Part shown: in pieces, positions 1 through 64,000 of the stretch
Position numbering within the stretch: position 1 is the first letter of the stretch
How the letters are laid out: every line of letters starts with the position of its first letter
Source: Chitinophaga pinensis
GTDB lineage: Bacteria; Bacteroidota; Bacteroidia; 2-12-FULL-35-15
DNA length: 64,000 nt
Direction: 5' to 3'
Assembly: GCA_945879015.1 (NCBI GenBank)
Contig: CAMCUO010000001.1
Coordinates: 42,659 to 106,658, forward strand
Translations under genes and position numbers: made by a program
The notes under the pieces: generated by a model
Seen by the model: the letters and a program-made list of their open reading frames with translations, nothing else
What the model was told of the DNA's origin: nothing
Database searches by the model: none

Positions 1-1106
1 GGACAGCAGTTGAAGAAGCAGAAGCAAAATCAGGAGTCGACATTAAAGTCGTGAATGTCGGTATTGCTGGTCAGCATATAAGAAGTATGCAACATCGTGG
101 AATAAAAACTCGTGCAAGTATTGAGCAAGAAATTTCTCAAAACGATATTGATTCATTAATTGATGATATGTATAAATTAATGATGGCTCCAGGAGAAGAA
201 ATTATTCATGTTTTGCCTCAAGAATATATTATCGATAACGAATCTGGAATTAAAAATCCGATTGGAATGTCGGGAATTCGTTTGGAAGCAAATTTTCATA
301 TCATTACTGGACAAATTGCTGCAGCTCGAAATATTTATAAATGTGTACAAAAAGCAGGATTGGAGGTTTCTGAATTAACATTGGAACCTCTTGCTTCTGC
401 AGATGCTGTTTTAAGTAATGAAGAAAAAGAAGCAGGAGTTGTATTAGTTGATATTGGTGGTGGAACAACGGATGTGGCTATTTTTCAAGATGGAATTATT
501 CGTCATACTGCCGTTATCCCTTTTGGTGGAAATGTAATTACTGAAGATGTAAAAGAAGGTTGTACGATTATTAAAAGTCAAGCTGAACTTTTGAAAATGA
601 AATTCGGTTCAGCTTTAGCGAGTGAAAATCAAGAAAATGAAATTGTTTCTATACCTGGATTGAGAGGTCGTGCACACAAAGAAATTTCTGTTCGCAATTT
701 ATCTGCAATTATTCAAGCACGTATGGAAGAAATTGTTGAGCACGTGTATTATGAAATCAAACATTCGGGTTATGAGAAAAAATTAATTGCAGGAATTGTC
801 GTTACAGGTGGTGGAGCGCAATTAAAACATGTTTCTCAATTGATTGAATATATAACAGGAATGGACACGCGAGTTGGCTATCCAAACGAACATTTGGCTA
901 AAGGAAGTGAAGATGTTACGAGTCCGTTATTTGCCACTTCAGTTGGTTTGGTAATGAAAGGTTTGCAGACTTTAGATAAGCAAAACAAAAAAATGGTATC
1001 ATCTACTGGTGAAAAAGGAGGAATAAAAGGACATTCTAGAGAAAAAACATCTGGATTTTTTGATAAGCTGAAAAGTTTCTTTGATGAGGATGCTGCTCAG
1101 AAGTAG
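1..1106 (+). CDS. ftsA: Cell division protein FtsA (C-terminal ~367 aa; 5' end lies upstream of the window)
   Basis: The frame is open from nt 3 to the TAG at 1104-1106. The actin-fold GGGTTD motif and IIKSQAELLKMKFG are typical of FtsA, and the gene sits immediately upstream of ftsZ. Confidence 0.9.
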   Translation, partial: TAVEEAEAKSGVDIKVVNVGIAGQHIRSMQHRGIKTRASIEQEISQNDIDSLIDDMYKLMMAPGEEIIHVLPQEYIIDNESGIKNPIGMSGIRLEANFHIITGQIAAARNIYKCVQKAGLEVSELTLEPLASADAVLSNEEKEAGVVLVDIGGGTTDVAIFQDGIIRHTAVIPFGGNVITEDVKEGCTIIKSQAELLKMKFGSALASENQENEIVSIPGLRGRAHKEISVRNLSAIIQARMEEIVEHVYYEIKHSGYEKKLIAGIVVTGGGAQLKHVSQLIEYITGMDTRVGYPNEHLAKGSEDVTSPLFATSVGLVMKGLQTLDKQNKKMVSSTGEKGGIKGHSREKTSGFFDKLKSFFDEDAAQK

Positions 1107-1108
1107 AG

Positions 1109-1147
1109 TCCTTCTCCTTGCTTCAAGGAGAAGGATTTAGGATGAGG
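1109..1147. repeat. Intergenic hairpin repeat, copy 1 (CCTTCTCC..GGAGAAGG followed by GGATGAGG)
   Basis: The sequence has a perfect 12 bp stem, tccttctccttg/caaggagaagga. It shares its arms and the GGATGAGG tail with the copies at 5146-5193 and 8942-8990. Confidence 0.6.
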
Positions 1148-1302
1148 TAATAGGGGGAAAACCATATAGAAATTAACACGTCATAGTTAGTAACTATGAA
1201 GCTGAGCGTTAAATCTACATTAAAAAAAGTCCCAATTTTATGCAGAATAAAACTAGCACGGGTTAAAACCTAACAATATCAAACGTTTTAAATAAAAACA
1301 AA

Positions 1303-3396
1303 ATGATGAAATTTGATTTACCAAAAGAAAACTCCTCAATTATAAAGGTAATTGGAGTAGGTGGTGGCGGAAGTAACGCTGTAAACCACATGTACAAACA
1401 AGGCATCAAAGGTGTTGATTTTATTGTGTGTAATACCGACCAACAGGCATTGGACATGAGTCCAGTTCCATTAAGAATAGTTTTAGGTGCAAGTTTAACA
1501 AAAGGTCGCGGTGCTGGATCTTTACCAGAAGTTGGTAAAAATGCTGCAATCGAAAATATAGAAGAAGTAAAAGCACTTTTAGCTAATAATACCGAAATGG
1601 TATTTATTACTGCTGGATTAGGTGGTGGAACAGGAACAGGTGCGGCTCCAATTATCGCGAAAGCAGCTAAAGAGATGGGAATTTTAACAGTAGGTATCGT
1701 TACTATTCCTTTCGGATTTGAAGGTAAAAAACGTAAAGCACAAGCAGATGCTGGTTTAGAAGCGTTAAAAGCAAATGTGGATACTTTACTAGTTATCAGC
1801 AATGATAAATTACGTGAGATTTATGGTAATTTAAAAGTAACAGAAGCTTTCGGTCATGCCGATGATATTTTAGCAACTGCTGCAAAAGGTATTGCTGATA
1901 TTATTACAACAACATTACAAATCAATACCGATATCAACGATGTTAAAACGGTAATGAAAGAAAGTGGTGTTGCAATTATGGGTTCTGCAATGGCAAGTGG
2001 TGAACAACGTTCTTTACGTGCTGTTGAGCAAGCAATGTCTTCTCCTTTATTAAACGATAGCAACATCAAAGGTGCTCGTTATGTGTTGGTGAATGTTACT
2101 TGTGGTGAAGACGAAATCACAATGGATGAATTTGGAGAAATTACAGATTATATTCAAGATGCTGCTGGAATGTCTGCAGAGGTTATCAAAGGATATGGTG
2201 TTGATCCTTCATTAGGTGATAAAGTAAATGTAACAATCATCGCTACTGGATTTAATTCTAAAGCAGATGTTGGAATTCAAATTGAAAAAGCTCCAGCTAA
2301 AAAAGTATTCTCTTTAATGGATGATGTTAAAGTTGAACTTTCTCCTGTTGCAGAACTTGTTACTCCTAAAGTAGAAGAAATTACATTGAAGCCAATGGAA
2401 ATGACTTCATACTTCAAATATGACACTTCAACTCCGCTCAGTGTGACAACAACAACTCCTGTTGCGGAAATTTTTCCACTTGTGACAACGGAAGTAGTAG
2501 AAGAAGTAAAAGCGGAAGACACTTCGACTGCGCTAAGTTTGACAAATTCATTTGTTAACGAGGTGGTTGCAGAGGAAACTTCCATGTTCGTGAATGAAAC
2601 AGAAGAAACTTATGTAGATGAAAATCCTATTATCGTTAATGAGATTATAGCTGAAGAAATACCAATTATAGTAAATGAAGTTGTTGCAGAAGAAACTCCA
2701 ATCATTGTTAATTCAATAATTGCAGAAGTAGTAGAGTCGGTTGCAAATATAAATGAGTTTGTAGAAGAAGAAGTCCTTTTTGTTAATGAAGTAATTGCTG
2801 ACAATTCGACTACGCTAAGTGTTACAGAATCTGAGGTAGTTAATGAAGTTGTAGCCGAAGAAGCTCCAATCATTATAAATGAAATTGTAGCTGAAGAGAC
2901 AAGTGTTGTTAACGAAATTGTAGCTGAAGAAGTTGTTTCAATTGTGAGTGAAGTGAAAGAAGAAGTTGTTGAATCAATTTTTGAAATAGAAGAAGTAAAA
3001 AAACCAGTAATATATGAATTTGAAATCAAGAGTAGAGTAGTTGCTTCTGAAGAGTCTACTATTGAAAGTAAAATAGAAGAGCATGTTGCGAAAGCTGAAC
3101 CAGTAATTCAAGCAAAAGAAGAAAACACAATTGTTGCAAAAGTTCAAAACGATGAGCAAATTAAAAAAGCGCAAGACCGTGTTGCTAAATTAAAAGAGTT
3201 AAGTTTTAAATTAAAGTCTCCAAATGGTTTATCTGAATTAGAGAATGAGCCAGCATACAAAAGAAGAAACATTAATTTAGATTCTACACCACATTCTTCT
3301 GAATCACAAGTGTCTCGTTATACTTTATCAGAAAATGAAGACAAGAAAGTTGAGATTAAACCAAACAATTCTTTTTTACACGATAACGTAGATTAA
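1303..3396 (+). CDS. ftsZ: Cell division GTPase FtsZ with a long repeat-rich acidic C-terminal linker (697 aa)
   Basis: The tubulin signature GGGTGTG and the N-terminal GTPase core are present. The C-terminus contains about 10 tandem 11-12 aa NE(V/I)(V/I)AEE(T)PIIV units, and an E-x-PAYKRR peptide near the end resembles the conserved C-terminal peptide. Confidence 0.93.
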   Translation: MMKFDLPKENSSIIKVIGVGGGGSNAVNHMYKQGIKGVDFIVCNTDQQALDMSPVPLRIVLGASLTKGRGAGSLPEVGKNAAIENIEEVKALLANNTEMVFITAGLGGGTGTGAAPIIAKAAKEMGILTVGIVTIPFGFEGKKRKAQADAGLEALKANVDTLLVISNDKLREIYGNLKVTEAFGHADDILATAAKGIADIITTTLQINTDINDVKTVMKESGVAIMGSAMASGEQRSLRAVEQAMSSPLLNDSNIKGARYVLVNVTCGEDEITMDEFGEITDYIQDAAGMSAEVIKGYGVDPSLGDKVNVTIIATGFNSKADVGIQIEKAPAKKVFSLMDDVKVELSPVAELVTPKVEEITLKPMEMTSYFKYDTSTPLSVTTTTPVAEIFPLVTTEVVEEVKAEDTSTALSLTNSFVNEVVAEETSMFVNETEETYVDENPIIVNEIIAEEIPIIVNEVVAEETPIIVNSIIAEVVESVANINEFVEEEVLFVNEVIADNSTTLSVTESEVVNEVVAEEAPIIINEIVAEETSVVNEIVAEEVVSIVSEVKEEVVESIFEIEEVKKPVIYEFEIKSRVVASEESTIESKIEEHVAKAEPVIQAKEENTIVAKVQNDEQIKKAQDRVAKLKELSFKLKSPNGLSELENEPAYKRRNINLDSTPHSSESQVSRYTLSENEDKKVEIKPNNSFLHDNVD

Positions 3397-3417
3397 TCAA
3401 TAAAGAAGTAAATACAA

Positions 3418-3458
3418 AAAAATCCCCCATGTCTATCGCGTGGGGGATTTTTTTTTGT
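3418..3458 (+). terminator. Rho-independent terminator downstream of ftsZ
   Basis: The stem atccccca/tgggggat is followed by a T9 run. Confidence 0.75.
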
Positions 3459-3532
3459 ATTAAAATCGGGATATGAGGAGTTGTAAAAAAAGCCTAACTT
3501 TAGACTTTAAAACTTTAAACTTTGAACTAAAA

Positions 3533-3976
3533 ATGGCTTTAGAAGAAAAAATAAATGCAGACATTAAATCTGCGATGTTAGCGAGGGAAGCTTCCAAATT
3601 AGATGCATTGCGTGCAATCAAATCAGCAATACTATTATTAAAGACTTCTCCTGAAGGATTGAATGATGATACAGAAATGAAAGCGTTGCTTAAGATGGTG
3701 AAACAACGTAAAGAAACGGCTGATCTATACATTACTCAAAATCGTAAGGATTTAGCAGATGTGGAATTAGCACAAGCAGCTGTAATAGAAGTTTATCTTC
3801 CACAACAAATGAGTGAAGAGGATATTAAAGCTGAAGTAGCAAAAATTATTACTGCTGTTGGCGCAACTTCTCCTGCTGATATGGGGAAAGTAATGGGTGC
3901 TGCATCAAAACAATTAGCTGGAAAAGCGGATGGTAAATTGATTTCTGGTATTGTAAAGGAGCTGTTGAGTAAATAG
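3533..3976 (+). CDS. GatB/YqeY domain protein
   Basis: MALEEKINADIKSAMLAREASKLDALRAIKSAI matches the N-terminus of the GatB/YqeY family. The start is taken at the internal ATG at 3533 within the longer ORF 3473-3976. Confidence 0.8.
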   Translation: MALEEKINADIKSAMLAREASKLDALRAIKSAILLLKTSPEGLNDDTEMKALLKMVKQRKETADLYITQNRKDLADVELAQAAVIEVYLPQQMSEEDIKAEVAKIITAVGATSPADMGKVMGAASKQLAGKADGKLISGIVKELLSK

Positions 3977-3980
3977 TAAT

Positions 3981-4041
3981 CGCCCTTCGACTCCGCTCAG
4001 GGTTACGGTTGAGTTGTCACCCTGAGCGTAGTAGAAGGGCG
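3981..4041. repeat. Full palindromic copy of the CTTCGACTCCGCTCAGGGTGAC repeat family (REP/terminator-like hairpin)
   Basis: cgcccttcgactccgctcagggt pairs with accctgagcgtagtagaagggcg, giving about 21 of 23 matching bases. The half-unit recurs at 6935-6959 and 30126-30149 and inside two coding sequences. Confidence 0.7.
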
Positions 4042-4067
4042 TTATCCGTAAAAGTTGTATAGCAACC

Positions 4068-4919
4068 TTACAAAGGAAACTGCAATCCTAAAACCAATAT
4101 ATTCTCAAACGTCCAGAAATGATGTTTGGCTTTTCCTTCTCCTAAAACAAGTACATCTGTATAGTTTGCCCAAGCTCCTTTGGCAGTATATTCTAAATAA
4201 ATATATTTATAAACATCGTAACGCAAACCTGCTTCAACGCCCATACAATATCCAGCTACATGGAATTTATTATTTAATGGTACACCAAAAAGTATAACAT
4301 CAGTTCTCGGAATAACCGGACCAGCACCAATTTTTGCAACACCACTTACCCAATGCTTTTTATTTTTAGAAACAAACAATCGTTGACGCTTTACAAAGTT
4401 CAACATCAAAAAATTCGCTCCGTCAGAATGTTCAAAGTGCAAAAATGTGTTAGGATCAATTAAAGTATCTTGGTCAATTGTTTGTCCGTGAATCGTTCCT
4501 GTAACACGTAATGTTTGGTAATCATCCATGATATATTTAACGTGATCAAAATTAATTTCAATTCCAAAGTCTTTTTTGTCGTTGAAAAAATATCCTATAC
4601 GATAAACATATTGTGGAATGGTTAGATCGGTTCTTAATATATCTTTAAATCCGGGGCGATCATGAGCTTTTGCATCATAAACAGTAAAGTCATACGATTT
4701 TGGTTGTGATTTTTGAGCATCATAATCAGTGGTGGTGTTTGTAAAATGAATATCACTTTTTGAAAAATAATCTCTGCCATATCCCCATGAAAAATAAAAT
4801 GTTCCTTTTCCAACTTTTGATTGTGATGGACAATCACAAATTTCATTTTTTTCCTGAGAAAATAAATTTTCAGAACAACATAAAAGGATTAAGATTCCAA
4901 TTGAAAAATATTTTCTCAT
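4068..4919 (-). CDS. Hypothetical secreted/outer-membrane protein (283 aa)
   Basis: The N-terminal signal peptide MRKYFSIGILILLCCSENLFSQ is present. No family was recognised. Confidence 0.5.
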   Translation of the reverse strand: MRKYFSIGILILLCCSENLFSQEKNEICDCPSQSKVGKGTFYFSWGYGRDYFSKSDIHFTNTTTDYDAQKSQPKSYDFTVYDAKAHDRPGFKDILRTDLTIPQYVYRIGYFFNDKKDFGIEINFDHVKYIMDDYQTLRVTGTIHGQTIDQDTLIDPNTFLHFEHSDGANFLMLNFVKRQRLFVSKNKKHWVSGVAKIGAGPVIPRTDVILFGVPLNNKFHVAGYCMGVEAGLRYDVYKYIYLEYTAKGAWANYTDVLVLGEGKAKHHFWTFENILVLGLQFPL

Positions 4920-5086
4920 TGATTTTTATTTTTTTTATTCGTAAACCCTATAAGCAATAAAACTGCCCAAGGCATGTAAAACGGACTAAGTGTTCTAAAG
5001 GAAACAGAGGCAACAAAGAATAATAGCAAAGAGATAGATGTTGTTACTCCCATTCCTATTAATCCTATTTTAACCAGTCGACTCAT
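4916..5086 (-). CDS. Possible small membrane protein (56 aa), translationally coupled to the downstream gene
   Basis: ATG at 5086. The predicted product MSRLVKIGLIGMGVTTSISLLLFFVASVSFRTLSPFYMPWAVLLLIGFTNKKNKNQ has two hydrophobic segments. Its TGA stop overlaps the ATG of the 4068-4919 gene in an ATGA arrangement. It falls below the 60 aa cutoff of the ORF track. Confidence 0.3.
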   Translation of the reverse strand: MSRLVKIGLIGMGVTTSISLLLFFVASVSFRTLSPFYMPWAVLLLIGFTNKKNKNQ

Positions 5087-5145
5087 TTAATTTAAATATG
5101 CACAAAGGTAATTAAATCAATTTTATAGTTTATTAGAATTTTTTT

Positions 5146-5193
5146 CCTTCTCCATTTGGAGAAGGTGTCCCGCTTTTAGCGGGACGGATGAGG
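5146..5193. repeat. Intergenic hairpin repeat, copy 2 (ccttctccatttggagaagg + gtcccgcttttagcgggac + ggatgagg)
   Basis: Two adjacent perfect hairpins followed by GGATGAGG. The sequence is near-identical to copy 3 at 8942-8990. Confidence 0.6.
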
Positions 5194-5195
5194 CC

Positions 5196-5226
5196 ATAAA
5201 AAAACCCAGACGATAAATGTCTGGGT
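5196..5226 (-). terminator. Rho-independent terminator of groEL
   Basis: The stem acccagac/gtctgggt is followed by a T-run on the minus strand. Confidence 0.7.
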
Positions 5227-5249
5227 TTTATATTTTAATGATAATAATA

Positions 5250-6893
<1,644 letters not shown>

Positions 6894-6934
6894 TTATGTT
6901 TATTGGTTAATTAGTTAATTGGTTAAATTGGGTC

Positions 6935-6959
6935 GTCACCCTGAGCGTAGTCGAAGGGC
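6935..6959. repeat. Half-unit of the CTTCGACTCCGCTCAGGGTGAC repeat, in reverse orientation, between groES and groEL
   Basis: The sequence is gtcaccctgagcgtagtcgaagggc. Confidence 0.6.
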
Positions 6960-6971
6960 ACTATTCGTGAC

Positions 6972-7274
6972 CTAAACGATTGCGAAGATATCACTCTCAC
7001 GCATTATTAAAAGATCTTTGCCTTCTACCTGAACTTCAGTTCCTGCATATTTTCCATACAGTACTGTATCTCCAACTTTTACCTCAGGTTTGTTTCCTTT
7101 TTCATCTTTATCACTTACTGCAATTACAATTCCTCTCTGAGGTTTTTCTTTTGCTGTATCTGGAATAATAATTCCACTAGCAGTCTTTTCTTCTGCAGCA
7201 GCTGCTTCAACAACTACTCTGTTTTGAGTCCCAGCTACTGGCTTGATGTTTACTTTTGAACTTGTCTTTGCCAT
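6972..7274 (-). CDS. groS: Co-chaperonin GroES
   Basis: VNIKP..., the [12 protein letters not shown] mobile loop and [14 protein letters not shown] are present, and the gene lies immediately upstream of groEL. Confidence 0.9.
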
Positions 7275-7396
7275 CTTATATTCTATTTATTAGTTTAACT
7301 TATGTTTTAAATTTTGTGTTTTCGGATAGTCAGAAATTATACCAAATGCTTATTATTGTTTAATTGCGACAATTTTGCAGACTCGAAATGCACATC

Positions 7397-7435
7397 AACA
7401 AAAAATGTCAGAAATATGAACTGGTTTCTGACATT
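7397..7435 (-). terminator. Rho-independent terminator of secG
   Basis: A perfect 11 bp stem aatgtcagaaa/tttctgacatt is followed by a T-run on the minus strand. Confidence 0.7.
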
Positions 7436-7456
7436 TTTAAAATATGTTTTACATAA

Positions 7457-7819
7457 TTATTTTGGACTAGGAGCAGGTGCAGGTGATGGTGTAATAGGAG
7501 CTACATTACTTTCTGGTGCAGCAGGTGTTACGTCTTCAGCAGCTTTCTGACGAGTTACTGATTCTGTTCCCGTTCCTCTTGTTACTCCATCCGATGTATT
7601 TGTAAATGATGTAGACATTACACTTAAAATTAATAGCAATGCTGCTAAAGTCCATGTAGCTTTTTCTAAAAAATCGGCCGTTTTGCGAACTCCCATTACT
7701 TGATTAGAAGATGCAAATGATGACGCTAATCCACCACCTTTTGAATTTTGTACTAAAACCACTAAGATTAAAAGTATACAAACTACTATAATTAAAATTG
7801 AAATAATTGATGAGCCCAT
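7457..7819 (-). CDS. secG: Preprotein translocase subunit SecG with a Pro/Ala-rich C-terminal tail
   Basis: LILVVLVQNSKGGGLASSFASSNQVMG is the SecG signature, and two transmembrane segments are present. Confidence 0.8.
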   Translation of the reverse strand: MGSSIISILIIVVCILLILVVLVQNSKGGGLASSFASSNQVMGVRKTADFLEKATWTLAALLLILSVMSTSFTNTSDGVTRGTGTESVTRQKAAEDVTPAAPESNVAPITPSPAPAPSPK

Positions 7820-7825
7820 TGTAAA

Positions 7826-8905
7826 TTATTGCTTTTGTTGATTAATTAATTTCCTCAAATTTTTTATTTGGGATGCAAAGTAAAGTCTTTTTTCTGGATA
7901 TTTCAAGCGTAAATTTTCATAAGCCTTAATTGCTTTGGCATAATTACCTTGTAAAACGTAGATTTTAGCTAGTGTTTCACTCACAAAAGTGATGTCTTCA
8001 GCCACACTTTGCTTAGCCATGTTCACTGGACTGAAAAATTCGGTTTTTGGGCGATTAAGCTTTGGCTCATCGCGTATAAATTTATCAATTAATTCGAACG
8101 GACTAAGTTGATTATCAGTGTTTTCTGATTCTAGCTCTTCCTTTGTATCTTCGTTAGTTGCTGTCCTTGTATTTACATGTTTTAACCAATCTGTGAATGA
8201 AAGCGAATCTATGTCAACATCCTCATTTGTCAAACCGAGCGTAATCGAAGTATCAGTTATTGACTCTGGAATATTAAGTACAAAATTCGATTCAACAGTC
8301 TCTTGTTTTTCTTCAGATGCATTAATTAAAGGAGTGGATAAAATTTCAATTTCAACACTTGCGTCTATAATTTCATTTAAATATCCTGTCTCTAATTGAT
8401 CTCTTACTTCTAAGGCTGCAACTTCTGAGGATTCAGTCTTTTCTGTCACGCTGAGCGGAGTGGAAATGTTTTCTTCTTCAATTTCAGGGGTAACAGGTGT
8501 TTTCGTCACACTGACCGGAGTGTAAGTGTCTGTAACTATTACCTCTTCTGTAACAACTGGCTGAATTTTTTGTTCCTCAACTTCTTCTCTGATTAAATTA
8601 ATAACTGCTTCTTCAATTTTCTTTTCTTCAATCTGATTGATAGTGTCAGGAATTTTTACTGCTTCAATTTCTTGCTGTTTTGTAATTAAACGGTGCAGTA
8701 TTTTTCTATCGGTAGCATAAGCAGCCGTTACTCGTAGTTGATTGTTATAATGAATGCTATTAATATTGTGTAAGCTCTTTGCATAAAGCAAATGAGCCGT
8801 TTGGAAATAAGGAAAATTCTTCAACAATTCAGCAAGCAAAACGCTATCATTCCCCGAAATTTTTTCCGGAGTTTCTACGTATGATATGAATTGTACTTTG
8901 TTCAT
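7826..8905 (-). CDS. Hypothetical protein with a C-terminal TPR-like segment and an acidic central linker carrying three in-frame copies of the 23 bp repeat
   Basis: The C-terminus LAKIYVLQGNYAKAIKAYENLRLKYPEKRLY is TPR-like. The linker contains ISTPLSVT, YTPVSVT and TSITLGLT, encoded by repeat units at 8445-8466, 8505-8526 and 8229-8251. Confidence 0.55.
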   Translation of the reverse strand: MNKVQFISYVETPEKISGNDSVLLAELLKNFPYFQTAHLLYAKSLHNINSIHYNNQLRVTAAYATDRKILHRLITKQQEIEAVKIPDTINQIEEKKIEEAVINLIREEVEEQKIQPVVTEEVIVTDTYTPVSVTKTPVTPEIEEENISTPLSVTEKTESSEVAALEVRDQLETGYLNEIIDASVEIEILSTPLINASEEKQETVESNFVLNIPESITDTSITLGLTNEDVDIDSLSFTDWLKHVNTRTATNEDTKEELESENTDNQLSPFELIDKFIRDEPKLNRPKTEFFSPVNMAKQSVAEDITFVSETLAKIYVLQGNYAKAIKAYENLRLKYPEKRLYFASQIKNLRKLINQQKQ

Positions 8906-8941
8906 TTTATATAAAAAATTTCTTCCGCTTCCGCTTCCCTT

Positions 8942-8990
8942 CCTTCTCCATATTGGAGAAGGTGTCCCGCTATAAGCGGGACGGATGAGG
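8942..8990. repeat. Intergenic hairpin repeat, copy 3
   Basis: The sequence tccttctccatattggagaaggtgtcccgctataagcgggacggatgagg is preceded by a cttccg x3 microrepeat and abuts the stop codon of the upstream gene. Confidence 0.6.
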
Positions 8991-9551
8991 TTACCAGTTA
9001 TTTAATGCTCTGTTAAAAATATCTTGCACCAATTGCTCATTAATTTCTCTTGTTAATTGATCTTCAATTGATGCAATATTTTGATCACTTGTATAATCTG
9101 CATAACGAGAAAACGATTGCTCAAAATTTTTCTTCTCATCAAACATACAAGTATATTTTACATTTACAGTTATTGTTAATCTGTTTAATGCAGCTTGATC
9201 CGTACTTTGAATGGCAATTGGTCCGGTTGTGTAATTTGAAACACTTCCTTCAAAACTTAAATCTCCGCCTTTATTTACTAAAGATAAACGAGTTTGCGAA
9301 CTTAATTTATCTTTTAATGCTTCCGTAAAAGCCTGACTCAAAGTTGGAGGAGCCAGTGATGCATTGTTTTGAAAATATTGAACAGAAACTGTTTTCGCTT
9401 CTGGTGGAACACTTCCTCCTGTAAAAGAATAATGAATTTTGCAACCACTAGAAAAGGTAAAAGTCAAAAGAGCAAAAGTCAAAAGAATGTTGTTGAAAAC
9501 AATCGTTCTGATTTTGAAATGATGTCTATTTATTTGAAATTTTAAATTCAA
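8991..9551 (-). CDS. Putative lipoprotein, possibly LptE-like (186 aa)
   Basis: A signal peptide with the lipobox FSSGC is present. There is no ATG in the N-terminal region, so the only in-frame start candidate is a TTG at 9551. The functional call is tentative. Confidence 0.45.
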   Translation of the reverse strand: MNLKFQINRHHFKIRTIVFNNILLTFALLTFTFSSGCKIHYSFTGGSVPPEAKTVSVQYFQNNASLAPPTLSQAFTEALKDKLSSQTRLSLVNKGGDLSFEGSVSNYTTGPIAIQSTDQAALNRLTITVNVKYTCMFDEKKNFEQSFSRYADYTSDQNIASIEDQLTREINEQLVQDIFNRALNNW

Positions 9552-9601
9552 TTTTTGAATTTTACCTTTTATTTTTGACTTTTGACTTTCTCTCTTTTAA
9601 C

Positions 9602-10828
9602 TTACTTTATTCCGTATTCATTAATCTTTCGATACAATGTTCTTTCAGAAATTCCCAATTCTTTTGCAGCATTTTTACGTTTTCCTTTATGTTTTGTCAA
9701 AGCTTTTTTAATCATTTCTTCTTCAATTTCCTGAAGCGATAATGATTCTTCTATTGCTTCAGTAACTGGAATTTGATTTTGTATAATTGGAGTAGTGGAA
9801 TTATATCCCAATTGAATTGCTGTTTCTGGTGTTCCAACATCTTGAAATAATTTTTTAATCAACTGAGCGTTTTCTGGAGGAAAATCTTGATTCAATTCAT
9901 TGTCATTTTCTATTAAATCAACAACAATTTTTTTCAAATCCATCATTTCTTTTTTCATATCGAATAATACTTTATACAAAATATCACGTTCGCTAAAATC
10001 ATTTCCTGCTGTTGTAGTGCTCGCCAATACTGGAAGTTGAGAGGTTTGATGAATGGGTAAATATTTTATCATCGTATCTGAAGTGATATCGCGATTTTTT
10101 TCAATCACGGAAATTTGTTCTGTAATATTTTTTAACTGACGAATGTTTCCTTGCCAATAATAGTTTGTTAAAATTTGTTCAGCTGCAGCATCTAATTTGA
10201 TAGTAGGCATTCTATATTTTGCTGAAAAATCAGAAGCAAATTTTCTGAACAATAAATGAATATCTTGTCTGCGTTCACGCAATGGAGGAACAACAATTGG
10301 AACAGTATTTAATCGATAATATAAATCCTCTCTGAATTTTCCTTTTTCAATGGCTTGCTGAACATTTACATTTGTTGCAGCAACTACACGAACATCTGTT
10401 TTTAAAACTTTTGATGAACCAACTTTAATAAATTCTCCGCTTTCTATAACTCGAAGCAAACGTGCTTGCGTTGCAATCGGCATTTCGGCTACTTCATCTA
10501 AAAATATTGTTCCACCATTTGCCACTTCAAAATATCCTTTTCGTGCTTCATGTGCTCCGGTAAAAGATCCTTTTTCATGGCCAAATAATTCCGAATCAAT
10601 TGTTCCTTCTGGAATTGCACCGCAGTTTACGGCAATGTATTGTCCATGTTTACGGGCACTTAATGCATGAATAATTTGCGGAAAAACTTCTTTTCCCGTT
10701 CCGCTTTCTCCGGTAATTAAAACCGTTAAATCGGTTGGCGCCACTTGCATTGCAATGTCGATTGCTCTATCCAAAAGTGATGAGCTCCCAATAATTCCAA
10801 ATCTATTTTTTATCTCTTGAACTGTCAT
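9602..10828 (-). CDS. Sigma-54-dependent transcriptional activator (AAA+ domain plus a C-terminal Fis-type HTH, with no N-terminal receiver domain)
   Basis: The Walker A motif GESGTGKE, the GAFTGA variant GSFTGA, and RERRQDI are present. The C-terminus AAKELGISERTLYRKINEYGIK is HTH-like. Confidence 0.85.
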   Translation of the reverse strand: MTVQEIKNRFGIIGSSSLLDRAIDIAMQVAPTDLTVLITGESGTGKEVFPQIIHALSARKHGQYIAVNCGAIPEGTIDSELFGHEKGSFTGAHEARKGYFEVANGGTIFLDEVAEMPIATQARLLRVIESGEFIKVGSSKVLKTDVRVVAATNVNVQQAIEKGKFREDLYYRLNTVPIVVPPLRERRQDIHLLFRKFASDFSAKYRMPTIKLDAAAEQILTNYYWQGNIRQLKNITEQISVIEKNRDITSDTMIKYLPIHQTSQLPVLASTTTAGNDFSERDILYKVLFDMKKEMMDLKKIVVDLIENDNELNQDFPPENAQLIKKLFQDVGTPETAIQLGYNSTTPIIQNQIPVTEAIEESLSLQEIEEEMIKKALTKHKGKRKNAAKELGISERTLYRKINEYGIK

Positions 10829-10829
10829 T

Positions 10830-12260
10830 TTAAACTGCTTTACCGATTAACGTTCCACCTGTACAATTATCCGCCAACACATTTACATAATCTCCTTTTT
10901 TATAATTTTCTTTCGGAAAAACAACCACACAATTTTGTGAATTTCTTCCGAATAATTCTTCTTTCGATTTTTTAGAAGTTCCTTCAACCAATACTCTGTG
11001 CACTTTTCCAACTCCTGCTTTTGTTCTAATTGCTGAATGCTTTAATTGTAATTCAACAATCTCAGCCAATCTTCTGCTTTTAATTTCTGCAGTAACATCA
11101 TCTGGATATTTTCTTTCTGCCAATGTTTTTGGACGTTCACTATACGCAAACATGTAGCCAAAATCATATTTGACAGCTTCCATTAACGATAAAGTATCTT
11201 GATGTTCTTCTTCCGTCTCTGAACAAAATCCAGAAATAATATCCATGGAAATACCTGCATCAGGAATAATTTTGCGAATAGAATCAATTCTGCTCAAATA
11301 CCATTCACGTGTATAACCACGGTTCATCATTTCTAAAATTCTAGAATTACCAGATTGAACAGGCAAGTGAATATAACTGCAGATGTTATCGTATTTCGCA
11401 ATTATATACAACACCTCATCATTCATGTCTTTCGGATGCGATGTGCTGAAACGTACTCGTAAATCTGGATTTACCAAAGCCACTTTTTCTAGCAATTGTG
11501 AAAATGTAGTGGCGTTTTTTAATTCTTCGTCAGAAATATTTTCTTTTTTCAATCCTCCACCAGTCCACAAATAAGAATCTACATTTTGTCCAAGTAAAGT
11601 CACTTCTCTGTATCCTTCGTTGAATAAATCCTGAGCTTCTTTGATAATTGTTTCTGGATCACGACTTCTTTCTCTTCCTCGTGTAAACGGAACCACGCAA
11701 AATGCACACATGTTATCGCAACCTCGTGTAATGCTTATAAATGCTGTTACTCCGTTTGAACCCAATCGAACAGGAGCAATATCTGCGTAAGTTTCTTCTT
11801 TCGATAAAAGCACATTTACTGCTTTCTGACCCGTCTCCGCAATTTCAATCAGTTCGGGCAAACTCCGGTAGGCATCCGGACCAACAACTATATCCACCAA
11901 CTTTTCTTCTTCCAACAATTGTGATTTTAATCTTTCCGCCATACAGCCCAACACGCCCACAATTAAATCGGGATTTGTTTTTTTTGCTTTTTTATATTCG
12001 GTCAAACGTTTTCTAACTCTTTGCTCAGCGCCTTCACGGATAGCACAAGTATTAACGAAGATTACATCTGCTTCGTGAAAGTCGGTAGTGGTTGAGAATC
12101 CTTTATCTTTTAGTATCGATGCTACTATTTCGCTATCCGAAAAATTCATTGCACAGCCATAACTTTCCAAAAACAGCTTTTTGCCATTTGGAACAGCAGG
12201 TTTTTCCAACATCAATGCTTCACCTTGTTTACTCTCGTCAATTTCTTTGTTCTCGCTCAT
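10830..12260 (-). CDS. miaB: tRNA-i6A37 methylthiotransferase MiaB
   Basis: The radical-SAM motif CDNMCAFC, the N-terminal MTTase domain and a C-terminal TRAM-like domain are present. The start is taken at the internal ATG at 12260 (MSENKEID...). Confidence 0.88.
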
Positions 12261-12346
12261 ATTATTTTTTAATGGATTGCAAAGATAATTAAAATAAATG
12301 GGTGACAAAATGGCGCATTTCGAATAATTTCACAAAAAAATAAAAA

Positions 12347-12374
12347 ATTTATATATATATATTATATATATATG
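12347..12374. repeat. (AT)n microsatellite in the miaB/topA divergent intergenic region
   Basis: The sequence is tatatatatatattatatatatatg. Confidence 0.8.
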
Positions 12375-12500
12375 TTTTGACAAAAGCAAATTTAATTTGC
12401 AAAAATCGTTTTTGATTTGTTTTCTTTGCAACGAATTTTGAGAAAATGGCGTCTCAACAATAATTCATTTTCATTAAACAAAAAACTAATTAGCTAGCGT

Positions 12501-14996
12501 ATGAGCAAAAATTTAGTGATAGTGGAGTCCCCTGCAAAGGCGAAAACAATAGAAGGATTTTTAGGAGAAGGATTTACGGTTAAGTCCAGTTATGGCCACG
12601 TTCGTGACCTTGCAAAAAAAGGATTTGGTGTTGATATCGAAAACAATTTCACTCCTAATTATGAAGTATCACCTGATAAATCAAAAGTAGTAAACGAACT
12701 AAAAGCATTAGCCAAAAAAGCAGAAGTGGTTTGGTTAGCAACGGATGAGGATCGCGAAGGAGAAGCTATTTCATGGCATTTATTTGAAGCATTGAACCTT
12801 TCTGAAAAGAGCACAAAACGTATTGTTTTTCACGAAATCACTAAACCTGCGATACAAAATGCGATTGCAAATCCCCGTTCAATTGATAAACATTTGGTGG
12901 ATGCACAGCAAGCGCGTAGAATTTTAGACAGATTGGTAGGATTTGAATTGTCTCCTATTTTATGGAAGAAAGTTCGTCCATCATTGTCTGCCGGCCGTGT
13001 TCAATCGGTTACTGTGCGTTTAATTGTGGAACGTGAAAGAGAAATTGTTGCTTTCAAAAGCACTTCTTCTTACAAAGTAACTGCAAACTTTATAGCAGGA
13101 AACGCGAATGTAAAAGCAGAACTTTCTGCAAAATTTAAATCGTTAGACGAAGCAAGAGCATTTTTGAAAAAGTGCGAAAATGCTGATTTTACTATCGATA
13201 GTTTAGAAACAAAACCTACAAAAAAATCTCCTTCTGCTCCCTTTACAACCTCTACTTTACAACAAGAAGCAAGTCGTAAGCTAGGTTTCTCTGTTGCACA
13301 AACAATGGTTGTTGCACAGCGTTTATACGAAAGTGGAAAAATTACATACATGAGGACGGATTCTGTGAATCTTTCTGGAACAGCCATTGATCAAGCGAAA
13401 GCAGCTATTACAGGAAATTACGGAGAAAAATATTTAAATATTCGTCAGTACAAAACTAAATCAAAAGGTGCACAAGAAGCTCACGAGGCTATTCGTCCTA
13501 CCTATATCGAAAAACAAACGGTTGATGGTGACGCAGGAGAAAAGCGTTTGTATGATTTAATTTGGAAGCGTACAATTTCATCACAAATGAGTGATGCTGA
13601 ATTGGAAAAAACAACGGTTGTGATTACAGCATCTGGAACGACTGAAAAATTTGTTGTTCAAGGTGAAGTGTTGAAATTTGATGGTTTCCTAAAAATTTAT
13701 TTGGAAGGAACGGATGATGAAGAGGATGAAAATAAAGAAGGAATGCTGCCTCCAATGAAAGTGGGAGAGCAATTAAAAATGAATGAAATTATTGCGATGG
13801 AACGATATACTCACCATCCTGCAAGATATACTGAAGCAAGTTTAGTAAAAAAATTAGAAGAACTTGGAATTGGTCGTCCATCAACGTATGCTCCAACTAT
13901 TTCTACGGTTCAAAAACGTGAATACGTTGTGAAAGAAGATCGAGAAGGAGTACAACGAAACTTTAATGTCTTGATTTTAAAAGATCAAAAAATTAATGAT
14001 GAATTAAGAACAGAAGGAACAGGAGCAGAAAAATCTAAACTTTTTCCAACAGATATTGGAATGGTTGTAAATGACTTTTTATTCAAAGAGTTCCCGCAAA
14101 TTATGGATTACAATTTCACTGCAAAAGTGGAAGAGGAGTTTGATGAGATTGCTGAAGGAAAAATTTTGTGGACAAAAATGTTGGCTGATTTCTACAAACC
14201 ATTTCATAAAAATGTATTAGACACTTCTGAAAATTCAGAGCGTGCATCAGGTGAAAGGTTGTTAGGTGTGGATCCAGTTTCGGAAAAAAATCTATATGTG
14301 CGTATTGGCCGTTTCGGACCAATGGCGCAGCTTGGCGAAGGGAATGATGAAAATAACAAACCGAAATTTTCTAGCTTGCGTAAAGACCAGCGGTTGGATA
14401 CAATTACTTTTCAGGAAGCATTGGATCTGTTTAAACTTCCTCGCGTTGCTGGAATGTTTGAAGACAAAGAAATGGTAGTTGCAGTTGGTCGTTTCGGTCC
14501 TTATGTTCGTCACAACAGTTTGTTTATTTCTTTGAAAAAAGAAGATGATCCAATGACGGTTTCTGCTGAAAGATGTGTGGAATTAATCCTTGCAAAACGC
14601 CAAGCCGAAATTGATAAATACATAAAAGTTTTTGAAGAACGTCCAGATGTTCAAGTATTGAATGGTCGCTGGGGTCCATACTTGGTGATTGATGGAAACA
14701 ATTTCAAATTACCGAAAGGCACAGATGCTCCTTCTTTAACTTTACAAGAATGTTTAGATATTGCTGCAGATCCTAAAAATGCAAGCAAGGGAAGTCGTTT
14801 CAAGAAAAAGTTCGAAAAGAAACCATTCAAACAAGCAGCAGCTAAGAAGGCTACTCCAAAGAAGAAAGCCATAAAGGGTGCTCCAATAGCGAAACTTGCT
14901 CCCAAGAAAGCAGCTCCTAAAAAAGTTGCTCCAAAGAAGCCTGCCCGTCCGGCAGTCGGGGCTGTTAAGAAAGCCACAAAACCTGCCCGTCCGTAG
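12501..14996 (+). CDS. topA: DNA topoisomerase I with a Lys/Ala/Pro-rich C-terminal tail
   Basis: The Toprim N-terminus LVIVESPAKAKTI is present, as is the active-site region with the catalytic tyrosine ITYMRTDS. The tail reads KKAAPKKVAPKKPARP. Confidence 0.95.
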   Translation: MSKNLVIVESPAKAKTIEGFLGEGFTVKSSYGHVRDLAKKGFGVDIENNFTPNYEVSPDKSKVVNELKALAKKAEVVWLATDEDREGEAISWHLFEALNLSEKSTKRIVFHEITKPAIQNAIANPRSIDKHLVDAQQARRILDRLVGFELSPILWKKVRPSLSAGRVQSVTVRLIVEREREIVAFKSTSSYKVTANFIAGNANVKAELSAKFKSLDEARAFLKKCENADFTIDSLETKPTKKSPSAPFTTSTLQQEASRKLGFSVAQTMVVAQRLYESGKITYMRTDSVNLSGTAIDQAKAAITGNYGEKYLNIRQYKTKSKGAQEAHEAIRPTYIEKQTVDGDAGEKRLYDLIWKRTISSQMSDAELEKTTVVITASGTTEKFVVQGEVLKFDGFLKIYLEGTDDEEDENKEGMLPPMKVGEQLKMNEIIAMERYTHHPARYTEASLVKKLEELGIGRPSTYAPTISTVQKREYVVKEDREGVQRNFNVLILKDQKINDELRTEGTGAEKSKLFPTDIGMVVNDFLFKEFPQIMDYNFTAKVEEEFDEIAEGKILWTKMLADFYKPFHKNVLDTSENSERASGERLLGVDPVSEKNLYVRIGRFGPMAQLGEGNDENNKPKFSSLRKDQRLDTITFQEALDLFKLPRVAGMFEDKEMVVAVGRFGPYVRHNSLFISLKKEDDPMTVSAERCVELILAKRQAEIDKYIKVFEERPDVQVLNGRWGPYLVIDGNNFKLPKGTDAPSLTLQECLDIAADPKNASKGSRFKKKFEKKPFKQAAAKKATPKKKAIKGAPIAKLAPKKAAPKKVAPKKPARPAVGAVKKATKPARP

Positions 14997-15160
14997 GCGG
15001 GACAGCTTCGCAAAAAAATAGTTTTGTTTCTTCTGTAACTTTTCGAATGAGTGAAGTTATAGAAGAAACACTTATTATTTTGAAACAACAAGCAACCAAA
15101 ATAATTTTTGTCGTCATTAATCAAAAGCTTGTATTTGAATAATTATTCGATATTTGTACG

Positions 15161-16330
15161 ATGCAAGAATTTTTCACACCAATTGATACGAATCACTTTA
15201 ACGGAGCAACAAAATATGCTTCAACTGCCTATGGGAAGCTAATTGCTTCTTATCAAAAAGGCGGAGATTTTCCTAGCTTAGAAAATATTCACATTGCAAT
15301 TATTGGTGTTGAAGAAGATCGCAAAGCATTGAATAATGAAGGTTGCGGACTGGCAGCTGATTATGTTCGCGAAAATTTATACAAATTATTTCAAGGAAAT
15401 TATCCTACAAAAATTGTTGATTTAGGAAACATCAAAAAAGGAAATTCTATTGAGGATAGCTATTTTGCTGTCACAGATGTTTTATCACAACTGCTTAAAA
15501 AAAATATCATTCCAATTGTGATTGGTGGCTCACAAGATTTAACATTTTGTAATTACCAAGCGTATCAAAAAATGGAGCAAACGATTAATATCGTTGCTGT
15601 TGATTCTTCTTTTGATATTGGCGATGGCGAGAAAACAATGAATTCACAAAGCTATCTGAGTAAAATCATTTTGCACAAACCAAACATCCTTTTCAATTTC
15701 AGTAATGTGGGTTATCAATCTTATTTTGTAGATCAGAATTCGGTTGAGTTGATGGACAAACTATTTTTTGACACGCATCGATTGGGTAAGATTAGAAAAA
15801 GTATGGAAAGTGTTGAGCCAATTGTGAGAAATGCTGATTTGGTTAGTTTTGACATTTCAGCCATTCGCCAGAGTGATGCGCCAGGAAATGGAAATGCATC
15901 GCCAAATGGTTTTTATGGTGAAGAAGCTTGTCAGATTACTCGCTATGCTGGTATGAGTGACAAACTCACATCCATTGGTTTTTATGAAATAAATCCTGCT
16001 TTTGATACCAACAAACAAACTGCCCATTTGGTGGCTCAAATGATTTGGTATTTCATTGACGGATTTTACAATCGCAAACAAGATTATCCGATTGTGGATA
16101 AATCAGAATATACTAAATACCGCGTATCTATTAAGGATCACGAGCATGAAATTGTTTTTTATAAGAGCAATAAAAGTGATCGTTGGTGGATGGATGTTCC
16201 TTATCCGGTAAATCATCAAATTAAGTTTGAGCGTCATCACATGGTTCCATGCTCTTATAGCGATTATGAAACAGCATGTAGCGATGAATTGCCTGATAAT
16301 TGGTGGCAGACCTATCAGAAATTAGGCTAA
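15161..16330 (+). CDS. Arginase/formiminoglutamase-family protein with degenerate metal-binding motifs
   Basis: The arginase fold is recognisable. GGSQD replaces GGDHS, DSSFD replaces DAHxD, and SFDISAIRQSDAPG replaces SxDxDxxDP. Confidence 0.6.
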   Translation: MQEFFTPIDTNHFNGATKYASTAYGKLIASYQKGGDFPSLENIHIAIIGVEEDRKALNNEGCGLAADYVRENLYKLFQGNYPTKIVDLGNIKKGNSIEDSYFAVTDVLSQLLKKNIIPIVIGGSQDLTFCNYQAYQKMEQTINIVAVDSSFDIGDGEKTMNSQSYLSKIILHKPNILFNFSNVGYQSYFVDQNSVELMDKLFFDTHRLGKIRKSMESVEPIVRNADLVSFDISAIRQSDAPGNGNASPNGFYGEEACQITRYAGMSDKLTSIGFYEINPAFDTNKQTAHLVAQMIWYFIDGFYNRKQDYPIVDKSEYTKYRVSIKDHEHEIVFYKSNKSDRWWMDVPYPVNHQIKFERHHMVPCSYSDYETACSDELPDNWWQTYQKLG

Positions 16331-16473
16331 AAAGTTTATAACGTGCTTAAAACTATTTCGTGTGAATTAACAATTAAATGTTTAAAATTTTGTTTTTATT
16401 AAACTTATATCTAATTTAGCGACCTAACTTTAATAAAAAAGAGCAAAAAACTGTTCAATTTAAAAAGTAAAAA

Positions 16474-17451
16474 ATGAAAAAAAGCCTTACCATCATTGCA
16501 TTGTCGATTACAGGATTGGTATCATTTGCTCAGCAAGATGCACAATTCAGTATGAATATGTTTAATCGCTTATCGGTTAATCCGGGCTATGCTGGAACCA
16601 ACAAAGCGTTATGTGCTACAATTTTGTATCGTGACCAATGGGATAAATTCCCAGGAGCTCCTAAAACAGGACTTTTAAGTGTTGACTACGGTCAAATTGC
16701 TCATGGTGGTATTGGATTTACAATCGACCAAGATCAATTAGGATTTGATAAAACCTTAAAAGCTAAGTTAGCTTACTCATTTCATTTGCCAATTGGTGCA
16801 TCTGGAACATTGGGAATTGGTTTGGATGCAGGTATGATTAACAAGTCAATGACGGGTAATTTTATTGCTCCAGATGGAACTTCTACCGTTGGTGGTGGTG
16901 GAACCGATAATGCTATTCCATGGAGTGGTACTTCTGCTACAACCTATGATGTTGGATTTGGTATTTATTTTACAAATGAGAAATTGTACGTAGGTTTATC
17001 TTCTTTACATTTACCTGGACAATCCTTATCTAAAACAGGTGGAGCAGCTCCTCCAACAGTGGGTTCGATTGCGACAGAGTATGACTGGACTTATGAAGTA
17101 GCTCGTCACTACTATGTAATGGCTGGTTATAAGTTCCAATTAGGAACTCAATTTGATTTAACTCCTTCAATTTTAACAAAATCAGACGCTTCTTCTACTC
17201 AGTTGGATTTCAACTTGTTAGCAAGATGGAACAAAATGGTGTTTGTTGGAGCTTCTTACCGTTTAACGGATGCAATTCCAGTAATGGTAGGTTTGGAGTG
17301 GAAAGGATTTAAATTAGGGTATGCGTATGATGTAACTCTCTCAGCATTAAAGAGTCACAGTGCTGGAACGCATGAATTAATGTTAGGTTATTGCAAAAAA
17401 TTCACTAAGCCTCTTGTTAAACAAGGCCACATGAATGTTAGATTTTTGTAA
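16474..17451 (+). CDS. Type IX secretion system membrane protein, PorP/SprF family
   Basis: A signal peptide is followed by the QQDAQFSMNMFNRLSVNPGYAG motif typical of PorP/SprF. The gene lies directly upstream of gldK. Confidence 0.75.
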   Translation: MKKSLTIIALSITGLVSFAQQDAQFSMNMFNRLSVNPGYAGTNKALCATILYRDQWDKFPGAPKTGLLSVDYGQIAHGGIGFTIDQDQLGFDKTLKAKLAYSFHLPIGASGTLGIGLDAGMINKSMTGNFIAPDGTSTVGGGGTDNAIPWSGTSATTYDVGFGIYFTNEKLYVGLSSLHLPGQSLSKTGGAAPPTVGSIATEYDWTYEVARHYYVMAGYKFQLGTQFDLTPSILTKSDASSTQLDFNLLARWNKMVFVGASYRLTDAIPVMVGLEWKGFKLGYAYDVTLSALKSHSAGTHELMLGYCKKFTKPLVKQGHMNVRFL

Positions 17452-17578
17452 TAAAATCAAATTTTTGTAACATTAAATTAATTGTATCGTTTAAGCTACT
17501 CTATTTGCTTTCGAGATCATCATACTTTGTGTGTGATGATTTTCTAACAATAAGGGGTTTAATATAAAAACAACAAAT

Positions 17579-19027
17579 ATGAAAAAGTTGCTCTTGTTAG
17601 GTTCTGTGGTTGCTGTTGCGTTTACAAGTTGTAAAACAAGCACTGGAGAACTTGTAGGTGTTGGACCGAGACCAGAATGGTTCGATATCGATCCTTTTGG
17701 TATGTTGTACATTCCTATGGGAAGTTACAATATGGGACCAAGTGATGAGGATACTCCTTATTCACACACTACCAAGTCTAAAGTAGTTTCTGTTCAGGCT
17801 TTTTACATTGACCAAACGGAAATTTCTAACAACGAATATCGTCAGTTCGTATATTGGGTGAAAGACTCAATTGCTCACCGTGCTTTATTTGAAGATGGAA
17901 GAGCTGAGCATGGAATCGAAACAGATGACTATGAGCAACCGATTGATCCTCCTTTGGTAAATTTTGACGAGAATATTGCTTACGATGAAACAGATGTAAG
18001 AGAGGTTCTTGAATTTATGTATTTGCCAGTTGAAGAGCGTTTCTATAAACGCAGAGAAATTGACGCTCGCAAATTGAATTTCGAATACTATTGGATTAAC
18101 TTGCGTTTGGCTGCTCAGAAGTCAAATCGTTTTAAGCCATCTAAATCTCCAGATGATAAAGGTCGTGATTTCATTAATGGTTACCAATCTACAAGTGTGG
18201 GTGATAATAAAACATTAGGTCATTATGACGTAAAAGATCAAGTATCGGATGGTAGCGGTAATTATAGTACTCGTGAACAAAAAGATAAAGACAGAAGTGT
18301 ATTTATCGTAAAAGATATTATTAACGTTTATCCTGATACATTGGCTTGGGTTCATGATTTTACTTATTCATTTAATGAGCCAATGACAAATATGTATTTC
18401 TGGCATCCAGCTTACGATGATTATCCAGTTGTTGGTGTTAGTTGGAAACAAGCACGTTCTTTCTGTATTTGGAGAACTCAATTATTTAATAATTGGTTAT
18501 TAGGCAATGGTCAGTCTTATGTTAACGACTTCCGTTTACCAACTGAATCTGAGTGGGAATATGCTGCTAGAGGTGGAAATGCTTTAAGTCCATTCCCTTG
18601 GGGTGGTCCTTATATCAGAAATGCACTTGGATGTTTCTTAGGAAACTTTAAACCAATGCGTGGTAGTTATATTGATGACGGTGGTTTCCACACAGTGAAA
18701 ATTGCATCTTACAATCCGAATGATTATGGTTTATATTGTATGGCTGGAAATGCTGCTGAGTGGACCAGTAACGCATTTGATGAATCAGCTTATGATTTCT
18801 CTCACGATTTAAATCCTGATTATGTTTACGAAGCTCAAGATAATGAAGCGACAGTGTTGAAACGCAAAGTTATCAGAGGTGGTTCTTGGAAAGACGTTGG
18901 ATATTATTTACAAACTAGTACAAGAACTTATGAGTATCAAGATACGGCGAAATGTTACGTTGGTTTTCGTTGTGTTCAAACATACCTTGGTCGTCAAAGA
19001 GGAGACGCTCCAGGTGATGGCTTTTAA
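17579..19027 (+). CDS. gldK: Gliding motility / T9SS lipoprotein GldK (FGE-sulfatase domain family)
   Basis: The lipobox AFTSC and a formylglycine-generating-enzyme-like domain are present. The gldK-L-M-N gene order is conserved. Confidence 0.85.
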   Translation: MKKLLLLGSVVAVAFTSCKTSTGELVGVGPRPEWFDIDPFGMLYIPMGSYNMGPSDEDTPYSHTTKSKVVSVQAFYIDQTEISNNEYRQFVYWVKDSIAHRALFEDGRAEHGIETDDYEQPIDPPLVNFDENIAYDETDVREVLEFMYLPVEERFYKRREIDARKLNFEYYWINLRLAAQKSNRFKPSKSPDDKGRDFINGYQSTSVGDNKTLGHYDVKDQVSDGSGNYSTREQKDKDRSVFIVKDIINVYPDTLAWVHDFTYSFNEPMTNMYFWHPAYDDYPVVGVSWKQARSFCIWRTQLFNNWLLGNGQSYVNDFRLPTESEWEYAARGGNALSPFPWGGPYIRNALGCFLGNFKPMRGSYIDDGGFHTVKIASYNPNDYGLYCMAGNAAEWTSNAFDESAYDFSHDLNPDYVYEAQDNEATVLKRKVIRGGSWKDVGYYLQTSTRTYEYQDTAKCYVGFRCVQTYLGRQRGDAPGDGF

Positions 19028-19083
19028 TTTGTATTCTCTAATCTAAACTAAATAATAATTATTAACTTTTAACTTTTAAAATT

Positions 19084-19860
19084 ATGGGTGGTAAAAAATG
19101 GAAAATGTTCATGGCCAAATTGTATGGATTTGGTGCGGCAATCGTAATCATTGGAGCGATGTTTAAAATTATGCACTGGCCAGGTGCAGGACCAATGCTT
19201 GTTGTTGGTTTATCTACAGAGGCCGTAATCTTCTTTTTCTCGGCATTTGAACCACCACACGAAGAAGTGGATTGGAGTTTGGTATATCCTGAATTAGCTG
19301 GTATGCATGGTGAAGAAGGGGGTAATCTTATTGAAGATAAAGGCTCTTTAACAGAACAATTAGATACGATGCTTGAAGATGCTAAAATCGGACCTGAACT
19401 TATGGCAAGTTTAGGTGAAGGGATGCGCAGTTTAAGCGACCAAGCTGGAAAATTAAATAACATTACTGACGCTTCTGTTGCTACTAACGATTATGTATCA
19501 AGTGTAAAATCTGCAGCTAAAAATGTTGATTCATTATCAGATGCTTATACAAAAGCAGCTGATTCATTAACTGGACTTACTGTTAATAGTGGCGAAAGCT
19601 CTAACTTAGGTGAGCAAATTGTTAAGGTTTCTAAAAACTTATCAGCTTTAAATGCTTCTTACGAATTGCAATTGCAAGGTTCTAATGAACATTTAAAAGC
19701 TACTTCTAAATTCTATAGTGGATTAGAAGAATTAGTTCAAAATCTTAACGATTCTGTTGACGATACTAAGAAATACAAAGAGCAAATTGCTAGTTTGTCT
19801 TCTAACTTAGAATCATTAAACACTATTTACGGTAACATGCTTACCGCAATGAGAAAATAA
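19084..19860 (+). CDS. gldL: Gliding motility / T9SS protein GldL
   Basis: The N-terminus has two transmembrane helices (FGAAIVIIGAMFKIMHWPGAGPMLVVGLSTEAVIFFFSAFEPP) and is followed by a coiled-coil cytoplasmic domain. Confidence 0.85.
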   Translation: MGGKKWKMFMAKLYGFGAAIVIIGAMFKIMHWPGAGPMLVVGLSTEAVIFFFSAFEPPHEEVDWSLVYPELAGMHGEEGGNLIEDKGSLTEQLDTMLEDAKIGPELMASLGEGMRSLSDQAGKLNNITDASVATNDYVSSVKSAAKNVDSLSDAYTKAADSLTGLTVNSGESSNLGEQIVKVSKNLSALNASYELQLQGSNEHLKATSKFYSGLEELVQNLNDSVDDTKKYKEQIASLSSNLESLNTIYGNMLTAMRK

Positions 19861-19884
19861 TTCCGTGAACGGAATTATTTTTTC
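19859..19884 (+). terminator. Hairpin plus T-run directly after gldL (possible partial terminator within the gld operon)
   Basis: The stem aattccgt/acggaatt is followed by a T6 run. Confidence 0.5.
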
Positions 19885-19957
19885 TTTTTGTTGAAGATTT
19901 ATTTCTTCAGCAGCGACTTATTAATATAATATTAATCTATAGAAATAATATAGAACT

Positions 19958-21580
19958 ATGTCAGGTGGAAAAGAAACCCCAAGGCAGAAGATGATTGGAA
20001 TGATGTACCTGGTGTTAACAGCACTTTTGGCACTAAACGTATCCAAAGAAATTCTGAACGCCTTTGTTATTATTGAGGAAGGTTTGAATACTACAAACGT
20101 GAATTTTGATAGTAAGAATGGAATATTATATTCCAAATTCGCAAAAGCAATGGCCGATAATCCAGCCAAAACTAAGCCTTGGAATGCAAAAGCTCAAGAT
20201 GCTAAAAAGAAATCAACAGAGCTTTGTGCTTTTATTGACGAAATCAAAAGCGAATTGTATGTGCGTATTCAAAAGCTTGAAAAAAGTCAGGCTGATACAT
20301 TTCAGTTAAAAAATCTTGATAGTAAGGATGAGAATAACATTCCGACCGAGATCATGATTGGTGGTGGAGCAGATCCTGAAAATCCAACAGGAAAAGCCAA
20401 AGACCTGAAGGAAAAAATCGAAGCATTCAAAAAAGAGATGACAGCATTGGTTCCTGCAAAAGAGCAGGCTAGCTTGAAACTTGGATTGAGTACAGAAAAT
20501 ATGTATTCTATCGGAGATGAGCAAGTGGTTTCTTGGGCAAGTAATATGTTTGCTCATCAACCAGCAGCGGCAGTTTTTAGTGTATTAGCGAAATTGAAGA
20601 ATGACATTAAAAATGCTGAAAGTGATGTCGTTTCTATTTTGTTAAAATCAATTACTGCTGATGACTTTTCTTTTGACCAAGTAGTCGCGAAAGTAGTTGC
20701 TCCAACAAGTTATATTATAGCGGGTGAAGAATATACTGCTGATATTTTTGTGGCGGCATACAGTTCAACTCAAGATCCTCAGGTATTGCTTGGTGCAGTT
20801 GATACAACCGATAAAAAAAATCCTAAAATAGTAGGTGCTGGAACTCCTGTTCCTGTTGCTAATGGTTTAGGAAAATTAACTGTTAAAACTGGTTCTGAAG
20901 GTTTACAAGAATATTCGGGTATCATAAATGTTAAAGCTCCAGATGGTAGCTTTAAAGGTTACCCTTTTAAAGGTGATTATATGGTGGCGCGTCCGTCAAT
21001 GGCTATTTCTCCTACAAAAATGAACGTATTCTACATCGGGGTTGAAAATCCGGTAGATATTTCCGTTGCCGGAGTTGCACCAACGGATGTTGTTGCTACA
21101 ATTAGTGGCGGAGGGGGAAGTATCATAAATAAAGGGCAAGGACATTACATTGTTAAAGTAACTTCTGGTAACGAATGCTCTGTGAACGTTTCTGCAAAAA
21201 ACACAAAGACTAACAGTAGCAAATCAATGGGTTCAATGAAGTTCCGTGTGAAAAAAGTGCCTAGTCCTCAAGCGTCTTATGCAGGTGTAGTAGGTGACGG
21301 AAAAGTTTCAAAAGGAGAATTATTGAATGCAGGCGGGATTATTCCAAAATTGGAAGATTTCGTTTTCGATTTAAAATTCCCTGTTATTTCTTGGAATATG
21401 TCTATTTTTATAAATGGTGCTTATGCTGATTATAGCGCACAAGGTCCAAGTGCAACAGGACAAATGAAGGAAATATTAAATAAGGTAAAAACTGGACAAA
21501 AAGTATTGATAGAAGAGGTAAAAGTACAAGCCCCTGATGGTGTCAGAAAGATAACAGGTTGCGTATTAAAAGTCAAATAG
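19958..21580 (+). CDS. gldM: Gliding motility / T9SS protein GldM
   Basis: The N-terminal transmembrane helix MIGMMYLVLTALLALNVSKEILNAF is followed by a periplasmic region of about 500 aa. Confidence 0.85.
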   Translation: MSGGKETPRQKMIGMMYLVLTALLALNVSKEILNAFVIIEEGLNTTNVNFDSKNGILYSKFAKAMADNPAKTKPWNAKAQDAKKKSTELCAFIDEIKSELYVRIQKLEKSQADTFQLKNLDSKDENNIPTEIMIGGGADPENPTGKAKDLKEKIEAFKKEMTALVPAKEQASLKLGLSTENMYSIGDEQVVSWASNMFAHQPAAAVFSVLAKLKNDIKNAESDVVSILLKSITADDFSFDQVVAKVVAPTSYIIAGEEYTADIFVAAYSSTQDPQVLLGAVDTTDKKNPKIVGAGTPVPVANGLGKLTVKTGSEGLQEYSGIINVKAPDGSFKGYPFKGDYMVARPSMAISPTKMNVFYIGVENPVDISVAGVAPTDVVATISGGGGSIINKGQGHYIVKVTSGNECSVNVSAKNTKTNSSKSMGSMKFRVKKVPSPQASYAGVVGDGKVSKGELLNAGGIIPKLEDFVFDLKFPVISWNMSIFINGAYADYSAQGPSATGQMKEILNKVKTGQKVLIEEVKVQAPDGVRKITGCVLKVK

Positions 21581-21599
21581 TAATTAAAAAAGGTCACTC

Positions 21600-22469
21600 A
21601 TGAAAAAATTGAAAATTCTTTTTTTAGTATTAATTGTTACTATAGTAACAGTTAATATCTCTGCTCAGGAGGTTATTGAGCCACCAAAATACCCTGATGG
21701 TGTTTATACAAAAGAAAACTCCCGCACTCGTAGAGCAATTCCATATCCGACACTTCGTGAAGCGGATGTAATGTGGAGTAAACGCGTTTGGCGAGTGATA
21801 GATTTACGTGAAAAAATGAACCATCCTTTGTATTATCCTGATGAAAAAATTTTTGATAGAAAAAGTTTATTTGATGTTATCAAAGATGCTGCAATGATTG
21901 ATGGGACAATAACTTGTTTTGACAATCCATTAACGGATGACGAATTTCGTTTTGATATGACTAAAACCGAAATTGAGAATCTTCTGGTTTCTTGGGATTC
22001 AACTAATACAGTTGAGGATGTAAACAACCCAGGTGTGCAGTTAGTAGCTCCGTTAAAAAAAGATATTACCACTGAGAAGGTTTGGAAATATTGGGTTAAA
22101 GAAGACTGGTTTTTTGATAAACAACGTTCTGTTTTAGATGTTCGAATAATAGGATTATGCCCCTTGGTTGAAAAATTGACTGAAGGTGGTGAAGCTACAG
22201 GTGGTGACAAAGCATTATTTTGGGTTTATTTTCCTGAGGCACGTCCTGTATTTGCTAATCAAGAAGTTTATATGAGACATAATGATGCAGAAAGAAGAAC
22301 GTTTGAAGATATTTTTTGGAAGCGTATGTTTTCAAGTTATGTTCGTAAAGAAAGTAACGTATACAACAGAGGTATTCTCGATTACAAAACAGGTTTAGAT
22401 GTGTTATTAGAATCTGAAAGAGTAAAACATGATATCTTTATCTGTGAACACGATTTATTCCACTTCTAG
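21600..22469 (+). CDS. gldN: Gliding motility / T9SS periplasmic protein GldN
   Basis: A signal peptide is present. The gene lies downstream of gldM and is paralogous to the next gene, with a shared ADVMWSKRVWRV..NPG..VEDVNNPG..DKQRSV core. Confidence 0.8.
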   Translation: MKKLKILFLVLIVTIVTVNISAQEVIEPPKYPDGVYTKENSRTRRAIPYPTLREADVMWSKRVWRVIDLREKMNHPLYYPDEKIFDRKSLFDVIKDAAMIDGTITCFDNPLTDDEFRFDMTKTEIENLLVSWDSTNTVEDVNNPGVQLVAPLKKDITTEKVWKYWVKEDWFFDKQRSVLDVRIIGLCPLVEKLTEGGEATGGDKALFWVYFPEARPVFANQEVYMRHNDAERRTFEDIFWKRMFSSYVRKESNVYNRGILDYKTGLDVLLESERVKHDIFICEHDLFHF

Positions 22470-22489
22470 ATATTAATAAATTATACAGA

Positions 22490-22528
22490 AATCCTGCTTC
22501 TATCAAACGAAGTAGGATTTTTTGTTTT
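22490..22528 (+). terminator. Hairpin plus T-run between gldN and gldO
   Basis: The stem aatcctgcttc/gaagtaggatt is followed by tttttt. Confidence 0.5.
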
Positions 22529-22586
22529 AAATACTTTGCAATAAACTAAAAGCGGCTTCCGTTCTAATACAGAAAAGGAGGTCACA

Positions 22587-23498
22587 ATGAAACATTCAAA
22601 GAATGTTTGTATTCAGAAAAAGACTTTTTCTGGATTCTTTTCAATTTCAATTTTATTTTTTGTTTTCACAATTACAGCGATAGAATCTTATTCGCAATGT
22701 AAACCAAAAGGTTCCATCAAAGATCCACCAACCATTCCATGTCCTGGTATAAGGGTTTCTAGACCTTTTCCAATGAGAGATGTTTATGTGAGAGAAGCAG
22801 ATGTGATGTGGAGTAAAAGGGTTTGGAGAGTACTTGATTTAAGAGAGAAGCTAAATTTGCCAATTTACTATCCAGAAGAACCTTCAGTTTGTTTGATGAG
22901 TTTATTCGATGTTTTAAAGTGTGCTTTATTGACGGGAAATTTGCAAGCCTATTCAAATCCTATTTTTGATGATGAATTTACAATGCCAATGACAAAATTG
23001 GAAGTGCAAAATTTACTTGTTTCATGGGATTCTACAAATCAAGTAGAAGATGTAAATAATCCAGGTCAATTTATTACTGTTCCATTAAAAAAAGAAATTA
23101 ATTCTGTGAATATCCGACAATATTGGATTAAAGAAGATTGGTATTTTGATAAACAACGTTCAGTTATGGAATCAAAAATCATTGGAATTTGTCCATTAGC
23201 AGAAAAAGTATCAGAAAGTGGTGAAATGATTGGTGTGAAGCCTCTCTTCTGGATCTATTTTCCAGATGCAAGACCTTATTTAGCTAAAGCAGCAGTATTT
23301 AATCGTCACAACGATGCTGAAAGAATGAGCTATGATGAATTGTTCGTTAAAAGAATGTTTTCTAGTTACGTTTACAAAGAGTCAAACGTATATAATCGTT
23401 CAATTATAGATTATAAAAAAGGATTGGATGTTTTGCTTGAATCAGAAGCAATAAAAGAAGAGATTTTTGTTTATGAAAGCGATTTGTGGCACTACTGA
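22587..23498 (+). CDS. gldO: GldN paralog (GldO-like)
   Basis: The alignment to GldN is clear over most of its length. The ATG is preceded by an unusually strong AGGAGG. Confidence 0.7.
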   Translation: MKHSKNVCIQKKTFSGFFSISILFFVFTITAIESYSQCKPKGSIKDPPTIPCPGIRVSRPFPMRDVYVREADVMWSKRVWRVLDLREKLNLPIYYPEEPSVCLMSLFDVLKCALLTGNLQAYSNPIFDDEFTMPMTKLEVQNLLVSWDSTNQVEDVNNPGQFITVPLKKEINSVNIRQYWIKEDWYFDKQRSVMESKIIGICPLAEKVSESGEMIGVKPLFWIYFPDARPYLAKAAVFNRHNDAERMSYDELFVKRMFSSYVYKESNVYNRSIIDYKKGLDVLLESEAIKEEIFVYESDLWHY

Positions 23499-24673
23499 TT
23501 TTCTTCTTCTAACTCGGATGTTAGTTGCTGAACAATTTTAAAATTGTTTAAAAATTCTTTTGCTATAATTCGAAGTATTGTATAAACGGGGACGGCTATA
23601 ACCATTCCGCCAATTCCTGTAAGCGTTCCAGCTATTAAGATTACTAAAAATATTTCTAAGGGATGTGCTTTTACAATATTAGAAATTACCAATGGCTGAA
23701 ATACCAAAGCGTCTATCAATTGAATCGCTATAAAGATAAATGCAATTTTATAAACTAGTGGTAATAGTTGTGTGTAAAATTCCAATTCTAAATTTGAAGT
23801 AACACCAATTAAAATTGCGAAAGCAGCAGCAATCAATGGACCAACATAGGGTATTACATTCATTAATCCGGCAAACATTCCTATCAATAAACAGTTTTTA
23901 ACTCCTAATAAACTAAGAGCAATTGTAGTAAGTGTAGCTACAAAAAGCATATCTAATAGTATTCCAATAAAATATTTAGTAAGCAATCTTTTTGTATCTC
24001 TCATTATTTCTTTAATCGCAGAAATATGTTTTGGTGGAGTTAAAAGTATAATCACATTATAAATTAAATGTTTGTCTTTTATAAAGAAAAAAGCCATAAA
24101 TAAAACAATAAATGTCCCGCTTATAATATCTGTAGTTAAACTCACAATGCCTTGAGCGTAAGATGAAACCTCTCGAAACCCTACAATATCAATAAGTTTG
24201 GAGGCCATAAATTTCTCAAGAGATTCTCCGTTTCCATATCTAATTTGAAATTTTTGAAGGTCGTAATTTAAATTTGCTAGTGGTTCTTTAAACGTTTCAA
24301 CTACATCATTTGGATTTATTTTGCTAATGATTCTGACTTCTTCTGCTACTAAAGGAATGAACATCGATACCAATAAACCTATAACAAGTGTTATGCTAAT
24401 CAAAGCAAATAAAGCAGAAACACCAACAGGAAAACGGAATTTTTTAATTTTGATTGAGGAGAATAACTTTACTAGTGGTTGACCAATCAAGGAAATTATA
24501 ACTGCAATACAAATATAAATCACTATGGTTTTTAAATACCAAGCTATCAAAACGATTGCCAAAATGGATAAAGCAATTAAGAAATATTTCGATTTGTTTT
24601 GCATCTGTAATCTATACAAATATAAAGCTATTATATTCACAAATAAAAACCAATCTATTGTATATTTGTTCAA
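23492..24673 (-). CDS. AI-2E family (PerM/UPF0118) transporter
   Basis: The product is a polytopic membrane protein with the characteristic C-terminal region. The start may instead be the internal ATG near 24604. Confidence 0.65.
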   Translation of the reverse strand: MNKYTIDWFLFVNIIALYLYRLQMQNKSKYFLIALSILAIVLIAWYLKTIVIYICIAVIISLIGQPLVKLFSSIKIKKFRFPVGVSALFALISITLVIGLLVSMFIPLVAEEVRIISKINPNDVVETFKEPLANLNYDLQKFQIRYGNGESLEKFMASKLIDIVGFREVSSYAQGIVSLTTDIISGTFIVLFMAFFFIKDKHLIYNVIILLTPPKHISAIKEIMRDTKRLLTKYFIGILLDMLFVATLTTIALSLLGVKNCLLIGMFAGLMNVIPYVGPLIAAAFAILIGVTSNLELEFYTQLLPLVYKIAFIFIAIQLIDALVFQPLVISNIVKAHPLEIFLVILIAGTLTGIGGMVIAVPVYTILRIIAKEFLNNFKIVQQLTSELEEENQ

Positions 24674-24684
24674 TTTTATAGCTT

Positions 24685-25695
24685 ATGGATTCGTTAACAC
24701 ACATTGTTTTAGGTGCCGCTATTGGAGAGGCAGTTTTAGGAAAAAAAATTGGCAGAAAAGCAATGCTTGTTGGTGCTTTGGCTGATACTATTCCCGATTT
24801 TGATGTTTTTGCCTCGCCCTGTTTTTCTGATGCTCAACAATTATTGATACATCGTGGAATAACACATTCTATCTTTTTTGTTGTGCTCATGTCTCCATTG
24901 TTAGGAGTGCTTTTCAGTAAAATATTTAGAAAAACAGAAGTTAGTTGGAAAAGTTGGTCGTGGTTATTTTTCTTAGGAATGTTTACTCATATTTTGATAG
25001 ATTCTTTTACAGCTTATGGTACTGGTTGGTTCGAGCCATTTAGTAGTTATAGAGTATCATTTAATACCATATTTGTTGCAGATCCTTTTTATACGATACC
25101 TTTTTTAATATGCATTTTAATTGCTTTGATTGCTAAAAATGGAAGTCCGAGAAGAGTAAAGTGGAATAAAATAGGTTTGTGGATTAGTACATTATATTTA
25201 GTGTTTACGTTTATTAATAAATGGCATGTTCACGGTGTGATGAAAACTTCTTTTGACGAAAAAAAATTGGCAGCAGATGATTTTATTACTAGTCCCACAC
25301 CCTTAAATAATTTTTTATGGATGGCTTATTCTCACGATAACCTGGGTTCTTGGATTGGATATTATTCTGTGTTTGATAAATCAAAAGATATTTCGTTTAA
25401 ACGGATAGAAAGAAATGATTCATTATTAATTCTACTAGCAGGAGATGAGAATTTGAAAATATTAAAACAATTTTCAAAAGGACATTATGCAATTACAAAA
25501 ACAGATTCTACAATTTATTTTAATGATTTAAGATTCGGACAAATAGGAGGATGGGACGATTCAGATTCTTCTTTTCCTTTGGCTTACCGTTTAAATAACA
25601 ATGCCGACAACTCAATGGTATTGGATAGGGGCAAGTTTAAAGTTTCTATATCTGAAGCTTTTTTATCGCTTGTAAAAAGAATAAAAGGAAAATGA
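24685..25695 (+). CDS. Membrane-bound metal-dependent hydrolase (YdjM-like) with a C-terminal extension
   Basis: MDSLTHIVLGAAIGEAVLGKKIG and the H/D-rich motifs of the YdjM family are present. Confidence 0.6.
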   Translation: MDSLTHIVLGAAIGEAVLGKKIGRKAMLVGALADTIPDFDVFASPCFSDAQQLLIHRGITHSIFFVVLMSPLLGVLFSKIFRKTEVSWKSWSWLFFLGMFTHILIDSFTAYGTGWFEPFSSYRVSFNTIFVADPFYTIPFLICILIALIAKNGSPRRVKWNKIGLWISTLYLVFTFINKWHVHGVMKTSFDEKKLAADDFITSPTPLNNFLWMAYSHDNLGSWIGYYSVFDKSKDISFKRIERNDSLLILLAGDENLKILKQFSKGHYAITKTDSTIYFNDLRFGQIGGWDDSDSSFPLAYRLNNNADNSMVLDRGKFKVSISEAFLSLVKRIKGK

Positions 25696-25699
25696 AAAA

Positions 25700-26080
25700 T
25701 TAATTCTTTTTAAACTCTTTGTATTTTACAAACATGTGAATCCAAATTATTCTAGAGAATCTGAAAAAAATAGGCAGAAGAGCAACTAGAAACACGCTTA
25801 GAGTAATGATAAATGGAACTGTGTCTAGCGAAAATACAACACAAAGTAAAAGAAATAAGCTAATACCAAACAAAACAGTTAAACCATAGCTTACATACGT
25901 TGCTCCATAATAATATCCTGGTTCTCTTCTGAAGTCTTCATTGCAAACAGGACATCTATCATTTAAAGCTCCGAATTTTTTTAAATCATAATGGTTACTT
26001 GTCACAAAAAAATTTCCTTCGTGGCAACTTGGGCATTTGTTGTTTAAAATACTGTATAGAGGAGATTTTTTGTTGAACAT
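25700..26080 (-). CDS. DUF983 family membrane protein
   Basis: A zinc-ribbon CPSCHEG...CPVCNEDF is followed by two transmembrane helices. Confidence 0.6.
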   Translation of the reverse strand: MFNKKSPLYSILNNKCPSCHEGNFFVTSNHYDLKKFGALNDRCPVCNEDFRREPGYYYGATYVSYGLTVLFGISLFLLLCVVFSLDTVPFIITLSVFLVALLPIFFRFSRIIWIHMFVKYKEFKKN

Positions 26081-26145
26081 AACTTTAAAGTTTATACCAC
26101 AAATGTACAGCTAAAAAGGACTAGCAGAATGGTACTATTTTACAC

Positions 26146-27021
26146 TTATGTGGTACTTATCTTTTTGCGAAATTGCTCAGGAGTTAGACCAGTCATTTTT
26201 TTAAAGAAACGAGAAAAGTATGAATTGTCTTTGTAGTTGAGTTTATCACTAATTTGACTAATAGTTAAGTCGGAATAAATCAAAAAACGTTTTGCTTCTA
26301 GAACAACTCGTTCGTGTATTAAGTCGTTAACAGATTTATTCAGTAATTGATTTGTTGTTGAGTTTAATTGTGATAATGAACTATTTAGATGTGAGGCATA
26401 ATATGAAATTGGTAAATGTTCTTTAAAATGTTGTTCAATCAAGGATTCTAATTTTGCTATTAATGATGAATGAGAAATTGTTTTTTTGTTTAACGAGTTA
26501 AAGTAAACATCAAACTTCAGCAATAATATGTCTAAATATGAACGGAGTATATTTTTCTGATTGCCTGTATCGCTTATGCTTTCATTAAGCATCGTTTTGA
26601 TGACATGCAGTATGTTCGATACCTCATTTTTGTTAAGCAACCCATGTCTGATTTTATTTTCCGGTCTGTAAAATGGTAAATCCAACATATTATTTCCTTT
26701 CAAATTCATTAAATAAAAAGAAGGATTAAAAAATAAAATGTACCCATCCGTATCATCACTTAATTTCCATGAATGAATTTCTGCTGGCGACATAAAAAAG
26801 ACACTTCCTGGTTGAATGGTATATTTTTCTGTATCAATTGTATGAATTCCAGTCCCTTTTGTAAAAGTCATCAATAAATAAAAATCGTGGCTGTGGGGTT
26901 TAATCACGAAGGGATGCTCTTTTTGGTGCTCTTGAAGGGTTTTAATATAAAAATCTGGCGGCGCATGTTTTGGCAGATTGAAGTTTTTAATGTTGAGTAC
27001 TGGAAGCTTCTTTGTGGGCAT
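26146..27021 (-). CDS. AraC family transcriptional regulator
   Basis: An N-terminal cupin-like domain is followed by a C-terminal double HTH, including YFSRFFKKMTGLTPEQFRK. Confidence 0.85.
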   Translation of the reverse strand: MPTKKLPVLNIKNFNLPKHAPPDFYIKTLQEHQKEHPFVIKPHSHDFYLLMTFTKGTGIHTIDTEKYTIQPGSVFFMSPAEIHSWKLSDDTDGYILFFNPSFYLMNLKGNNMLDLPFYRPENKIRHGLLNKNEVSNILHVIKTMLNESISDTGNQKNILRSYLDILLLKFDVYFNSLNKKTISHSSLIAKLESLIEQHFKEHLPISYYASHLNSSLSQLNSTTNQLLNKSVNDLIHERVVLEAKRFLIYSDLTISQISDKLNYKDNSYFSRFFKKMTGLTPEQFRKKISTT

Positions 27022-27099
27022 AAAATGCTTTTAATTAGCACTAAAATAGGCATTAGTTCCCTATTTTTAGTACCTTTGCACCCTTAATTTTTTAGAATA

Positions 27100-29031
27100 A
27101 TGATTTCAGTAAATTCAGTTACGGTTTCCTTTGGAGGTTACGATTTGTTTGATAATGTTAGTTTTTTGGTGAATCCAAAAGATAGAATTGGTCTTGCCGG
27201 TAAAAATGGAGCGGGAAAATCAACAATGTTGAAGCTTTTGTCTGGAGAGCAAAATCCAACAAAAGGAGAAATTTCAAAACCAAATGATTTTCGAATAGGT
27301 TATTTGCCTCAAGATATGATTCATCAGCATGGAAGAACTGTGTTTGAAGAAACGGCAACAGCTTTTGAAGAGATTCAAAAATTAGAAATACGTTTAGGTG
27401 TTGTTTCGCATGAATTGGAAACTAGAACAGATTACGAGAGTGATGCTTATATGAATTTAATTACCGAGCTAACGGATATCAATACTCGTATGGATATTAT
27501 TGGAGCAGGTAATAGAGAAGAGGAGATAGAAAAAATATTAAAAGGATTAGGATTTGAGAGAACAGATTTTAATCGTCAGACAGCGGAGTTTAGCGGTGGA
27601 TGGCGTATGCGAATTGAATTAGCGAAAATTCTTTTGAAAAAACCTGATATTCTTTTATTAGATGAACCTACCAATCATTTGGATATTGAGTCTATTCAAT
27701 GGCTGGAAGAAACGATGGAGACATTTGCTGGATCTGTAATGTTGATTAGTCACGATAGGCAATTTTTAGATAACGTTACTACTCGTACTATTGAAATATC
27801 AAATAATAAAATTTACGATTATAAAACAAACTATTCTCGCTATTTAATTTTGCGTCAGGAACGTAAAGAGCAACAGGAGAATGCTGCAAAAAATCAGCAA
27901 AAAGTAATTGATCAAACAGAAGCATTAATTGATAAGTATCGCGCAAAGGCAAGTAAAGCAGCATTTGCACAATCCTTAATTAAGAAATTAGATAGAATGG
28001 ATTTGGTTGAAGTTGATGAAAGTGATACTTCAACAATGGCTTTTCGTTTTCCTCCTCCAGCTCTTTCTGGTAAAATTGTAGTTACGGTTGAAGATGCAGG
28101 AAAAGTATACGGAACAAAACGTATTTTCAAAGGAGCCAATTTTATTTTAGCAAAAGGAGAAAAAATTGCTTTAGTAGGTCGAAATGGTGAAGGAAAGAGT
28201 ACTATGATGAAAATGATTGCCCAACAAGTGGATTTTGAAGGAACGGTTCAGTTAGGTCATAATGTAATGATGGGTTACTTTGCTCAAGATCAGGCGGAGC
28301 GATTAGATCCTAACAAAACAGTTTTTGAAACCATTGATGAACTTGCGGTTGGTGATGTGCGAAAACAAGTTCGTACAATGTTGGGTTCGTTTTTATTCGG
28401 TGGTGAAGACATTGATAAAAAAGTGAGAGTATTAAGTGGTGGTGAGCGCGGAAGATTAGCATTGTGTAAACTATTGCTTCAGCCTTATAATTTGTTGGTA
28501 TTAGATGAGCCTACCAATCACTTAGATATTAGAAGCAAAGAAGTTTTAAAAAAAGCGATTCTTGCTTATGAAGGAACAGCAATAATTGTTTCTCACGACA
28601 GAGATTTTTTAGCAGACCTTACCGAAAAAATGTATGAGTTCCGAAATGGTGAAGTAAAGGAGCATTTAGGTGGTATTGTTGAGTTTATGGAAAAGCTAAA
28701 GATGTATCGACTAACAGAGATGAATACAAAAAGTCCTTTCATAAAAGCAAAAGTTGAAGTAAAAGAGGAAAAGCCCAAAGTAGATACCCGTGTTGCTGAT
28801 GAACGTGCTAAAGAGTTGAAAGTAATTGCAAGTCAGATAGCAAAATCGGAAAAGGAAATAGAGCGTTTAGAAGCGGAAATCAAACTTTTTGATGACAAAC
28901 TTTCAGACTCTTCGCAATATCAAGCTGTAGTAAATGATAAAGAAGCCTTTGCTAAGTACGAAGAATTGAAAAAGCAATTGAATTCTGAAATGCTTAATTG
29001 GGAAGGCTTACAAGGGAAAATAGAAGGTTAA
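27100..29031 (+). CDS. ABC-F family ATPase (tandem ABC domains plus a C-terminal coiled coil)
   Basis: Two copies of Walker A (GKNGAGKST and GRNGEGKST) and the signature motifs LSGGWRMR and LSGGERGR are present. There is no transmembrane domain. Confidence 0.9.
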   Translation: MISVNSVTVSFGGYDLFDNVSFLVNPKDRIGLAGKNGAGKSTMLKLLSGEQNPTKGEISKPNDFRIGYLPQDMIHQHGRTVFEETATAFEEIQKLEIRLGVVSHELETRTDYESDAYMNLITELTDINTRMDIIGAGNREEEIEKILKGLGFERTDFNRQTAEFSGGWRMRIELAKILLKKPDILLLDEPTNHLDIESIQWLEETMETFAGSVMLISHDRQFLDNVTTRTIEISNNKIYDYKTNYSRYLILRQERKEQQENAAKNQQKVIDQTEALIDKYRAKASKAAFAQSLIKKLDRMDLVEVDESDTSTMAFRFPPPALSGKIVVTVEDAGKVYGTKRIFKGANFILAKGEKIALVGRNGEGKSTMMKMIAQQVDFEGTVQLGHNVMMGYFAQDQAERLDPNKTVFETIDELAVGDVRKQVRTMLGSFLFGGEDIDKKVRVLSGGERGRLALCKLLLQPYNLLVLDEPTNHLDIRSKEVLKKAILAYEGTAIIVSHDRDFLADLTEKMYEFRNGEVKEHLGGIVEFMEKLKMYRLTEMNTKSPFIKAKVEVKEEKPKVDTRVADERAKELKVIASQIAKSEKEIERLEAEIKLFDDKLSDSSQYQAVVNDKEAFAKYEELKKQLNSEMLNWEGLQGKIEG

Positions 29032-29084
29032 ATTCGAAGCTTTTAAAATAAATTTGTTTTGTACTTGAATTATTACATATATTT

Positions 29085-29159
29085 GCCAAAGAAATGGAAA
29101 CAATGTTATCTATACATCATCATCATACTTACTCAACAGGTAAGCAGGAGATGTATTGT
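29085..29159 (+). CDS. Putative his operon leader peptide (24 aa, METMLSIHHHHTYSTGKQEMYCVN)
   Basis: Four consecutive His codons lie at 29106-29117. The peptide is followed by a terminator hairpin and then hisG. Confidence 0.5.
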
Positions 29160-29187
29160 GTGAATTAACACAAGATAGCAATATCAT

Positions 29188-29216
29188 ATATCTAAAGGGC
29201 TTACCATTGTGGTAGG
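29188..29216 (+). terminator. His attenuator terminator
   Basis: The stem gggcttacc/ggtaggccc has one G-U pair and a loop of attgt, and is followed by tttttt. Confidence 0.6.
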
Positions 29217-29264
29217 CCCTTTTTTATTTCCCCAATTTTGAATTAATAAAAACATACAATAAAC

Positions 29265-30119
29265 ATGAAACTAAAAATAGCAATACAAAAGTCAGGACGA
29301 TTGAATGAAGATTCTCTCAAAATTTTAAAAGAAGCTGGAATAGAATTTAATAATGGAATCAATAAATTGAAGGCCGAAGCAGTAAATTTTCCCTTAGAGG
29401 TGTTTTTCCTTCGCGATGATGATATTCCTCAATATATTGAAGATGGTGTTGCGGATATTGGAATCGTTGGCGAAAATGTAGTTCTTGAGAAAAATAAAGA
29501 TGTAAAAATTGTAGATCGTTTAGGGTTTGGCAAATGTCGTTTGTCAATTGCTATACCTAAAAATCAAAAATACAAAGGCCTTTCTGATTTAGAAGGAAAA
29601 CGAATTGCCACAAGTTATTCTAAAGTTCTTTCGAAGTATTTAAAGAAAAACAAAATAAATGCTGAGATACACGAAATAAGCGGGTCGGTGGAAATTGCTC
29701 CAGGAATAGGCTTGGCGGATGCTATCTGCGATTTGGTTAGCTCCGGAAGTACTTTATTCACAAACGGACTGAAAGAAGTGGAAGTGATATTGAAATCGGA
29801 GGCGGTTTTGGTTGCGAATAATAATTTATCAAAAGAGCAACAAGTTATTTTAGATAAATTACTTTTCAGAATAAATGCAGTTAAAAAAGCAAAGAGCAAT
29901 AAATATATTTTGTTAAATGCACCGAATAAAAATTTAGATGCGATCTGTAAGATTTTACCAGGCATGAAAAGTCCTACCATCTTGCCTTTGGCAGATAAAG
30001 GTTGGAGCTCTGTTCATAGCGTAGTAAATGAAAACGAATTTTGGGACATCATCGAAAAATTGAAAGCAAATGGAGCAGAAGGGATTTTGGTGGTTCCGAT
30101 TGAAAAAATGATACTATAG
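29265..30119 (+). CDS. hisG: ATP phosphoribosyltransferase (long form)
   Basis: MKLKIAIQKSGRL... is present, and a C-terminal regulatory domain is included. Confidence 0.92.
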   Translation: MKLKIAIQKSGRLNEDSLKILKEAGIEFNNGINKLKAEAVNFPLEVFFLRDDDIPQYIEDGVADIGIVGENVVLEKNKDVKIVDRLGFGKCRLSIAIPKNQKYKGLSDLEGKRIATSYSKVLSKYLKKNKINAEIHEISGSVEIAPGIGLADAICDLVSSGSTLFTNGLKEVEVILKSEAVLVANNNLSKEQQVILDKLLFRINAVKKAKSNKYILLNAPNKNLDAICKILPGMKSPTILPLADKGWSSVHSVVNENEFWDIIEKLKANGAEGILVVPIEKMIL

Positions 30120-30125
30120 CCATCT

Positions 30126-30149
30126 CCCTTCGACTCCGCTCAGGGTGAC
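30126..30149. repeat. Half-unit of the CTTCGACTCCGCTCAGGGTGAC repeat between hisG and hisD
   Basis: The sequence is cccttcgactccgctcagggtgac. Confidence 0.6.
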
Positions 30150-30175
30150 AATTAATTTAAACGAATAGCGAATCT

Positions 30176-31453
30176 GTGAAAACAATAAAATATCCATTAA
30201 GAAGTGATTGGTCTGAATTAATAAAACGACCAATTTTTGATAATGCTTCGCTTGAAAGTGCTGTTAAGGCTGTGTTGCTTGATGTTAAGCAAAATGGCGA
30301 TGTGGCAATAAAAAAGTATACAAAACAATTTGATAAAGTAGAACTTGAAAAGTTGCTTGTAACTGAAGAGGAATTTATAGAAGCAGAAAAAAATGTTTCT
30401 GATAATTTGAAAAATGCAATTCATTTAGCAAAATTAAATATCGAAAAATTTCACATTACTCAAAAAGAAGATATTAAAGTTGTTGAAACTACAGATGGTG
30501 TTTTGTGCTGGAGAAAATCGGTAGCAATCGAAAAGGTTGGTTTGTATATTCCTGGTGGTTCTGCTCCTTTGTTTTCCACTGTTTTAATGTTGGGAATTCC
30601 AGCAGCTCTTGCTGGATGCAAAGAAGTTTTATTATGTAGTCCGCCAGATATAAATGGAAAAATTAATCCTGCAATTTTGTACACAGCAAAATTAGTTGGA
30701 ATAACAAAAGTGTTTAAAGTTGGAGGAGCACAAGCAATAGCTGCAATGGCTTATGGAACTGAAACTATTTCGAAAGCGTATAAAATATTCGGACCAGGAA
30801 ACCAATATGTCACTTGTGCTAAACAATTGGTAAGCAGCGAAGGAATAGCTATTGATATGCCTGCTGGTCCATCAGAAGTGGCAACATTGGCGGACGAAAC
30901 CTGCGTTCCTGCATTTGTTGCTGCGGACCTTCTATCACAAGCTGAACACGGAGCAGATTCTCAGGTAATATTGGTTTCTACAGATGAGAAGGTCATTGAA
31001 GATGTAATTACTGAATTGAATAAACAAGTTGAATTGTTGCCAAGAAAAGCAATCGCTATCAAAGCCCTTGAAAACAGTAAAGCAGTTTTAGTCAAAGATA
31101 CAGATGAGGCTTTTGATTTATTAAATGAATATGCTCCTGAACATTTAATTATAGCTTGTAAGGATGAGGAAGTTTTAGCAGAGAAAGTGATCAATGCAGG
31201 ATCTGTTTTTTTAGGAAACTATTCTTGTGAAAGTGCAGGTGATTATGCTTCCGGAACAAATCATACCTTGCCAACCAATGGAAATGCAAAAGCATATAGT
31301 GGAGTTTCATTAGATAGCTTTATGAAAAAAATTACATTCCAGAAAATATCAGAAAGAGGAATTAATATCATTGGAAAAGCAATAGAAATAATGGCTGAGG
31401 CCGAGGGATTAAGTGCTCACAAGAATTCAGTAAGTATCAGACTAAAAAAATAA
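30176..31453 (+). CDS. hisD: Histidinol dehydrogenase
   Basis: Family-level match across the length. The apparent start is a GTG at 30176. Confidence 0.9.
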   Translation: MKTIKYPLRSDWSELIKRPIFDNASLESAVKAVLLDVKQNGDVAIKKYTKQFDKVELEKLLVTEEEFIEAEKNVSDNLKNAIHLAKLNIEKFHITQKEDIKVVETTDGVLCWRKSVAIEKVGLYIPGGSAPLFSTVLMLGIPAALAGCKEVLLCSPPDINGKINPAILYTAKLVGITKVFKVGGAQAIAAMAYGTETISKAYKIFGPGNQYVTCAKQLVSSEGIAIDMPAGPSEVATLADETCVPAFVAADLLSQAEHGADSQVILVSTDEKVIEDVITELNKQVELLPRKAIAIKALENSKAVLVKDTDEAFDLLNEYAPEHLIIACKDEEVLAEKVINAGSVFLGNYSCESAGDYASGTNHTLPTNGNAKAYSGVSLDSFMKKITFQKISERGINIIGKAIEIMAEAEGLSAHKNSVSIRLKK

Positions 31454-31457
31454 GATC

Positions 31458-32525
31458 ATGTTTCAATTAAACAATATATTAAGAGAAAATATCAAGAAAT
31501 TAGTTCCTTATTCATCTGCTAGAGATGAGTACAAAGGAAAGGTTGGAATATTTTTAGATGCCAATGAAAACTCATTTGGTTTCCCTGTTTCTTATGATGG
31601 CACAAGTAACTTAAATCGATATCCTGATCCTTTGCAATTATCTGTAAAAGAAAAGTTAAGCAAAATAAAAGGTTTACCTATTGAAAATATATTTTTAGGC
31701 AATGGAAGTGATGAGGCAATTGATATTTTATTCAGAGCATTTTGTAATCCTGGAAAAGATAATATTATTGTTTGTCCGCCTACCTATGGAATGTATGAAG
31801 TGTCTGCAAATATCAATGATGTTGAAGTTGTGAAGGTTCCTTTGATTGAAGAAACATTTCAATTGGATGAAGCAAGCATTCTTAAATCAATTAATGCCAA
31901 TACAAAGTTAATTTTTATTTGTTGTCCGAATAATCCTACAGGAAATGGTGTAGCATGGAATACTATTAAAAAAGTACGAGATAACTTTAATGGAATTGTA
32001 GTAATTGACGAAGCGTATATAAATTTTGCAAGTTATAGAAGTTTGATTCCTGAATTGTTGAACTATCCCAACTTAGTTATTCTGCAAACTCTGTCGAAAG
32101 CATGGGGTTTGGCTGGATTGAGGGTTGGAATGGCATTCGCATCGGAGCCAATAATAGCTATTTTTAATAAAATTAAGCCTCCTTATAATATTAATGTTGT
32201 TTCTCAAGAACTTGTATTAAAAGCTCTGGATAATATGAAACAAGTGAACGATTGGATCGAAACAATTGTTGAAGAGAGAGAGAAGTTTGGTTTAGAACTG
32301 AATCAACTGTCGTTTGTGAAGAAAGTATATAAAAGTGAAGCAAATTTTATTTTAGTAAAAGTGGAGGATGCTTCAGCATTATATTATTATTTAGCTCAAA
32401 ATCAAATTGTAGTTCGCGACAGAAGTAAAGTTGTTTTATGTGACGATTGTTTAAGAATTACAATAGGTACAAAAGAAGAGAACAGACAATTAATTTCCAT
32501 ATTAAAAAAATATAAAAATGGCTAA
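31458..32525 (+). CDS. hisC: Histidinol-phosphate aminotransferase
   Basis: The class II aminotransferase fold is present, with the PLP lysine in [14 protein letters not shown]. Confidence 0.9.
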
Positions 32526-33630
32526 GAAAGTATTGTTTATAGACAGAGACGGGACATTGATTTGGGAGCCGCCCACAGATTTTCAAATCGACAGTTTCGA
32601 GAAATTTAAGTTTTTACCTGGAGTAATTACCTGGTTAGGGAAAATAGTTTCTGAATTGGATTACGAATTGGTAATGGTTACCAATCAAGATGGGCTTGGT
32701 ACGGATAGCTTTCCAGAAAATACATTTTGGCCAGTACAAAATTTGATGATAGAAATATTGGAGTCGGAAGGAATAAAGTTCTCTGAAATTTGTATTGATA
32801 GAACTTTTGAAAAAGATAAGCAACCTACCCGTAAACCGAATACAGGTATGTTAACCAAGTATTTGAATGGTAATTACGATTTGAAAAAGTCTTTTGTAAT
32901 TGGTGACCGATTGACAGATGTGAAACTGGCTAAGAATCTAGGTTCAAAAGCAATTTTCATAAATAATTACGATAAAGCAGATGGTTTTGAAAGTGAGATC
33001 GCTCTTCAGGCAGAAAATTGGAAACAGATATATGATTTTTTGAAACTGCCTGAGAGAAAAATTGTTCAGGAGCGAATCACTAAAGAAACATCCATTTCTA
33101 TAGAATTGAATTTAGACGGCAAAGGAAATTCTAAAATTTCAACAGGCCTGGCATTCTTTGACCACATGCTGGAACAAATTGCTAAACATGGAAACATAGA
33201 TTTGAATGTTAATGCTAAAGGAGATTTGCAAATTGATGAACACCACACGATTGAAGATGTTGGAATTGCTTTGGGAGAAGCCTTCTTAAAAGCATTGGGA
33301 GATAAAAAAGGAATAGAAAGATATGGTTTCCTTTTGCCAATGGATGATTGTCTGGCACAAGTTGCTTTGGATTTTGGTGGAAGAAATTGGATTGTTTGGG
33401 AAGCAGAATTCAAGCGGGAGAAGATCGGTGAGATGCCTACTGAGATGTTTTTTCACTTTTTTAAATCATTCAGCGATGCATCAAAATGTAATTTGAATAT
33501 CAAAGCGGAAGGAACAAATGAACACCATAAGATCGAAGCCATTTTCAAAGCTTTTTCAAAAGCAATTAAGATAGCCGTAAAAAGAGATCCAAGCAATATG
33601 AGTTTGCCAAGTACAAAAGGAGTTTTATAA
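32518..33630 (+). CDS. hisB: Bifunctional histidinol-phosphatase / imidazoleglycerol-phosphate dehydratase
   Basis: The N-terminal HAD motif FIDRDGTL is followed by a C-terminal IGPD domain containing IDEHHTIED and EHHKIEA. Confidence 0.92.
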
Positions 33631-34212
33631 ATGAAAGTAGCAATAGTTAAATATAATTCGGGAAATAGCTGTTCAGTTGCATTTGCATTGGAGCGGATAG
33701 GTATTTCTGCTTTGATAACATCTGAAATAGATGAAATTAAAACTGCAGATAAGATCATTTTTCCTGGGGTTGGTGAAGCAAGCAGTGCTATGAAATTCTT
33801 GCGTGATCAAAAACTGGATAAAGTTATTGTTGGTCTAAAACAGCCGGTTTTAGGAATTTGTCTGGGGATGCAGTTGTTATGCGAGAAATCCGAAGAAGGC
33901 AATACGGATTGTTTGGGTATCTTCAAACAAAGGGTGTTAAAATTTTCTGAAGAGAATAAGGTTCCTCAAATCGGTTGGAATACAATATCGAATCTGAAAT
34001 CTCCTATTTTAAAAAATGTGAAAGAGATGGAGTACATGTATTTTGTCCATGGATATTATGCGGAAAAATCAGTTGATACAATAGCGAGTACAAACTATGG
34101 ATTGGAATACAGTTCGGCATTGCAAAAAGATAATTTTTACGGAGTGCAATTTCACCCTGAAAAATCAAGTGATGCAGGACAGAAAATTTTAGAAAATTTC
34201 ATAACCCTATAA
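33631..34212 (+). CDS. hisH: Imidazole glycerol phosphate synthase, glutamine amidotransferase subunit
   Basis: The GATase1 domain with the catalytic Cys in GICLGMQLL is present. Confidence 0.92.
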   Translation: MKVAIVKYNSGNSCSVAFALERIGISALITSEIDEIKTADKIIFPGVGEASSAMKFLRDQKLDKVIVGLKQPVLGICLGMQLLCEKSEEGNTDCLGIFKQRVLKFSEENKVPQIGWNTISNLKSPILKNVKEMEYMYFVHGYYAEKSVDTIASTNYGLEYSSALQKDNFYGVQFHPEKSSDAGQKILENFITL

Positions 34213-34214
34213 GC

Positions 34215-34937
34215 ATGCAAATAATACCAGCAATAGATTTGATAGATGGAAAATGTGTAAGGTTAACGCAAGGAGATTATACGCAAAAAATAATCTACAA
34301 TGAGAATCCGGTGGAAGTTGCAAAGCTATTTGAAGATATCGGAATTAAACGTTTGCATTTGGTTGATTTGGACGGAGCAAAAAAAGGAGAAGTTGTAAAT
34401 TATAAAGTGTTAGAAAAAATTGCTTCTCAAACAAAACTAATAATTGACTTCGGTGGAGGAATTAAAACAAGTGAAACTATTAAAATTGTTTTTGAATCCG
34501 GGGCTTCACTTGCAGCTATTGGCAGTGTTGCTGTGAAAGAGAAAGATTTGTTTTTTTCTTGGATAAAAAAATACGGTGCAGATAAAATTTTATTAGGTGC
34601 TGATGTGAATGAAGAAAAGATCGCGATCTCCGGTTGGCTAGAAAAGACAGAGATAAATATTTTCGATTTTATAAAAGAAAATATGAATGAAGGAGTTGAA
34701 ACTATTTTTTGTACAGATATTTCTAAAGATGGATTATTGCAAGGAGCAAGTGTTGGGCTGTATAAAAAAATTATTGAACAATTTCCAGCACTTAATTTAA
34801 TTGCAAGTGGCGGTGTTACATCGCTGAAAGATTTGGATGAATTAAAATGGATTGGTTGTTCCGGCGCTATTGTTGGTAAAGCAATTTATGAAGAGCGAAT
34901 TTCAATGAAAGATTTAAAGAAATACATAGCATGTTAA
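34215..34937 (+). CDS. hisA: ProFAR isomerase
   Basis: [17 protein letters not shown] is present. Confidence 0.92.
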
Positions 34938-35686
34938 CAAAACGAATTATTCCATGTTTGGATATTAAAGATGGCCGCACCGTAAAAGGTGTGAATTTTG
35001 AAAACATCAGGGATGCCGGAGATCCGATTGTGTTGGCAATTGAATATTCTAAACAAGGAGCAGATGAATTGGTTTTTTTAGATATATCTGCAACCAATGA
35101 AAAAAGAAAAACATTATCCGAAGTAGTAAATAGAATTGCAAAAAATATTAATATTCCTTTTACTGTCGGAGGTGGAATTAGTTCTGTTGAGGATGTTTAT
35201 GAGATATTAAATTCCGGAGCAGATAAGGTTTCTGTAAATACTTCTGCATTCAAGAATCCTTCATTGATCAATGATTTGGCAAAGAGATATGGAAGTCAAT
35301 GTGTGGTTGTTGCAATTGATACTAAGTTCGAAAATGATGACTGGTATGTTTATTTAAATGGAGGGAAAGTGAAGACAGAAAAAAAGGCAGCCGATTGGGC
35401 AAAAGAAGTTGTTGGTTTGGGGGCAGGTGAAATTTTATTGACATCGATGAACAATGACGGAACAAAAAATGGATTTGCAAATGACATCACAAGAGCGATC
35501 TCCGAAAGTGTAACTGTTCCAATTATTGCAAGTGGTGGAGCAGGAACGATGGAACACTTTAAAGATGTTTTTGTAACTGGGAAAGCAGATGCAGCGTTAG
35601 CTGCCAGTGTTTTTCATTTTAAAGAAATTGAAATTCCTACTTTAAAAAAATATTTAAACGAACAAAAAATAACAATAAGATTATGA
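34931..35686 (+). CDS. hisF: Imidazole glycerol phosphate synthase, cyclase subunit
   Basis: [19 protein letters not shown] is present. Confidence 0.93.
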
Positions 35687-36276
35687 TTCCAGATTTTAAA
35701 AAATTAACAGATGGATTAATTCCAGTAATTATTCAAGATAATAAAACAAATGTAGTTTTGATGTTGGGTTATATGAATGAAGAAGCATTTCAAAAAACGG
35801 CTGCAGAAAAACGTGTTACATTTTATTCGCGTTCAAAAAATCGTTTATGGACAAAAGGGGAGGAAAGTGGAAATTATTTGGAAGTAGACCAACTTTTATT
35901 GGATTGTGATCTTGATACAATTTTGATAAAAGCTAGTCCCAAAGGGGTGGTTTGTCATACTGGGGCAGATACCTGTTTTTGTGAGGTAAATAGCCCGAAT
36001 TTTCTGTATCAATTAGAGGAAACTATACGTAAAAGGAAGTCGAATCCGACCCAGGACTCTTATATTTCCTCGCTTTTTGCCAATGGGTTGAATAAAATAG
36101 CTCAAAAAGTGGGCGAAGAGGCTGTGGAACTTGTAATTGAGGCGAAAGACAATAACGATGAATTGTTTGTAAACGAGGCGGCAGATTTACTGTTTCATTA
36201 CTTGATTCTATTGTCAGCAAAGGGTTTTAGCTTAGATGATGTTATAGATGTGCTAGATAAAAGGGGCAAAAAGTAG
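35683..36276 (+). CDS. hisI: Bifunctional phosphoribosyl-AMP cyclohydrolase / phosphoribosyl-ATP pyrophosphatase
   Basis: The N-terminal HisI region LIPVIIQD is followed by a C-terminal HisE region ELVIEAKD. Confidence 0.9.
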
Positions 36277-36420
36277 TTCGTTTGGGCTTGAATATTTATT
36301 TTTAAGGCAATTTTTAGAGAAAAAATATCGTTTTTTAGCCCTAATATTTAATTAATTTTCTTATAATTGGTTAACTTTTGTAGGAAAATCAGCAGTTTTT
36401 AGATTAAGCTTGATTATTAT

Positions 36421-36999
36421 ATGGATTTAAATAAGAGCGGTTCAGTAGAAGAAGCCATTTTTGCTAATAAAGTAAATGGTATTAGGGCTGCTTTTAATGT
36501 TGCGGATAAGAAGATAATTGTTTCGCACATTGGAGAGCTGGATCAAGTTAAAGTGAATACCATCTCTACATTAGTGGAAACACAAATGGAGTACCTCGGA
36601 GTTAGCAAAAGTGCCATCAAAAAGATTTTTAATATTGTTATCGAAACACTTCAGAATATTTGTATTCATGGAGAAAAGGATAATAATGGTTATCAAATGA
36701 CTTATTTTATTATTGGTAAACACAATAATGAGTTTACTTTATTTTCTGGAAATATTATAAATAATACGATAGTAGAAAAGCTTAATAAGAGATTGAATTC
36801 TATAAAATCATTAGGTGATTCTGATTTAAAAAAACAGTATATGGATGTTCTTTCAAATGGGGAGCTTTCATCAAAAGGAGGCGCTGGTTTAGGTTTTTTA
36901 ACTATTGCTTTAAAATCAAATAACAACATAGATTTTGATTTTGAAATGTTAAATAAAGAGTATTCATTATTTTCACTTCAATCAAAAGTATTAGGATAA
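36421..36999 (+). CDS. Putative GHKL-type Ser/Thr kinase-like protein (SiaB / anti-sigma-factor-kinase-like)
   Basis: An N-box-like ETLQNICIHGE and a G2-box-like GGAGLGFLTIA are present. The gene is translationally coupled to the downstream DUF1987 gene, with a 1 nt gap. Confidence 0.4.
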   Translation: MDLNKSGSVEEAIFANKVNGIRAAFNVADKKIIVSHIGELDQVKVNTISTLVETQMEYLGVSKSAIKKIFNIVIETLQNICIHGEKDNNGYQMTYFIIGKHNNEFTLFSGNIINNTIVEKLNKRLNSIKSLGDSDLKKQYMDVLSNGELSSKGGAGLGFLTIALKSNNNIDFDFEMLNKEYSLFSLQSKVLG

Positions 37000-37000
37000 C

Positions 37001-37378
37001 ATGAAACGACTAGAATTAGCACCTTCGAACAATACTCCACATATTATTTTGGATGTAGATTCAGATGTTTTATTAATTGAAGGAAAATCTTTTCCAGAAG
37101 ATAGCAAAGAGTTTTATCGTCCAGTAATAGAGTGGATAGATGAATTGAAAACTACTAATCCTAGAAAAATTAAAATACGCTTTAATTTATTTTACTTAAG
37201 TTCATCATCTATAATATCCGTAAAACAATTTTTAATGAAAGCTGTTGAGTTGAGCAATGCAGGTGCACAAACAACTGTTTTATGGTCGTACGATGAAGAT
37301 GATGATGACATTAAAAAAATAGGAGAAGATTATCAAAAGTTGACGAAGTTAAATTTTGAATATAAAATCAACGAATAA
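37001..37378 (+). CDS. DUF1987 (SiaC-like) putative phospho-acceptor partner-switch protein
   Basis: GKSFPEDSKEFYRPVIEWIDEL and FNLFYLSSSSIISVKQFL parallel the SiaC family. The protein is 125 aa. Confidence 0.6.
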   Translation: MKRLELAPSNNTPHIILDVDSDVLLIEGKSFPEDSKEFYRPVIEWIDELKTTNPRKIKIRFNLFYLSSSSIISVKQFLMKAVELSNAGAQTTVLWSYDEDDDDIKKIGEDYQKLTKLNFEYKINE

Positions 37379-37392
37379 AATTTAATAGATGT

Positions 37393-37430
37393 AAGAAAAA
37401 ATCCCCAGACTTAAGCCTTTGGGGATTTTT
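37393..37430 (+). terminator. Rho-independent terminator
   Basis: The stem atcccca/tggggat is followed by a T8 run. Confidence 0.6.
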
Positions 37431-37607
37431 TTTGCTTTTATCAAATACTGAAAATGAAAAGAAAATAATTTTACACTTCCCCATAAATCAAGTACTTTGT
37501 TAGCTTTAGTTTATAACCAAACTTAGATTTAAGTTAAATTGATTACTAACCGCTATTTGTAGACTTATAACAGATGTAAGATTGGATGGTGTTTTGTTGG
37601 GGGATAT

Positions 37608-37639
37608 AGCTTTTCCAAAGTTCTAAACTTTTGGAAAGC
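37608..37639. repeat. REP palindrome A1 (agcttttccaaagttctaaacttttggaaagc)
   Basis: This is the first member of a REP doublet whose self-complementary arms are ttttccaaagtt/aactttggaaaa. The family has 6 copies, all within 37608-43368. Confidence 0.8.
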
Positions 37640-37682
37640 CGTTCTAATGATACTTTTCTGTTACGAGTGACTTTGTTGGTTT

Positions 37683-37714
37683 AGCTTTTCCAAAGTTCTA
37701 AACTTTGGAAAAGC
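37683..37714. repeat. REP palindrome A2, abutting the res stop codon
   Basis: The sequence agcttttccaaagttctaaactttggaaaagc is a perfect palindrome with a ctaa centre. Confidence 0.8.
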
Positions 37715-37716
37715 TG

Positions 37717-40332
37717 TTACATCTTCATAATTAGCTCTACGGCTTTATCTATGTTATAAGCACCTTCGGGAGCATTTTTGTCGAAAATCATCATATACTT
37801 ATACTTATCGGAACCTGATAATTCGGCCCAAACTTTACCTAGTTGCAATTTTTCTACACTATCTGAATTGTCTCTGTCAGAACCTTTTGTTTCTGCTAAT
37901 ATGACAATTTTCTTTTTTGTAACAATTATAAAATCAGGATAATGATTGGACTTGTATCCATTTAATGAAAATCCTTTACCTCTTGATAGATTTCTATGCC
38001 AAAAAGCAATATTTGAACATCCTGCTATTTTTAAAATAAATTCTTCTTCCAAAGAATTCATATCGCCTTCATGAACGTACAAAGAATTTCCAATATCGCC
38101 ACTGATTTTGCTAGGTATGATAGCTTTTGGAAAAGGCCAGGAAGGTTTTGTTTTAATAAGACCAATTACCTTATATTCAATAAATTGTTTTTCTGCGTGT
38201 ATGTCAGACAGTTTATTTATATGTTGCTTAATTTTGTCAGTGTAAGTTAGTTTACGTTGTATAAAATCTTTTAATTGTTCAGCATCTTTATCTTCTAAAA
38301 TACGGTTTATGTATTTTTTGATTTGCTGGTCAGGAATGGGATATATTTTACCAATTTGTTGCATTACTTGATGTGTAATGTCTTTTATTTGGCTCTCTCT
38401 AGGTTTTGCTAAAATAAATTCATTCAATCTTTGTTGATCTGAAGAGTTTTCTAGTTTGAAGGCACTCATTTTTGATTCATCTGATTTCGTTTGCTCAATG
38501 TCTATCTTATATAGTTCGGATGTAATGCCATCAAAAGGAATATCTATATCTTTTTCTGAAAGTTTAAAACCTCCTAATAGAGTTGATCGATCTAATAATT
38601 CTAGACCATCTGATTCCGAATTGAAAATACTTAGGTTGTCAGTAAGGAAAACAAATTTCGGCAAAAGGATAACTTTTGCCAGTTCTGCAACATTTTGTCG
38701 CATCCCATATTCTTTTATTTTTATTCCCACGTCAGAAAATATTTGTGTAGATGAGTTATTGTCAAATTCTGCAATTTGTTTTTCTATTTCAGCACTTTCT
38801 GAAATGGCAATCGTCTCAATTTCTTTTATGGAAGGAGGCGAAATAATTGAATTCCCTTTTTCTGTGCTAAAAGATATTTTATTTGTATTAAATGGTAGCT
38901 CTTCAGTTTTTATTTCAATAGTTGTTTCAATTTTTGTTTTTTCCTCTTCTGGCATTGCATCTTTTTCGCGATAATCTTTTTCACTGAACCCGGATTCTTT
39001 TAATCCTTTAATAATGTTCTGAAGTGTTTCATTAAATTTTGTAGATGCAGTAATTACGTAAGATAAATTTAATAAAGGGTCAGAATGTTTCATTACATAG
39101 GGTTGTCTAAGAATTCGACCTAAAATTTGTGTAACATCTACAGGTGATGATCTGTCTGCGAGTGATGCAAGGATATATGCAAAAGGACAATCCCAACCTT
39201 CCTTTAGTGCGTTGATTGTAATAACATATCTGACAGGGCAATTTTTATCTAAGAGATTAACTCCTTTTAATTCATCTTTATTGGCTGTTTTTATTTTTAT
39301 CTGTTGTTCAGGTATTCCAACTTTTATTAATTGTTCTTTTAGTTTATCAAAAGTGGTATTGTCTTCTTTTCCTTTAGATTGTGCCTGAAATAAAACTATA
39401 GGACGAATGTATTTTCCTCCTGTTGTTTCTTCTTGTTTTGCTAAGTCTTCTAATCGCTGTTGTAAATGCAAAGCACTTTCTATAACACCTTCTTTGTCCT
39501 GTTGATTGTAAACAATTACAGGCAGTTTTACCATGTGTTCCTTTTTAAGTTCAATGGCTGGAACCAAGCTGACAATATTAGCATTGTCTTTTGGGGTAGC
39601 TGTTAAATCAAGAATGAAACTAGGATTTAAATTACGTAGCATATCAACGCTCAAATCGCTTTCGGCATTATGGCTTTCATCTACCACTAAAATCGGATTT
39701 AAACTTCGGATAATATTTATCAATGATGTTTCATCTGTTCCTTCTAATAGATGCGATGTAGTTGCGTTTGATAATGCAAATGTTGACAATGCTCCGTTTT
39801 GCTCAAATATTTTTCTGTCATCCTTATTTTTTGCACGAATGGATGCAAAATTCATCACCATAATCGTTAGCTGTTCTTGAACAATGGATGGATTAAAGCT
39901 TGACCCTTGTAATAAATCTTTTTTCTCGTATACACAAATACGATTATTGAACAATGCATTTAATTTTTGGCAATAAGGATGATCGGGATCAGAAAGGTTT
40001 TTAACTGTTTGATCCAAAAGGTTGCTCCATGGAACTAACCATACTACAGCCTTTGTTTTGTTCTCTGGCATTGCATCAAAAATTGTTTTGATAGCATTGC
40101 AGGCAATGAATGTTTTTCCGCCAGCTGTTGGAACTTTAATACACAAGTGAACAGCATCAGGAACATTTTGTTGATAAGGGCGCATTCCTTCTTCGGAGAT
40201 AGGATTGTATGGACCAACTTTATCTCTCCAATAATTATTAAAAGCTTTATCTGCTTCTTTATCTTTTTGAAGATAAGCAAAGTAGTTAGAAAGATCCTGA
40301 ATGACCTGTTTTTGATACGATTTTAATTCCAT
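37717..40332 (-). CDS. Type III restriction enzyme, Res subunit (SF2 helicase plus a C-terminal PD-(D/E)xK nuclease)
   Basis: The helicase motif I PTAGGKTF, the DEAH-like LVVDESHN and motif VI QILGRILRQ are present. The C-terminal nuclease motif is YPDF...ILAETKG. Confidence 0.85.
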   Translation of the reverse strand: MELKSYQKQVIQDLSNYFAYLQKDKEADKAFNNYWRDKVGPYNPISEEGMRPYQQNVPDAVHLCIKVPTAGGKTFIACNAIKTIFDAMPENKTKAVVWLVPWSNLLDQTVKNLSDPDHPYCQKLNALFNNRICVYEKKDLLQGSSFNPSIVQEQLTIMVMNFASIRAKNKDDRKIFEQNGALSTFALSNATTSHLLEGTDETSLINIIRSLNPILVVDESHNAESDLSVDMLRNLNPSFILDLTATPKDNANIVSLVPAIELKKEHMVKLPVIVYNQQDKEGVIESALHLQQRLEDLAKQEETTGGKYIRPIVLFQAQSKGKEDNTTFDKLKEQLIKVGIPEQQIKIKTANKDELKGVNLLDKNCPVRYVITINALKEGWDCPFAYILASLADRSSPVDVTQILGRILRQPYVMKHSDPLLNLSYVITASTKFNETLQNIIKGLKESGFSEKDYREKDAMPEEEKTKIETTIEIKTEELPFNTNKISFSTEKGNSIISPPSIKEIETIAISESAEIEKQIAEFDNNSSTQIFSDVGIKIKEYGMRQNVAELAKVILLPKFVFLTDNLSIFNSESDGLELLDRSTLLGGFKLSEKDIDIPFDGITSELYKIDIEQTKSDESKMSAFKLENSSDQQRLNEFILAKPRESQIKDITHQVMQQIGKIYPIPDQQIKKYINRILEDKDAEQLKDFIQRKLTYTDKIKQHINKLSDIHAEKQFIEYKVIGLIKTKPSWPFPKAIIPSKISGDIGNSLYVHEGDMNSLEEEFILKIAGCSNIAFWHRNLSRGKGFSLNGYKSNHYPDFIIVTKKKIVILAETKGSDRDNSDSVEKLQLGKVWAELSGSDKYKYMMIFDKNAPEGAYNIDKAVELIMKM

Positions 40333-41970
40333 TTAAAAACGTGTGATATCACGCGGTATTTTTTTGAATTCAATATTGTTTAACAGCATGAATGGTTCGG
40401 GTAATAAGCAATTGTCAGCATAAATAATGTAACGCTCAGCTTTTGTTTTTACATTCTGAGCTAATGTTTTGTAATCAAGTGTTGTCAATTCATTTTTTTC
40501 ATAAATGAAGTAATAACCCGTATCATTATATAACCCTAAAAAGATATCATTTTTATTGCCAATAGAAGTTCGTGTTTCTGTAAACCAAATGTATTCTCTG
40601 ATTTTTTCTATTTCTACTTCTTCGTTTAAATTCTCTTCTTCATTAAATAGTGGTTGACCTAATGAATAAAAATCAAAACTGCCGCTAGTTCCTTCCTTAT
40701 CTGAATACCCATTTATTACCCGTTTCACTCTTTCTGCAGTTATGGTTCCTGCATAGTCTTCCATTTCTATTAAAATGAATTTACGATTGCCTCCATCTTG
40801 TTTGTTGAGATTCAGAACAGCATGGGCTGTTGTTCCACTGCCAGAAAAAGAATCAAGGATAATAGAGTTTTCATCACATAAAAAATTTATTAAGTATTGT
40901 ATTAATGAGTGTGGTTTTGGATAATCGAACACTTTATTGCCGAAAATTGAAAGCAATTCTCTTCCAGCATTTTCTGTTGTTTCAACACCATTGTCTAAGC
41001 TGATTAAGTTTGGAGGAACTTCATTGTTGTAATTTTCCTTTTTATAAGATAAAACAAGTGAAGACGAGCTAATATTCATTTTCGTATTATTTCCTATCTC
41101 CTCAATAAGTTTTTCTTGCACCCAAATAAATCTATTTTTAAAGCCAACTAAATTTTCATTTTTGTTGTCTTTTATTACTAAATCATTCAGTAATTCGTTA
41201 GGAAATTTTGCAGTGCCATAAATTCCTTTTTTAATAATCTTGTTATCAAGTTTTATATTTAATGTACCAGGAGGAAAATATAATTCTTTAATTGAGTTTT
41301 GAGGTTTAGTTAAGGGATCATCACTTTTGCTATCCTTTTTTATTCCAACAAATTTGTTAGAATTAACTCTTTTTGAATAACATAAAACATATTCCAGATT
41401 TTTTTTAATTTTATGTGATAGATTTGGTGGTGTGGCAGACTTAAGCCAATTGTAATATCCAATAAAATTATTCTCTCCGAATATTTCATCCATTATCAAT
41501 GTTAAATTCGCTACTTCATTATCATCAATCGAAATAAAAATTGCACCATCATCTGCCAATAATTTATGAAGTAATTTTAATCTGGGGTACATCATGCACA
41601 ACCATTTGTCGTGTCGGGTCAAATCATCAGTTCCAATCGTAGCTTCTTTCCCTTCGGTTTCTGCATTTAATGTTTTTTCTAGCCATTTTTTGATTTTTGG
41701 ATGGTTCACATTATCGTTGTAAACCCAGCCCTCATTTCCTGTATTGTAGGGTGGATCAATATAGATGCATTTTACTTTTCCTTCGTATTTAGGCAATAGT
41801 GATTTTAATGCTTCCAGATTATCTCCATGAATAATCATATTGCCACTTTCGGTAGGTGATTTTTGTTCTCCCTTTTCTGTAAATCCATATTTATGCTCAA
41901 GCACACGATAAGGTACATCAAGATGATGCTTGATGATTTTTTCCTTACCTATCCAATGAAGTGTGGGCAT
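40333..41970 (-). CDS. Type III R-M system N6-adenine DNA methyltransferase (Mod)
   Basis: The DPPY motif (IYIDPPYNTG) lies N-terminal of the FxGxG motif LDSFSGSGTT. The gene immediately precedes res on the same strand. Confidence 0.85.
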   Translation of the reverse strand: MPTLHWIGKEKIIKHHLDVPYRVLEHKYGFTEKGEQKSPTESGNMIIHGDNLEALKSLLPKYEGKVKCIYIDPPYNTGNEGWVYNDNVNHPKIKKWLEKTLNAETEGKEATIGTDDLTRHDKWLCMMYPRLKLLHKLLADDGAIFISIDDNEVANLTLIMDEIFGENNFIGYYNWLKSATPPNLSHKIKKNLEYVLCYSKRVNSNKFVGIKKDSKSDDPLTKPQNSIKELYFPPGTLNIKLDNKIIKKGIYGTAKFPNELLNDLVIKDNKNENLVGFKNRFIWVQEKLIEEIGNNTKMNISSSSLVLSYKKENYNNEVPPNLISLDNGVETTENAGRELLSIFGNKVFDYPKPHSLIQYLINFLCDENSIILDSFSGSGTTAHAVLNLNKQDGGNRKFILIEMEDYAGTITAERVKRVINGYSDKEGTSGSFDFYSLGQPLFNEEENLNEEVEIEKIREYIWFTETRTSIGNKNDIFLGLYNDTGYYFIYEKNELTTLDYKTLAQNVKTKAERYIIYADNCLLPEPFMLLNNIEFKKIPRDITRF

Positions 41971-41982
41971 ATTTGTTTTTAA

Positions 41983-42043
41983 GAATCAGATTTTGATTCT
42001 CAAATGTAATACATTTTGTATTAAAAATAAATACAAAATGTAT
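41983..42043. promoter_or_regulatory. Operator-like palindromes in the mod / HTH-gene divergent promoter region
   Basis: A 14 bp perfect inverted repeat atacattttgtatt (42009-42022) / aatacaaaatgtat (42030-43) has a 7 nt spacer. A second pair, gaatca-N5-tgattc, lies at 41983-41999. Confidence 0.45.
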
Positions 42044-42098
42044 GTCAATGATATACATGGCTTTAGCCATATAAAAACTAAAACAATGACTTTTGTGT

Positions 42099-42491
42099 AT
42101 GGCTAAAGTGCATATAGGCAAAAAGATCAAGGAGGTATTAGTGGAATCTAAATTCTCGGTAATAGAATTTGCTGAGAAAATCAGCAGAACACGCGATGTG
42201 GTGTATAAGATTTTTGCAAAGGAGAATATCGATACAGGTTTACTTCAGAAAATAAGCCAAGTCCTTGAACACGATTTTTTCAGTTATTACAGCCATGAAC
42301 TTCCAATAGTAAAAGAGCCTGGAAAAGTTGGGTATACTAAAAAGACAGATTTGATTAGTTCCATGGGAGAAGATATGAAAGCAATGAAGAAAAAGTTGGC
42401 GGAATGGGAAGAGAAATATGAAACACTTCAGAAGTTAAGTAGGCTGCAAGAAGAGAAGTTGGGGAAATTGGAGAAGAAAGGGAAGAAGTAG
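42099..42491 (+). CDS. XRE-type HTH transcriptional regulator with a C-terminal coiled coil (candidate R-M controller)
   Basis: The HTH segment is SVIEFAEKISRTRDVVYKIF. The start is taken at the ATG at 42099 (MAKVHIGKK...), whereas the ORF-track start at 42093 is a TTG. Confidence 0.5.
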   Translation: MAKVHIGKKIKEVLVESKFSVIEFAEKISRTRDVVYKIFAKENIDTGLLQKISQVLEHDFFSYYSHELPIVKEPGKVGYTKKTDLISSMGEDMKAMKKKLAEWEEKYETLQKLSRLQEEKLGKLEKKGKK

Positions 42492-42502
42492 GTTATGGCA
42501 TT

Positions 42503-42535
42503 AACTTTTCCAAAGTGTTAAACTTTGGAAAAGTT
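42503..42535. repeat. REP palindrome B1
   Basis: The sequence is aacttttccaaagtgttaaactttggaaaagtt. Confidence 0.75.
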
Positions 42536-42578
42536 TGTTCTAATAGTACTTTTCTTTAACGAATGCCTTTGTTGGGTT

Positions 42579-42610
42579 AGCTTTTCCAAAGTTTCAAACT
42601 TTGGAAAAGC
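42579..42610. repeat. REP palindrome B2
   Basis: The sequence is agcttttccaaagtttcaaactttggaaaagc. Confidence 0.75.
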
Positions 42611-42625
42611 TCTTTTATCTCGCAT

Positions 42626-43228
42626 TTACCAAGGTTCTATACCGGTTTGTTTTGGCGGGTGCAAATGAACATATTCAAAATTCTCTTTATCGCTAAATAG
42701 ATCTATTAACTCTTCTCTAAGCAATTGTGTTGGTTTGTCAGAAATCAAACTCTTATATGATGAGTTTTCCCAATCGATGGGCTTTTTAGCAAGTCCGGCT
42801 TCAACTGGATTGTAGTGAATATAATGGACAACTTTCAAAAGATATCTCATATCCGTAATTTTTTTACGTTTGAAATTCTTCATGAAAAGACTGCCTTTTC
42901 TTTTCTGTTGCTTATTAAATGCTTGAGTATAAGAACTGAAAAAATTTGAAAACTGTTTGCTCAGAATAGGACCGAATTCTTTGTCAGTATCGAAATTGTG
43001 GAAAGCTTTTTTTAATTCTTTTTCACTTTTAATGCGAATCAAGAAGTGGAAATGATTTGGGAGTAAGCAGTAGCAATAAGTATCTGCAATAGGATGGATG
43101 TATAATTTGTATTTTTCTAAAAAGAATCTGTAATTTTCCTGAGATAAAAAGATTGTTTCTTCTCCGTTTGCTCTATTGTATAAGTGATAAGTTTCATTTG
43201 GTGCGAGCAAAGACGCATAATCATTCAT
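42626..43228 (-). CDS. REP-associated tyrosine transposase (RAYT; Y1 HUH transposase of the IS200/IS605 superfamily)
   Basis: The HUH motif LLPNHFHFLI and the catalytic Tyr region YIHYNPVEAGL are present. The start is taken at M36 (MNDYASLL...), because the first 35 codons of the ORF-track ORF are simply a translation of REP C1. The gene is flanked by REP doublets. Confidence 0.8.
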   Translation of the reverse strand: MNDYASLLAPNETYHLYNRANGEETIFLSQENYRFFLEKYKLYIHPIADTYCYCLLPNHFHFLIRIKSEKELKKAFHNFDTDKEFGPILSKQFSNFFSSYTQAFNKQQKRKGSLFMKNFKRKKITDMRYLLKVVHYIHYNPVEAGLAKKPIDWENSSYKSLISDKPTQLLREELIDLFSDKENFEYVHLHPPKQTGIEPW

Positions 43229-43259
43229 AAAAGGTTTTAGTTTAAGATTTTGGTGAATT

Positions 43260-43291
43260 AGCTTTTCCAAAGTTCCAAACTTTGGAAAAGC
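43260..43291. repeat. REP palindrome C1
   Basis: The sequence is agcttttccaaagttccaaactttggaaaagc. Confidence 0.75.
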
Positions 43292-43336
43292 TGTTCTAAT
43301 GATAATTTTATTTAACGAATTGTTTTCTGTCATATT

Positions 43337-43368
43337 AGCTTTTCCATAGTTCTAAGCTTTGGAAAAAC
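43337..43368. repeat. REP palindrome C2 (degenerate)
   Basis: The sequence is agcttttccatagttctaagctttggaaaaac. Confidence 0.7.
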
Positions 43369-43373
43369 TGTTC

Positions 43374-43405
43374 TAAAAAAAAGCCGATACATTTCTGTAT
43401 CGGCT
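43374..43405 (-). terminator. Rho-independent terminator downstream of the tRNA
   Basis: A 10 bp stem agccgataca/tgtatcggct is followed by a T8 run on the minus strand. Confidence 0.75.
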
Positions 43406-43409
43406 GTAG

Positions 43410-43482
<73 letters not shown>

Positions 43483-43601
43483 ATATATCTTGGTTATAAT
43501 AGTCTTTATAGACGAAAAGCCTTCTCTGGGCTTTTTAAATTGCGGTGCAAAGATATATTTTGTTTCTTTGTACTCCAAATATCTTATTAACATTTTTTGA
43601 A

Positions 43602-44483
43602 ATGGCTCATAAATCTGGGTTTGTAAACATTATTGGCTCTCCAAACGTTGGTAAATCAACACTTATGAACGTTTTGGTGGGTGAACGTCTTTCTATCATT
43701 ACATCTAAAGCGCAGACGACTCGTCATCGAATTATGGGCATTGTGAATGGCGAGGATTTTCAAATTGTTTATTCAGATACTCCAGGAGTTTTAAAGCCAA
43801 ATTACAAGCTTCAGGAATCGATGATGGAATTTGTAAATACTGCTTTACAAGATGCAGACATTATTTTGTTTGTTACTGATATTTATGAAGACATTAAGAT
43901 AGAAGAAAAAGTACTCGAGAAAATTAAAAATACAAGTGCACACGTTCTCTTATTGGTAAATAAAATAGATCTTTCTTCACAGGATAAATTAGAAGAAAAA
44001 GTACAGTATTGGAAAAATGAAGTTCCTAAAGCAGAAGTAATTCCTGTATCTGCCTTAGAAAAATTTAATGTGACGTATGTGTTTGACCGAATTCTTGCTT
44101 TGCTTCCGGAAAGTCCAGGTTTTTATGATAAAGACCAATTAACGGATAAGCCAGAACGATTTTTTGTTTCTGAAATAATAAGGGAGAAAATTTTAACAAA
44201 CTATAAAAAAGAAATTCCTTATTCAGTTGAAGTAGTTGTAGAAGCATTTAAGAACGAAGAGAAGATAATTAAGATTCGTGCGGAAATAATGGTTGTGCGT
44301 GATTCGCAAAAGGGAATTATTATTGGACATCAAGGGAAAGCATTAAAAAAAGTTGGCACAGAAGCACGTAAAGACATGGAGGAGTTTTTTCAAAAGCAAG
44401 TGTTCCTTGAATTGTTTGTAAAAGTGAATAAAGATTGGCGTGACAGTGATACTCAGTTAAAACGATTTGGATATAGCGGTTAA
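43602..44483 (+). CDS. era: GTPase Era
   Basis: The G1 motif GSPNVGKSTL, the G3 motif DTPG and the G4 motif NKID are followed by a C-terminal KH domain. Confidence 0.95.
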   Translation: MAHKSGFVNIIGSPNVGKSTLMNVLVGERLSIITSKAQTTRHRIMGIVNGEDFQIVYSDTPGVLKPNYKLQESMMEFVNTALQDADIILFVTDIYEDIKIEEKVLEKIKNTSAHVLLLVNKIDLSSQDKLEEKVQYWKNEVPKAEVIPVSALEKFNVTYVFDRILALLPESPGFYDKDQLTDKPERFFVSEIIREKILTNYKKEIPYSVEVVVEAFKNEEKIIKIRAEIMVVRDSQKGIIIGHQGKALKKVGTEARKDMEEFFQKQVFLELFVKVNKDWRDSDTQLKRFGYSG

Positions 44484-44599
44484 TTCTCAATACAGTGCTG
44501 TGTTTTACGTATGATTTCCTTCTAAAGATTCTTCTAAAGTGCATTAGAACAGATTATTATGACTACCTTTGCACCCTTAAATAAAATAAAAACAGCCTA

Positions 44600-45904
44600 A
44601 TGGCAAACATAGTAGCAATAGTAGGTCGTCCAAATGTAGGAAAATCAACCATTTTCAACCGTTTAACAGACAGTAGAAAAGCAATTGTTGATTCCGAATC
44701 GGGAGTAACACGCGACAGACATTACGGTAAATCGGAGTGGAATGGAGTGGAGTTTTCTGTAATTGATACAGGCGGCTACGTAAAGGGTTCAGAAGATGTA
44801 TTTGAAGGCGAAATTCGTAAACAAGTGCAATTGGCAATTGATGAAGCGAATGTAATTTTGTTAGTTTTGGATGTTGCTGAGGGAATAACAGATGATGACA
44901 AAGTTGTTGCAAATATCCTCAGAAAAGGCAAAAAGAAAGTATTCGTTGTAGCTAATAAAGTTGATAATTCCGTTCGTCAAGGTTTAGCAGGAGAGTTTTA
45001 TGCTTTGGGATTGGGAGAGGTACATAATATTTCTGCAATAAGTGGAAGTGGTACTGGTGATTTGTTGGATGAAGTAGTTAAGGTATTTGATAAAGATGCT
45101 GTTGAAGAAGAATTAGACATTCCAAAATTTGCAATTGTTGGTCGACCCAACGTTGGTAAATCTTCTATGATAAATGCACTTTTAGGAAAAGAAAGAAACA
45201 TTGTTACTCCAATTGCAGGAACCACTCGCGATTCTATCAATACACGTTACACGGCTTTCGGTCACGATTTTTTATTGATCGATACAGCTGGAATTCGTAA
45301 AAAATCAAAGGTAGAAGAGGATTTAGAATTTTATTCGGTGATGCGTTCTATTCGTGCCATTGAAGATTGTGATGTGTGTTTACTATTAATTGATGCAACA
45401 TTAGGTTTAGAAGCTCAGGATATAAATATTTTTCGACTAGCAGAAAATAATCGTAAAGGAATTGTTGTTGTTGTAAATAAATGGGATTTGGTTGAAAAAA
45501 CTACCAATTCAACTAAAGAATACGAAGAAAAAATTCGTGAAAAACTTGCACCATACAACGATGTTCCAATTGTTTTTACATCTGCTCTCACAAAACAACG
45601 TGTCTTAAAAGCGATAGAGATTGCTGAAAAAGTAAATATAAATCGGACAAAGTCAATTAAAACTCGTGAGCTCAATGATGTTATGTTGCCAATTATTGAA
45701 CACTCTCCACCAGCCGCTATTAAAGGAAAGTACGTGAAAGTTAAATTTATCAATCAATTGCCAACTCACGCACCAACATTTGCTTTTTATTGCAATCTTC
45801 CACAATATGTTACCGAATCATACATTCGCTTCTTAGAAAATAGATTGAGAGAAAATTTTGATTTCTGTGGTGTTCCTATTCAAATTTTTATGAGAAAGAA
45901 ATAA
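44600..45904 (+). CDS. der: Ribosome-biogenesis GTPase Der (EngA)
   Basis: Two tandem GTPase domains (GRPNVGKST twice) are followed by a KH-like C-terminus. Confidence 0.95.
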
Positions 45905-45963
45905 TCCCCCTTGCCCTCCTTCGATAGTGTCTGCTTCAACGCAGAATGCTTTGGACAAACTCT

Positions 45964-46605
45964 TTACAAAGGCGGAATTGAATCTGCTGAAATCGTTTTT
46001 TTCTTTTTGAAATCCAAATCTATTCGAAATTCAAAATTTATTACGTGCCTATATTTTCCATCGGTTTCAAATGAAGCTAATGTAGGACGATACATTCCAG
46101 CAACAGAATAGTATTTATTAAAGCGATATTCTACTCCAATTGAGAGTCCTAAAGTTTGATCAGACTTTTTGTAACTAGCCACACTGTTAATAGTACTTGT
46201 TATTCTGAAATTATAATTGATAATATTCCCTCCTCCAACAAAATTTACATTTTCATAGATGGGTTTGTGAAAAAGAATTTCAAAGTAAGTGCAACCTATA
46301 CTTGTTTTAAAATCTTTTTTCGAAAAATTAATTGCAGCAATAGGTGAAGACAAATCATCTGTCACGCTAAAATTAACGGAAATTTTATTTAATTTGTTTT
46401 TGTAATATCCAGAAAATCCTAAGCCGGAAAATCCAAATGTTTTTTTGCTTTGATTTTTGTAATAATCTACATAATTATAATAATTCACCCAAGGAAAAGA
46501 AAAGGTTATTCCGTAATTAGAATTGCTTGTTGAACCTTCTGTTTGCGAATGAATAGGCAAAAGAAAGCAAAAAATAAAAAATGTAGAAATAAGCAGCTTC
46601 TTCAA
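45964..46605 (-). CDS. Hypothetical secreted protein (213 aa)
   Basis: The signal peptide MKKLLISTFFIFCFLLPIHSQ is present. No family was recognised. Confidence 0.45.
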   Translation of the reverse strand: MKKLLISTFFIFCFLLPIHSQTEGSTSNSNYGITFSFPWVNYYNYVDYYKNQSKKTFGFSGLGFSGYYKNKLNKISVNFSVTDDLSSPIAAINFSKKDFKTSIGCTYFEILFHKPIYENVNFVGGGNIINYNFRITSTINSVASYKKSDQTLGLSIGVEYRFNKYYSVAGMYRPTLASFETDGKYRHVINFEFRIDLDFKKKKTISADSIPPL

Positions 46606-46624
46606 TGTGTGCTATTAAATTAAA

Positions 46625-46660
46625 ACGCCTCATTCTTAACTAATAGAATGAGGCGTTATT
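46625..46660 (-). terminator. Terminator downstream of metK
   Basis: A perfect 12 bp stem aacgcctcattc/gaatgaggcgtt is followed by a T-rich tract on the minus strand. Confidence 0.7.
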
Positions 46661-46675
46661 GTATGAATTAGAAAA

Positions 46676-47929
46676 TTATTTCAATTTAAATGCTGCTTTT
46701 ACTTTTGCAACATAATCCAATTTTTCCCATGTAAACAATTCTACTTTCATTATTTTTGTTTTTCCATCAGGAGATTTAAACGTTTTAGTAATTGTTTCGT
46801 TTTTTCTTCCCATGTGTCCGTATGCAGCAGTTTCGCTATACATTGGAGTGCGTAATTTAAAACGTTGTTCAATAAAGTAAGGGCGCATATCAAAAACGCT
46901 TTCAACTATTTTAGCAATTTGTCCATCTGTCATTTTTACTTTTGCTGTTCTATAAGTATCAATAAAAATACCCATTGGCTGAGCAACACCAATTGCGTAG
47001 GAAACCTGCACCAAAACTTCGGAACAAACTCCTGCTGCAACCAGATTTTTTGCAATATGACGAGTTGCATAAGCTGCAGATCTGTCCACTTTTGATGGAT
47101 CTTTACCTGAAAACGCGCCACCACCATGAGCTCCTTTTCCACCATAAGTGTCAACAATAATCTTGCGACCAGTTAATCCTGTATCTCCGTGCGGACCACC
47201 AATTACAAATTTACCAGTTGGGTTAATGTGGTAATTGATTTTGTTGTTAAACAAATGAGCGTATTTAGGATACTTCTTTTTTACTCTTGGAATTAAAATA
47301 TCGATAATGTCTTTTTTAATTTTTGCAAGCATTTTAGCTTCAGCATCAAAATCATCATGTTGAGTTGATACAACAATAGCATCAATACGAACAGGAACGT
47401 TATTGTCGTTATACTCTAATGTTACCTGAGATTTTGCATCTGGACGTAAATATTTTATCTCTTTATTTTCTCTGCGCAATGCAGCTAATTCTATTAAAAT
47501 ACCATGCGCTAAATCCAAAGCCAAAGGCATATAATTAGCCGTTTCGTTTGTTGCGTAACCAAACATCATTCCTTGGTCACCAGCACCTTGCTCTTCTTTT
47601 TTCTTTTTGTCAACACCTTGATTAATATCTGCAGATTGCTCATGAATGGCAGATAAAATTCCACATGAGTTTGCTTCGAACATGTATTCGCTTTTTGTAT
47701 AACCAATTTTACGAATTACTTCGCGCGCAATTTCTTGAACATCTAAATATGCTTTTGATTTTACTTCACCTGCAAGTATAACTTGTCCTGTTGTAACAAG
47801 TGTTTCACAAGCAACTTTTGATTGAGGATCAAAAGCCAAAAAATTATCAATTAATGCATCAGAAATTTGATCTGCTACTTTGTCTGGATGTCCTTCCGAA
47901 ACCGATTCGGATGTAAATAAATATCCCAT
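46676..47929 (-). CDS. metK: S-adenosylmethionine synthetase
   Basis: [33 protein letters not shown] and [19 protein letters not shown] are present. Confidence 0.97.
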
Positions 47930-48049
47930 TTATAAAATTGTTTGTTTTAAGATTAGTTTAGATTTTTTAACGAGTGCTAAAGTACAATTTATTAAGTAAT
48001 TGAGAAAGAAAAATTATTTCACGAAGAGGGTTCTTTTTTCGGAGGGTAT

Positions 48050-48071
48050 CCCCCTCTCCGAGGGGGCAGGG
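48050..48071. repeat. Left 22 bp GC-rich inverted repeat flanking the DUF559 gene
   Basis: The sequence ccccctctccgagggggcaggg is the exact reverse complement of 48581-48602 and is itself hairpin-forming. Confidence 0.8.
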
Positions 48072-48105
48072 GGAGGATAATGCTATAATGGAAAGAGTAT
48101 TATGA

Positions 48106-48564
48106 TTATTTTTCTATAGTTGAATTGAGCGAATAGGTTTTCCGTTTCAAACAAATAGGAGGTTCTGTTATTCCTAACTCCGTTTCTCGTTCTTCAATTG
48201 TTATTTCTAAACACCTTATTACATTCTGAATATCTTTTAATACTTCATGATCTAGAAATCGAATGACTTTAAACCCATTGTTTTCAAGGATTTGCTGGCG
48301 TTTTACATCTTTATGATAAGCTTCTTCATTGTAATGCGATATCCCATCTACTTCAATAATTAGAAGAAGTTGCTTACACATAAAATCTGCAATGTAATTT
48401 AATACTGGGCGCTGTGGATTGAAAGTGCAGCCTTTCATTGTTCTGGCTTTAAGAGCATATTTCCAAAGACAGACTTCTGCTTTGGTCATCGTTTTTCTCA
48501 GGTCAGAAGCTCTTGGCCTTAGAACTTTATTGTATGAATATTGGTTTGATTTGCTTGCTGGCAT
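48106..48564 (-). CDS. DUF559 endonuclease-domain protein (Vsr / PD-(D/E)xK-like)
   Basis: LRKTMTKAEVCLWKYAL..., NYIADFMCKQLLLIIEVDG and FKVIRFLDHEV match the DUF559 pattern. Confidence 0.75.
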   Translation of the reverse strand: MPASKSNQYSYNKVLRPRASDLRKTMTKAEVCLWKYALKARTMKGCTFNPQRPVLNYIADFMCKQLLLIIEVDGISHYNEEAYHKDVKRQQILENNGFKVIRFLDHEVLKDIQNVIRCLEITIEERETELGITEPPICLKRKTYSLNSTIEK

Positions 48565-48580
48565 ATTCTCCGTATTCTGC

Positions 48581-48602
48581 CCCTGCCCCCTCGGAGAGGG
48601 GG
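48581..48602. repeat. Right 22 bp GC-rich inverted repeat flanking the DUF559 gene
   Basis: The sequence is ccctgccccctcggagaggggg. Confidence 0.8.
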
Positions 48603-48648
48603 ATATGCTTCGTAAAATTAATTTAATAATAAATGTTTATTCTTTTAC

Positions 48649-50700
48649 CTACCAAATTTTAACCCTAATCTTCTCTTCACGATACATCTTATCGCCTTTC
48701 TTAATATTGAAAGCTGTGTAGAACTCATCTACATCTGAAAGCGGACCGTTGATACGGAATTCAGCAGGAGAATGTACATCGCTCATTATTTGTTTTGCTA
48801 AAGAAGCATCAGTTCTGTTTACCATCCAAGCATAAGCATACGCTAAAAAGTAACGTTGGTCTGATGTATAGCCATTGTAAAGCTCCTTTGATTGTCCTTG
48901 TTTAGTTTTTTTGAAGGCTTCGTATCCCATAATTACGCCACCCAAATCTGCGATGTTTTCTCCTTGTGTATTTTCGCCCCTTACGTGCATGCTATCTAAA
49001 ACAACATATTTATTAAATTGTTCAACAATTAATTTTGTTCTTTCAACAAATCTTGATCTGTCAACTATTGTCCACCAATCTGTAAGGTTTCCGTTCTCAT
49101 CATATAAACTTCCTTGATCATCAAAACCGTGTGTAATTTCATGTCCAAATGTTGAACCGCCTATAATTCCGTACAATACAGCATCATCTGGCATACGACC
49201 TTCAAATCCTGGTACAATAATATTACATGCCGGAACAACTATTTCATTGCTTGCCGGATTATAATAGGCATTATATGTTTGTGGATACATTTCCCATTCT
49301 GATAAATCAACAGGCTTTCCGTATTTATTTATCATAAAGTTGTATTCCCATCTTTTAATATTCATCATATTTTGAAGGTAGTTATCGCGACTAATTTCCA
49401 AACTCGACATATCTTTCCATTTGTCAGGATAACCTACTTTCATAACAATTTTATTCAATTTAATCATTGCTTTTTCTTTTGTAACATCACTCATCCAAGC
49501 TAATTTTTTGATATGTTCAGCATAAATATCGCGAATGTTGTTTCCAATTTCTAATAGCTTTTCTTTCGTGCCTTTTGGCAAATATTCGTCAACATAAATT
49601 TGTCCAATTAATTCTCCTAACGATTCATTAGTTGTTTCTACAATTGCCTTCCATCTTGGCTTTTGTTCTTTAATTCCATCTAAAACAGTGGAGTAGAAAT
49701 AAAAATTTTGATTCTCAATTTCTTTATTCAAATCCTTAGCATAACTATTTAATAAAGTCCATTTTAAATAAACTTTCCATTCATTTAATTGAACTTTTTT
49801 TAGAGTTGTTTCAAGTTGTGAGAAAAATTCAGGCTGACCAACAACAACTGAATCAACATTGTTTAATCCTAGTTTTGAAAGTGTTTCATTCCAATTGATA
49901 GATGGTGTGATTTTATTTATAGAAGCAACCGACATTTTATTGTAGTTTTTGTACGGGTCTCTCAAATCTTCCATCTTTCTGGATGCCTTAGCTAGCATTG
50001 TTTCTATCGTCATTACAGATGCGGCACTTTTCTCAGATGTGCTTTTTTCTGCTCCTATTAAATCAAACATTTTTTGAACATGTTTTACATATTCATTTCT
50101 AATGTTTATCGTTCTTGAATCTGTATTGAAATAATAATCACGTTCAGGAAGTCCTAAACTGGCTTGTCCAAGTGAAACAACATATTGTGAACTTTTTTTG
50201 TCATCACGAATAACATAAAAACTAAACATTGTACGAGCATTTATTTTATTTAGTTCTGCAACAGCGCCTACTAATTCGGATGTACTTTTAATATCATCAA
50301 TTTTGGAAAATTCCTCCTTGAGTACTGTTATTCCTGCTTTTTCGATACTTACAGTATCCATTCCGCTGAAATATAAATCTCCAATTTTTTGTTTGTTGCT
50401 TCCCTTTTCTGATTTTGAATCTGCAGCTGCCGATTCGCATATTTTTTTTATAGCTTCATTGATAGTATCTTGAATGGTTTGAAAAATGCCATTGCTTTTT
50501 TCTGATGATGGAATAGGATGTTTTTTAAACCAACCATTGTTTGCGAAAAGGAAAAAGTTTTCTCCGGGTGAAATAGAGGAGTCAATGTGAGCTGTTATGG
50601 GATCAATAAACTCATCTTGAGATTTTTGATTTTCATTTGAATTGTTGCACGAATAAATGATTGTTGCAAGTACGCTAGTAAATAAAAATATTTTTTTCAT
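48649..50700 (-). CDS. M13 family zinc metallopeptidase (neprilysin / PepO-like) lipoprotein
   Basis: The lipoprotein signal TIIYSC is present. The zinc site is HEITHGFDD with the distal ligand ENIADLGG, and an NAYY motif is present. Confidence 0.9.
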   Translation of the reverse strand: MKKIFLFTSVLATIIYSCNNSNENQKSQDEFIDPITAHIDSSISPGENFFLFANNGWFKKHPIPSSEKSNGIFQTIQDTINEAIKKICESAAADSKSEKGSNKQKIGDLYFSGMDTVSIEKAGITVLKEEFSKIDDIKSTSELVGAVAELNKINARTMFSFYVIRDDKKSSQYVVSLGQASLGLPERDYYFNTDSRTINIRNEYVKHVQKMFDLIGAEKSTSEKSAASVMTIETMLAKASRKMEDLRDPYKNYNKMSVASINKITPSINWNETLSKLGLNNVDSVVVGQPEFFSQLETTLKKVQLNEWKVYLKWTLLNSYAKDLNKEIENQNFYFYSTVLDGIKEQKPRWKAIVETTNESLGELIGQIYVDEYLPKGTKEKLLEIGNNIRDIYAEHIKKLAWMSDVTKEKAMIKLNKIVMKVGYPDKWKDMSSLEISRDNYLQNMMNIKRWEYNFMINKYGKPVDLSEWEMYPQTYNAYYNPASNEIVVPACNIIVPGFEGRMPDDAVLYGIIGGSTFGHEITHGFDDQGSLYDENGNLTDWWTIVDRSRFVERTKLIVEQFNKYVVLDSMHVRGENTQGENIADLGGVIMGYEAFKKTKQGQSKELYNGYTSDQRYFLAYAYAWMVNRTDASLAKQIMSDVHSPAEFRINGPLSDVDEFYTAFNIKKGDKMYREEKIRVKIW

Positions 50701-50731
50701 GGAAAGGTTATATATAGATTTTAATATTGAA

Positions 50732-51640
50732 TTATTTTGTCAGATGCTTGAAAACATCTTCCAATTTTTGTTCTTCTTTATGCAAAGTCAAAACGGCTAA
50801 ACCATTTTGAACCGCATATTGAAAGATATCGGTGCGTACATCTTTGTCGCCATGAGCTTCAATTTGCCAAATATTGCCTTTTACGTTTTTTGCGTCATAA
50901 ACACCAGTAATATTTTTTAAAGAGTTTCTTGTAGTTTCTTTGTCGAACTCAACAGTAATAAATTGTTTACTCTTTGTTTGAGTATTTTGAATTACGGAGG
51001 TAGTATCATTTGCTACAATCAAACCATTGTTCACAATAATTACTCTATCACATACAGCTTCTACCTCTTGCATAATGTGAGTAGAAAGCATTACTGTTTT
51101 TTCTTTCCCTACTTTAATAATCAAGTTGCGAATTTCTTCCAATTGATTTGGATCTAAACCAGTTGTAGGTTCATCCAAAATAAGCACTTTAGGATCGTGA
51201 ATTAAGGCTTGTGCCAAACCAACTCTTTGTCTGTATCCTTTTGATAGTGCTCCAATTTTCTTTTTCTGTTCCACTTGCAAGCCTGTCATTTCTATCATCT
51301 CAGAAATTCGTTCTTTCATATTTTTGAGTTTATGCAATCCAGCAATAAATTCTAAATACTCCTTTACGTACATCTCTAAATACAAAGGATTGTGTTCTGG
51401 AAGATAGCCAACATTTTTTCTTACATCCAGACTTTGCTCGGCAACATCAAATCCACAAACGGATGCCGTGCCTGAAGTTTGAGGAATAAAACAAGTTAAA
51501 ATTTTCATCATGGTAGATTTTCCAGCTCCGTTCGGACCAAGAAATCCAACTATTTCACCAGTGTTTACTTCAAACGAAACATCATTCAAAGCATTTTGCT
51601 CACCGTAGGTTTTTGTTATATTACTTACTTTAATAGACAT
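50732..51640 (-). CDS. ABC transporter ATP-binding protein (GldA-like)
   Basis: The Walker A motif GPNGAGKST, the signature LSKGYRQR and the Walker B motif LILDEPT are present. The size and N-terminus resemble the gliding-motility GldA ATPase. Confidence 0.55.
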   Translation of the reverse strand: MSIKVSNITKTYGEQNALNDVSFEVNTGEIVGFLGPNGAGKSTMMKILTCFIPQTSGTASVCGFDVAEQSLDVRKNVGYLPEHNPLYLEMYVKEYLEFIAGLHKLKNMKERISEMIEMTGLQVEQKKKIGALSKGYRQRVGLAQALIHDPKVLILDEPTTGLDPNQLEEIRNLIIKVGKEKTVMLSTHIMQEVEAVCDRVIIVNNGLIVANDTTSVIQNTQTKSKQFITVEFDKETTRNSLKNITGVYDAKNVKGNIWQIEAHGDKDVRTDIFQYAVQNGLAVLTLHKEEQKLEDVFKHLTK

Positions 51641-51662
51641 TGTAGTTAATTATATAATGATT

Positions 51663-51763
51663 ATCCCAACGAATTACGAATCTATACGAATGTACGAAAT
51701 ACAAATAATCACACGCATTATTAATTCGTATTTTTCGTATTTTTTTTCGTAATTCGTTGGGAT
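51663..51763. repeat. Long palindromic element with TACGAA/TTCGTA hexamer repeats in the divergent intergenic region
   Basis: Perfect 18 bp arms atcccaacgaattacgaa (51663-80) / ttcgtaattcgttgggat (51746-63). The interior is itself palindromic, with 4x tacgaa, 3x ttcgta and an aataat..attatt centre. Confidence 0.6.
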
Positions 51764-51852
51764 CAGTATGTTTGTAAAGAATCGTGATTTCTAGTCACAA
51801 AGCTAATTCTTTTTGATAAATTTGGTGTTCAAAAAAGTATAAACGGCAAAAA

Positions 51853-52779
51853 ATGCAAGGTGTTGTTATAAAGTCTACTGGAAGTTGGTATACTGTTCTA
51901 TCAGAGGGCAGTATAATTGAGTGCAGAATAAAAGGTGTTTTTAGAATAAAGGATATTAAAACCACAAACCCTATTGCTGTTGGCGATAATGTTGAGTTTG
52001 AAATGGAAGCAGATGGAAGGGGAGTGATACACGTTATTGCCGACCGTAAAAATTATATCATTCGTAAATCTATAAATCTTTCAAAACAATCACACATTCT
52101 TGCTGCAAACGTTGATCAAGCAATGTTGATTGTTACATTGGCTTTTCCGCGTACTTCAGCTGGTTTCATTGATCGATTTTTGCTGACGGCTGAGGCTTAT
52201 CATATTCCGACCAAAATTATTTTTAACAAAGTCGATTTGTTTTTGAAAGAGGAAAACTCTATGAAAGAGTTGAATGATTTCATCGCTGTTTATGAAAAGA
52301 TAGGTTATCAGTGTTTTAAAGTTTCTGCTACCGAAAATATAGACATTGAAGTGTTGAAAAATTTAACAAAAGACAAAACCAGTTTAGTTGCTGGTCATTC
52401 AGGAGTGGGAAAATCTACTTTAGTTAATGCAATGGATTCGAATTTAGATTTAAAAGTAGGAGAAATTTCAGATGCTCATAGTAAAGGAAAACATACAACC
52501 ACTTTCGCAGAAATGCATCCTTTAATTTATGGTGGATTTATAATTGATACACCAGGAATAAAAGAATTAGGTTTAGTAGACATGGAAAAAGAAGAGATAG
52601 GAAACTATTTTCCAGAAATGCACGTCATAAAAAATCAATGTAAATTCAATAATTGTATTCATGTAAATGAACCGAAATGTGCAGTAATTGCAGCGGTTGA
52701 AAAGGGAGAAATAGCTTTGTCGAGATACACTAGTTATTTAGGAATAATGAATGGGGAAGAGCTTGAAACAGAGTATTGA
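51853..52779 (+). CDS. rsgA: Ribosome small-subunit-dependent GTPase A
   Basis: The GTPase is circularly permuted, with NKVDL preceding GHSGVGKSTLVNA. A C-terminal zinc finger CKFNNCIHVNEPKC is present. Confidence 0.9.
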   Translation: MQGVVIKSTGSWYTVLSEGSIIECRIKGVFRIKDIKTTNPIAVGDNVEFEMEADGRGVIHVIADRKNYIIRKSINLSKQSHILAANVDQAMLIVTLAFPRTSAGFIDRFLLTAEAYHIPTKIIFNKVDLFLKEENSMKELNDFIAVYEKIGYQCFKVSATENIDIEVLKNLTKDKTSLVAGHSGVGKSTLVNAMDSNLDLKVGEISDAHSKGKHTTTFAEMHPLIYGGFIIDTPGIKELGLVDMEKEEIGNYFPEMHVIKNQCKFNNCIHVNEPKCAVIAAVEKGEIALSRYTSYLGIMNGEELETEY

Positions 52780-52804
52780 AAATTTCATTTTCCAATTTTT
52801 TTAA

Positions 52805-53257
52805 ATGAAAGTAGTTGTCCAGCGAGTTAGCCAAGCATCTGTTACAATTAATGGGAAAATAAAAAGTTCCATTGGCTTGGGTTTGCTTGTATTGTTGGGT
52901 ATTGAACATTCAGACTCTCAAGAAGACATTGAGTGGTTGAGTTCAAAAATTGTTAATCTGAGAATATTTAATGACGAAAATGGCATAATGAATTTTTCAT
53001 TAAAAGATACTAACGGAGAACTTGTTCTTGTTTCCCAATTTACATTACACGCCTCTATAAAAAAAGGAAATCGTCCTTCCTATATTAAAGCCGCAAAACC
53101 AGAAATTGCAATTCCGCTGTATGAAAAAATGATTGCGCAATTGCAAAACGATTTAGGAAAAAGTATTCATACGGGAAGTTTCGGAGCAGATATGAAAGTA
53201 AGTTTGTTGAATGATGGTCCGGTTACGATTGTGATTGACAGCAAACAAAAGGAGTAG
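52805..53257 (+). CDS. dtd: D-aminoacyl-tRNA deacylase
   Basis: MKVVVQRVSQASVTINGK and SQFTLHA are present. The protein is about 150 aa. Confidence 0.9.
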   Translation: MKVVVQRVSQASVTINGKIKSSIGLGLLVLLGIEHSDSQEDIEWLSSKIVNLRIFNDENGIMNFSLKDTNGELVLVSQFTLHASIKKGNRPSYIKAAKPEIAIPLYEKMIAQLQNDLGKSIHTGSFGADMKVSLLNDGPVTIVIDSKQKE

Positions 53258-53344
53258 GCAATGTTGCAGTTGGCAATGAAAAAATTTAAACAAATTTTAA
53301 TTCTTTTAATTGCCAACTGCCTACTGAAAAATTGCCAATTGACA

Positions 53345-54586
53345 TTACTCGAACCTCAATGCCTCAATCGGATCCAAATTAGAAGCTTTAATCGCAGGAT
53401 AAATTCCCGCCATAGTTCCAACAGCTAAACAAAGCCCAATGCTCATTAAAATCCAATCCCAAGGAATAATAAAACTTATTTCAAACTGAAGTGCAATAAG
53501 ATTTCCTAAAATGATTCCAAGTAATGTTCCAAAAAATCCTCCTAGTTGGCAGATTACAAGCGCTTCTACTAAAAACTGACTTCGAATAACTTTTTTTGTT
53601 GCACCTACTGCTTTTCTAATTCCAATTTCACGGGTTCGTTCCGAAACGGATACCAACATTATATTCATCAAGCCGATAGCTGCTCCTAAAAGTGTGATGA
53701 ATCCAATTATTGTTGCGCCCATTGTCACTTTCTGCATATTATCAATCAGCAAGTTTGCAAGATTATCACTCTTAGTAATTTCAAAATTATCTTCTTCTGT
53801 AGCACTTAATCTTCGAATGACTCTGAAGGTTCCTGTTGCTTCCCCAATGGCTGCAGACATTAACTGAGAATTGTTACACATAATATTTATTGTGAAGGTC
53901 ATGTTTGGAATTGAAAAATACTGACGCACATTACTTAATGGTAAAATACTTACTTTATCTCCTCCAAAGCCAACACTATTTCCTTTTGATTTTAAGGTTC
54001 CGATAATTCGATATTTTCCACTTCCAATAGTAATTATCTTGTCAATTGGGTCTTGTTTTTTAGTAAACAATGCATCAATAACTTCTTTTCCTAAAATCAC
54101 AACATGACTTCCATAAAGAATTTCATTAGCAGAAAAATTTCTTCCTTTGTCCAATTCATAACCCGATGTGGCGATGTAATTTTCATCACCACCAAAAACC
54201 CGAATATTTGGATTGGTTTTTTTTGATTCAAATTTTAATGTAGAAGCACCTGCTGCGAATGTCGAAACAGATGGTTTTGCAGGAAAATTATAGGCTTTAC
54301 TAAAATCGATGGCTTCCTGATAGGTAATGTTTCTGAATTTTTTTGGTCTTTTTCCATTTTTGCCAATTCTCACCGTCATTTCACGATTTCGAATCGTAAA
54401 TGTATTGGCTCCCATGTTTGTAAAATTGCTATTGATCGACGACTTTAAAGCATCAATAGAAGTAAGCGTTCCAACTAAGGACATGATGCCAAAAGAAATG
54501 ATAACAATAGTAAGAATAGTGCGCAACAATTGGCTTCGAATTGCTCGTAGCGATATTTTGATATTTTCTCTTAAAACAGAAGCCAT
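53345..54586 (-). CDS. ABC transporter permease, FtsX/MacB-like
   Basis: An N-terminal transmembrane helix is followed by a periplasmic MacB-PCD domain and a C-terminal FtsX four-transmembrane domain. Confidence 0.8.
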   Translation of the reverse strand: MASVLRENIKISLRAIRSQLLRTILTIVIISFGIMSLVGTLTSIDALKSSINSNFTNMGANTFTIRNREMTVRIGKNGKRPKKFRNITYQEAIDFSKAYNFPAKPSVSTFAAGASTLKFESKKTNPNIRVFGGDENYIATSGYELDKGRNFSANEILYGSHVVILGKEVIDALFTKKQDPIDKIITIGSGKYRIIGTLKSKGNSVGFGGDKVSILPLSNVRQYFSIPNMTFTINIMCNNSQLMSAAIGEATGTFRVIRRLSATEEDNFEITKSDNLANLLIDNMQKVTMGATIIGFITLLGAAIGLMNIMLVSVSERTREIGIRKAVGATKKVIRSQFLVEALVICQLGGFFGTLLGIILGNLIALQFEISFIIPWDWILMSIGLCLAVGTMAGIYPAIKASNLDPIEALRFE

Positions 54587-54738
54587 TGCTGAATATTGAG
54601 CAGCAAAATTAGTAAACTAATTGAATAGAAGTGGTTTTAACACTAGACTTTATTATTTTGATAATTTTCTATCATAAAATGCCCTCCAAATTGCTACAAT
54701 AATGTATCTTTATGTCGTCTTTTTAAAATCATTCCACA

Positions 54739-55623
54739 ATGTCAAAAAAATATCAATTTCTGAGTCTTATTGTTCTACTGTTTGTTTTTGCAAGTTCAAC
54801 ACTATTTGCTCAAGCAAAAAAGCCAGCAGCAGGTGCAAAAGGAGCTCCCGTCGTTAAGGCTTCCGCACAAGGAACATTTGCAGCAGATATGGATTGCACA
54901 GTAAAATTAAATGGTGCAGCAAAAGTAATTAGCTTAAAAGCATACACTCCATTGGATGTAGTTTTGAAAGTTGGTGATAATACAATTGAAGCACAATCTA
55001 TTGACAAAAAAGCAAATTATCGAAATACAGTTATTGGTAAAGCAGGAGAAAAAGTAATTATAGAAATTTCATTTTTTGACGACTCAAAGTTTTTGGATTA
55101 TATAAAAACAGGAAACATAACCATGGCGGAAACAGCCATTAAAAAAAATCCAGGATTAGCAACCAATGAAGATGGTTTACTAGTTTCTTCACCGCTTCAA
55201 ATTGCAATAGAGAATTCTCAACCAGAAATGGTAATATATTTAATGAGCAAGGGAGCAAGTTTTTTAAAGCCGGAAAACATCTACCCTTTACATTTATCAA
55301 TTAAATATGCATCTTCTTTAAAGCCTGCAAAAGATAAATCTGCTCCTGATAAATTATTACTTGATTTGTTTTTAAGTAAAGGATGTAAAATTACCGATAA
55401 AGATGATGGAGGAAACACTCCTTTACATTGTGCTGTGAGAGCAGGTAAAATGGATATGGTTACAATGTTAGTGAAATTGGGTGCAGATGTAAATGCAAAA
55501 AATGATTTTGATGATACGCCAATGAAAATTGCTGAAGACAAAGGATTGATTTCAATCATTAGTTTTCTTGCAGCAAATGGAGCAACACCTCCCAAAAAGG
55601 CGGTTGAAGAAGAAGAGAAATAA
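54739..55623 (+). CDS. Secreted ankyrin-repeat protein
   Basis: A signal peptide ending FAQA is followed by C-terminal ankyrin repeats (GNTPLHCAVRAGKMDMVTMLVKLGADVNAKN...). Confidence 0.7.
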   Translation: MSKKYQFLSLIVLLFVFASSTLFAQAKKPAAGAKGAPVVKASAQGTFAADMDCTVKLNGAAKVISLKAYTPLDVVLKVGDNTIEAQSIDKKANYRNTVIGKAGEKVIIEISFFDDSKFLDYIKTGNITMAETAIKKNPGLATNEDGLLVSSPLQIAIENSQPEMVIYLMSKGASFLKPENIYPLHLSIKYASSLKPAKDKSAPDKLLLDLFLSKGCKITDKDDGGNTPLHCAVRAGKMDMVTMLVKLGADVNAKNDFDDTPMKIAEDKGLISIISFLAANGATPPKKAVEEEEK

Positions 55624-55652
55624 TATAAACAAATAATATATAAAACGAAATT

Positions 55653-57920
55653 ATGGCATTTGACATTGAGATGATAAAGGCACTTTACGAAAAGATGCCC
55701 TCTAAAGTTGAAGCAGCGCGTAAATTAATTGGCCGCCCGCTTACTCTCACCGAAAAAATTCTATACGCTCATTTACATCCGGAACAAAAACCTGAAAATT
55801 TTCAACGAGGAAAATCCTATGTTGATTTTGCTCCAGATAGAGTTGCTATGCAGGATGCGACTGCACAAATGGCGCTTTTGCAATTTATGCAATCGGGTCG
55901 ACCGAAAGTTGCTGTTCCTTCAACAGTTCATTGTGATCACTTGATTACAGCAAAAGAAGGTGCTGCAACTGATTTAGCTTTTGCTACAAAAGAAAGCAAA
56001 GAAGTATTTGATTTCTTAGGTTCTGTTTCTAATAAATATGGAATCGGTTTTTGGAAACCAGGTGCTGGAATTATTCACCAAGTAGTTTTAGAAAATTATG
56101 CATTTCCTGGTGGAATGATGATTGGAACCGATTCACACACAGTAAATGCTGGTGGATTAGGAATGATTGCAATTGGTGTTGGTGGTGCTGATGCTTGTGA
56201 TGTAATGGCAGGATTGGCTTGGGAATTAAAAATGCCAAAATTAATTGGTGTGAAATTAACAGGAAAATTAAATGGCTGGACAGCACCAAAAGATGTTATC
56301 TTAAAAGTAGCAGGAATTCTAACAGTGAAAGGTGGAACAGATGCCGTTGTAGAATATTTTGGTGAAGGAGCAATTTCAATGAGCTGTACTGGTAAAGGAA
56401 CAATTTGTAATATGGGTGCAGAAATTGGTGCTACCACTTCTACATTTGGTTACGATGCTTCCATGGAGCGTTACTTAAAAGCTACTGGTAGAGCAGATGT
56501 TGCTGAACTTGCTAATAAAGTAAAAGAACATTTAACAGCAGATGCAGAAGTTTATGCAAATCCGGAAAAATATTTTGATCAAGTAATTGAAATTGATTTA
56601 AATACTTTGGAGCCACATGTAAACGGACCATTCACTCCAGATTTAGCAACTCCAATTTCTAAATTGAAAGAGGAAGCAATTAAAAATGGTTGGCCTTTAA
56701 AAATTTCTGTTGGTTTACTTGGTTCTTGCACCAATTCATCTTACGAAGATATTTCCCGTGCTGTGAGTTTAGCAAAACAAGTTTCCGCAAAAAATTTAAA
56801 AGCAAAATCCGAATATTTAATTAATCCAGGTTCAGAACAAATTCGTTTTACAATTAAACGTGACGGTTTCTTGGATGTGTTTGATCAAATTGGTGCAAAG
56901 GTATTTACTAATGCTTGTGGGCCATGTATAGGAATGTGGGATAGAATGGGTGCAGAGAAACAAGAAAAAAATACCATCATTCATTCTTTCAATAGAAATT
57001 TTGCAAAACGTGCGGATGGAAATCCAAACACGTATGCATTTGTTGCTTCTCCTGAAATAGTTACTGCAATGGCAATTGCGGGTGATTTGACTTTTAATCC
57101 TTTAACAGATTATTTGACAAACGAAAAAGGTGAACAAGTAAAATTAGATGCGCCAAGCGGTGATGAATTGCCACCAAAAGGTTTTGCAGTAGAAGATGCA
57201 GGTTATCAAGCACCAGCTGCTGATGGAAGCAAAGTTTCAATTGTTGTTTCACCAACTTCTGACCGCTTACAATTATTAGATCCATTTGCTGCTTGGGAAG
57301 GTGTTGATTTGAAAGGATTAAAATTATTAATCAAAGCAAAAGGAAAATGTACAACGGACCATATTTCGATGGCAGGACCATGGTTGAAGTTCCGCGGACA
57401 TTTAGATAATATTTCTAACAATATGTTGATTGGTGCAGTAAATGCATTCAATGAAAAAACGGATAACGTTAAAAATCAATTGACAAATACTTACGATTCT
57501 GTTCCGAAAGTTCAACGTGCATACAAAGCACAGAGAATCGGTTCAATTGTAGTGGGTGATGAAAATTACGGAGAAGGTTCATCTCGTGAACACGCAGCCA
57601 TGGAACCTCGTCACCTGGGTGTTCGTGCTGTTTTGGTAAAATCATTTGCTCGTATTCACGAAACAAATTTGAAAAAACAAGGAATGTTAGGTTTAACATT
57701 CGCTGATAAATCGGATTACGAAAAAATTAAAGAAGATGATTCAATTGATATTATTGGTTTAACTTCATTCGCTCCGAATACTCCATTAGCATTGGTGTTT
57801 AATCATGCTGATGGAAGCAAAGATGAAATCAAAGCGAACCATACTTACAATGCACAACAAATAGAATGGTTTAAGGCAGGTGGTGCTTTAAATATCATTC
57901 GTGCAAACGTGAAAGCTTAA
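55653..57920 (+). CDS. acn: Aconitate hydratase (755 aa, mitochondrial-type)
   Basis: The cluster-binding cysteines are present (GSCTNSS and [10 protein letters not shown]), together with the SRxxA motif ... SSREHAA. Confidence 0.95.
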
Positions 57921-58021
57921 AGAGATTTGAGATATTAGATTTCAGATGTTAGACAAAAGTGTGTTGCAATATTGTAGCGCACTTTTGTTATAAATACTAA
58001 TAACTAACAACAAACAACAGA

Positions 58022-58894
58022 GTGAAAGCATACAACCCTAAAGATTGGTCAAAATTAATTTTTCATTTTCATAAGTCCGATTCCTTTCGAATGCTTTTGC
58101 CTGCTATGATGGCTTTGGCATTTTACGCTGGTATTCTGTGTTATCTTGACGTGGAATTAAATGTGATCAAGCTCAGAAGCACAACCGTTTTGCATTCACT
58201 TTTAGGTTTTGTACTTTCATTATTACTGGTTTTTCGTACAAACACAGCTTACGATCGCTGGTGGGAAGGAAGAAAGTTGTGGGGAGATTTGATTAACAAC
58301 AGCAGAAATTTTATGTTGAAGTTAAATGCTTTTTTGCCTGCTGAAAAAAAAGAATTGAAAAATGGCTTTAGAATTTTAATCAGTAATTATGCTTTTGCTT
58401 TAAAAGAGCACTTGCGTGGAGGTTTTATTGCGGAGCAATTAGAAGATCATCCGAATTTGAGATTAAATGACTTGAGCAGATGCAATCACATTCCAAACAG
58501 AATTGCACAGCAGATGTATAGTGAAGTCGAAGCTTTACAAAAACAAAAGTTAATAAGTGAAGAAAAATTAATTATACTGAACGAAGAGTTACGTTCGTTT
58601 ACAAATATTGCAGGTGCTTGTGAGCGTATCAAAGCTACTCCCATTCCTTTTTCTTACAGTACGTTTATTAAGCGTGTCATTCTGCTTTACATGATCACAC
58701 TTCCCTTAGGCTTAGTGGGCGATTTTAAATGGGCTACAATTCCGATGGTGCTGTTCGTGTTTTATGCTTTTGCAGGATTAGAGCTTATTGCGGAAGAAAT
58801 AGAAGACCCTTTCGGTCACGAAGACAATGATTTGCCTACAGATGAAATTGCTTCAAAGATCAAGAAGAATTTAAAAGAGATTGTAGAATTTTAG
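58022..58894 (+). CDS. Bestrophin-family (UPF0187) anion channel homolog
   Basis: Four transmembrane helices are predicted and the conserved EEIEDPFG motif is present. Confidence 0.65.
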   Translation: MKAYNPKDWSKLIFHFHKSDSFRMLLPAMMALAFYAGILCYLDVELNVIKLRSTTVLHSLLGFVLSLLLVFRTNTAYDRWWEGRKLWGDLINNSRNFMLKLNAFLPAEKKELKNGFRILISNYAFALKEHLRGGFIAEQLEDHPNLRLNDLSRCNHIPNRIAQQMYSEVEALQKQKLISEEKLIILNEELRSFTNIAGACERIKATPIPFSYSTFIKRVILLYMITLPLGLVGDFKWATIPMVLFVFYAFAGLELIAEEIEDPFGHEDNDLPTDEIASKIKKNLKEIVEF

Positions 58895-59166
58895 AGAGCG
58901 ATTAATCCTTCAATTCCTTCCATCTCTTTATACTTTTCAATAATGGAATCGGCATCTAACATTACTTCTTTTATTGTAATGCTGATATATTTTCCATTTG
59001 CTGATTCTTTTTGAGAAATAGTGGCTTCGTCCGAAAACTTAGATTCCACCAAAGCAATTTTTCTATTATCCGCTTGTACAATGAACTTAAACATATAAAT
59101 AGTAGGCCAATCTTTTTCCTTAGCCAATTGAACTCTCAATTTTTCGAACTGTTCATCTTTATTCAT
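58891..59166 (-). CDS. DUF493 (YbeD-like) protein
   Basis: About 90 aa, with YMFKFIVQ..., SANGKYISITIKE and a C-terminal pattern parallel to YbeD. Confidence 0.5.
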   Translation of the reverse strand: MNKDEQFEKLRVQLAKEKDWPTIYMFKFIVQADNRKIALVESKFSDEATISQKESANGKYISITIKEVMLDADSIIEKYKEMEGIEGLIAL

Positions 59167-59205
59167 AGTGTAAAGATAAAGCTAATGTTATAACTTTGTT
59201 GAATC

Positions 59206-59412
59206 ATGGAAAAATTTCAACTGACAGAGGAATACATTCAACTAAATCAATTATTAAAGGCAATTGCTTGGTGCTCGAGTGGAGCAGAAGCTAATTCAAT
59301 GATTGATAGCGGTCAAGTAAAGGTAAACGGAGAAGTCGAATTAAGAAAACGAAATAAAATCAGAAAAGGTTTCAAAGTAGAATTCAACAATCAAATTGTA
59401 ATTACTGAATAA
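59206..59412 (+). CDS. S4-domain RNA-binding protein (YbcJ-like)
   Basis: LNQLLKAIAWCSSGAEANSMIDSGQVKVNGEVELRKRNKIRKG is present. Confidence 0.7.
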   Translation: MEKFQLTEEYIQLNQLLKAIAWCSSGAEANSMIDSGQVKVNGEVELRKRNKIRKGFKVEFNNQIVITE

Positions 59413-59842
59413 ATGAAAAAAAATATGCTTTCAATTATTTTATTCTTCTTTTCATTTTTTTGCTTTTTCACAAGAAGTGACGATGGAGTCTACTTTAACA
59501 TCTCAAGTGCTTAAATCCTGCCAATTAAAGGTTGATTCATGGAAAGATTGGAATAAGATTTATCAGCATTGGATGAAAAATGAATACCACAAAATATTGA
59601 AAGAGAATAAATTAAAAATGAATTGCAACGGGTGTAAAAATATTTATTTAGATGTGATTTTGAATATTAATTTAACTCGGAAAATGACTTTTTATAAACT
59701 CGTAAACAGCAAAAAATGTTTTGAAAAGTTCTCTAAGAAATTAGAAATTCGTTTTATGAAATCGTTTTTTAATCTAGAGTTTCCTCAATCTTTAAGAAGC
59801 ATGTATTTTGAGGCAATGATCGGGGCGGGGTTGAAGTGTTAA
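59413..59842 (+). CDS. Hypothetical secreted protein, apparently frameshifted at a T7 tract (signal peptide in one frame, body in another)
   Basis: ATG at 59413 encodes MKKNMLSIILFFFSFF..., then the ORF body 59477-59842 is in the +1 frame. Removing one T from the T7 tract at 59455-59461 gives a continuous 143 aa protein with an ...FFAFSQ-E signal-peptidase site. Confidence 0.4.
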
Positions 59843-59865
59843 GAGAATACGATACTAGCCGCAGA

Positions 59866-59981
59866 TTTGCAGATTAAAAATAATAATAATTAATTGTGGC
59901 CGATTTTCTTAGGCTTATAGTAACAGGAATAGAATCATCCGAAATTAAAACACACAGAAAAATCTGCGAATCTGCGGCTAA
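59866..59981. repeat. 19 bp inverted repeat pair (tagccgcagatttgcagat / atctgcgaatctgcggcta) separated by 78 nt
   Basis: The two arms match at 18 of 19 bases and lie intergenically between convergent genes. Confidence 0.6.
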
Positions 59982-60009
59982 ATACCCCGCATATTTGCAA
60001 ACGGTTGTT

Positions 60010-60372
60010 TTACCCATGATAAACTTTTGAATAAACAATCAATCCATTCTCAATTTCCAACAATTCTGCCACCTGCATATCTTCTTCATTCTCCACTTTT
60101 CGGATATATTCCATAAAAACTCGTGTTTCGTTTGCAGTCAAATTCGCTATCTCATAATGCAAGGTAGGCAATCGTTCAAAAGCATCTTTCCACCAAGCTC
60201 TTAGCGCATCTTTTCCAGTTACAAGCCCATTTGTTTCAGGTTTTCGGATTTTCAATTTCGGGCTGTAATGCTTTGCTTGGTAATGATACAAGGACAATAA
60301 CTTTTCCAAATCATGGGAATTAAAGGCTTCAAACCAAGCTTTTGCTACTATTTCGTTTTTCTGTGCTGACAT
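60010..60372 (-). CDS. NTF2-like / SnoaL-like domain protein
   Basis: About 120 aa, with KAWFEAFNSHDLEKLLSLY... typical of SnoaL-like polyketide-cyclase-fold proteins. Confidence 0.5.
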   Translation of the reverse strand: MSAQKNEIVAKAWFEAFNSHDLEKLLSLYHYQAKHYSPKLKIRKPETNGLVTGKDALRAWWKDAFERLPTLHYEIANLTANETRVFMEYIRKVENEEDMQVAELLEIENGLIVYSKVYHG

Positions 60373-60555
60373 ATGAATTTTGACTCATAAATATAGCATT
60401 TTTTCAAGAAATTGGACCTAAAAATTGTTTTTAAACCCTTAATAAAATCAATAGATTTTGCTATTTTTACAGATTAAGCAAGGGCTTGAATAAAAATCAA
60501 AATATTCATAGCTGACCTGCCTGTCGGCAGAGAGGTTTTCTATTTATTATACTTT

Positions 60556-61581
60556 ATGACAATTAAAAACGATTTAATATTACGGGCAGCAAGAGGCGAA
60601 AAAGTGGAAAGAACTCCCGTTTGGCTTATGCGACAAGCAGGAAGAGTATTGCCTGAATACAGAGAAGTAAGAGCCAAAATGGGTGGTTTTAAAGAATTGG
60701 TTGAAACACCCGAATTTGCCTGTGAAGTGACCATTCAGCCTGTGGATATTTTAGGCGTGGATGCTGCTATCATCTTTTCAGATATTCTAGTAATCCCAGA
60801 AGCAATGGGGCTTCCATACCAAATGATTGAAGCAAAAGGTCCTTGGTTTGAAAAAACAATAAAATCTGCAGCTGATGTTGCTCAAATTCGTGTTGCCCAG
60901 GGAACTGATTTGCATTATGTATTGGATGCTATAAAATTAACCAAGAAAGAGTTGAACGGAAGAGTTCCGCTTATTGGTTTTGCTGGCGCTCCATGGACAA
61001 TTTTTGCTTATATGATTGAAGGAAGTGGTAGTAAAACATTTTCAAAAGCCAAGAAATTTCTATACACTCAACCTGAAACGGCTCACCTATTGTTGCAAAA
61101 AATTACGGATAGCACTATCAACTACTTAAATGCTCAAATTGTTGCAGGAGCAGATATGTTGCAATTGTTTGATAGTTGGGCTGGAGTTTTATCTCCTGAG
61201 CAATACAATGAGTTTGCAATAAAATACATCACTCAAATTTGCGATGCTATTAAAGATGTGCCATTTACTGTGTTTGCAAAAGATGCGCATTTTGCCCGTA
61301 AACAAATGGGTTTGTTAAGTTGCGATACAATTGGTCTCGACTGGACAATGAACATAGCAGAATCTCGTTTACTAATCGGTGAAAACAAAACCTTACAAGG
61401 CAATATGGATCCTTGTTTGTTGTATTCCGATTATGCAACGATTAAAGCTGAGGCACAAAAAATGTTAAAAGCTTTTGGTCCTCACCGACACATTGCAAAC
61501 TTAGGTCATGGTTTGTATCCCGATTTAGAGAAAGATAAAGTGAAATGTTTTGTCGATACAATTAAAGAATTCCGATTTTAA
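60556..61581 (+). CDS. hemE: Uroporphyrinogen decarboxylase
   Basis: [21 protein letters not shown] and the family-wide pattern are present. Confidence 0.95.
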
Positions 61582-61586
61582 TTTGA

Positions 61587-62684
61587 ATGCATAAAAAAAC
61601 AAAAAATAATAGAACAGTTTTTCTAAAAGCGATTTTGTTTTTAGCTGTTCTGTTGTTTTCTGTTTCATTATTTCCTCAGGAAAAAACAGGAAAAAATCTT
61701 ATTCCTAATCCTAGTTTCGAAGAACGTAAAAGTAAAGGAAGTGATATCAAAGCAGCTATTCCTTGGAAAGGTGTTGGAACGGTTGATTATTATTTGAAAC
61801 CAGATAAAAGAGATGGTTCTCAATACAAAGGTGCAAGAACTGGAATAAGTTATGCTGGTTTACGTTTTCAGGCAGATTACAAAGAATACATGCATGTGAA
61901 GTTGTTAGAAACGTTGGAAAAAGGGGAAGTGTATGAATTTAAAATGTACATACGTTTGCTGGAATCCGAAAATGTAACAGTAACAGTTAAACAATTGGGT
62001 GCATTTTTTTCAGCAGAAGAATTTAGAATCGGAATGGAATTTAATGAAGAAGGATTAGTTGATACAAATTATAGCAAAGGAATTTCTGGAACATTAAATT
62101 GGATATTAATTCAAGGAGATTTTACCGCAAGTGGAAATGAGAAGTATATGATTATTGGAAATTTTAGAACAAAAATGAAAGACGACTTTGTTAAAAAAAA
62201 CAAATGGAGCCTGTTCGCATTTCAAGAAGCCTATTACTATATTGATGATATTTCATTAAGTAAAAAAAATCCAGAAGACGATTCTCCTAAGTATGATACT
62301 GAAGGTGGAGTTGTTAATTGGCTTCCTCATGCTTTTCATGCCGGGAAAACCTTTGAAATAAAAAATTTATTTTTCGAAAAAGGAACTTCAAAGTTGATGA
62401 GCGAGTCGGATAAAGCGTTAGATGAATTGGTAAAGATGCTAATAGATAATCTTTCTACAACTATTCAACTAAACGGACATATGGATAAGTTTGGTGATGA
62501 GGCAGTTGAAAAACAACTTTCCAAAGAACGAGCAAAAGCAGTTTACGATTATTTTAAATCACATGGAGTCACAAATCAAATGAGCTTTAAAGGTATGGGT
62601 TCAACACAACCAGTAGCTCCGAATGATTCAGAAGAGTACAAAGCAAAAAACAGAAGAGTGGAAGTTATTATTATAAAAGAATAA
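61587..62684 (+). CDS. OmpA-family protein (C-terminal OmpA peptidoglycan-binding domain)
   Basis: A signal/transmembrane N-terminus is followed by a C-terminal OmpA motif NRRVEVII. Confidence 0.75.
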   Translation: MHKKTKNNRTVFLKAILFLAVLLFSVSLFPQEKTGKNLIPNPSFEERKSKGSDIKAAIPWKGVGTVDYYLKPDKRDGSQYKGARTGISYAGLRFQADYKEYMHVKLLETLEKGEVYEFKMYIRLLESENVTVTVKQLGAFFSAEEFRIGMEFNEEGLVDTNYSKGISGTLNWILIQGDFTASGNEKYMIIGNFRTKMKDDFVKKNKWSLFAFQEAYYYIDDISLSKKNPEDDSPKYDTEGGVVNWLPHAFHAGKTFEIKNLFFEKGTSKLMSESDKALDELVKMLIDNLSTTIQLNGHMDKFGDEAVEKQLSKERAKAVYDYFKSHGVTNQMSFKGMGSTQPVAPNDSEEYKAKNRRVEVIIIKE

Positions 62685-62700
62685 TTTAAAACTAAAACCT

Positions 62701-64000
62701 ATGGCAGAAATTGTAAAAGGGAATAAAAAAATTATCAATGCATGGGTGACATATGACCTTGCAAACTCGGTTTATAACTTAGTAATCACGGCAACTATAT
62801 TTCCTATCTATTATATGGCTCAAACGGTTACTAAAGATGATGCTGGAGATATTACTTCGAATATAGTTTCCTTTTTTGGAATTGAATTCAAAAATACCAC
62901 ACTCTATGATTTTGCAATAGCATTTGCATTTTTAGTTGTTGCGTTTCTATCTCCACTTTTATCGGGTATTGCCGATTATGGTGGTAATAAGAAACGGTTT
63001 ATGCAGTTTTTCTGTTATCTGGGAGCTACAGCTTGTTCTCTCATGTATTTTTTCGACAAAAATAATCCATATAGTTTGTACGTAGGACTTTCATTAGCAG
63101 TTTTGGCTTGTATAGGATATGCAGGGAGTTTAGTTTTCTATAATTCCTACCTTCCAGAAATTGCTCCCAAAGAAATGCAAGATAAAGTAAGTGCAAAGGG
63201 TTTTGCTATGGGATACATTGGCAGTTCTTTGCTTTTGATAGTCAATTTGATTATGGTATTACATCCCGAATGGTTTGGCTGGCTTAAAGAGGATGGTACT
63301 CCTGATAAAGGTTTTGCCACTCGTATTTCATTTATTTTGGTTGGTTTGTGGTGGTTTGGATTTTCGCAGATCACATTTTATCATTTACCGAAGGCTAAAA
63401 GTGCAAAGCAAAAAAATTCTGAAGGACATTATCTGACCCAGGGATTCAGAGAATTAAAAAAGGTTTGGAAGGAATTAAAACATAACAGACAATTAACCTG
63501 TTTTTTACCAGCATTTTTTATTTATAGTATGGGAGTTCAAACGGTAATGTTAGTAGCAAATCATTTTGGTGCCGATGAAATTAAAATGGAATCAGGGCAA
63601 TTAATCACAACCATTTTAATTATTCAGTTTGTTGCTATGGCTGGTTCATTTTTGTTTTCATACATTTCACGTAAGACGGGAAATTTATTTACACTTAAAT
63701 TGGCGACACTACTTTGGTCAGCAATTTGCCTATGTACGTTCTTGTTTGTATATACTCCTGTTCATTTTTATATAGTGGCGGCATTTGTAGGTTTGGTAAT
63801 GGGAGGAATTCAAGCGCTTTCTCGTTCTACTTATTCAAAAATGCTTCCTGAAACCGATGACAATGCTTCTTATTTCAGTTTCTATGATGTATGTGAAAAA
63901 TTAAGTATAGTATTTGGGATGTTAACTTTTGGAATTATAAATGAATGTAGTTCAACAATGCGAACTCCTATTTTTGCTCTTGTTACATTTTTTGTAATTG
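62701..64000 (+). CDS. MFS transporter (UMF1 / Atg22-like), 3' end beyond the window
   Basis: ATG at 62701, with the frame open to the window end. Repeated transmembrane helices begin AWVTYDLANSVYNLVITATIFPIYY. Confidence 0.7.
   Translation, partial: MAEIVKGNKKIINAWVTYDLANSVYNLVITATIFPIYYMAQTVTKDDAGDITSNIVSFFGIEFKNTTLYDFAIAFAFLVVAFLSPLLSGIADYGGNKKRFMQFFCYLGATACSLMYFFDKNNPYSLYVGLSLAVLACIGYAGSLVFYNSYLPEIAPKEMQDKVSAKGFAMGYIGSSLLLIVNLIMVLHPEWFGWLKEDGTPDKGFATRISFILVGLWWFGFSQITFYHLPKAKSAKQKNSEGHYLTQGFRELKKVWKELKHNRQLTCFLPAFFIYSMGVQTVMLVANHFGADEIKMESGQLITTILIIQFVAMAGSFLFSYISRKTGNLFTLKLATLLWSAICLCTFLFVYTPVHFYIVAAFVGLVMGGIQALSRSTYSKMLPETDDNASYFSFYDVCEKLSIVFGMLTFGIINECSSTMRTPIFALVTFFVI

What the first reader, a model, noticed from the sequence alone, without database searches (positions are those of the whole stretch)
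2425..8526. A 23 bp palindromic repeat unit (consensus cCTTCGACTCCGCTCAGGGTGAC) is present both intergenically and as in-frame, same-frame insertions inside ftsZ and a second gene
Ten copies were seen in this window. The intergenic copies are 3981-4003 paired with 4019-4041 (a full palindrome), 6935-6959 and 30126-30149. Three copies lie inside the ftsZ C-terminal linker (2425-2447, 2521-2543, 2803-2825) and three inside the acidic linker of the 7826-8905 gene (8229-8251, 8445-8466, 8505-8526). Every coding copy sits in the same orientation and the same one of the four open reading frames of the unit, which would translate the consensus as TSTPLRVT. The observed peptides are TSTPLSVT, TSTALSLT, NSTTLSVT, ISTPLSVT, YTPVSVT and TSITLGLT. 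Two unrelated proteins therefore share a DNA-level motif that also exists as intergenic hairpins. This is the signature of a small mobile palindromic element that tolerates in-frame insertion into disordered protein linkers, as described for Rickettsia palindromic elements. I am not aware of it being described for an essential division gene in Bacteroidetes.
Basis: partly seen in the sequence, partly recalled or inferred. Interest (0 to 1): 0.72.

Follow-up and report, generated by a model that had tools for sequence, protein, structure and literature searches.

The report
Hairpin repeat embedded in FtsZ linker
A short, very widespread bacterial DNA hairpin repeat that normally sits between genes is also carried in-frame inside the floppy linker of the cell-division protein FtsZ and of a second protein in this Bacteroidia genome, a new example of a phenomenon already known from Rickettsia and other bacteria.

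Summary
Exactly ten copies of the unit occur in the window: four intergenic, three in the ftsZ linker and three in the acidic linker of gene 7826-8905. All six coding copies share one orientation and one frame.

The unit is not itself a palindrome. It is a 4-bp covarying stem around an invariant 14-nt interior (TTCGACTNCGCTCA), followed by a GAC(A/G) tag. Only the inverted pair at 3982-4040 forms a strong hairpin.

The same unit occurs in many phyla and in phage contigs. It lies mostly intergenic at gene 3' ends, and in-frame in other proteins such as SufS and a RecN-like protein. It is absent from Rfam.

The coding copies keep rare GC-rich codons in a genome with 24% GC3. They are patchy among close FtsZ orthologs, sit at different linker positions, and are derived relative to outgroups. 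This is DNA-level ancestry, not an old peptide motif.

The closest described relatives are CGTC/TGTC-tagged REP-like repeats, which include Rickettsia RPE-4/6, and in-frame RPEs in general. It shares their tag, genomic context and intragenic habit, but not their 8-9 bp stem and 4-5 nt loop.

Mobility is inferred, not shown, and no clean insertion footprints were found. Verdict: a new member of a known kind, of moderate interest.

The parts
1303..3396 (+). ftsZ (697 aa). The globular domain ends at residue 317. The acidic repeat-rich C-terminal linker spans about residues 330-604 (nt ~2290-3115). The conserved C-terminal region starts at about residue 605.
   Evidence: ORF. Pfam Tubulin 14-174 and FtsZ_C 222-317. 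Ortholog alignment.
2423..2447 (+). Coding copy 1 (stem ACAC/GTGT intact). Encodes D-TSTPLSVT at FtsZ residues 374-382.
   Evidence: 3 mismatches. CM E=5.3e-7. Shared with ortholog L001 at the same site and absent from L002.
2519..2543 (+). Coding copy 2, partly decayed (CTC->CTA, GTG->TTG). Encodes D-TSTALSLT.
   Evidence: 5 mismatches. CM E=9.1e-5. Orthologs have EETPIIVNE units here.
2801..2825 (+). Coding copy 3, decayed. Encodes D-NSTTLSVT. It lies in a 19-aa segment absent from the closest ortholog.
   Evidence: 6 mismatches. CM E=0.15. Alignment.
3982..4040 (.). Inverted head-to-head pair of units (3982-4006 on +, 4016-4040 on -), between the convergent genes yqeY-like 3473-3976 (+) and 4068-4919 (-). 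It forms a strong bidirectional hairpin.
   Evidence: 1 and 2 mismatches. RNA fold -41.2 and -39.5 kcal/mol, z -7.4 and -8.6. Relatives have unrelated terminator hairpins or variants at this place.
6935..6959 (-). Single intergenic unit, 15 nt after the groES stop and upstream of groEL.
   Evidence: 1 mismatch. CM E=1.2e-8. A unit is at the same place in distant relative L007, a variant hairpin in L003, and none in L004/L006.
7826..8905 (-). Conserved Bacteroidia protein (359 aa) with a C-terminal TPR-like repeat and a variable acidic central linker. It lies upstream of secG.
   Evidence: ORF. Weak TPR hits below Pfam cut-offs. Ortholog alignment.
8505..8529 (-). Coding copy, decayed interior. 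Encodes D-TYTPVSVT.
   Evidence: 5 mismatches. CM E=1.3.
8445..8469 (-). Coding copy. Encodes N-ISTPLSVT.
   Evidence: 4 mismatches. CM E=2.7e-4.
8229..8253 (-). Coding copy, decayed. Encodes D-TSITLGLT. It is absent from orthologs L003 and L004 (7-aa gap).
   Evidence: 6 mismatches. CM E=0.047. Alignment.
30125..30149 (+). Single intergenic unit with perfect consensus, a few nt after the stop of gene 29265-30119 and before gene 30176-31453.
   Evidence: 0 mismatches. CM E=6.5e-9. ORFs.

Best explanation
The unit is a member of a very widespread family of short REP/RPE-like stem-loop repeats. Its layout is 5'-[4-nt stem]-TTCGACT-N-CGCTCA-[4-nt complementary stem]-GAC(A/G)-3'. On the other strand this reads as a (T/C)GTC tag followed by the hairpin.

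Intergenic copies sit just downstream of genes, singly or as inverted pairs. The pairs give strong hairpins that probably act as terminators or 3'-end stabilisers. That function is inferred.

Copies have repeatedly entered coding DNA. They survive only where the protein tolerates about 8 extra residues, namely disordered linkers and surface loops. They survive mainly in the one reading frame that gives an uncharged Ser/Thr/Pro-rich peptide, (D)TSTxLSVT.

In this Bacteroidia clade the long acidic FtsZ C-terminal linker and the acidic linker of the TPR-like protein are such tolerant places and have been colonised several times. Once inside a gene the copies behave as neutral passengers. They decay towards AT-rich codons and are duplicated or lost together with linker repeat units.

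Shown: repeat identity, structure covariation, distribution, the DNA-level rather than peptide-level signal, and the derived and patchy state in orthologs.

Inferred: that spread is by transposition of a single-stranded hairpin, by a RAYT-like/HUH or some other enzyme that remains unidentified, and that the coding copies have no function of their own.
For: - Ten copies against 0 expected. An independent CM recovers the same ten.
- Stem covariation in 148 copies from other genomes: 89% of cells paired against 63% shuffled; covariation score 0.74 against 0.24 (0 of 500 shuffles reach it); slid controls <=0.14. Pair types are CG/GC/AU/UA.
- A sister family (TTCGCTTCGCTCA interior) has the same architecture.
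- Genomic context is REP-like: about 85-88% intergenic, convergent 29 against divergent 7.
- Coding copies use rare codons. Only 0.3% of synonymous encodings of DTSTPLSVT are as improbable, and the same codons recur at independent sites and in different genomes.
- Motif presence is patchy in FtsZ orthologs, about 8 of the 21 closest, at at least 5 different linker positions.
- At site A the element-free sequence is shared by L002 and by more distant orthologs, so the element allele is derived.
- The second gene has copies at at least 5 different positions in 5 genomes and none in L003.
- Copies differ in decay: 2-3 mismatches in L001/L004/L007 against 3-6 in the window.
- The same in-frame peptide occurs in unrelated proteins elsewhere: SufS with +5 aa relative to PDB homologs, a RecN-like protein, methylase-like orthologs and an alpha-2-macroglobulin-like protein.
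- The TSTxLSVT frame accounts for 18 of 39 coding hits against 25% expected.
- Published precedent: intragenic in-frame REPs and RPEs (PMC3733652, PMC10969869).
Against: - No transposase or mobilising gene was identified.
- There are no target-site duplications, and no clean filled/empty site pair. At ftsZ site A the element allele replaces about 16-18 nt of the ancestral sequence.
- Same-population contigs are identical to the window, so no present-day insertion polymorphism is seen.
- In about 77 kb of this genome all 5 intergenic copies have stem gCCC/GGGT, while all coding copies have ACAC/GTGT-type stems. The coding copies are therefore not recent offspring of the sampled intergenic copies.
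- Six well-preserved coding copies in four genomes show no synonymous differences. This could mean DNA-level selection rather than recent insertion.
Confidence: 0.7

Rival explanations
1. One or two ancient insertions of an ACAC/GTGT-type unit occurred. All further coding copies then arose by unequal crossing-over, unit duplication and gene conversion within and between the two GAA-rich linkers, not by repeated insertion.
For: - The ftsZ linker is built of diverged EETPIIVNEVVA units whose number varies between orthologs.
- ftsZ copies 2 and 3 share the derived CTC->CTA change.
- All coding copies in five genomes share the same stem variant, which differs from the intergenic copies of the same genome.
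- The uniform frame follows automatically from this model.
Against: - Copies differ at the variable N position (C/G/A) and in their flanks.
- Near-consensus copies coexist with decayed ones.
- The same peptide-coding unit is found in unrelated, non-repetitive proteins of other organisms.
- TRF finds no DNA-level tandem array that includes the units.
Confidence: 0.18
2. The coding copies are kept because the nucleic-acid hairpin itself is functional inside ftsZ and the second gene. It would be an RNA or ssDNA element bound by a conserved factor, or an uptake- or recognition-type signal, and the peptide would be a by-product.
For: - The 14-nt interior is invariant across phyla and the stems covary.
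- Well-preserved coding copies keep a perfect 4-bp stem and show no synonymous change across four genomes.
- ftsZ carries a good copy in 5 of 7 related genomes examined.
Against: - Positions within the linker are not conserved.
- Many orthologs, including the closest, lack any copy.
- Window copies are visibly decaying, including in the interior and the stem.
- A single unit folds weakly, -2.8 kcal/mol for the ftsZ copy.
- A plain double-stranded recognition signal would not need covarying stems.
Confidence: 0.09
3. DTSTxLSVT is an old short linear peptide motif of these linkers, conserved at protein level, and its similarity to the intergenic repeat is coincidental.
For: The peptide recurs in two linkers and in several orthologs.
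Against: - The codons are the rare GC-rich ones of the repeat.
- The residue at codon 4 varies while its third base is fixed.
- The distribution is patchy and the positions vary.
- 20 of 23 nt match an element with 0 chance expectation.
Confidence: 0.02

Closest known systems
CGTC/TGTC-tagged REP-like stem-loop repeats (Di Nocera, De Gregorio & Rocco 2013, PMC3733652). The group includes Rickettsia RPE-4/RPE-6 and Neisseria dRS3.
   Same: - A (T/C)GTC tag at one end of a short hairpin. Here the base after GAC is A in 72% and G in 14% of copies.
- The first stem pair is mostly A-T.
- Units occur singly and as head-to-head dimers with abutting tags.
- They sit downstream of ORFs between convergent or co-directional genes.
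- They are found in several phyla including Bacteroidetes.
- Intragenic in-frame units occur in housekeeping and repair genes.
- No associated transposase is known.
   Different: - The described families have 8-9 bp stems, 4-5 nt loops and a CCA tail. This unit has only 4 covarying pairs around an invariant 14-nt interior and no CCA tail.
- I could not see the paper's Figure 2, so I cannot say whether its Gramella forsetii family is this one.
Rickettsia palindromic elements (RPE; Ogata et al. 2000, from my own knowledge; summarised in PMC10969869)
   Same: A repeated element found both between genes and inserted in-frame in unrelated, functional genes, adding a conserved peptide in tolerated regions.
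   Different: - The classic RPEs described there (about 150 bp, ten identified families) are far longer than this 25-nt unit, and are Rickettsia-specific.
- This family is cross-phylum.
- No sequence relationship was tested or seen.
REP/REPIN elements mobilised by RAYT transposases (Bertels & Rainey 2011, PMC3116915)
   Same: Short hairpin repeats, often as inverted pairs, extragenic at gene 3' ends, present in many copies.
   Different: - REPs carry a GTAG tag and longer imperfect palindromes, and their sequence is lineage-specific.
- They have a cognate single-copy RAYT flanked by REPs.
- None of this is shown here.
DNA uptake sequences of Neisseria and Pasteurellaceae (own knowledge)
   Same: Inverted pairs serve as terminators, and coding copies are biased to certain frames and to tolerant protein regions.
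   Different: - Uptake sequences are 9-12 nt motifs at about 1 per kb, without covarying stems, and are restricted to competent lineages.
- Here the density is about 1 per 6-7 kb and hairpin covariation is strong.

Membership tests
CGTC-tagged REPs (PMC3733652) | Terminal CGTC tag (TGTC is a frequent variant) next to the hairpin | tested here: met
   GAC is followed by A in 112 and by G in 21 of 155 copies, giving TGTC or CGTC on the other strand. GAC itself was fixed by the search pattern in that set. In the window, which was found with the full 23-mer allowing mismatches, 9 of 10 copies keep GAC and 1 has TAC.
CGTC-tagged REPs (PMC3733652) | Stem of 8-9 bp | tested here: not met
   Only 4 positions covary. 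Positions 5-10 outward pair at chance level.
CGTC-tagged REPs (PMC3733652) | Loop of 4-5 nt | tested here: not met
   A 14-nt conserved interior, TTCGACTNCGCTCA, lies between the stem arms.
CGTC-tagged REPs (PMC3733652) | Short unpaired tail, mostly CCA, at the untagged end | tested here: not met
   Positions -5 to -7 are G/A/A-rich, which reads CTY on the tag strand, with no CCA consensus.
CGTC-tagged REPs (PMC3733652) | Mostly downstream of ORFs, between convergent or co-directional genes, with some intragenic in-frame units | tested here: met
   Convergent 29 against divergent 7. 12-15% of copies lie in crude ORF calls, in all four open frames.
CGTC-tagged REPs (PMC3733652) | Head-to-head dimers predominate | tested here: inconclusive
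   Head-to-head pairs occur in the window, L007 and many metagenome loci, but tail-to-tail pairs are also frequent in the genome scan.
Rickettsia palindromic elements | In-frame presence in functional ORFs as well as intergenic copies | tested here: met
   Six in-frame copies in two intact ORFs and four intergenic copies.
Rickettsia palindromic elements | Membership of one of the RPE sequence families (about 150 bp for the classic RPEs; Rickettsia) | tested here: not met
   The unit is 25 nt and the organism is an uncultured Bacteroidia bacterium. It works like an RPE but is not one.
REP/REPIN-RAYT | GTAG tag and a cognate RAYT gene flanked by the repeat | tested here: not met
   The tag is GTC(A), not GTAG.
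MITE | Terminal inverted repeats of an IS, with target-site duplications | tested here: not met
   No direct repeats flank the copies. At 25 nt the unit is far below MITE size.
Any Rfam family | Match to a curated covariance model | tested here: not met
   The only gathering-level hit in the window is a tRNA. Permissive scans of two copies gave only generic hairpin (miRNA) hits far below gathering scores.

The most novel reading that the evidence does not exclude
The unit may be more than a selfish passenger. It would then belong to an uncatalogued, cross-phylum structured nucleic-acid module: a 4-bp helix, an invariant 13-14 nt interior with an optional extra helix at position N, and a GAC tag, recognised by a conserved but unknown factor. 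In this Bacteroidia clade it would be actively maintained in ftsZ, either as an mRNA/ssDNA element or as raw material from which the FtsZ linker is built. The linker unit TPIIVNE (ACTCCAATCATTGTTAATGAA) matches the element-encoded TPLSVTE (ACTCCGCTCAGTGTGACAGAA) at 15 of 21 nt by my own inspection.
Probability: 0.1. Interest if true: 0.7.

Novelty: new member of a known kind. Interest (0 to 1): 0.45.

Why it matters
The result shows that the disordered C-terminal linker of an essential division protein is an open landing site for repeat DNA. It has been colonised repeatedly in one Bacteroidia clade, always in the single frame that yields a harmless Ser/Thr-rich peptide.

That extends the Rickettsia-type "repeat inside a gene" phenomenon to free-living Bacteroidota and to FtsZ. 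It also gives a natural experiment on what FtsZ linkers tolerate.

Separately, the repeat family itself deserves cataloguing. It has short covarying stems and a 13-14 nt interior invariant across more than ten phyla and in phages, it is absent from Rfam, and no mobilising enzyme is known. It generates spurious ORFs and odd protein segments in annotation. What recognises its loop is an open question.

Tried and rejected
- **Rfam.** The gathering scan of the window and two permissive scans found no family.
- **Full-text searches for the DNA strings and encoded peptides.** These returned only chance primer matches or nothing.
- **Literature search for FtsZ plus palindromic element.** No report was found.
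- **BLAST of the inverted pair against plasmids.** No match.
- **Strain-level filled/empty sites.** The only same-species contigs (L150, L151) are 99.99-100% identical to the window, so they are uninformative.
- **Sense-strand 3'-UTR RNA element.** This was suggested by the four window copies but is not general. Orientation relative to the upstream gene is 61 same against 62 opposite, and single units are 41 antisense against 24 sense.
- **G.T wobble as evidence for the written strand.** Rejected. In the three truly covarying pairs, A.C/C.A mismatches (16) exceed G.T/T.G (5). If wobble matters, this favours the GTCA-tagged strand.
- **A CDS-specific ACAC/GTGT subfamily.** Rejected as a general rule. 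In metagenomes that variant is intergenic in 100 of 114 cases. Within this genome, however, the split between coding and intergenic stem types is complete.
- **Stems derived from the target sequence.** Rejected, because the same stem variants recur within genomes.
- **tRNA T-arm, tmRNA or hammerhead-like readings of the interior.** Considered by eye and dropped because the required complementary segments are absent. No formal test was run.
- **Derivation of the EETPIIVNEVVA linker unit from the element.** TRF finds no DNA-level array and the CM finds no extra weak hits in the linker. It is kept only as a low-probability speculation.

Full report
**1. The observation**

It gives exactly ten at <=6 mismatches, with an empty gap at 7-8 mismatches. 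The window is 34% GC, so this 65% GC 23-mer cannot arise by chance.

The copies are:
- 2425, 2521 and 2803 (+), in ftsZ (1303-3396).
- 3984 (+) and 4016 (-), an inverted pair between the convergent genes 3473-3976 and 4068-4919.
- 6935 (-), in the groES-groEL spacer.
- 30127 (+), between co-directional genes.
- 8229, 8445 and 8505 (-), in gene 7826-8905.

**2. What the unit is**

Related loci showed that the bases flanking a constant core vary in a complementary way. I scanned one genome per species with the stem positions left free (TTCGACTNCGCTCANNNNGAC).

Most hits are Bacteroidota: Flavobacterium, Pedobacter, Hymenobacter, Algoriphagus, Dyadobacter, Chryseobacterium and others. There are also hits in Acidobacteriota, Verrucomicrobiota, Zixibacteria, Ignavibacteria, Chloroflexi, Planctomycetes, Cyanobacteria, candidate-phyla-radiation lineages and some Clostridia MAGs.

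In 155 distinct copies the three positions on either side of the 14-nt core pair in 97%, 89% and 88% of cases, with CG, GC, AT and TA all used. The fourth position is A:T or G:T. Further out, pairing is at chance.

On an alignment of 148 copies, 89.4% of cells pair against 62.6% in shuffles. The covariation score is 0.741 against 0.243, reached by 0 of 500 shuffles, and the slid controls are <=0.143.

The unit is therefore 5'-[4 nt]-TTCGACT-N-CGCTCA-[4 nt complementary]-GAC(A/G). A single unit is not a palindrome and folds weakly (-6.6 kcal/mol, z = -0.65). The inverted pair at 3982-4040 folds at -41 kcal/mol (z = -7.4).

A covariance model built only from these foreign copies ranks the ten window copies as its ten best hits, with E from 6.5e-9 to 1.3 and the next hit at E=3.1.

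A sister family with a 13-nt interior (TTCGCTTCGCTCA) has the same stem, tag and upstream AGAG, and is equally common in phage contigs. No Rfam family matches.

**3. Genomic behaviour of the family**

About 85-88% of copies are intergenic. They lie between convergent genes far more often than between divergent ones, 29 against 7.

There is no overall orientation bias relative to the upstream gene, 61 against 62. Single units between co-directional genes are somewhat more often antisense, 41 against 24.

Units occur singly, as head-to-head pairs with abutting tags (TGAC|GTCA), as tail-to-tail pairs, and in one MAG as a 26-27 nt tandem array in which two units carry a 44-nt insert at position N.

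Downstream of yqeY, relatives have either a variant of the unit or an ordinary terminator hairpin. This fits a terminator or 3'-end role for the pair, though that role is inferred.

**4. The coding copies reflect DNA ancestry, not a peptide motif**

In 46 genes of the window GC3 is 24%. The coding copies use GAC (19% of Asp codons), TCG (9%), CCG/ACG/GCG (9-12%), CTC (2%) and GTG (16%). Only 0.3% of random synonymous encodings of DTSTPLSVT are as improbable.

The same codons recur in ftsZ and in the second gene of four other genomes. At codon 4 the amino acid changes (P/T/A) because the element's free position N is the first codon base, while the synonymous third base G is fixed. This is the reverse of protein-level conservation.

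**5. Orthologs**

The closest FtsZ relatives come from uncultured Bacteroidia. Among the 120 best hits the motif appears in only 8 (7 by the regular-expression search, plus P0018 seen in the alignment). Seven of these are in the clade with the long EETPIIVNEVVA-type linker and one (P0046) lies outside it, and the copies sit at at least five different alignment positions.

The closest relative, L002, is 95% nt identical in the N-terminal domain and has none. Copy 1 is shared with L001.

At that site L002 and more distant orthologs share the sequence KKEEVKVEAVVE, so the element allele is derived. L003 has a composite at the same site, with a reversed unit read as FIQSEVEV.

The second gene has copies at at least five different positions in five genomes and none in L003.

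Copies range from near-consensus (L001, L004, L007) to clearly decayed (window copies 2 and 3, 8229, 8505). Gain and decay therefore look ongoing.

The footprints are not clean. At site A the element replaces about 16-18 nt rather than simply adding to the sequence.

**6. Generality**

The ACAC/GTGT stem variant carried by all coding copies here is mostly intergenic in metagenomes, 100 of 114. The in-frame (D/H/N)TSTxLSVT version also occurs elsewhere:
- a SufS cysteine desulfurase, 5 residues longer than solved homologs at exactly that loop;
- a RecN-like protein;
- two orthologous methylase-like proteins;
- an alpha-2-macroglobulin-like protein;
- a T9SS-tail protein.

Over both scans the TSTxLSVT frame holds 18 of 39 coding hits against 25% expected. 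The other open frames give FDSAQGD, VTLSGVEG or the very basic HPERSRR.

In the two linkers studied, 14 of 15 copies are in this frame. Selection for a tolerable peptide and intragenic duplication both contribute. ftsZ copies 2 and 3 share the CTC->CTA change.

**7. An unexplained detail**

In about 77 kb of this genome all five intergenic units have the stem gCCC/GGGT, whereas all six coding units are of ACAC/GTGT type. The coding units are thus not recent copies of the sampled intergenic ones.

Three explanations remain open. They may come from another subfamily. Only the Thr/Ser-encoding variant may be tolerated, since the CCC/GGG variant would encode Pro and Arg. Or the copies may spread between linkers.

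**8. Comparison with what is known**

In-frame repeat insertions are classic for Rickettsia RPEs (review PMC10969869).

Di Nocera et al. (PMC3733652) described two superfamilies of REP-like stem-loops, tagged GTAG or CGTC/TGTC. The CGTC group:
- occurs in five phyla including Bacteroidetes;
- equals Rickettsia RPE-4/6 and Neisseria dRS3;
- forms head-to-head dimers;
- lies downstream of ORFs;
- has intragenic in-frame members in repair and other housekeeping genes;
- lacks a dedicated transposase.

The present unit shares the tag, the A-T first pair, the dimers, the context and the intragenic habit. It fails the defining 8-9 bp stem, the 4-5 nt loop and the CCA tail. I therefore treat it as working like these elements and probably related to them, but not as a demonstrated member.

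I found no report of such an element in ftsZ.

**9. Verdict**

It is wrong in calling the unit a palindrome, and it is unproven as to active mobility.

This is a new member, with a variant architecture, of a known kind. It is of moderate interest for FtsZ-linker tolerance, and because this very widespread hairpin family appears uncatalogued.

Noticed in passing
L113 (Sphingobacteriales MAG JACXVB010000071.1), minus strand, about nt 430-760 of the reverse complement: A head-to-tail tandem array of the unit with a 26-27 nt period. In two units the free position N is replaced by a 44-nt insert that has its own hairpins (TTCGACTC-[44 nt]-CGCTCAGGGTGAC). The N position can therefore host an extra helix.
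   Followed up: partly
Viral contig loci L272-L391: A sister repeat family with interior TTCGCTTCGCTCA, one base shorter. It has the same 4-bp covarying stem, GAC tag and upstream AGAG.
   Followed up: partly
L003:11100-11180 (ftsZ of a relative): At the very site where the window and L001 carry copy 1, this ortholog has a 36-nt segment containing a reversed unit with its own stem (GTAC/GTAT). It is read in-frame as FIQSEVEV and is flanked by the remnants GATACT...AGTGTGACA of a forward unit. This is a nested or rearranged event.
   Followed up: partly
window 6888-6971 compared with L003:17114-17211 and L007:15980-16099 (groES-groEL spacers): The spacer carries a unit in the window and in the distant relative L007, where the 3' half is partially duplicated. 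L003 has a different, longer hairpin ending in GCTCGAAGTGAC. L004 and L006 have nothing.
   Followed up: partly
L002:2948-3020 (downstream of yqeY in the closest relative): The unit is replaced by CGCCCTTCAACTCAGATGAAGGTGAC, a perfect 6-bp hairpin (CCTTCA/TGAAGG) that keeps the TGAC tag. It looks as if the 3' arm had been re-templated from the 5' arm.
   Followed up: no
window 2290-3115 (FtsZ linker): The linker is built from diverged copies of an acidic 12-residue unit, EETPIIVNEVVA, whose number varies between orthologs. Its TPIIVNE part matches the element-encoded TPLSVTE at 15 of 21 nt by eye. No statistical support was obtained.
   Followed up: partly
L392:7424-7457 (same genome, about 50 nt beyond the window's right end): A fifth intergenic unit with perfect consensus and stem gCCC/GGGT, antisense to the flanking co-directional genes. 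All intergenic units sampled in this genome share this stem type, while all coding units have ACAC/GTGT-type stems.
   Followed up: partly
L187:12003-13268; L209:12235-13977; L161 and L171: In-frame DTSTxLSVT units occur in a SufS cysteine desulfurase (a loop 5 residues longer than in PDB 5vpr), in a RecN-like protein, and in two orthologous methylase-like proteins from metagenomes.
   Followed up: partly
L007:14211-14341: Downstream of yqeY this relative has GTCATTTCGAACGAAGAGAGAAATCTC, which looks like a further diverged relative of the repeat superfamily. A classical intrinsic terminator follows it.
   Followed up: no

Follow-up and report, generated by a model that had tools for sequence, protein, structure and literature searches.

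The leader of the Escherichia coli his operon carries seven His codons, and the enterobacterial his leader is organised in six segments (A-F). In this element (hisL, Rfam family RF00514), hisG is preceded by a short ORF in which several His codons follow one another; these codons lie within the first of several overlapping alternative hairpins that end in an intrinsic terminator; the operon behind it has the order hisGDCBHAFI and encodes a long-form, feedback-inhibited HisG. The his T-box leaders of Firmicutes serve a similar goal, since they too sense uncharged tRNA(His) and choose between a terminator and an antiterminator, but they bind the tRNA directly and have no leader ORF. In the Bacteroidetes/Chlorobi, his attenuators are said to have been predicted by Vitreschak and colleagues in 2004. 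Leaders are not mentioned in a 2021 review of the his genes in Bacteroidota, and Bacteroidetes are not covered by Naville and Gautheret (2010). A leader-peptide attenuator of another amino-acid operon is nevertheless catalogued from Bacteroidetes, namely Bacteroid-trp (RF01692; Weinberg et al. 2010), which has Trp codons and precedes the trp operon.

A more direct point of comparison comes from Flavobacterium psychrophilum, whose mapped transcriptome (Guerin et al. 2021, ISME Commun, PMC9723704) includes a 129-nt 5' transcript upstream of hisG that is annotated as a leader peptide attenuation element, with a mapped transcription start site (TSS), a 19-aa His-rich peptide (MSLNQLHHHHFHICSQAKC) and read-through under specific conditions. 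The same paper reports that this leader is conserved in other Flavobacteriaceae, that it has no Rfam hit, and that expression of the hisG operon peaks in minimal nutrient media.

We describe here a leader of this general kind at positions 29053-29225 of a window of 64,000 nucleotides (by "window" we mean the whole stretch of DNA analysed). We think, with a probability of about 0.87, that it is a ribosome-mediated (leader-peptide) transcription attenuator of the histidine operon. What can be recognised from sequence in attenuators of this class is all present at this locus in predicted form: an ORF with tandem His codons upstream of hisG, an intrinsic terminator, an antiterminator that is mutually exclusive with it, and a 1:2 hairpin abutting the His codons (Table 1). 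The number of His codons, only four in the window leader, counts against this reading. All the sequence features named in the original prediction are present and its peptide is correct; exact motif searches place every one of its coordinates exactly 9 nt too low, and we use the revised positions throughout (CTTAC at 29128-32, GTAAG at 29140-44, GGTAAGC at 29139-45 and GCTTACC at 29199-205).

Table 1. Positions of the hisG leader elements and of the his operon in the window
Feature	Position	Strand	Basis and remarks
-33-like promoter element TTTG	29053-29056	+	read from sequence; contains TTG 29054-56
-7 promoter box TATATTTG (TAnnTTTG)	29078-29085	+	exact motif search
Leader ORF, 24 codons + TAA, peptide METMLSIHHHHTYSTGKQEMYCVN	29094-29168	+	ORF translation
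Four consecutive His codons (CAT x4), CATCATCATCAT, proposed sensing site	29115-29126	+	exact motif search
Segment 1, 5' strand of protector (anti-antiterminator)	29104-29133	+	predicted folds; 29104-11, 29112-21 (overlaps His codons 1-3) and CUUACU 29128-33
Segment 2, switch strand	29139-29156	+	GGUAAGC 29139-45 and GAGAUGUAU 29148-56; pairs with segment 1 or segment 3
Small hairpin UGUGU/ACACA	29157-29172	+	local prediction; in both conformations, leader stop 29166-68 in loop
Segment 3	29186-29206	+	AUAUAUCU 29186-93 (inner antiterminator helix) and GGGCUUACCA 29197-206 (terminator 5' arm)
Segment 4 and U-tract	29210-29225	+	UGGUAGGCCC 29210-19 and U-tract 29220-25; intrinsic terminator together with segment 3
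Terminator stem GGGCTTACCA/TGGTAGGCCC	29197-29219	+	followed by T6 29220-25; -15.7 kcal/mol
Regulated operon hisG-hisD-hisC-hisB-hisH-hisA-hisF-hisIE	29265-36276	+	all eight genes are NCBIfam equivalog matches above curated cut-offs

The resemblance to enterobacterial hisL covers all the traits listed above, including the gene order and the type of HisG. The window leader differs from it in having four His codons, a Bacteroidota -33/-7 promoter, an inferred 5' UTR of about 3-4 nt with no Shine-Dalgarno sequence, and a logic of four segments (1:2, 2:3, 3:4) instead of six. It is not a member of RF00514, which gave no match at E<=10 in the region 28500-29800 and none at gathering score in the window or in ten related loci. 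More generally, Rfam 15 had no matching family when that region was searched at E<=10 and the whole window and the ten related loci at gathering score; RF01692 was likewise without a match in the window. Hits such as one to Phe_leader were rejected as due to chance, this one lying on the wrong strand and being driven by the terminator. The only Rfam match at gathering score in the window, and its only tRNA, is a tRNA-Met (anticodon CAT) at 43409-43482 (- strand).

Our locus shares with the F. psychrophilum leader the phylum, a TAnnTTTG promoter, His codons that pair with downstream sequence and, in the predicted fold, a hairpin right after the His run whose 3' arm can pair with the 5' arm of the terminator; the masked-folding test described below gives the same switch there. 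Nevertheless, none of the four pairing segments has the same sequence in both (for the terminator, CCCGUUUGA/UCAAACGGG in F. psychrophilum and GGGCUUACC/GGUAGGCCC in the window), and the mapped 5' UTR of 15 nt contrasts with the 3-4 nt inferred for the window. When an nhmmer profile of the window's leader family was run against F. psychrophilum, the match was weak (13.9 bits) and limited to the His codons and the adjacent strand, the terminator segments being unrelated. We regard the window element as an uncatalogued example of a textbook class, in a phylum where this class had already been noted.

The operon begins with the next ORF after the leader, hisG, whose start lies about 40-45 nt past the T-run of the terminator. 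HisG is of the long form, with a C-terminal regulatory domain, and hisB is matched in NCBIfam by the bifunctional type. Several adjacent his genes overlap by 4-8 nt (hisC/hisB at 32518-32525, hisA/hisF at 34931-34937, hisF/hisIE at 35683-35686), which suggests translational coupling within the operon. Directly 3' of hisIE are a gene for a DUF6272 protein (36421-36999) and one for a SiaC-family regulatory phosphoprotein (37001-37378), the latter followed by a strong terminator (37394-37433); both genes may be co-transcribed with the his operon. Convergent with the operon is a gene (37717-40332, - strand) whose 871-aa product combines domains of Type III restriction (ResIII) and DEAD helicase type.

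For the comparative analysis, 80 loci were retrieved solely by HisG similarity (71-91% identity), all from Chitinophagales-like Bacteroidota and 79 of them with upstream DNA, and their leaders were aligned with MAFFT (alignment A1). The original prediction had proposed looking for a His-rich mini-ORF upstream of hisG in related genomes, and one is found in all 79 relatives with upstream DNA, each time as an in-frame ATG followed by the His run with no intervening stop. These mini-ORFs have 13-26 codons, with two to five consecutive His codons and three to six His in total, and the longest run is of four or five His in 57 of 80 leaders (the window included). Outside the His run the peptide varies both in sequence and in length (13-26 aa). 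In the window itself, (CAY)4 occurs once on the two strands together, against 0.05 expected from 100 dinucleotide shuffles, and a search for mini-ORFs with runs of other amino acids in the window gave no convincing candidate.

Upstream of the mini-ORF we recognise the elements TTTG and TAnnTTTG, which we take to be promoter elements from the published Bacteroidetes consensus. The TAnnTTTG box is matched exactly in 46 of the 79 related loci and with at most one mismatch in all 79, and TTTG precedes it by 11-27 nt (about 21 nt) in 68 of 79. From the end of the box to the leader ATG the distance is 4-20 nt in the 79 related loci, with a mode of 8 nt, which is also the distance in the window. Because the TSS of the F. 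psychrophilum leader was mapped about 5-6 nt after the box, transcription in the window would, by analogy, start at about 29090, and the leader would have a 5' UTR of some 3-4 nt, that is, it would be nearly leaderless; no Shine-Dalgarno sequence is found in this putative 5' UTR.

In folding predictions, the naked leader RNA (29086-29232) reaches -44.9 kcal/mol (z = -6.1 relative to shuffles) as a protector followed by the terminator. The protector, which alone has -21.6 kcal/mol (z = -3.0), consists of the pairings 29104-11:29173-80, 29112-18:29150-56 (including the first His codon), 29120-21:29148-49 and CUUACU 29128-33:GGUAAG 29139-44. The antiterminator segment (29137-29206), folded on its own, reaches -23.1 kcal/mol (z = -5.8), a value equalled by none of 200 shuffles, by pairing GGUAAGC 29139-45 with GCUUACC 29199-205 and AGAUGUAU 29149-56 with AUAUAUCU, with two small hairpins inside. 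The strand 29139-56 can thus pair either backwards, with the region of the His codons, or forwards, with the 5' arm of the terminator, and for 29197-206 the alternative partners are 29139-45 and 29210-19, which is the four-segment logic of a classical attenuator. The second, inner helix of the antiterminator (29149-56:29186-93) was absent from the original prediction and is predicted locally; its duplex energy relative to shuffles gives weak support across the family (median z = -0.85), and we consider it a trait of the window that is not clearly conserved.

Conservation of these pairings is strongest for the terminator. The hairpin after the leader ORF, already proposed as a terminator, is the top terminator-like site in 28000-37500. 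A hairpin of the GCUUAC type followed by a T-run stands ahead of hisG in each of the 79 relatives, as it does in the window (80 of 80 loci). In alignment A1, 98.3% of the cells of its stem are paired, with 70 double-change cells, a level reached by none of 500 shuffles, and an RNAalifold consensus recovers it unaided. In five loci of Ferruginibacter type (L045, L049, L053, L070 and L051), an extra spacer of 100-190 nt lies between terminator and hisG and holds a conserved GAGTGACACAAC...AAAGTCTGGACA-like motif, which has no Rfam match and could be a second regulatory element.

The helix between segments 2 and 3 (GGUAAGC:GCUUACC), the antiterminator pairing of the original prediction, is borne out in the family: 97.9% of 560 cells in 80 sequences are standard pairs, and sliding the 3' strand lowers this to 24-50%. 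Most of the helix is invariant or tolerates G-U, with just four double-change cells, and what the alignment offers here is conserved complementarity, mainly not compensatory change. In the divergent subgroup L030, L033 and L072, segment 3 has become GGGCUUUCC and matches another 5' partner, GGAUAGCU, which pairs in turn with AUAGC inside the His/Ser codons; judged from the sequences, this amounts to co-variation at the level of the family. The fold of the antiterminator is more stable than that of shuffles in the window (z = -4.2) and over the family (median -2.8, with z < -2 in 60 of 80 loci). It should be added that the GC-rich segment 3 finds some upstream partner in about 50% of shuffles, so that its being paired is no evidence by itself; the evidence is that the partner is fixed and conserved. 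RNAalifold on the MAFFT alignments returned, for the whole leader (A1), the terminator only and, for the antiterminator segment (alignment A2), 5 bp of the outer helix only. Since the variable interior and segment 1 are misaligned in register, we relied on constrained folding of each sequence and on register-free searches for complements.

With these methods, 78 of 80 early transcripts show segment 2 paired with the stretch that comes immediately after the His run. The 1:2 hairpin foreseen between cttac and gtaag thus stands as far as its place is concerned, and is larger than the 5 bp first suggested, since the His codons are also predicted to pair, with GAUGUAU at 29150-56. The same extension recurs in the family, where bases of the His run pair with the 3' flank of segment 2 in 77 of 80 loci. 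The stretch that separates the His run from segment 2 contains a complement to the latter of 6 bp or more in 79% of loci, and in 14% of composition-matched shuffles. Segment 2 itself, GGUA(A/G)GC, is at least 90% conserved, although it falls in reading frames 0, 1 and 2 in 34, 39 and 7 loci, respectively. Moreover, in 38 of 80 loci the leader stop is the TAA or TAG inside the GG-TAA/TAG-GC antiterminator strand itself (L004, L005, L007, L028, L051 and 33 others; columns 55-61 of alignment A1). Conservation in all three frames, together with this use as a stop codon, points to a constraint on the RNA and on the position of the ribosome, and not on the peptide. In the window the ORF reads through segment 2 in another frame and ends 27 nt past the first G of GGTAAGC; in a close metagenome relative (L166, 94% HisG identity) the leader stops just 9 nt past the first G of this strand.

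These elements suggest the following mechanism. Transcription would start a few nucleotides after the TAnnTTTG box, giving an RNA in which the leader AUG (29094) has almost no 5' UTR, and this nascent RNA would first fold into the protector (29112-21:29148-56 and CUUACU 29128-33:GGUAAG 29139-44). With charged tRNA(His) in plentiful supply, the ribosome would pass the His codons and segment 2, which would be covered, or recaptured by segment 1; GGGCUUACCA would then pair with UGGUAGGCCC and RNA polymerase would terminate at the U-tract. If charged tRNA(His) is scarce, the ribosome would stall on 29115-26, segment 1 would be melted, and GGUAAGC 29139-45, now free, would take GCUUACC 29199-205 before segment 4 is made; no terminator could form, and the polymerase would read on into hisGDCBHAFIE. 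For this response to limiting tRNA there is support by analogy, from the peak expression of the F. psychrophilum operon in minimal media.

We modelled the stalled state by masking the RNA from its start to 10 nt past the A-site His codon and truncating it ahead of segment 4. The naked full-length RNA folds into the terminator in 80 of 80 loci; in the stalled nascent RNA segment 3 moves from the terminator to the antiterminator, again in 80 of 80, pairing upstream over 6-9 nt. These predicted folds agree with the earlier claim that stalling at the His codons would favour the antiterminator. Placing the ribosome at the stop codon instead abolishes the antiterminator (at most 2 paired nt) in 45 of the 65 loci whose leaders have up to 20 aa; of the 15 loci with longer leaders, 11 (the window and 10 of 14 relatives) retain it as the nascent RNA's equilibrium fold. 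For the window, nascent RNA that is not translated and bears no ribosome adopts this fold at equilibrium as well. On these models, equilibrium folding alone would not separate the stop-codon state from the stalled state in the long-ORF subtype to which the window belongs; in such leaders the choice between on and off would rest on the order of folding and on the moving ribosome covering 29139-56. In the full transcript, furthermore, the terminator state always has the lower energy (for the window with a masked stalled ribosome, -31.2 compared with -23.1 kcal/mol), from which it follows that the switch must be kinetic. The decision in classical attenuators is likewise a kinetic one.

The possibility should be considered that the switch exists but responds to some agent other than a translating ribosome, for instance an RNA-binding protein that senses histidine, uncharged tRNA or a small ligand. 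The CAU repeats would in that case serve as a binding or pairing motif rather than as codons. The run CAUCAUCAU does pair with a GAUGAU-like sequence in the protector, so that a constraint at the level of RNA alone could keep it; C/U changes in the run are also neutral for this pairing, and CAT makes up 84% of the His codons in leaders as opposed to 55% in neighbouring genes. Such a signal would not, however, account for an ATG in frame with the run in all 79 genome loci and in 93 of 97 listed metagenome copies that pass the hairpin-plus-T-run test, for the fixed short distance between promoter and ATG, or for a stop codon that lies inside or just past segment 2 in most loci. Nor was any T-box, riboswitch or other Rfam match found in the region even at E<=10, or any T-box or riboswitch match in the window or the ten related loci, and we consider this explanation improbable.

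We think it about equally hard to credit that the leader is translated and senses histidine but acts on something other than intrinsic termination, be it Rho-dependent termination, mRNA stability or translation of hisG. That equilibrium energies favour the terminator in all states could be read in this sense. On the other hand, a GC-rich stem with a U-tract of at least 5 is kept, with covariation, in 80 of 80 loci, and the discrete 129-nt 5' transcript of F. psychrophilum ends at the equivalent hairpin (PMC9723704). Depending on the locus, the hisG start lies 20 to 190 nt past the terminator, and the hairpin thus cannot act by occluding this start.

The association of the leader with hisG reaches beyond the genomes used to define it. 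A metagenome scan with the pattern CATCAYCAY..GGTARGC..GGCTTAC lists at least 97 matches with hairpin and T-run and six more that have hisG but fail the strict hairpin test; about 17 of the listed matches are chance matches inside genes. Of the listed copies, 85 have 400 nt or more of sequence after them, and hisG follows in every one of these, its product being 52-94% identical to the HisG of the window; no copy ahead of another gene is found among the matches listed. Besides a Chitinophagales-like genome from fresh water, the carriers include numerous metagenome contigs from soil and fresh water and some from the human gut, which indicates that the family extends well beyond the first 80 genomes. 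Four human-gut contigs (L128, L159, L171 and L179) have the GGTARGC/GGCTTAC design with another peptide, MILNSRFHHHHHRSRKHR, and a HisG about 59-60% identical to that of the window; the family thus probably reaches gut Bacteroidota.

One further explanation, to which we give practically no credence, is that hairpin and T-run are the terminator of the upstream ABC-F ATPase gene (27100-29031) and the His mini-ORF a product of chance: that gene is on the same strand, its stop lies 165 nt before the hairpin and the terminator scan finds no other terminator-like site in between, but comparative data effectively refute the idea, as the element occurs in 79 of 79 relatives with differing upstream genes, divergent in 26 of 77 (including the closest relatives of the window, L001-L008), so that the hairpin does not belong to the upstream gene, a promoter-like box is conserved between the ABC-F stop and the leader ORF, so rare a motif as (CAY)4 would have to fall there by chance, and the 85 listed metagenome copies with 400 nt or more of downstream sequence precede hisG without exception.

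The attenuator reading can be carried further, although here we are more tentative and would give somewhat less than even odds. The leader peptide would be translated from an essentially leaderless mRNA; a ribosome at the stop codon, sitting on segment 2, would enforce the "off" state; and the whole would be a widespread, Bacteroidota-specific variant of attenuation with Shine-Dalgarno-independent initiation, of which the lineage of the window would be a natural read-through variant.

This leader family leaves the general picture of attenuation as it was. The about 180 aligned examples nevertheless provide a basis for the Rfam family that is missing, with which gene callers would stop overlooking or mis-annotating the mini-ORF. 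The natural variation in the place of the stop codon relative to the antiterminator, together with the predicted near-zero 5' UTR, would be useful for studying how ribosome position is read out when initiation is not led by a Shine-Dalgarno sequence. Finally, for those Bacteroidota that have this leader ahead of hisG, it offers a testable annotation for the control of an expensive pathway.

Follow-up and report, generated by a model that had tools for sequence, protein, structure and literature searches.

A stand-alone SiaB/SiaC-like kinase and phosphoprotein pair in a Bacteroidota chromosome: a putative partner-switch core

The siaB/siaC-like locus and its two proteins

The window, by which we mean the whole 64 kb stretch of DNA analyzed here, is ordinary Bacteroidota chromosome. 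Its gene order begins with ftsA, ftsZ, groEL, secG, lptE, a sigma-54 activator, miaB, and topA, and continues through porP/sprF, a gldK-like gene, gldL, gldM, gldN, an AI-2E transporter, ydjM, a DUF983 gene, and an AraC regulator to an ABC-F gene, hisGDCBHAF-IE, a siaB/siaC-like pair, Type III res and mod, and two unknown ORFs; on the right follow tRNA-Met, era, der, metK, a DUF559 gene, an M13 peptidase gene, and more housekeeping genes (Table 1). The siaB-like and siaC-like ORFs lie on the same strand with a single base between them (TAA c ATG). The first-pass annotation placed the his operon upstream of this pair and a restriction-modification (R-M) island with REP-like elements downstream, and both flanks are as it described.

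Table 1. Positions of features in the window.
Feature	Position	Strand	Remark
siaB-like gene	36421..36999	+	192-aa SiaB-family GHKL Ser/Thr protein kinase, by profiles and predicted fold
N box (E75/N79) of siaB-like gene	36643-36657	+	
G2 box (K152-GGAGLGF159) of siaB-like gene	36874-36897	+	
siaC-like gene	37001..37378	+	125-aa SiaC-family (DUF1987) STAS-like phosphoprotein, by profile
Ser68 codon of siaC-like gene	37202-37204	+	predicted phospho-acceptor
Promoter-like motif TTTC-TTATAATTG	36357..36369 (TTATAATTG, 36361-36369)	+	ends 52 nt 5' of siaB-like ATG
Intrinsic-terminator-like hairpin, then T-run	37394..37433	+	16 nt past siaC-like stop codon
his operon, hisG to hisIE	29265-36276		upstream of pair
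Type III R-M pair	37717-41970	-	downstream of pair
Type III res	37717-40332	-	
Type III mod	40333-41970	-	
ORF	42093-42491		weak HTH match
ORF	42626-43333		no match
tRNA-Met and era block	43377-44483		
33-nt REP-like palindrome AGCTTTTCCAAAGTT-NNN-AACTTTGGAAAAGCT, five copies	37608-37640, 37683-37715, 42579-42611, 43260-43292, 43337-43369		
DUF559 gene	48106-48564	-	Vsr-like endonuclease domain
ftsZ	1303-3396		697 aa

The 192-residue protein matched Pfam DUF6272 (PF19788; E 6e-32, 110.5 bits, cut-off 26.6) and the NCBIfam model SiaB_fam_kinase (NF038262; 119.6 bits, above the curated cut-off of 85). Its best solved structure by sequence alone was chain A of the Pseudomonas aeruginosa SiaB-SiaC complex (6kko_A, E 7.7e-5), and its predicted fold is the GHKL (Bergerat) ATP-binding fold, closest to SiaB. 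In the alignment with SiaB, the N box (E75 and N79), H83, G110-N111, and the G2 box all match up (N box IETLQNICIH against IEMTQNIRHY, G2 box KGGAGLGF against SGAGLGL), and the same elements are invariant in 14 homologues that are 61-89% identical to the window's kinase; its ATP-binding motifs are intact. The first-pass annotation had recognized a GHKL-like protein from the N and G2 boxes, and both the profiles and the predicted fold bear this out. The outcome that it had named as refuting, profile searches that fail to put the 192-residue protein in the GHKL family and the 125-residue protein in DUF1987, did not come about: DUF6272 and SiaB_fam_kinase place the 192-residue protein in the SiaB group, and the 125-residue protein falls in DUF1987. 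Neither protein of the pair matched Pfam STAS or HATPase_c_2 at E≤1, so that the likeness to the RsbW/RsbV type is one of fold only.

The 125-residue protein, which had been called SiaC-like from its FPEDS, IEWIDEL, and FYLSSSSI segments, carries all three, and its assignment stands: it matched Pfam SiaC/DUF1987 (PF09345) at E 6.5e-29 (100.5 bits, gathering threshold 24.5) over model positions 3-117 of 120, its predicted fold agrees, and its best solved structure by sequence alone was chain C of the same complex (6kko_C, E 4.5e-12). In P. aeruginosa, SiaB phosphorylates SiaC at T68, and SiaA removes the phosphate again (PMC7647112, PMC8457831). The alignment sets the window's Y65-L-S-S68-S-S-I against P. 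aeruginosa Y65-L-N-T68-S-S-I, and in the predicted model S68 opens helix 68-86. We aligned 41 distinct SiaC proteins from Bacteroidota with the P. aeruginosa reference; of these 42 sequences, 37 have Ser at position 68 and 5 have Thr, and all share Y65, G28, P32, E33, and W95.

Both proteins scored below the cut-offs of the P. aeruginosa equivalog models (SiaB NF038264, 55.6 bits against 225; SiaC NF038265, 77.8 bits against 150), which makes them members of the SiaB and SiaC families but not orthologues of the P. aeruginosa proteins. The family assignment of both has already been made by NCBI automatic annotation, where the names "SiaB family protein kinase" and "DUF1987 domain-containing protein" are in use. 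Compared with P. aeruginosa SiaABCD (PA0172-PA0169; structures 6KKO, 6KKP, 6K4F, 6K4E, and 7E6G), the window's proteins are only 22-25% identical, the predicted acceptor is Ser instead of Thr, the kinase carries an additional conserved helix of ~20 residues at its N-terminus, and the SiaC-like protein has a conserved acidic run, D98-E-D-D-D-D103, where P. aeruginosa has DRRNER. The operon is placed among housekeeping genes; siaA is absent from it and from the window, and siaD is absent from the operon, the window, and all 91 loci sampled below.

Two other systems resemble the pair. RsbW-RsbV and SpoIIAB-SpoIIAA likewise combine a GHKL Ser kinase with a small alpha/beta phosphoprotein in which helix alpha-2 begins at the acceptor Ser, a likeness that leads one to expect reset by a PP2C phosphatase; the window differs from them in having neither the corresponding Pfam matches nor a sigma-factor gene. 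The cyanobacterial slr1658/slr1659 pair (NF047703/NF047705) is also a two-gene unit of distant SiaB/SiaC kin, but its models gave the window's proteins only 22.8 bits against 100 and 18.5 bits against 100, which puts that pair on another branch of the superfamily.

The pair appears to be expressed on its own. In an alignment of the 170 nt upstream of the kinase gene, TTTC.TAT.ATTG is kept in at least 80% of 18 loci, and the TTTC-TTATAATTG motif is conserved with either upstream neighbor, hisIE or a divergent Cofac_haem_bdg gene. The motif resembles TAnnTTTG, the Bacteroidetes -7 promoter element, and we infer that it is the promoter of the pair. The hairpin beyond siaC, whose stem of 16 pairs includes a TCCCCA/TGGGGA core, was recovered a second time as inverted repeat I3, and is the only terminator-like site in 36100-37800. 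Judged by the conserved promoter-like motif and the terminator, the pair is predicted to form its own transcription unit. Against species-level relatives, pN is much lower than pS for both genes, and SiaB dN/dS is 0.04-0.1 where dS is unsaturated. Conservation of SiaB across relatives is at the level of ABC-F, HisG, and HisB, while SiaC evolves two to three times faster. Both genes are under strong, housekeeping-level purifying selection.

The first-pass annotation reported no PP2C or GGDEF gene adjoining the pair, and this extends to the entire window: Pfam scans found no PP2C/SpoIIE, GGDEF, STAS, or sigma-factor gene in the 64 kb, and a SpoIIE HMM and a GG(D/E)EF motif search of all six frames returned nothing. 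We extended the window through metagenome contigs that carry identical copies of its end genes, so that ~79 kb was examined in total; no phosphatase, GGDEF, STAS, or sigma-factor gene was found within ~10 kb past the right end or ~5 kb past the left end. Rfam and tRNA scans of the window returned tRNA-Met and nothing else.

Recurrence and gene contexts in Bacteroidota

At least 589 loci in species-representative genomes encode a SiaB relative; among the best 80 of these, nearly all record titles name Bacteroidota, and two name other taxa. A database search gave 186 relatives for the window's kinase at E≤0.001. The 120 listed are at least 62% identical to it, nearly all exactly 192 residues long, and from uncultured Bacteroidota, and several bear the SiaB-family kinase name at NCBI; relatives of the SiaC partner follow a similar pattern. 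In a library of 1.84 billion representatives, 2,548 proteins belong to the SiaB family at E≤0.001, and the window's clade forms one 50%-identity cluster. The remote relatives in that library (P0242-P0389) are mostly ~365-385 residues long with two tandem SiaB-like domains; in one locus (L092:719-2315), a 385-residue tandem double-SiaB gene followed by a SiaC gene stands among pyrH, tsf, and rpsB.

To describe the gene contexts, we took a sample of 91 loci, the window and 90 fetched loci, in which ORFs were called and clustered and the clusters annotated. By HMM search, SiaC is adjacent to the SiaB-like gene on the same strand in 50 of the 91, in at least five unrelated housekeeping contexts, which indicates that a stand-alone pair is the rule in this phylum and not an accident of one locus. 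In the window's clade (context A), the pair follows hisIE, or an ABC-F gene and a haem-binding-cofactor gene, and is often followed in turn by a gene for a PKD/T9SS-tail protein. Here, the interval between ABC-F and the pair holds the whole his operon in one subclade and a divergent Cofac_haem_bdg gene in its place in the other (compared in L013, L018, and L005). Elsewhere, the pair adjoins giant T9SS cargo genes (context D), lies in a Cytophagales operon in which a HAMP-GAF-PAS-SpoIIE gene precedes SiaB, SiaC, and a fused ABC transporter (context E), or follows DUF4197, phosphorylase, and transglutaminase-like genes (context F, metabolic). The stand-alone pair thus recurs within the clade, whose kinases are 62-100% identical to that of the window, and beyond it in further orders of Bacteroidota. 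The first-pass annotation had called the pair an orphan and a stand-alone partner-switch module. As a description of this locus, "orphan" is right; as a sign of an odd or decayed system it is not, since the stand-alone pair is normal in the clade and the lineage has SiaA-type PP2C phosphatases. The second reading is supported by family, fold, and the recurrence of the lone pair across Bacteroidota.

In the other 41 of the 91 loci, the HMM search found no SiaC within 10 kb of the SiaB-like gene, and the kinase may therefore have other roles. Two such arrangements recur: a 191-residue SiaB-like gene after a deoxynucleoside-kinase gene (context B), and a SiaB-like gene after genes for a disulphide oxidoreductase and a CxxCxxCC protein (context C). 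Solitary SiaB-like kinases of ~191 residues, with intact motifs and no SiaC within 10 kb, make up about 40% of the sampled Bacteroidota loci (L037, L044-L048, L051-L059, L061-L063, L066-L071, L075-L076, L078-L083, L085, and L089-L090), and in several of them a PAS- or Y_Y_Y-SiaA-type PP2C gene lies a few genes away.

Two kinds of neighboring gene were considered as partners of the pair and rejected. One is a cluster of a DUF7793 gene, a MASE1-PAS histidine kinase gene, and response regulators, which lies near the pair in eight loci of one subclade (L007, L008, L009, L010, L018, L019, L025, and L026; e.g., L009:11111-19596). The eight loci are close relatives of one another, the cluster differs among them in distance and orientation, and L005 lacks it; we treated its nearness to the pair as clade synteny. 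DUF7793 is a weak SpoIIAA-like/STAS match, the histidine kinase is ~1,000 residues long, and the regulators are LytTR, hybrid histidine kinase, and Hpt proteins; the cluster may be a second STAS-like signaling element. The other is the PKD/Por_Secre_tail (T9SS cargo) genes, which lie beside the pair in two architectures; because their products are secreted, a role as cytoplasmic partners is unlikely.

SiaA-type phosphatases near SiaB loci

Searching with a SpoIIE HMM made from the type-E proteins, we detected 16 PP2C genes, spread over 13 of the 91 loci; only about five loci have a tightly linked phosphatase. The PP2C gene is operonic with the pair in L060, L072, and L074. A different operon in L028 encodes a multi-TM SiaA-type PP2C of 466 residues, a lipoprotein of 264 residues, a SiaB paralogue of 181 residues, and a SiaC of 126 residues with a Thr acceptor. 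It converges on the clade's 192-residue SiaB, which has no SiaC of its own, so that one locus (L028:8132-12122) appears to hold two kinases and one substrate. The PP2C gene is immediately downstream of the pair and convergent with it in L011, the closest species-level relative (SiaB 92% identical), and is 3 kb downstream in L091.

The comparison with L011 is the most direct. Window 29030-37379 is syntenic at the DNA level with L011 2558-10960. Where the window then has 6 kb of REP-like elements, res, mod, and two ORFs (37380-43376), L011 has a single 703-residue TPR-TM-SpoIIE gene (10961-13257). Homology resumes at tRNA-Met/era, the block 43377-44483 being inverted relative to L011, L013, and L015. 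A tblastn search of the window found no remnant of the L011 TPR-SpoIIE gene (best E 6.1). The L011 phosphatase domain matched the structure of the SiaA PP2C domain from P. aeruginosa (6k4e) at E 3.8e-29, with the next PDB match at 6e-4. The catalytic part of the NCBIfam model prot_phos_SiaA gave all six PP2C proteins tested 160-213 bits, and other PP2C models gave them 31 bits or less; by profile, every PP2C tested near SiaB loci is SiaA-type. Their sensor regions vary (TPR-TM, PAS, Y_Y_Y/propeller, HAMP, HAMP-GAF-PAS, and multi-TM), and the domain is found in more than 7,900 database proteins at E≤1e-10, the best 120 listed being 53-69% identical. Because SiaA-type PP2C genes are present in the lineage, adjacent in L011 and 3 kb away in L091, the phosphatase for the window's pair is probably unlinked rather than absent.

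Other observations bear on how much weight this linkage should carry. SiaC proteins encoded in phosphatase operons read YFNT.SSK at the acceptor, like P. aeruginosa YLNTSSIK, whereas stand-alone SiaC proteins, including the window's, read YLSSSSIIS and have the acidic run. By these motifs, the stand-alone pair represents a distinct subtype, whose phosphatase link is therefore only presumptive. Moreover, if these genomes carry tens of PP2C genes, finding some close to SiaB loci may be no more than chance would give.

The Cytophagales loci L060, L072, and L074 (e.g., L060:6826-14712) carry an operon of HAMP-GAF-PAS-PP2C, kinase, and Thr-type SiaC. It is followed by a 1,033-residue fused ABC ATPase-permease with a 270-residue unannotated N-terminus and by two unknown proteins; this downstream segment is a candidate for a non-cyclase output.

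The proposed switch and its alternatives

We consider it reasonably likely that the pair supplies, as an autonomous operon, the kinase and the phospho-substrate at the core of a partner switch of the SiaABC type, served by unlinked SiaA-type phosphatases and with an output other than a diguanylate cyclase. Going by homology to P. aeruginosa SiaB and SiaC, the 192-residue kinase would phosphorylate Ser68 of the 125-residue protein, and only the unphosphorylated SiaC would bind and modulate a target protein. As suggested by the relatives, one or more unlinked SiaA-type PP2C sensor phosphatases would dephosphorylate SiaC and reset the switch. The regulated target would not be a diguanylate cyclase: the six-frame ORFs of the 91 loci, 807,428 residues, contain no match to G[GA][DE]EF, and with no cyclase linked in any of them, the output in this phylum is probably of another kind. 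A partner switch whose components are unlinked and whose output is an enzyme has been described before (bioRxiv 10.64898/2026.04.08.717354).

So far, the Sia switch has been studied only in P. aeruginosa, as the regulator of a c-di-GMP cyclase. Our literature search, which took in DUF6272, the SiaB family, and slr1658/9, turned up no work on DUF6272 and none on SiaB or SiaC from Bacteroidota; P. aeruginosa SiaABCD was the only system covered. Four points appear to be undescribed: the conserved stand-alone subtype, the Ser acceptor, the lack of a linked cyclase in the phylum sample, and the coexisting expansion of SiaA-type phosphatases. What stands out is the pattern across the phylum and the question of the output, more than this one locus. 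SiaA-type sensor phosphatases that have yet to be assigned a substrate number in the thousands in the same phylum. If the pair were their target, it would explain a large unannotated share of Bacteroidota signal transduction.

A bolder version of the proposal, which we offer tentatively, makes the stand-alone SiaB-SiaC pair a hub: many SiaA-type phosphatases with TPR, PAS, Y_Y_Y/propeller, HAMP, GAF, and multi-TM sensor domains would converge on the one Ser68 switch, and the unphosphorylated form would act on a c-di-GMP-independent target, possibly one linked to the cell surface or to gliding/T9SS. Were this so, it would name the substrate of the phylum's many "RsbU-like" phosphatases.

The main alternative, which we regard as unlikely, is an anti-sigma-like logic, in which the kinase itself is the effector and sequesters a sigma factor or other protein, as RsbW and SpoIIAB do, with the SiaC-like protein a mere antagonist. 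The kinase is indeed the more conserved of the two proteins, and solitary SiaB genes exist, as this logic would have it. However, neither the window nor any conserved neighborhood has a sigma-factor gene next to the pair, and P. aeruginosa SiaB binds SiaC and not the output SiaD, SiaC being the effector (PMC7278518).

Returning to the switch core proposed above, we find it very improbable that the pair is instead the decaying remnant of a SiaABCD system that lost siaA and siaD and with them its signaling. The window has neither gene, and the sister species L011 has a SiaA-type PP2C gene at the position of the window's R-M island, both of which would fit such a loss. Yet both ORFs are intact with pN far below pS, the catalytic and acceptor residues are invariant, and the same stand-alone pair is kept across the clade and in other orders. 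A GGDEF gene occurs in none of the 91 loci, so there is no sign that siaD was ever linked. Weaker still is the suggestion that the pair belongs to the neighboring defense or mobile island (Type III R-M and REP-like elements), perhaps as its regulator or as a module of abortive-infection type: it does lie directly beside the island and its GC content is slightly lower (0.29 against 0.34, or 33.9%, for the window), but relatives keep it at the same syntenic position without R-M genes, neither protein matched any PADLOC-DB family at E≤0.01 (the neighboring res and mod genes matched as Type III R-M), and homology to L011 stops just past the siaC stop codon (~37379), before the hairpin, placing the start of the island after the pair.

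Within the island, the five REP-like palindromes (0 expected by chance) all fall in the variable segment between siaC and tRNA-Met, where they flank the two unknown ORFs as well as the R-M genes. The called 5' part of the second ORF contains one copy, and the start of that ORF may therefore be wrong. Pfam refuted the idea that these two ORFs correspond to the genes for DUF7793 (STAS-like) and LytTR proteins found after the pair in L009 and L010. Two further observations concern the rest of the window. The DUF559 gene lies in a ~620-bp stretch (48018-48640) with no counterpart in L011 and L013, where metK directly adjoins the M13 peptidase gene; the stretch looks like a small lineage-specific insertion. 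FtsZ is unusually long: the Tubulin and FtsZ_C domains reach no further than residue 317, and the remaining ~380 residues form a C-terminal extension.

Follow-up and report, generated by a model that had tools for sequence, protein, structure and literature searches.

A small nuclease gene of the DUF559 family lies next to metK between two inverted copies of a dispersed, triplex-type repeat, and the same layout of a gene between triplex-type repeats recurs in several phyla. This recurrent pairing suggests that a long-orphaned repeat class has a partner enzyme. By analogy, DUF559 and the repeat may form a partnership that works like that of RAYTs with REPs and REPINs, a reading that we put forward tentatively. 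To our knowledge, hardly any of the small Vsr-like nucleases that make up the very large DUF559 family has a known role. The pairing makes two orphan questions directly testable: what the repeat does and what DUF559 does. Its basis is a 20- to 30-fold local enrichment over four groups of bacteria, along with the fact that the arms surpass the codons of the protein in conservation.

Our window is the whole stretch of DNA that was analysed, 64 kb from Chitinophaga pinensis. The genes for metK, DUF559 and an M13 peptidase follow each other on the minus strand, with short spacers. The locus contains the following features:

46676-47929, minus strand: metK, which starts about 105 nt outside the nearer arm, counted from the arm's outer edge
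47964-48007, minus strand: conserved 44-nt block upstream of metK, TTTCTCAATTACTTAATAAATTGTACTTTAGCACTCGTTAAAAA, outside the cassette
48020-48640, minus strand: the entire indel unit of about 620 bp, from a comparison of empty and occupied alleles; its ends are uncertain by about 10 nt
48035-48079, plus strand: downstream arm, the second 45-nt repeat copy, inverted relative to the first; core at 48050-48075
48106-48564, minus strand: DUF559 (Vsr-like PD-(D/E)XK) endonuclease gene, 152 aa; Pfam PF04480, PDB 3hrl
48573-48617, minus strand: upstream, gene-proximal arm, a 45-nt copy of the dispersed repeat; triplex-type core at 48577-48602
48649-50700, minus strand: M13 peptidase gene, ending 32 nt before the other arm

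The earlier note had reported a perfect inverted pair of 22-mers, and it is there: CCCCCTCTCCGAGGGGGCAGGG lies at 48050-48071 on the plus strand, and 48581-48602 is its exact reverse complement. With up to three mismatches allowed, the window holds no further match, and 100 dinucleotide shuffles gave none. The inverted arms are longer than 22 nt. Each measures 45 nt (48035-48079 and 48573-48617); they are 87% complementary and contain a perfect 26-nt core, TATCCCCCTCTCCGAGGGGGCAGGGG. On the minus strand the upstream arm reads TTTTACGAAGCATAT-CCCCCTC-TCC-GAGGGGG-C-AGGGGCAG, and on the plus strand the downstream arm reads TTTTTCGGAGGGTAT-CCCCCTC-TCC-GAGGGGG-C-AGGGGGAGG; including the last G-tract, the arm-type sequence is CCCCCTCTCCGAGGGGGCAGGGGGAGG. 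The 7-bp hairpin (CCCCCTC/GAGGGGG) claimed for each arm is present, and so is the claimed GC richness (73-77% in the arms against 33.9% in the window). The arms and the 3′ end of topA hold the only 30-mers of at least 70% GC in the window.

The repeats bracket only the 152-aa DUF559 ORF, as had been stated, with no other sizeable ORF between the arms. From the end of the upstream arm to the DUF559 start codon there are just 9-12 nt. The picture of a compact cassette delimited by inverted repeats is accurate, with 45-nt inverted arms around a single gene. The indel unit as a whole runs from an AT-rich leader through an arm, DUF559 and the other arm to a trailer of about 15 nt. It is not an integron gene cassette: reading the arm and flank sequence revealed no attC core site (RYYYAAC or GTTRRRY).

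The 152-aa protein matches Pfam DUF559 (PF04480) with E = 1.2e-29 and 102.8 bits (cut-off 20.6), residues 16-118 aligning to profile positions 4-103 of 109. It also matches PDB 3hrl (E = 2.4e-15). The conserved core covers approximately residues 1-128 (48181-48564), and the C-terminal tail is poorly conserved. In 34 homologues E71, D73, H77 and D86 do not vary, and D60 hardly does; going by the Vsr fold, these acidic and histidine positions are putatively catalytic. With a dN/dS of 0.04-0.07 among orthologues, the gene is intact and under strong purifying selection. Its protein family is that of the Vsr/DUF559 endonucleases, including E. coli Vsr, PDB 3hrl and Caulobacter VsrA, a DUF559 protein that behaves as a DNA-damaging Vsr-like endonuclease (PMC12907096). 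Unlike those genes, however, the gene here has no adjoining cytosine methyltransferase gene and is set between structured repeats.

Empty sites were looked for in relatives, and clean ones without any repeat were found in three related species (L120, L121 and L122). Four species carry occupied alleles (L010, L030 with L012, and L123 were compared). The empty sites were located through the less conserved M13 peptidase and not through close MetK homologues; relatives with 92-93% identical MetK have a different synteny around metK. Because the three empty alleles hold no repeat, the arms travel with the gene. On the host tree, occupied and empty alleles interleave.

In the four orthologous cassettes 25 of the 26 positions of the arm core are invariant; for third codon positions the share is 38%, and for the leader and trailer it is 23-40%. 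The arms are the most conserved part of the cassette. The copy at metK has stayed in place over a divergence of dS up to about 1.9. An ancestor acquired the cassette between the stop codon of the M13-peptidase gene and the metK upstream block. At this locus it is ancient and vertically inherited, and some relatives cleanly lack it.

The earlier note also suggested a selfish or mobile cassette, and one half of this suggestion survives. The cassette is indeed a discrete indel of about 620 bp with empty sites. Yet it is ancient, vertically inherited and under strong purifying selection, and hence not recently mobile. Nor is it a classical IS or transposon with terminal inverted repeats, which was rejected as no target-site duplication of fixed length was found: over 50 loci, the longest direct match between the outer flanks had a median of 6 nt, the same as in controls. 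An isolated 15-nt direct repeat occurs at one locus (L027), and the metK junctions share weak AT-rich similarity only.

A Vsr-fold nuclease that serves a selfish genetic element has a precedent in PDB 3r3p, the homing endonuclease of a group I intron, which has been listed with Vsr and DUF559 (PMC3424549). The DUF559 cassette resembles a homing endonuclease in its patchy distribution and clean empty alleles. In contrast to 3r3p, the DUF559 gene stands alone outside any intron or intein, the empty metK allele has no obvious arm-like target, and inheritance at the metK locus is vertical instead of by repeated homing.

The cassette had been placed in the metK leader, and this we cannot uphold. 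The conserved 44-nt block, probably the metK promoter or 5′ UTR, separates the cassette from metK and is kept whether or not the cassette is present; the four occupied alleles agree at 39 of its 44 positions, and all three empty alleles have it too. We found no evidence of an effect of the cassette on the metK leader. Upstream of metK, no SAM riboswitch or other Rfam cis-regulator reached its gathering threshold, the match with the best E-value in the region being whalefall-1 with 15.9 bits against a threshold of 37. A whalefall-1 RNA on the arm was rejected, as this weak match was not reproduced on 20 repeat-rich loci. No Rfam family at all matched the repeat on those 20 loci, and neither an intrinsic terminator nor a sigma-70 promoter was found in the arms.

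What the arms have instead is a three-block architecture. A C-rich stem, a loop and a complementary G-rich stem are followed by a short loop and a mirror-image second G-tract (CCCCCTC-TCC-GAGGGGG-CA-GGGGGAG). We searched with a generic triplex-motif detector (7-nt stems, at most one mismatch, second G-block by the purine-motif triplet code). It returned exactly two matches in the 64-kb window, 48050-48075 on the plus strand and 48577-48602 on the minus strand, and none in shuffled loci. By their architecture the arms belong to the BoxC/PIT/TM class of potential intrastrand triplexes. As a simple DNA hairpin, an arm has a predicted energy of about -7 kcal/mol, no different from shuffles.

Known from E. 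coli since the 1990s, BoxC/PIT/TMECO repeats are abundant in Enterobacteria and Cyanobacteria. They form a triplex in vitro, and in E. coli they are associated with genomic instability, their loci being hypervariable among strains (PMC4666352). Holder et al. (2015; PMC4666352) describe them as without an assigned function, origin or associated protein, and TMECO as not associated with mobile elements or gene classes. The number of TMECO copies is 29 in E. coli 55989 and 1 in IHE3034. The cassette repeat shares with them the three blocks and the purine-motif code in the second G-block. In both cases the repeats are dispersed, with highly conserved stems and variable loops, come in two types and pair as inverted doublets. 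They differ in that the cassette repeat is CCCCCTC..GAGGGGG..GGGGGAGG with 7-nt stems, whereas TMECO is CCCTCNCCC..GGGNGAGGG..GGGNGAGGG with 9-nt stems. Here, moreover, the host is an AT-rich Bacteroidota genome and the copies bracket a DUF559 gene. The cassette repeat does not show the pattern of E. coli TMECO proper (CCCTCNCCC-N3-6-GGGNGAGGG-N3-GGGNGAGGG); the class is shared, the family is not.

Further copies of the 22-mer were looked for and its exact sequence was found in 34 loci of 14 other genomes, among them Pedobacter, Chitinophaga, Flavobacteriales, other Bacteroidota and one Ignavibacteria MAG. It occurs there solo, in doublets of about 130 nt and in frame within leuS. The arms are therefore not ends specific to this element, as had been supposed, but copies of a dispersed repeat. 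The repeats of the family are 30-45 nt long and fall into two types with 50 and 40 distinct sequences; inverted pairs of unlike types exist. The odd base of the mirror G-tract covaries with the base pair that follows the C-run, T-A going with A and G-C with T (110 + 105 diagonal counts against about 5 in which the paired stem goes with a non-matching base), but this covariation has two states only, so shared ancestry of two subfamilies could yield it. Covariation of C-run and G-run lengths was dropped as a further test of the triplex, since the lengths vary too little (5-5-5 in 205 of 256 copies). Phage carriage of the repeat was rejected, with the 22-mer in a single IMG/VR contig. Five evenly spaced repeats at one locus (L116) resemble a CRISPR-like array, but the 'spacers' are identical, which makes the arrangement a simple tandem duplication of 58 nt.

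MITEs and Rickettsia palindromic elements are likewise short structured repeats with in-frame copies in genes and deleted derivatives that keep their ends. The likeness extends to internally deleted derivatives at L070, which keep both arms, and to the in-frame copies in the essential gene leuS. In contrast to those elements, the cassette has no DDE transposase and no systematic target-site duplication.

The association of repeat and gene reaches far beyond metK. When the arms of relatives were examined, DUF559 homologues turned out to carry equivalent ones: flanking inverted arms with a score of at least 14 occur in 52 of 74 Bacteroidota DUF559 loci, compared to 0.3% of 699 controls of the same geometry. 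The other 22 lack a clear inverted repeat, and only 36 of 80 loci pass the generic triplex-motif detector in its strict form. In Bacteroidota the motif density is 1.35/kb within 250 nt of DUF559 and 0.069/kb beyond 500 nt (P ~1e-30). For loci with 10-kb flanks across phyla, it is 1.88/kb near DUF559 and 0.062/kb far from it (P = 1.4e-9). The metagenome loci represent one DUF559 clade and include some near-duplicate contigs. With the generic detector, the 20- to 30-fold enrichment beside DUF559 covers Bacteroidota, Cyanobacteria, Deinococcus and Proteobacteria.

Triplex-type repeats flank DUF559 in Pseudanabaena, Synechocystis, three species of Deinococcus, Sphingomonas, Qipengyuania, Azospirillum, Photobacterium and Neisseria. 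The DUF559 loci of Sinorhizobium and Methylobacterium had no triplex-type motif. Arm orientation relative to the gene varies across phyla, and in Neisseria the arms are direct repeats. Repeat type tracks the relatedness of the DUF559 proteins, the nearest neighbour having the same type in 43 of 53 cases (29.4 +/- 4.2 after permutation). In E. coli, ycjD adjoins TMECO #9, and MG1655 has just 23 TMECO copies in all. Of 5426 E. coli genomes, only 3346 have the whole fabI-ycjD-sapF stretch. Where the ycjD stretch is missing, the part of the query that carries the repeat still matches at a similar number of places (2-6 against 3-5). The E. coli O157:H7 allele was rejected as an empty ycjD site; it holds a different island, with TetR and RND efflux genes. 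In the searchable literature we found no link between DUF559 and triplex repeats.

How might the nuclease and the repeat be related? Our proposal rests on their co-location and covariation, and its model is the RAYT system. In both systems a vertically inherited enzyme gene under purifying selection is flanked by inverted structured short repeats, and further copies of the repeat are scattered singly or as inverted doublets. The enzyme here, however, is a Vsr-fold PD-(D/E)XK nuclease (DUF559) and not an HUH/Y1 (IS200/IS605-like) transposase. In contrast to REPs, the cassette repeats lack a GTAG/CGTC head and have an extra mirror G-tract. The cassette is hence no REP/REPIN-RAYT system proper: the flanks are inverted, but DUF559 and no RAYT is the sole gene between the arms.

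In such a partnership, the DUF559 nuclease would nick or cleave the repeat after recognising it as a folded hairpin or triplex, probably while the DNA is transiently single-stranded. This activity would spread or maintain the repeats as solo copies, doublets, internally deleted derivatives and flanks of the enzyme's own gene. The copy at metK would be an old, resident and probably domesticated member that is not actively hopping. A bolder version, which we regard as doubtful, is that throughout bacteria BoxC/PIT/TM repeats have DUF559 proteins as their missing partner enzymes. Beside RAYT-REP there would then be a second, independent nuclease-repeat symbiosis, in which a Vsr-fold enzyme reads hairpin-plus-third-strand DNA and so copies or maintains both the repeats and its own cassette. 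The pairing raises two questions: does the nuclease bind or cut the repeat in its folded form, and do repeat populations track it as REPINs track RAYTs?

The arms could instead act in RNA. Pairing in the transcript, they would form a long stem around the DUF559 ORF that would be cleaved, with RNase III as one candidate, or would prevent translation. A potentially toxic nuclease would be kept low and the peptidase and metK transcripts would be insulated; repeats elsewhere would be generic structural elements. The minimum free energy fold of the 603-nt cassette transcript is closed by the arm-arm stem (-159 kcal/mol, z = -5.6), and the closeness of the upstream arm to the start codon and the three co-directional genes with short spacers would fit. 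Upstream neighbours are co-oriented in 41 of 49 loci, but this is near the genomic baseline. Furthermore, the arms are kept as family-consensus sequence and not merely as complements, and compensatory double changes are absent among the four orthologues. Pairs of unlike type, the direct repeats of Neisseria, and solo copies and doublets without a partner arm speak against such a stem, as does the absence of promoter and terminator activity in E. coli PIT elements in earlier work as cited by Holder et al. (PMC4666352). We consider RNA control unlikely. It is also improbable that DUF559 is a host repair nuclease acting on repeat hairpins or triplexes, for example at stalled forks, with the repeats as substrates that it does not spread and its gene among them through autoregulation or history. 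Strong purifying selection, vertical inheritance, the DNA-damaging activity of the Caulobacter protein (PMC12907096) and the triplexes and instability reported for the repeats (PMC4666352) agree with such a guardian. Left unexplained are arms that come and go with the gene, being missing from empty alleles, the tight, symmetric bracketing of the gene and the internally deleted derivatives that keep their arms.

Repeat and gene could also have met passively. Triplex-type repeats would be fragile or recombinogenic, and small horizontally acquired genes, DUF559 included, would pile up or survive nearby. The hypervariable TMECO loci of E. coli (PMC4666352) and the often incomplete fabI-ycjD-sapF stretch are what one would expect. 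Yet 59 of 85 intervals between consecutive hairpins hold DUF559 and the remainder have no recurrent ORF, though the sample is biased by the choice of loci through DUF559; in the loci examined, no other recurrent cargo gene was found between paired repeats. Repeat type also follows the protein clade, and since the empty metK alleles have no repeat, it was no pre-existing landing pad there. We think it rather improbable that a passive association accounts for the pairing. Hardly any credence is left for an invertible, phase-variable switch in which recombination between the arms flips the DUF559 segment. The earlier note had raised it, and perfect inverted repeats around a gene do invite the idea, but there is no sign of inversion: relative to metK, the four orthologous cassettes all point the same way, and no recombinase gene lies in or next to the cassette. 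The enrichment reported in a paper is a model prediction and not an observation of flipping in the DUF559 family.

The pairing of gene and repeat also has a practical side for annotation. Many annotated DUF559 ORFs run on into the flanking repeat, so that protein ends such as ...PSPRGQGE, ...IPRQRG and ...PAPASGG are translated repeat.

The DUF559 gene near metK sits in an indel unit of about 620 bp (about 48020-48640) and is bracketed by two inverted, GC-rich arms.

Features of the metK region (window coordinates)
46676-47929, minus strand: metK
48035-48079, plus strand: first inverted-repeat arm
48050-48071, plus strand: 22-mer CCCCCTCTCCGAGGGGGCAGGG, by sequence match
48106-48564, minus strand: DUF559 ORF, 152 aa, the sole real ORF between the arms
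48573-48617, minus strand: second inverted-repeat arm
48581-48602, minus strand: exact reverse complement of CCCCCTCTCCGAGGGGGCAGGG, by sequence match
48649-50700, minus strand: M13 peptidase gene, on the same strand as DUF559 and metK

The perfect 22-bp inverted repeats described in the earlier note are real, but the arms extend further: they are 45 nt long and 87% complementary, and share a perfect core of 26 nt. Both contain the 7-bp hairpin CCCCCTC/GAGGGGG, as that note had it, and they are indeed GC-rich (73-77%, against 33.9% for the window). Even with up to three mismatches permitted, CCCCCTCTCCGAGGGGGCAGGG matches the window only at these two places, and it is absent from 100 dinucleotide-preserving shuffles. 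The 152-aa protein matches Pfam DUF559 (E = 1.2e-29) and the solved structure 3hrl, an "endonuclease-like protein" (E = 2.4e-15). Neither a riboswitch nor a terminator nor a convincing promoter turned up in or around the arms. The window has just two other GC-rich spots, both unrelated to the repeat family: the lysine- and proline-rich topA 3' end with a GC hairpin at the stop codon (14931-15012), and a standard terminator, hairpin plus T-run (3424-3446).

The arms have the architecture of the elements called BoxC, PIT or TMECO, CCCTCNCCC-N3-6-GGGNGAGGG-N3-GGGNGAGGG (Holder et al. 2015, PMC4666352). TMECOs form a class II purine-motif intrastrand triplex in vitro, occur 23 times in MG1655 and 3610 times in 262 proteobacterial genomes, and come in two types that pair as inverted doublets. 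Their loci are hypervariable, they show neither promoter nor terminator activity, and the authors found them tied to no gene class or mobile element; G/C-rich triplex motifs as a whole are plentiful in Cyanobacteria as well (PMC4666352). Our generic triplex-motif detector (7-nt stems, at most one mismatch, triplet code G.GC, A.AT, T.CG) finds exactly two matches in the 64-kb window, the two arms, and none in shuffled loci. Hence the arms belong to the triplex class. They share the architecture of the E. coli TMECO family but are not members of it, because their sequence differs. The outline of an inverted-repeat-bounded cassette stands; the interest lies elsewhere, in arms that are BoxC/PIT-type triplex repeats paired with a DUF559 gene.

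The repeat is dispersed. Further copies of the exact 22-mer, for which the earlier note had proposed a search, occur at 34 loci in 14 species-representative genomes: several Pedobacter, Chitinophaga, Flavobacteriales, other Bacteroidota MAGs and one Ignavibacteria MAG. What the copies share spans about 42-45 nt, (T)TTCGGAG-NN-TAT-CCCCCTCTCCGAGGGGG-C-AGGGGGAGG, and is found in four kinds of place: as solo copies where a short spacer separates co-directional genes; in Pedobacter, as inverted doublets of about 130 nt that are nearly identical to each other (one MAG has at least 12); in frame within leuS in three MAGs; and on both sides of DUF559 genes.

The 22-mer makes up half of the Pedobacter element, in which two inverted triplex-type motifs stand about 27 nt from each other and have conserved flanks; the element resembles a REPIN or MITE (comparison loci L002, L006, L009, L011, L021-L023, L025, L026, L029 and L032-L035). 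The leuS copies (L016 2715-2741, L003 7439-7465, L008 3429-3455) lie in sense orientation and are translated as ...SPSPRGQGE..., within a 48-aa segment missing from T. thermophilus LeuRS (1h3n). Further on, APSPSGEGRGE looks like another translated GC-rich repeat. These copies resemble the in-frame palindromic elements of Rickettsia. In the orthologous spacer downstream of accC, locus L005 has two tandem solo repeats (5219-5304), the second with an altered loop (ACT for TCC), and L020 has one (6444-6473); solo copies are therefore gained or lost. L005, from a Bacteroidota MAG, also holds an unrelated DUF805 RNA motif (3750-3817; Rfam RF03081, 84 bits).

Bracketing of DUF559 genes by the repeat is common in Bacteroidota. 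We collected 80 metagenome loci encoding relatives 51-89% identical, all from one clade and some of them near-duplicates, and scored the best inverted match that the 180 nt before the conserved protein core make with the 180 nt after it. The score reaches 14 or more in 52 of 74 usable loci (median 17.5), against 0.3% of 699 control placements of the same geometry in the same loci (median 8, maximum 16). Triplex-type motifs have a density of 1.35 per kb near DUF559 and 0.069 per kb far from it. The shared architecture is a hairpin, C5-N-N...N-N-G5, followed 1-8 nt on by GGGGG(A/T)GG. The forward copy is the upstream one, and the reverse copy begins 14-25 nt past the core, within the ORF tail. 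In many homologues the N- and C-terminal tails are translated repeat (PLSEGAGG, IPRQRG, PAPASGG).

The repeats fall into two types, CCCCCTC..GAGGGGG..GGGGGAGG and CCCCCGC..GCGGGGG..GGGGGTGG. The base pair past the C-run and the odd base of the mirror G-tract covary almost perfectly, between two states only: 110 + 105 cases lie on the diagonal and about five off it, with a paired stem and a non-matching base. The mirror G-tract fits the purine-motif triplet code. Repeat type also tracks protein relatedness, since in 43 of 53 cases the type is shared with the nearest DUF559 neighbour (29.4 +/- 4.2 when permuted).

Some loci carry more than one motif per side.

DUF559 genes with two opposed motifs on each side
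L049, 2886-2956 and 3387-3459: doublets, each with one motif of each type
L126, 295-374 and 821-1012: doublets

Such genes are thus flanked by direct repeats of a palindromic doublet of about 70 nt, matching the type A plus type B inverted doublets of E. coli TMECO. In locus L116 the DUF559 gene is directly followed by one motif that is repeated in tandem, as five 58-nt units (1429-1689). In L070, three tandem units of about 178 nt (964-1471), each an internally deleted DUF559 remnant retaining both arms, adjoin a DUF559 copy broken by an in-frame stop. In L027 an exact 15-nt direct repeat of the upstream gene end, TTTTCGGGAGGTTCA (1700-1714 and 2382-2396), encloses the repeat-DUF559-repeat module; it may be a duplication made by insertion, and is not general among loci.

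The pairing extends across phyla. A tblastn search of PLSDB with the DUF559 core returned homologues 30-41% identical. Among the first eight PLSDB loci, triplex-type repeats flank DUF559 in Pseudanabaena (inverted-repeat score 63, doublets on both sides), Deinococcus psychrotolerans (57), Sphingomonas (28), two Synechocystis plasmids and Neisseria gonorrhoeae. The Picosynechococcus locus has versions with 5-nt stems, and in P. galeata, where the DUF559 domain belongs to a very large ORF, copies occur in the sequence retrieved around that domain. In eight further loci with 10-kb flanks, nine matches lie within 300 nt of the gene (1.88 per kb) and nine in the 144 kb more than 1 kb away (0.062 per kb; P = 1.4e-9). 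The Sinorhizobium and Methylobacterium loci have no triplex-type motif in their 10-kb flanks. Two Deinococcus species carry DUF559 antisense at the same place in the hpa (4-hydroxyphenylacetate) operon (L138 9968-10306, L141 9956-10300), a third between paaD and paaZ (L132 465-818); all three genes have triplex-type repeats on their flanks.

The DUF559 gene of E. coli K-12, ycjD, ends in ...SPSP*, encoded by CCCTCTCC...GAGGGGGCAG. About 170 nt downstream of it there is a canonical TMECO, with a duplicated ycjD 3'-end fragment in between. Degenerate triplex-type motif, 3'-end duplicate and TMECO #9 span L125 5205-5420 (NC_000913.3 about 1351200-1351420). Supplementary Table S2 of Holder et al. 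places TMECO #9 between fabI and ycjD, without comment on the adjacency (PMC4666352). Of 5426 complete E. coli genomes, only 3346 have the whole fabI-ycjD-sapF stretch. In the open-access literature we found no paper connecting DUF559 with these repeats. The pairing of a DUF559 nuclease with BoxC/PIT-type triplex repeats looks like a general, previously unremarked rule.

At the metK site the cassette is present in three other species and absent from other relatives. Empty sites, which the earlier note had suggested looking for, are three and clean.

Alleles of the metK site (identity of the adjoining peptidase)
L010: occupied at the same site, 93%
L030+L012: occupied at the same site, 81%
L123: occupied at the same site, 73%
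L120: empty, 83%
L121: empty, 82%
L122: empty, 78%

In the empty alleles the peptidase stop codon is followed by 16-18 nt and then the conserved metK upstream block, with neither DUF559 nor repeat in between. Occupied and empty alleles interleave in the peptidase tree: L121 is sister to L030+L012, and L123 falls outside the clade of the other six. DUF559 divergence mirrors the host tree (dS 0.52, 1.03 and 1.9; dN/dS 0.04-0.07). A single old insertion, followed by vertical inheritance of a functional gene and three or more clean losses, would explain this most economically; repeated site-specific gain is less likely. Under either history the stretch of roughly 620 bp acts as a single unit that includes the arms. 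The arm core is its most conserved part, with 25 of 26 positions invariant across four species, against 81-85% of DUF559 codon positions 1 and 2, 38% of third positions and 23-40% of leader and trailer. Target-site duplication gave no systematic signal.

Anatomy, dispersal, association, covariation, constraint and indel behaviour are observed; the favoured reading is that the DUF559 nuclease may act on the folded repeats, in a partnership like that of RAYT with REP/REPIN. The deleted derivatives of L070 with both arms and the stand-alone doublets would accord with a division into autonomous and non-autonomous elements. Against such a partnership, the metK-site copy has not moved, arm orientation varies between phyla, the motif is absent at some DUF559 loci, and repeats persist in E. 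coli genomes without the ycjD stretch. The main rival, which we consider improbable but worth weighing, is RNA-level control through arm-arm pairing in the cassette transcript. This transcript is predicted to close by an arm-arm stem. However, what is conserved in the arms is sequence and not mere complementarity, mixed-type pairs and direct-repeat arrangements occur, and solo copies have no partner arm. We regard a "guardian" role of DUF559 in repair as rather doubtful, and passive accumulation at fragile sites as slightly more so. An invertible switch, the inverted-repeat-delimited unit that the earlier note had entertained, is very unlikely.

The position of the cassette relative to metK also differs from what had been supposed. 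A 44-nt block directly upstream of metK, probably its promoter, is kept in occupied and empty alleles and separates the cassette from the gene. Hence the cassette lies upstream of the likely metK promoter and not, as the earlier note had it, in the metK leader.
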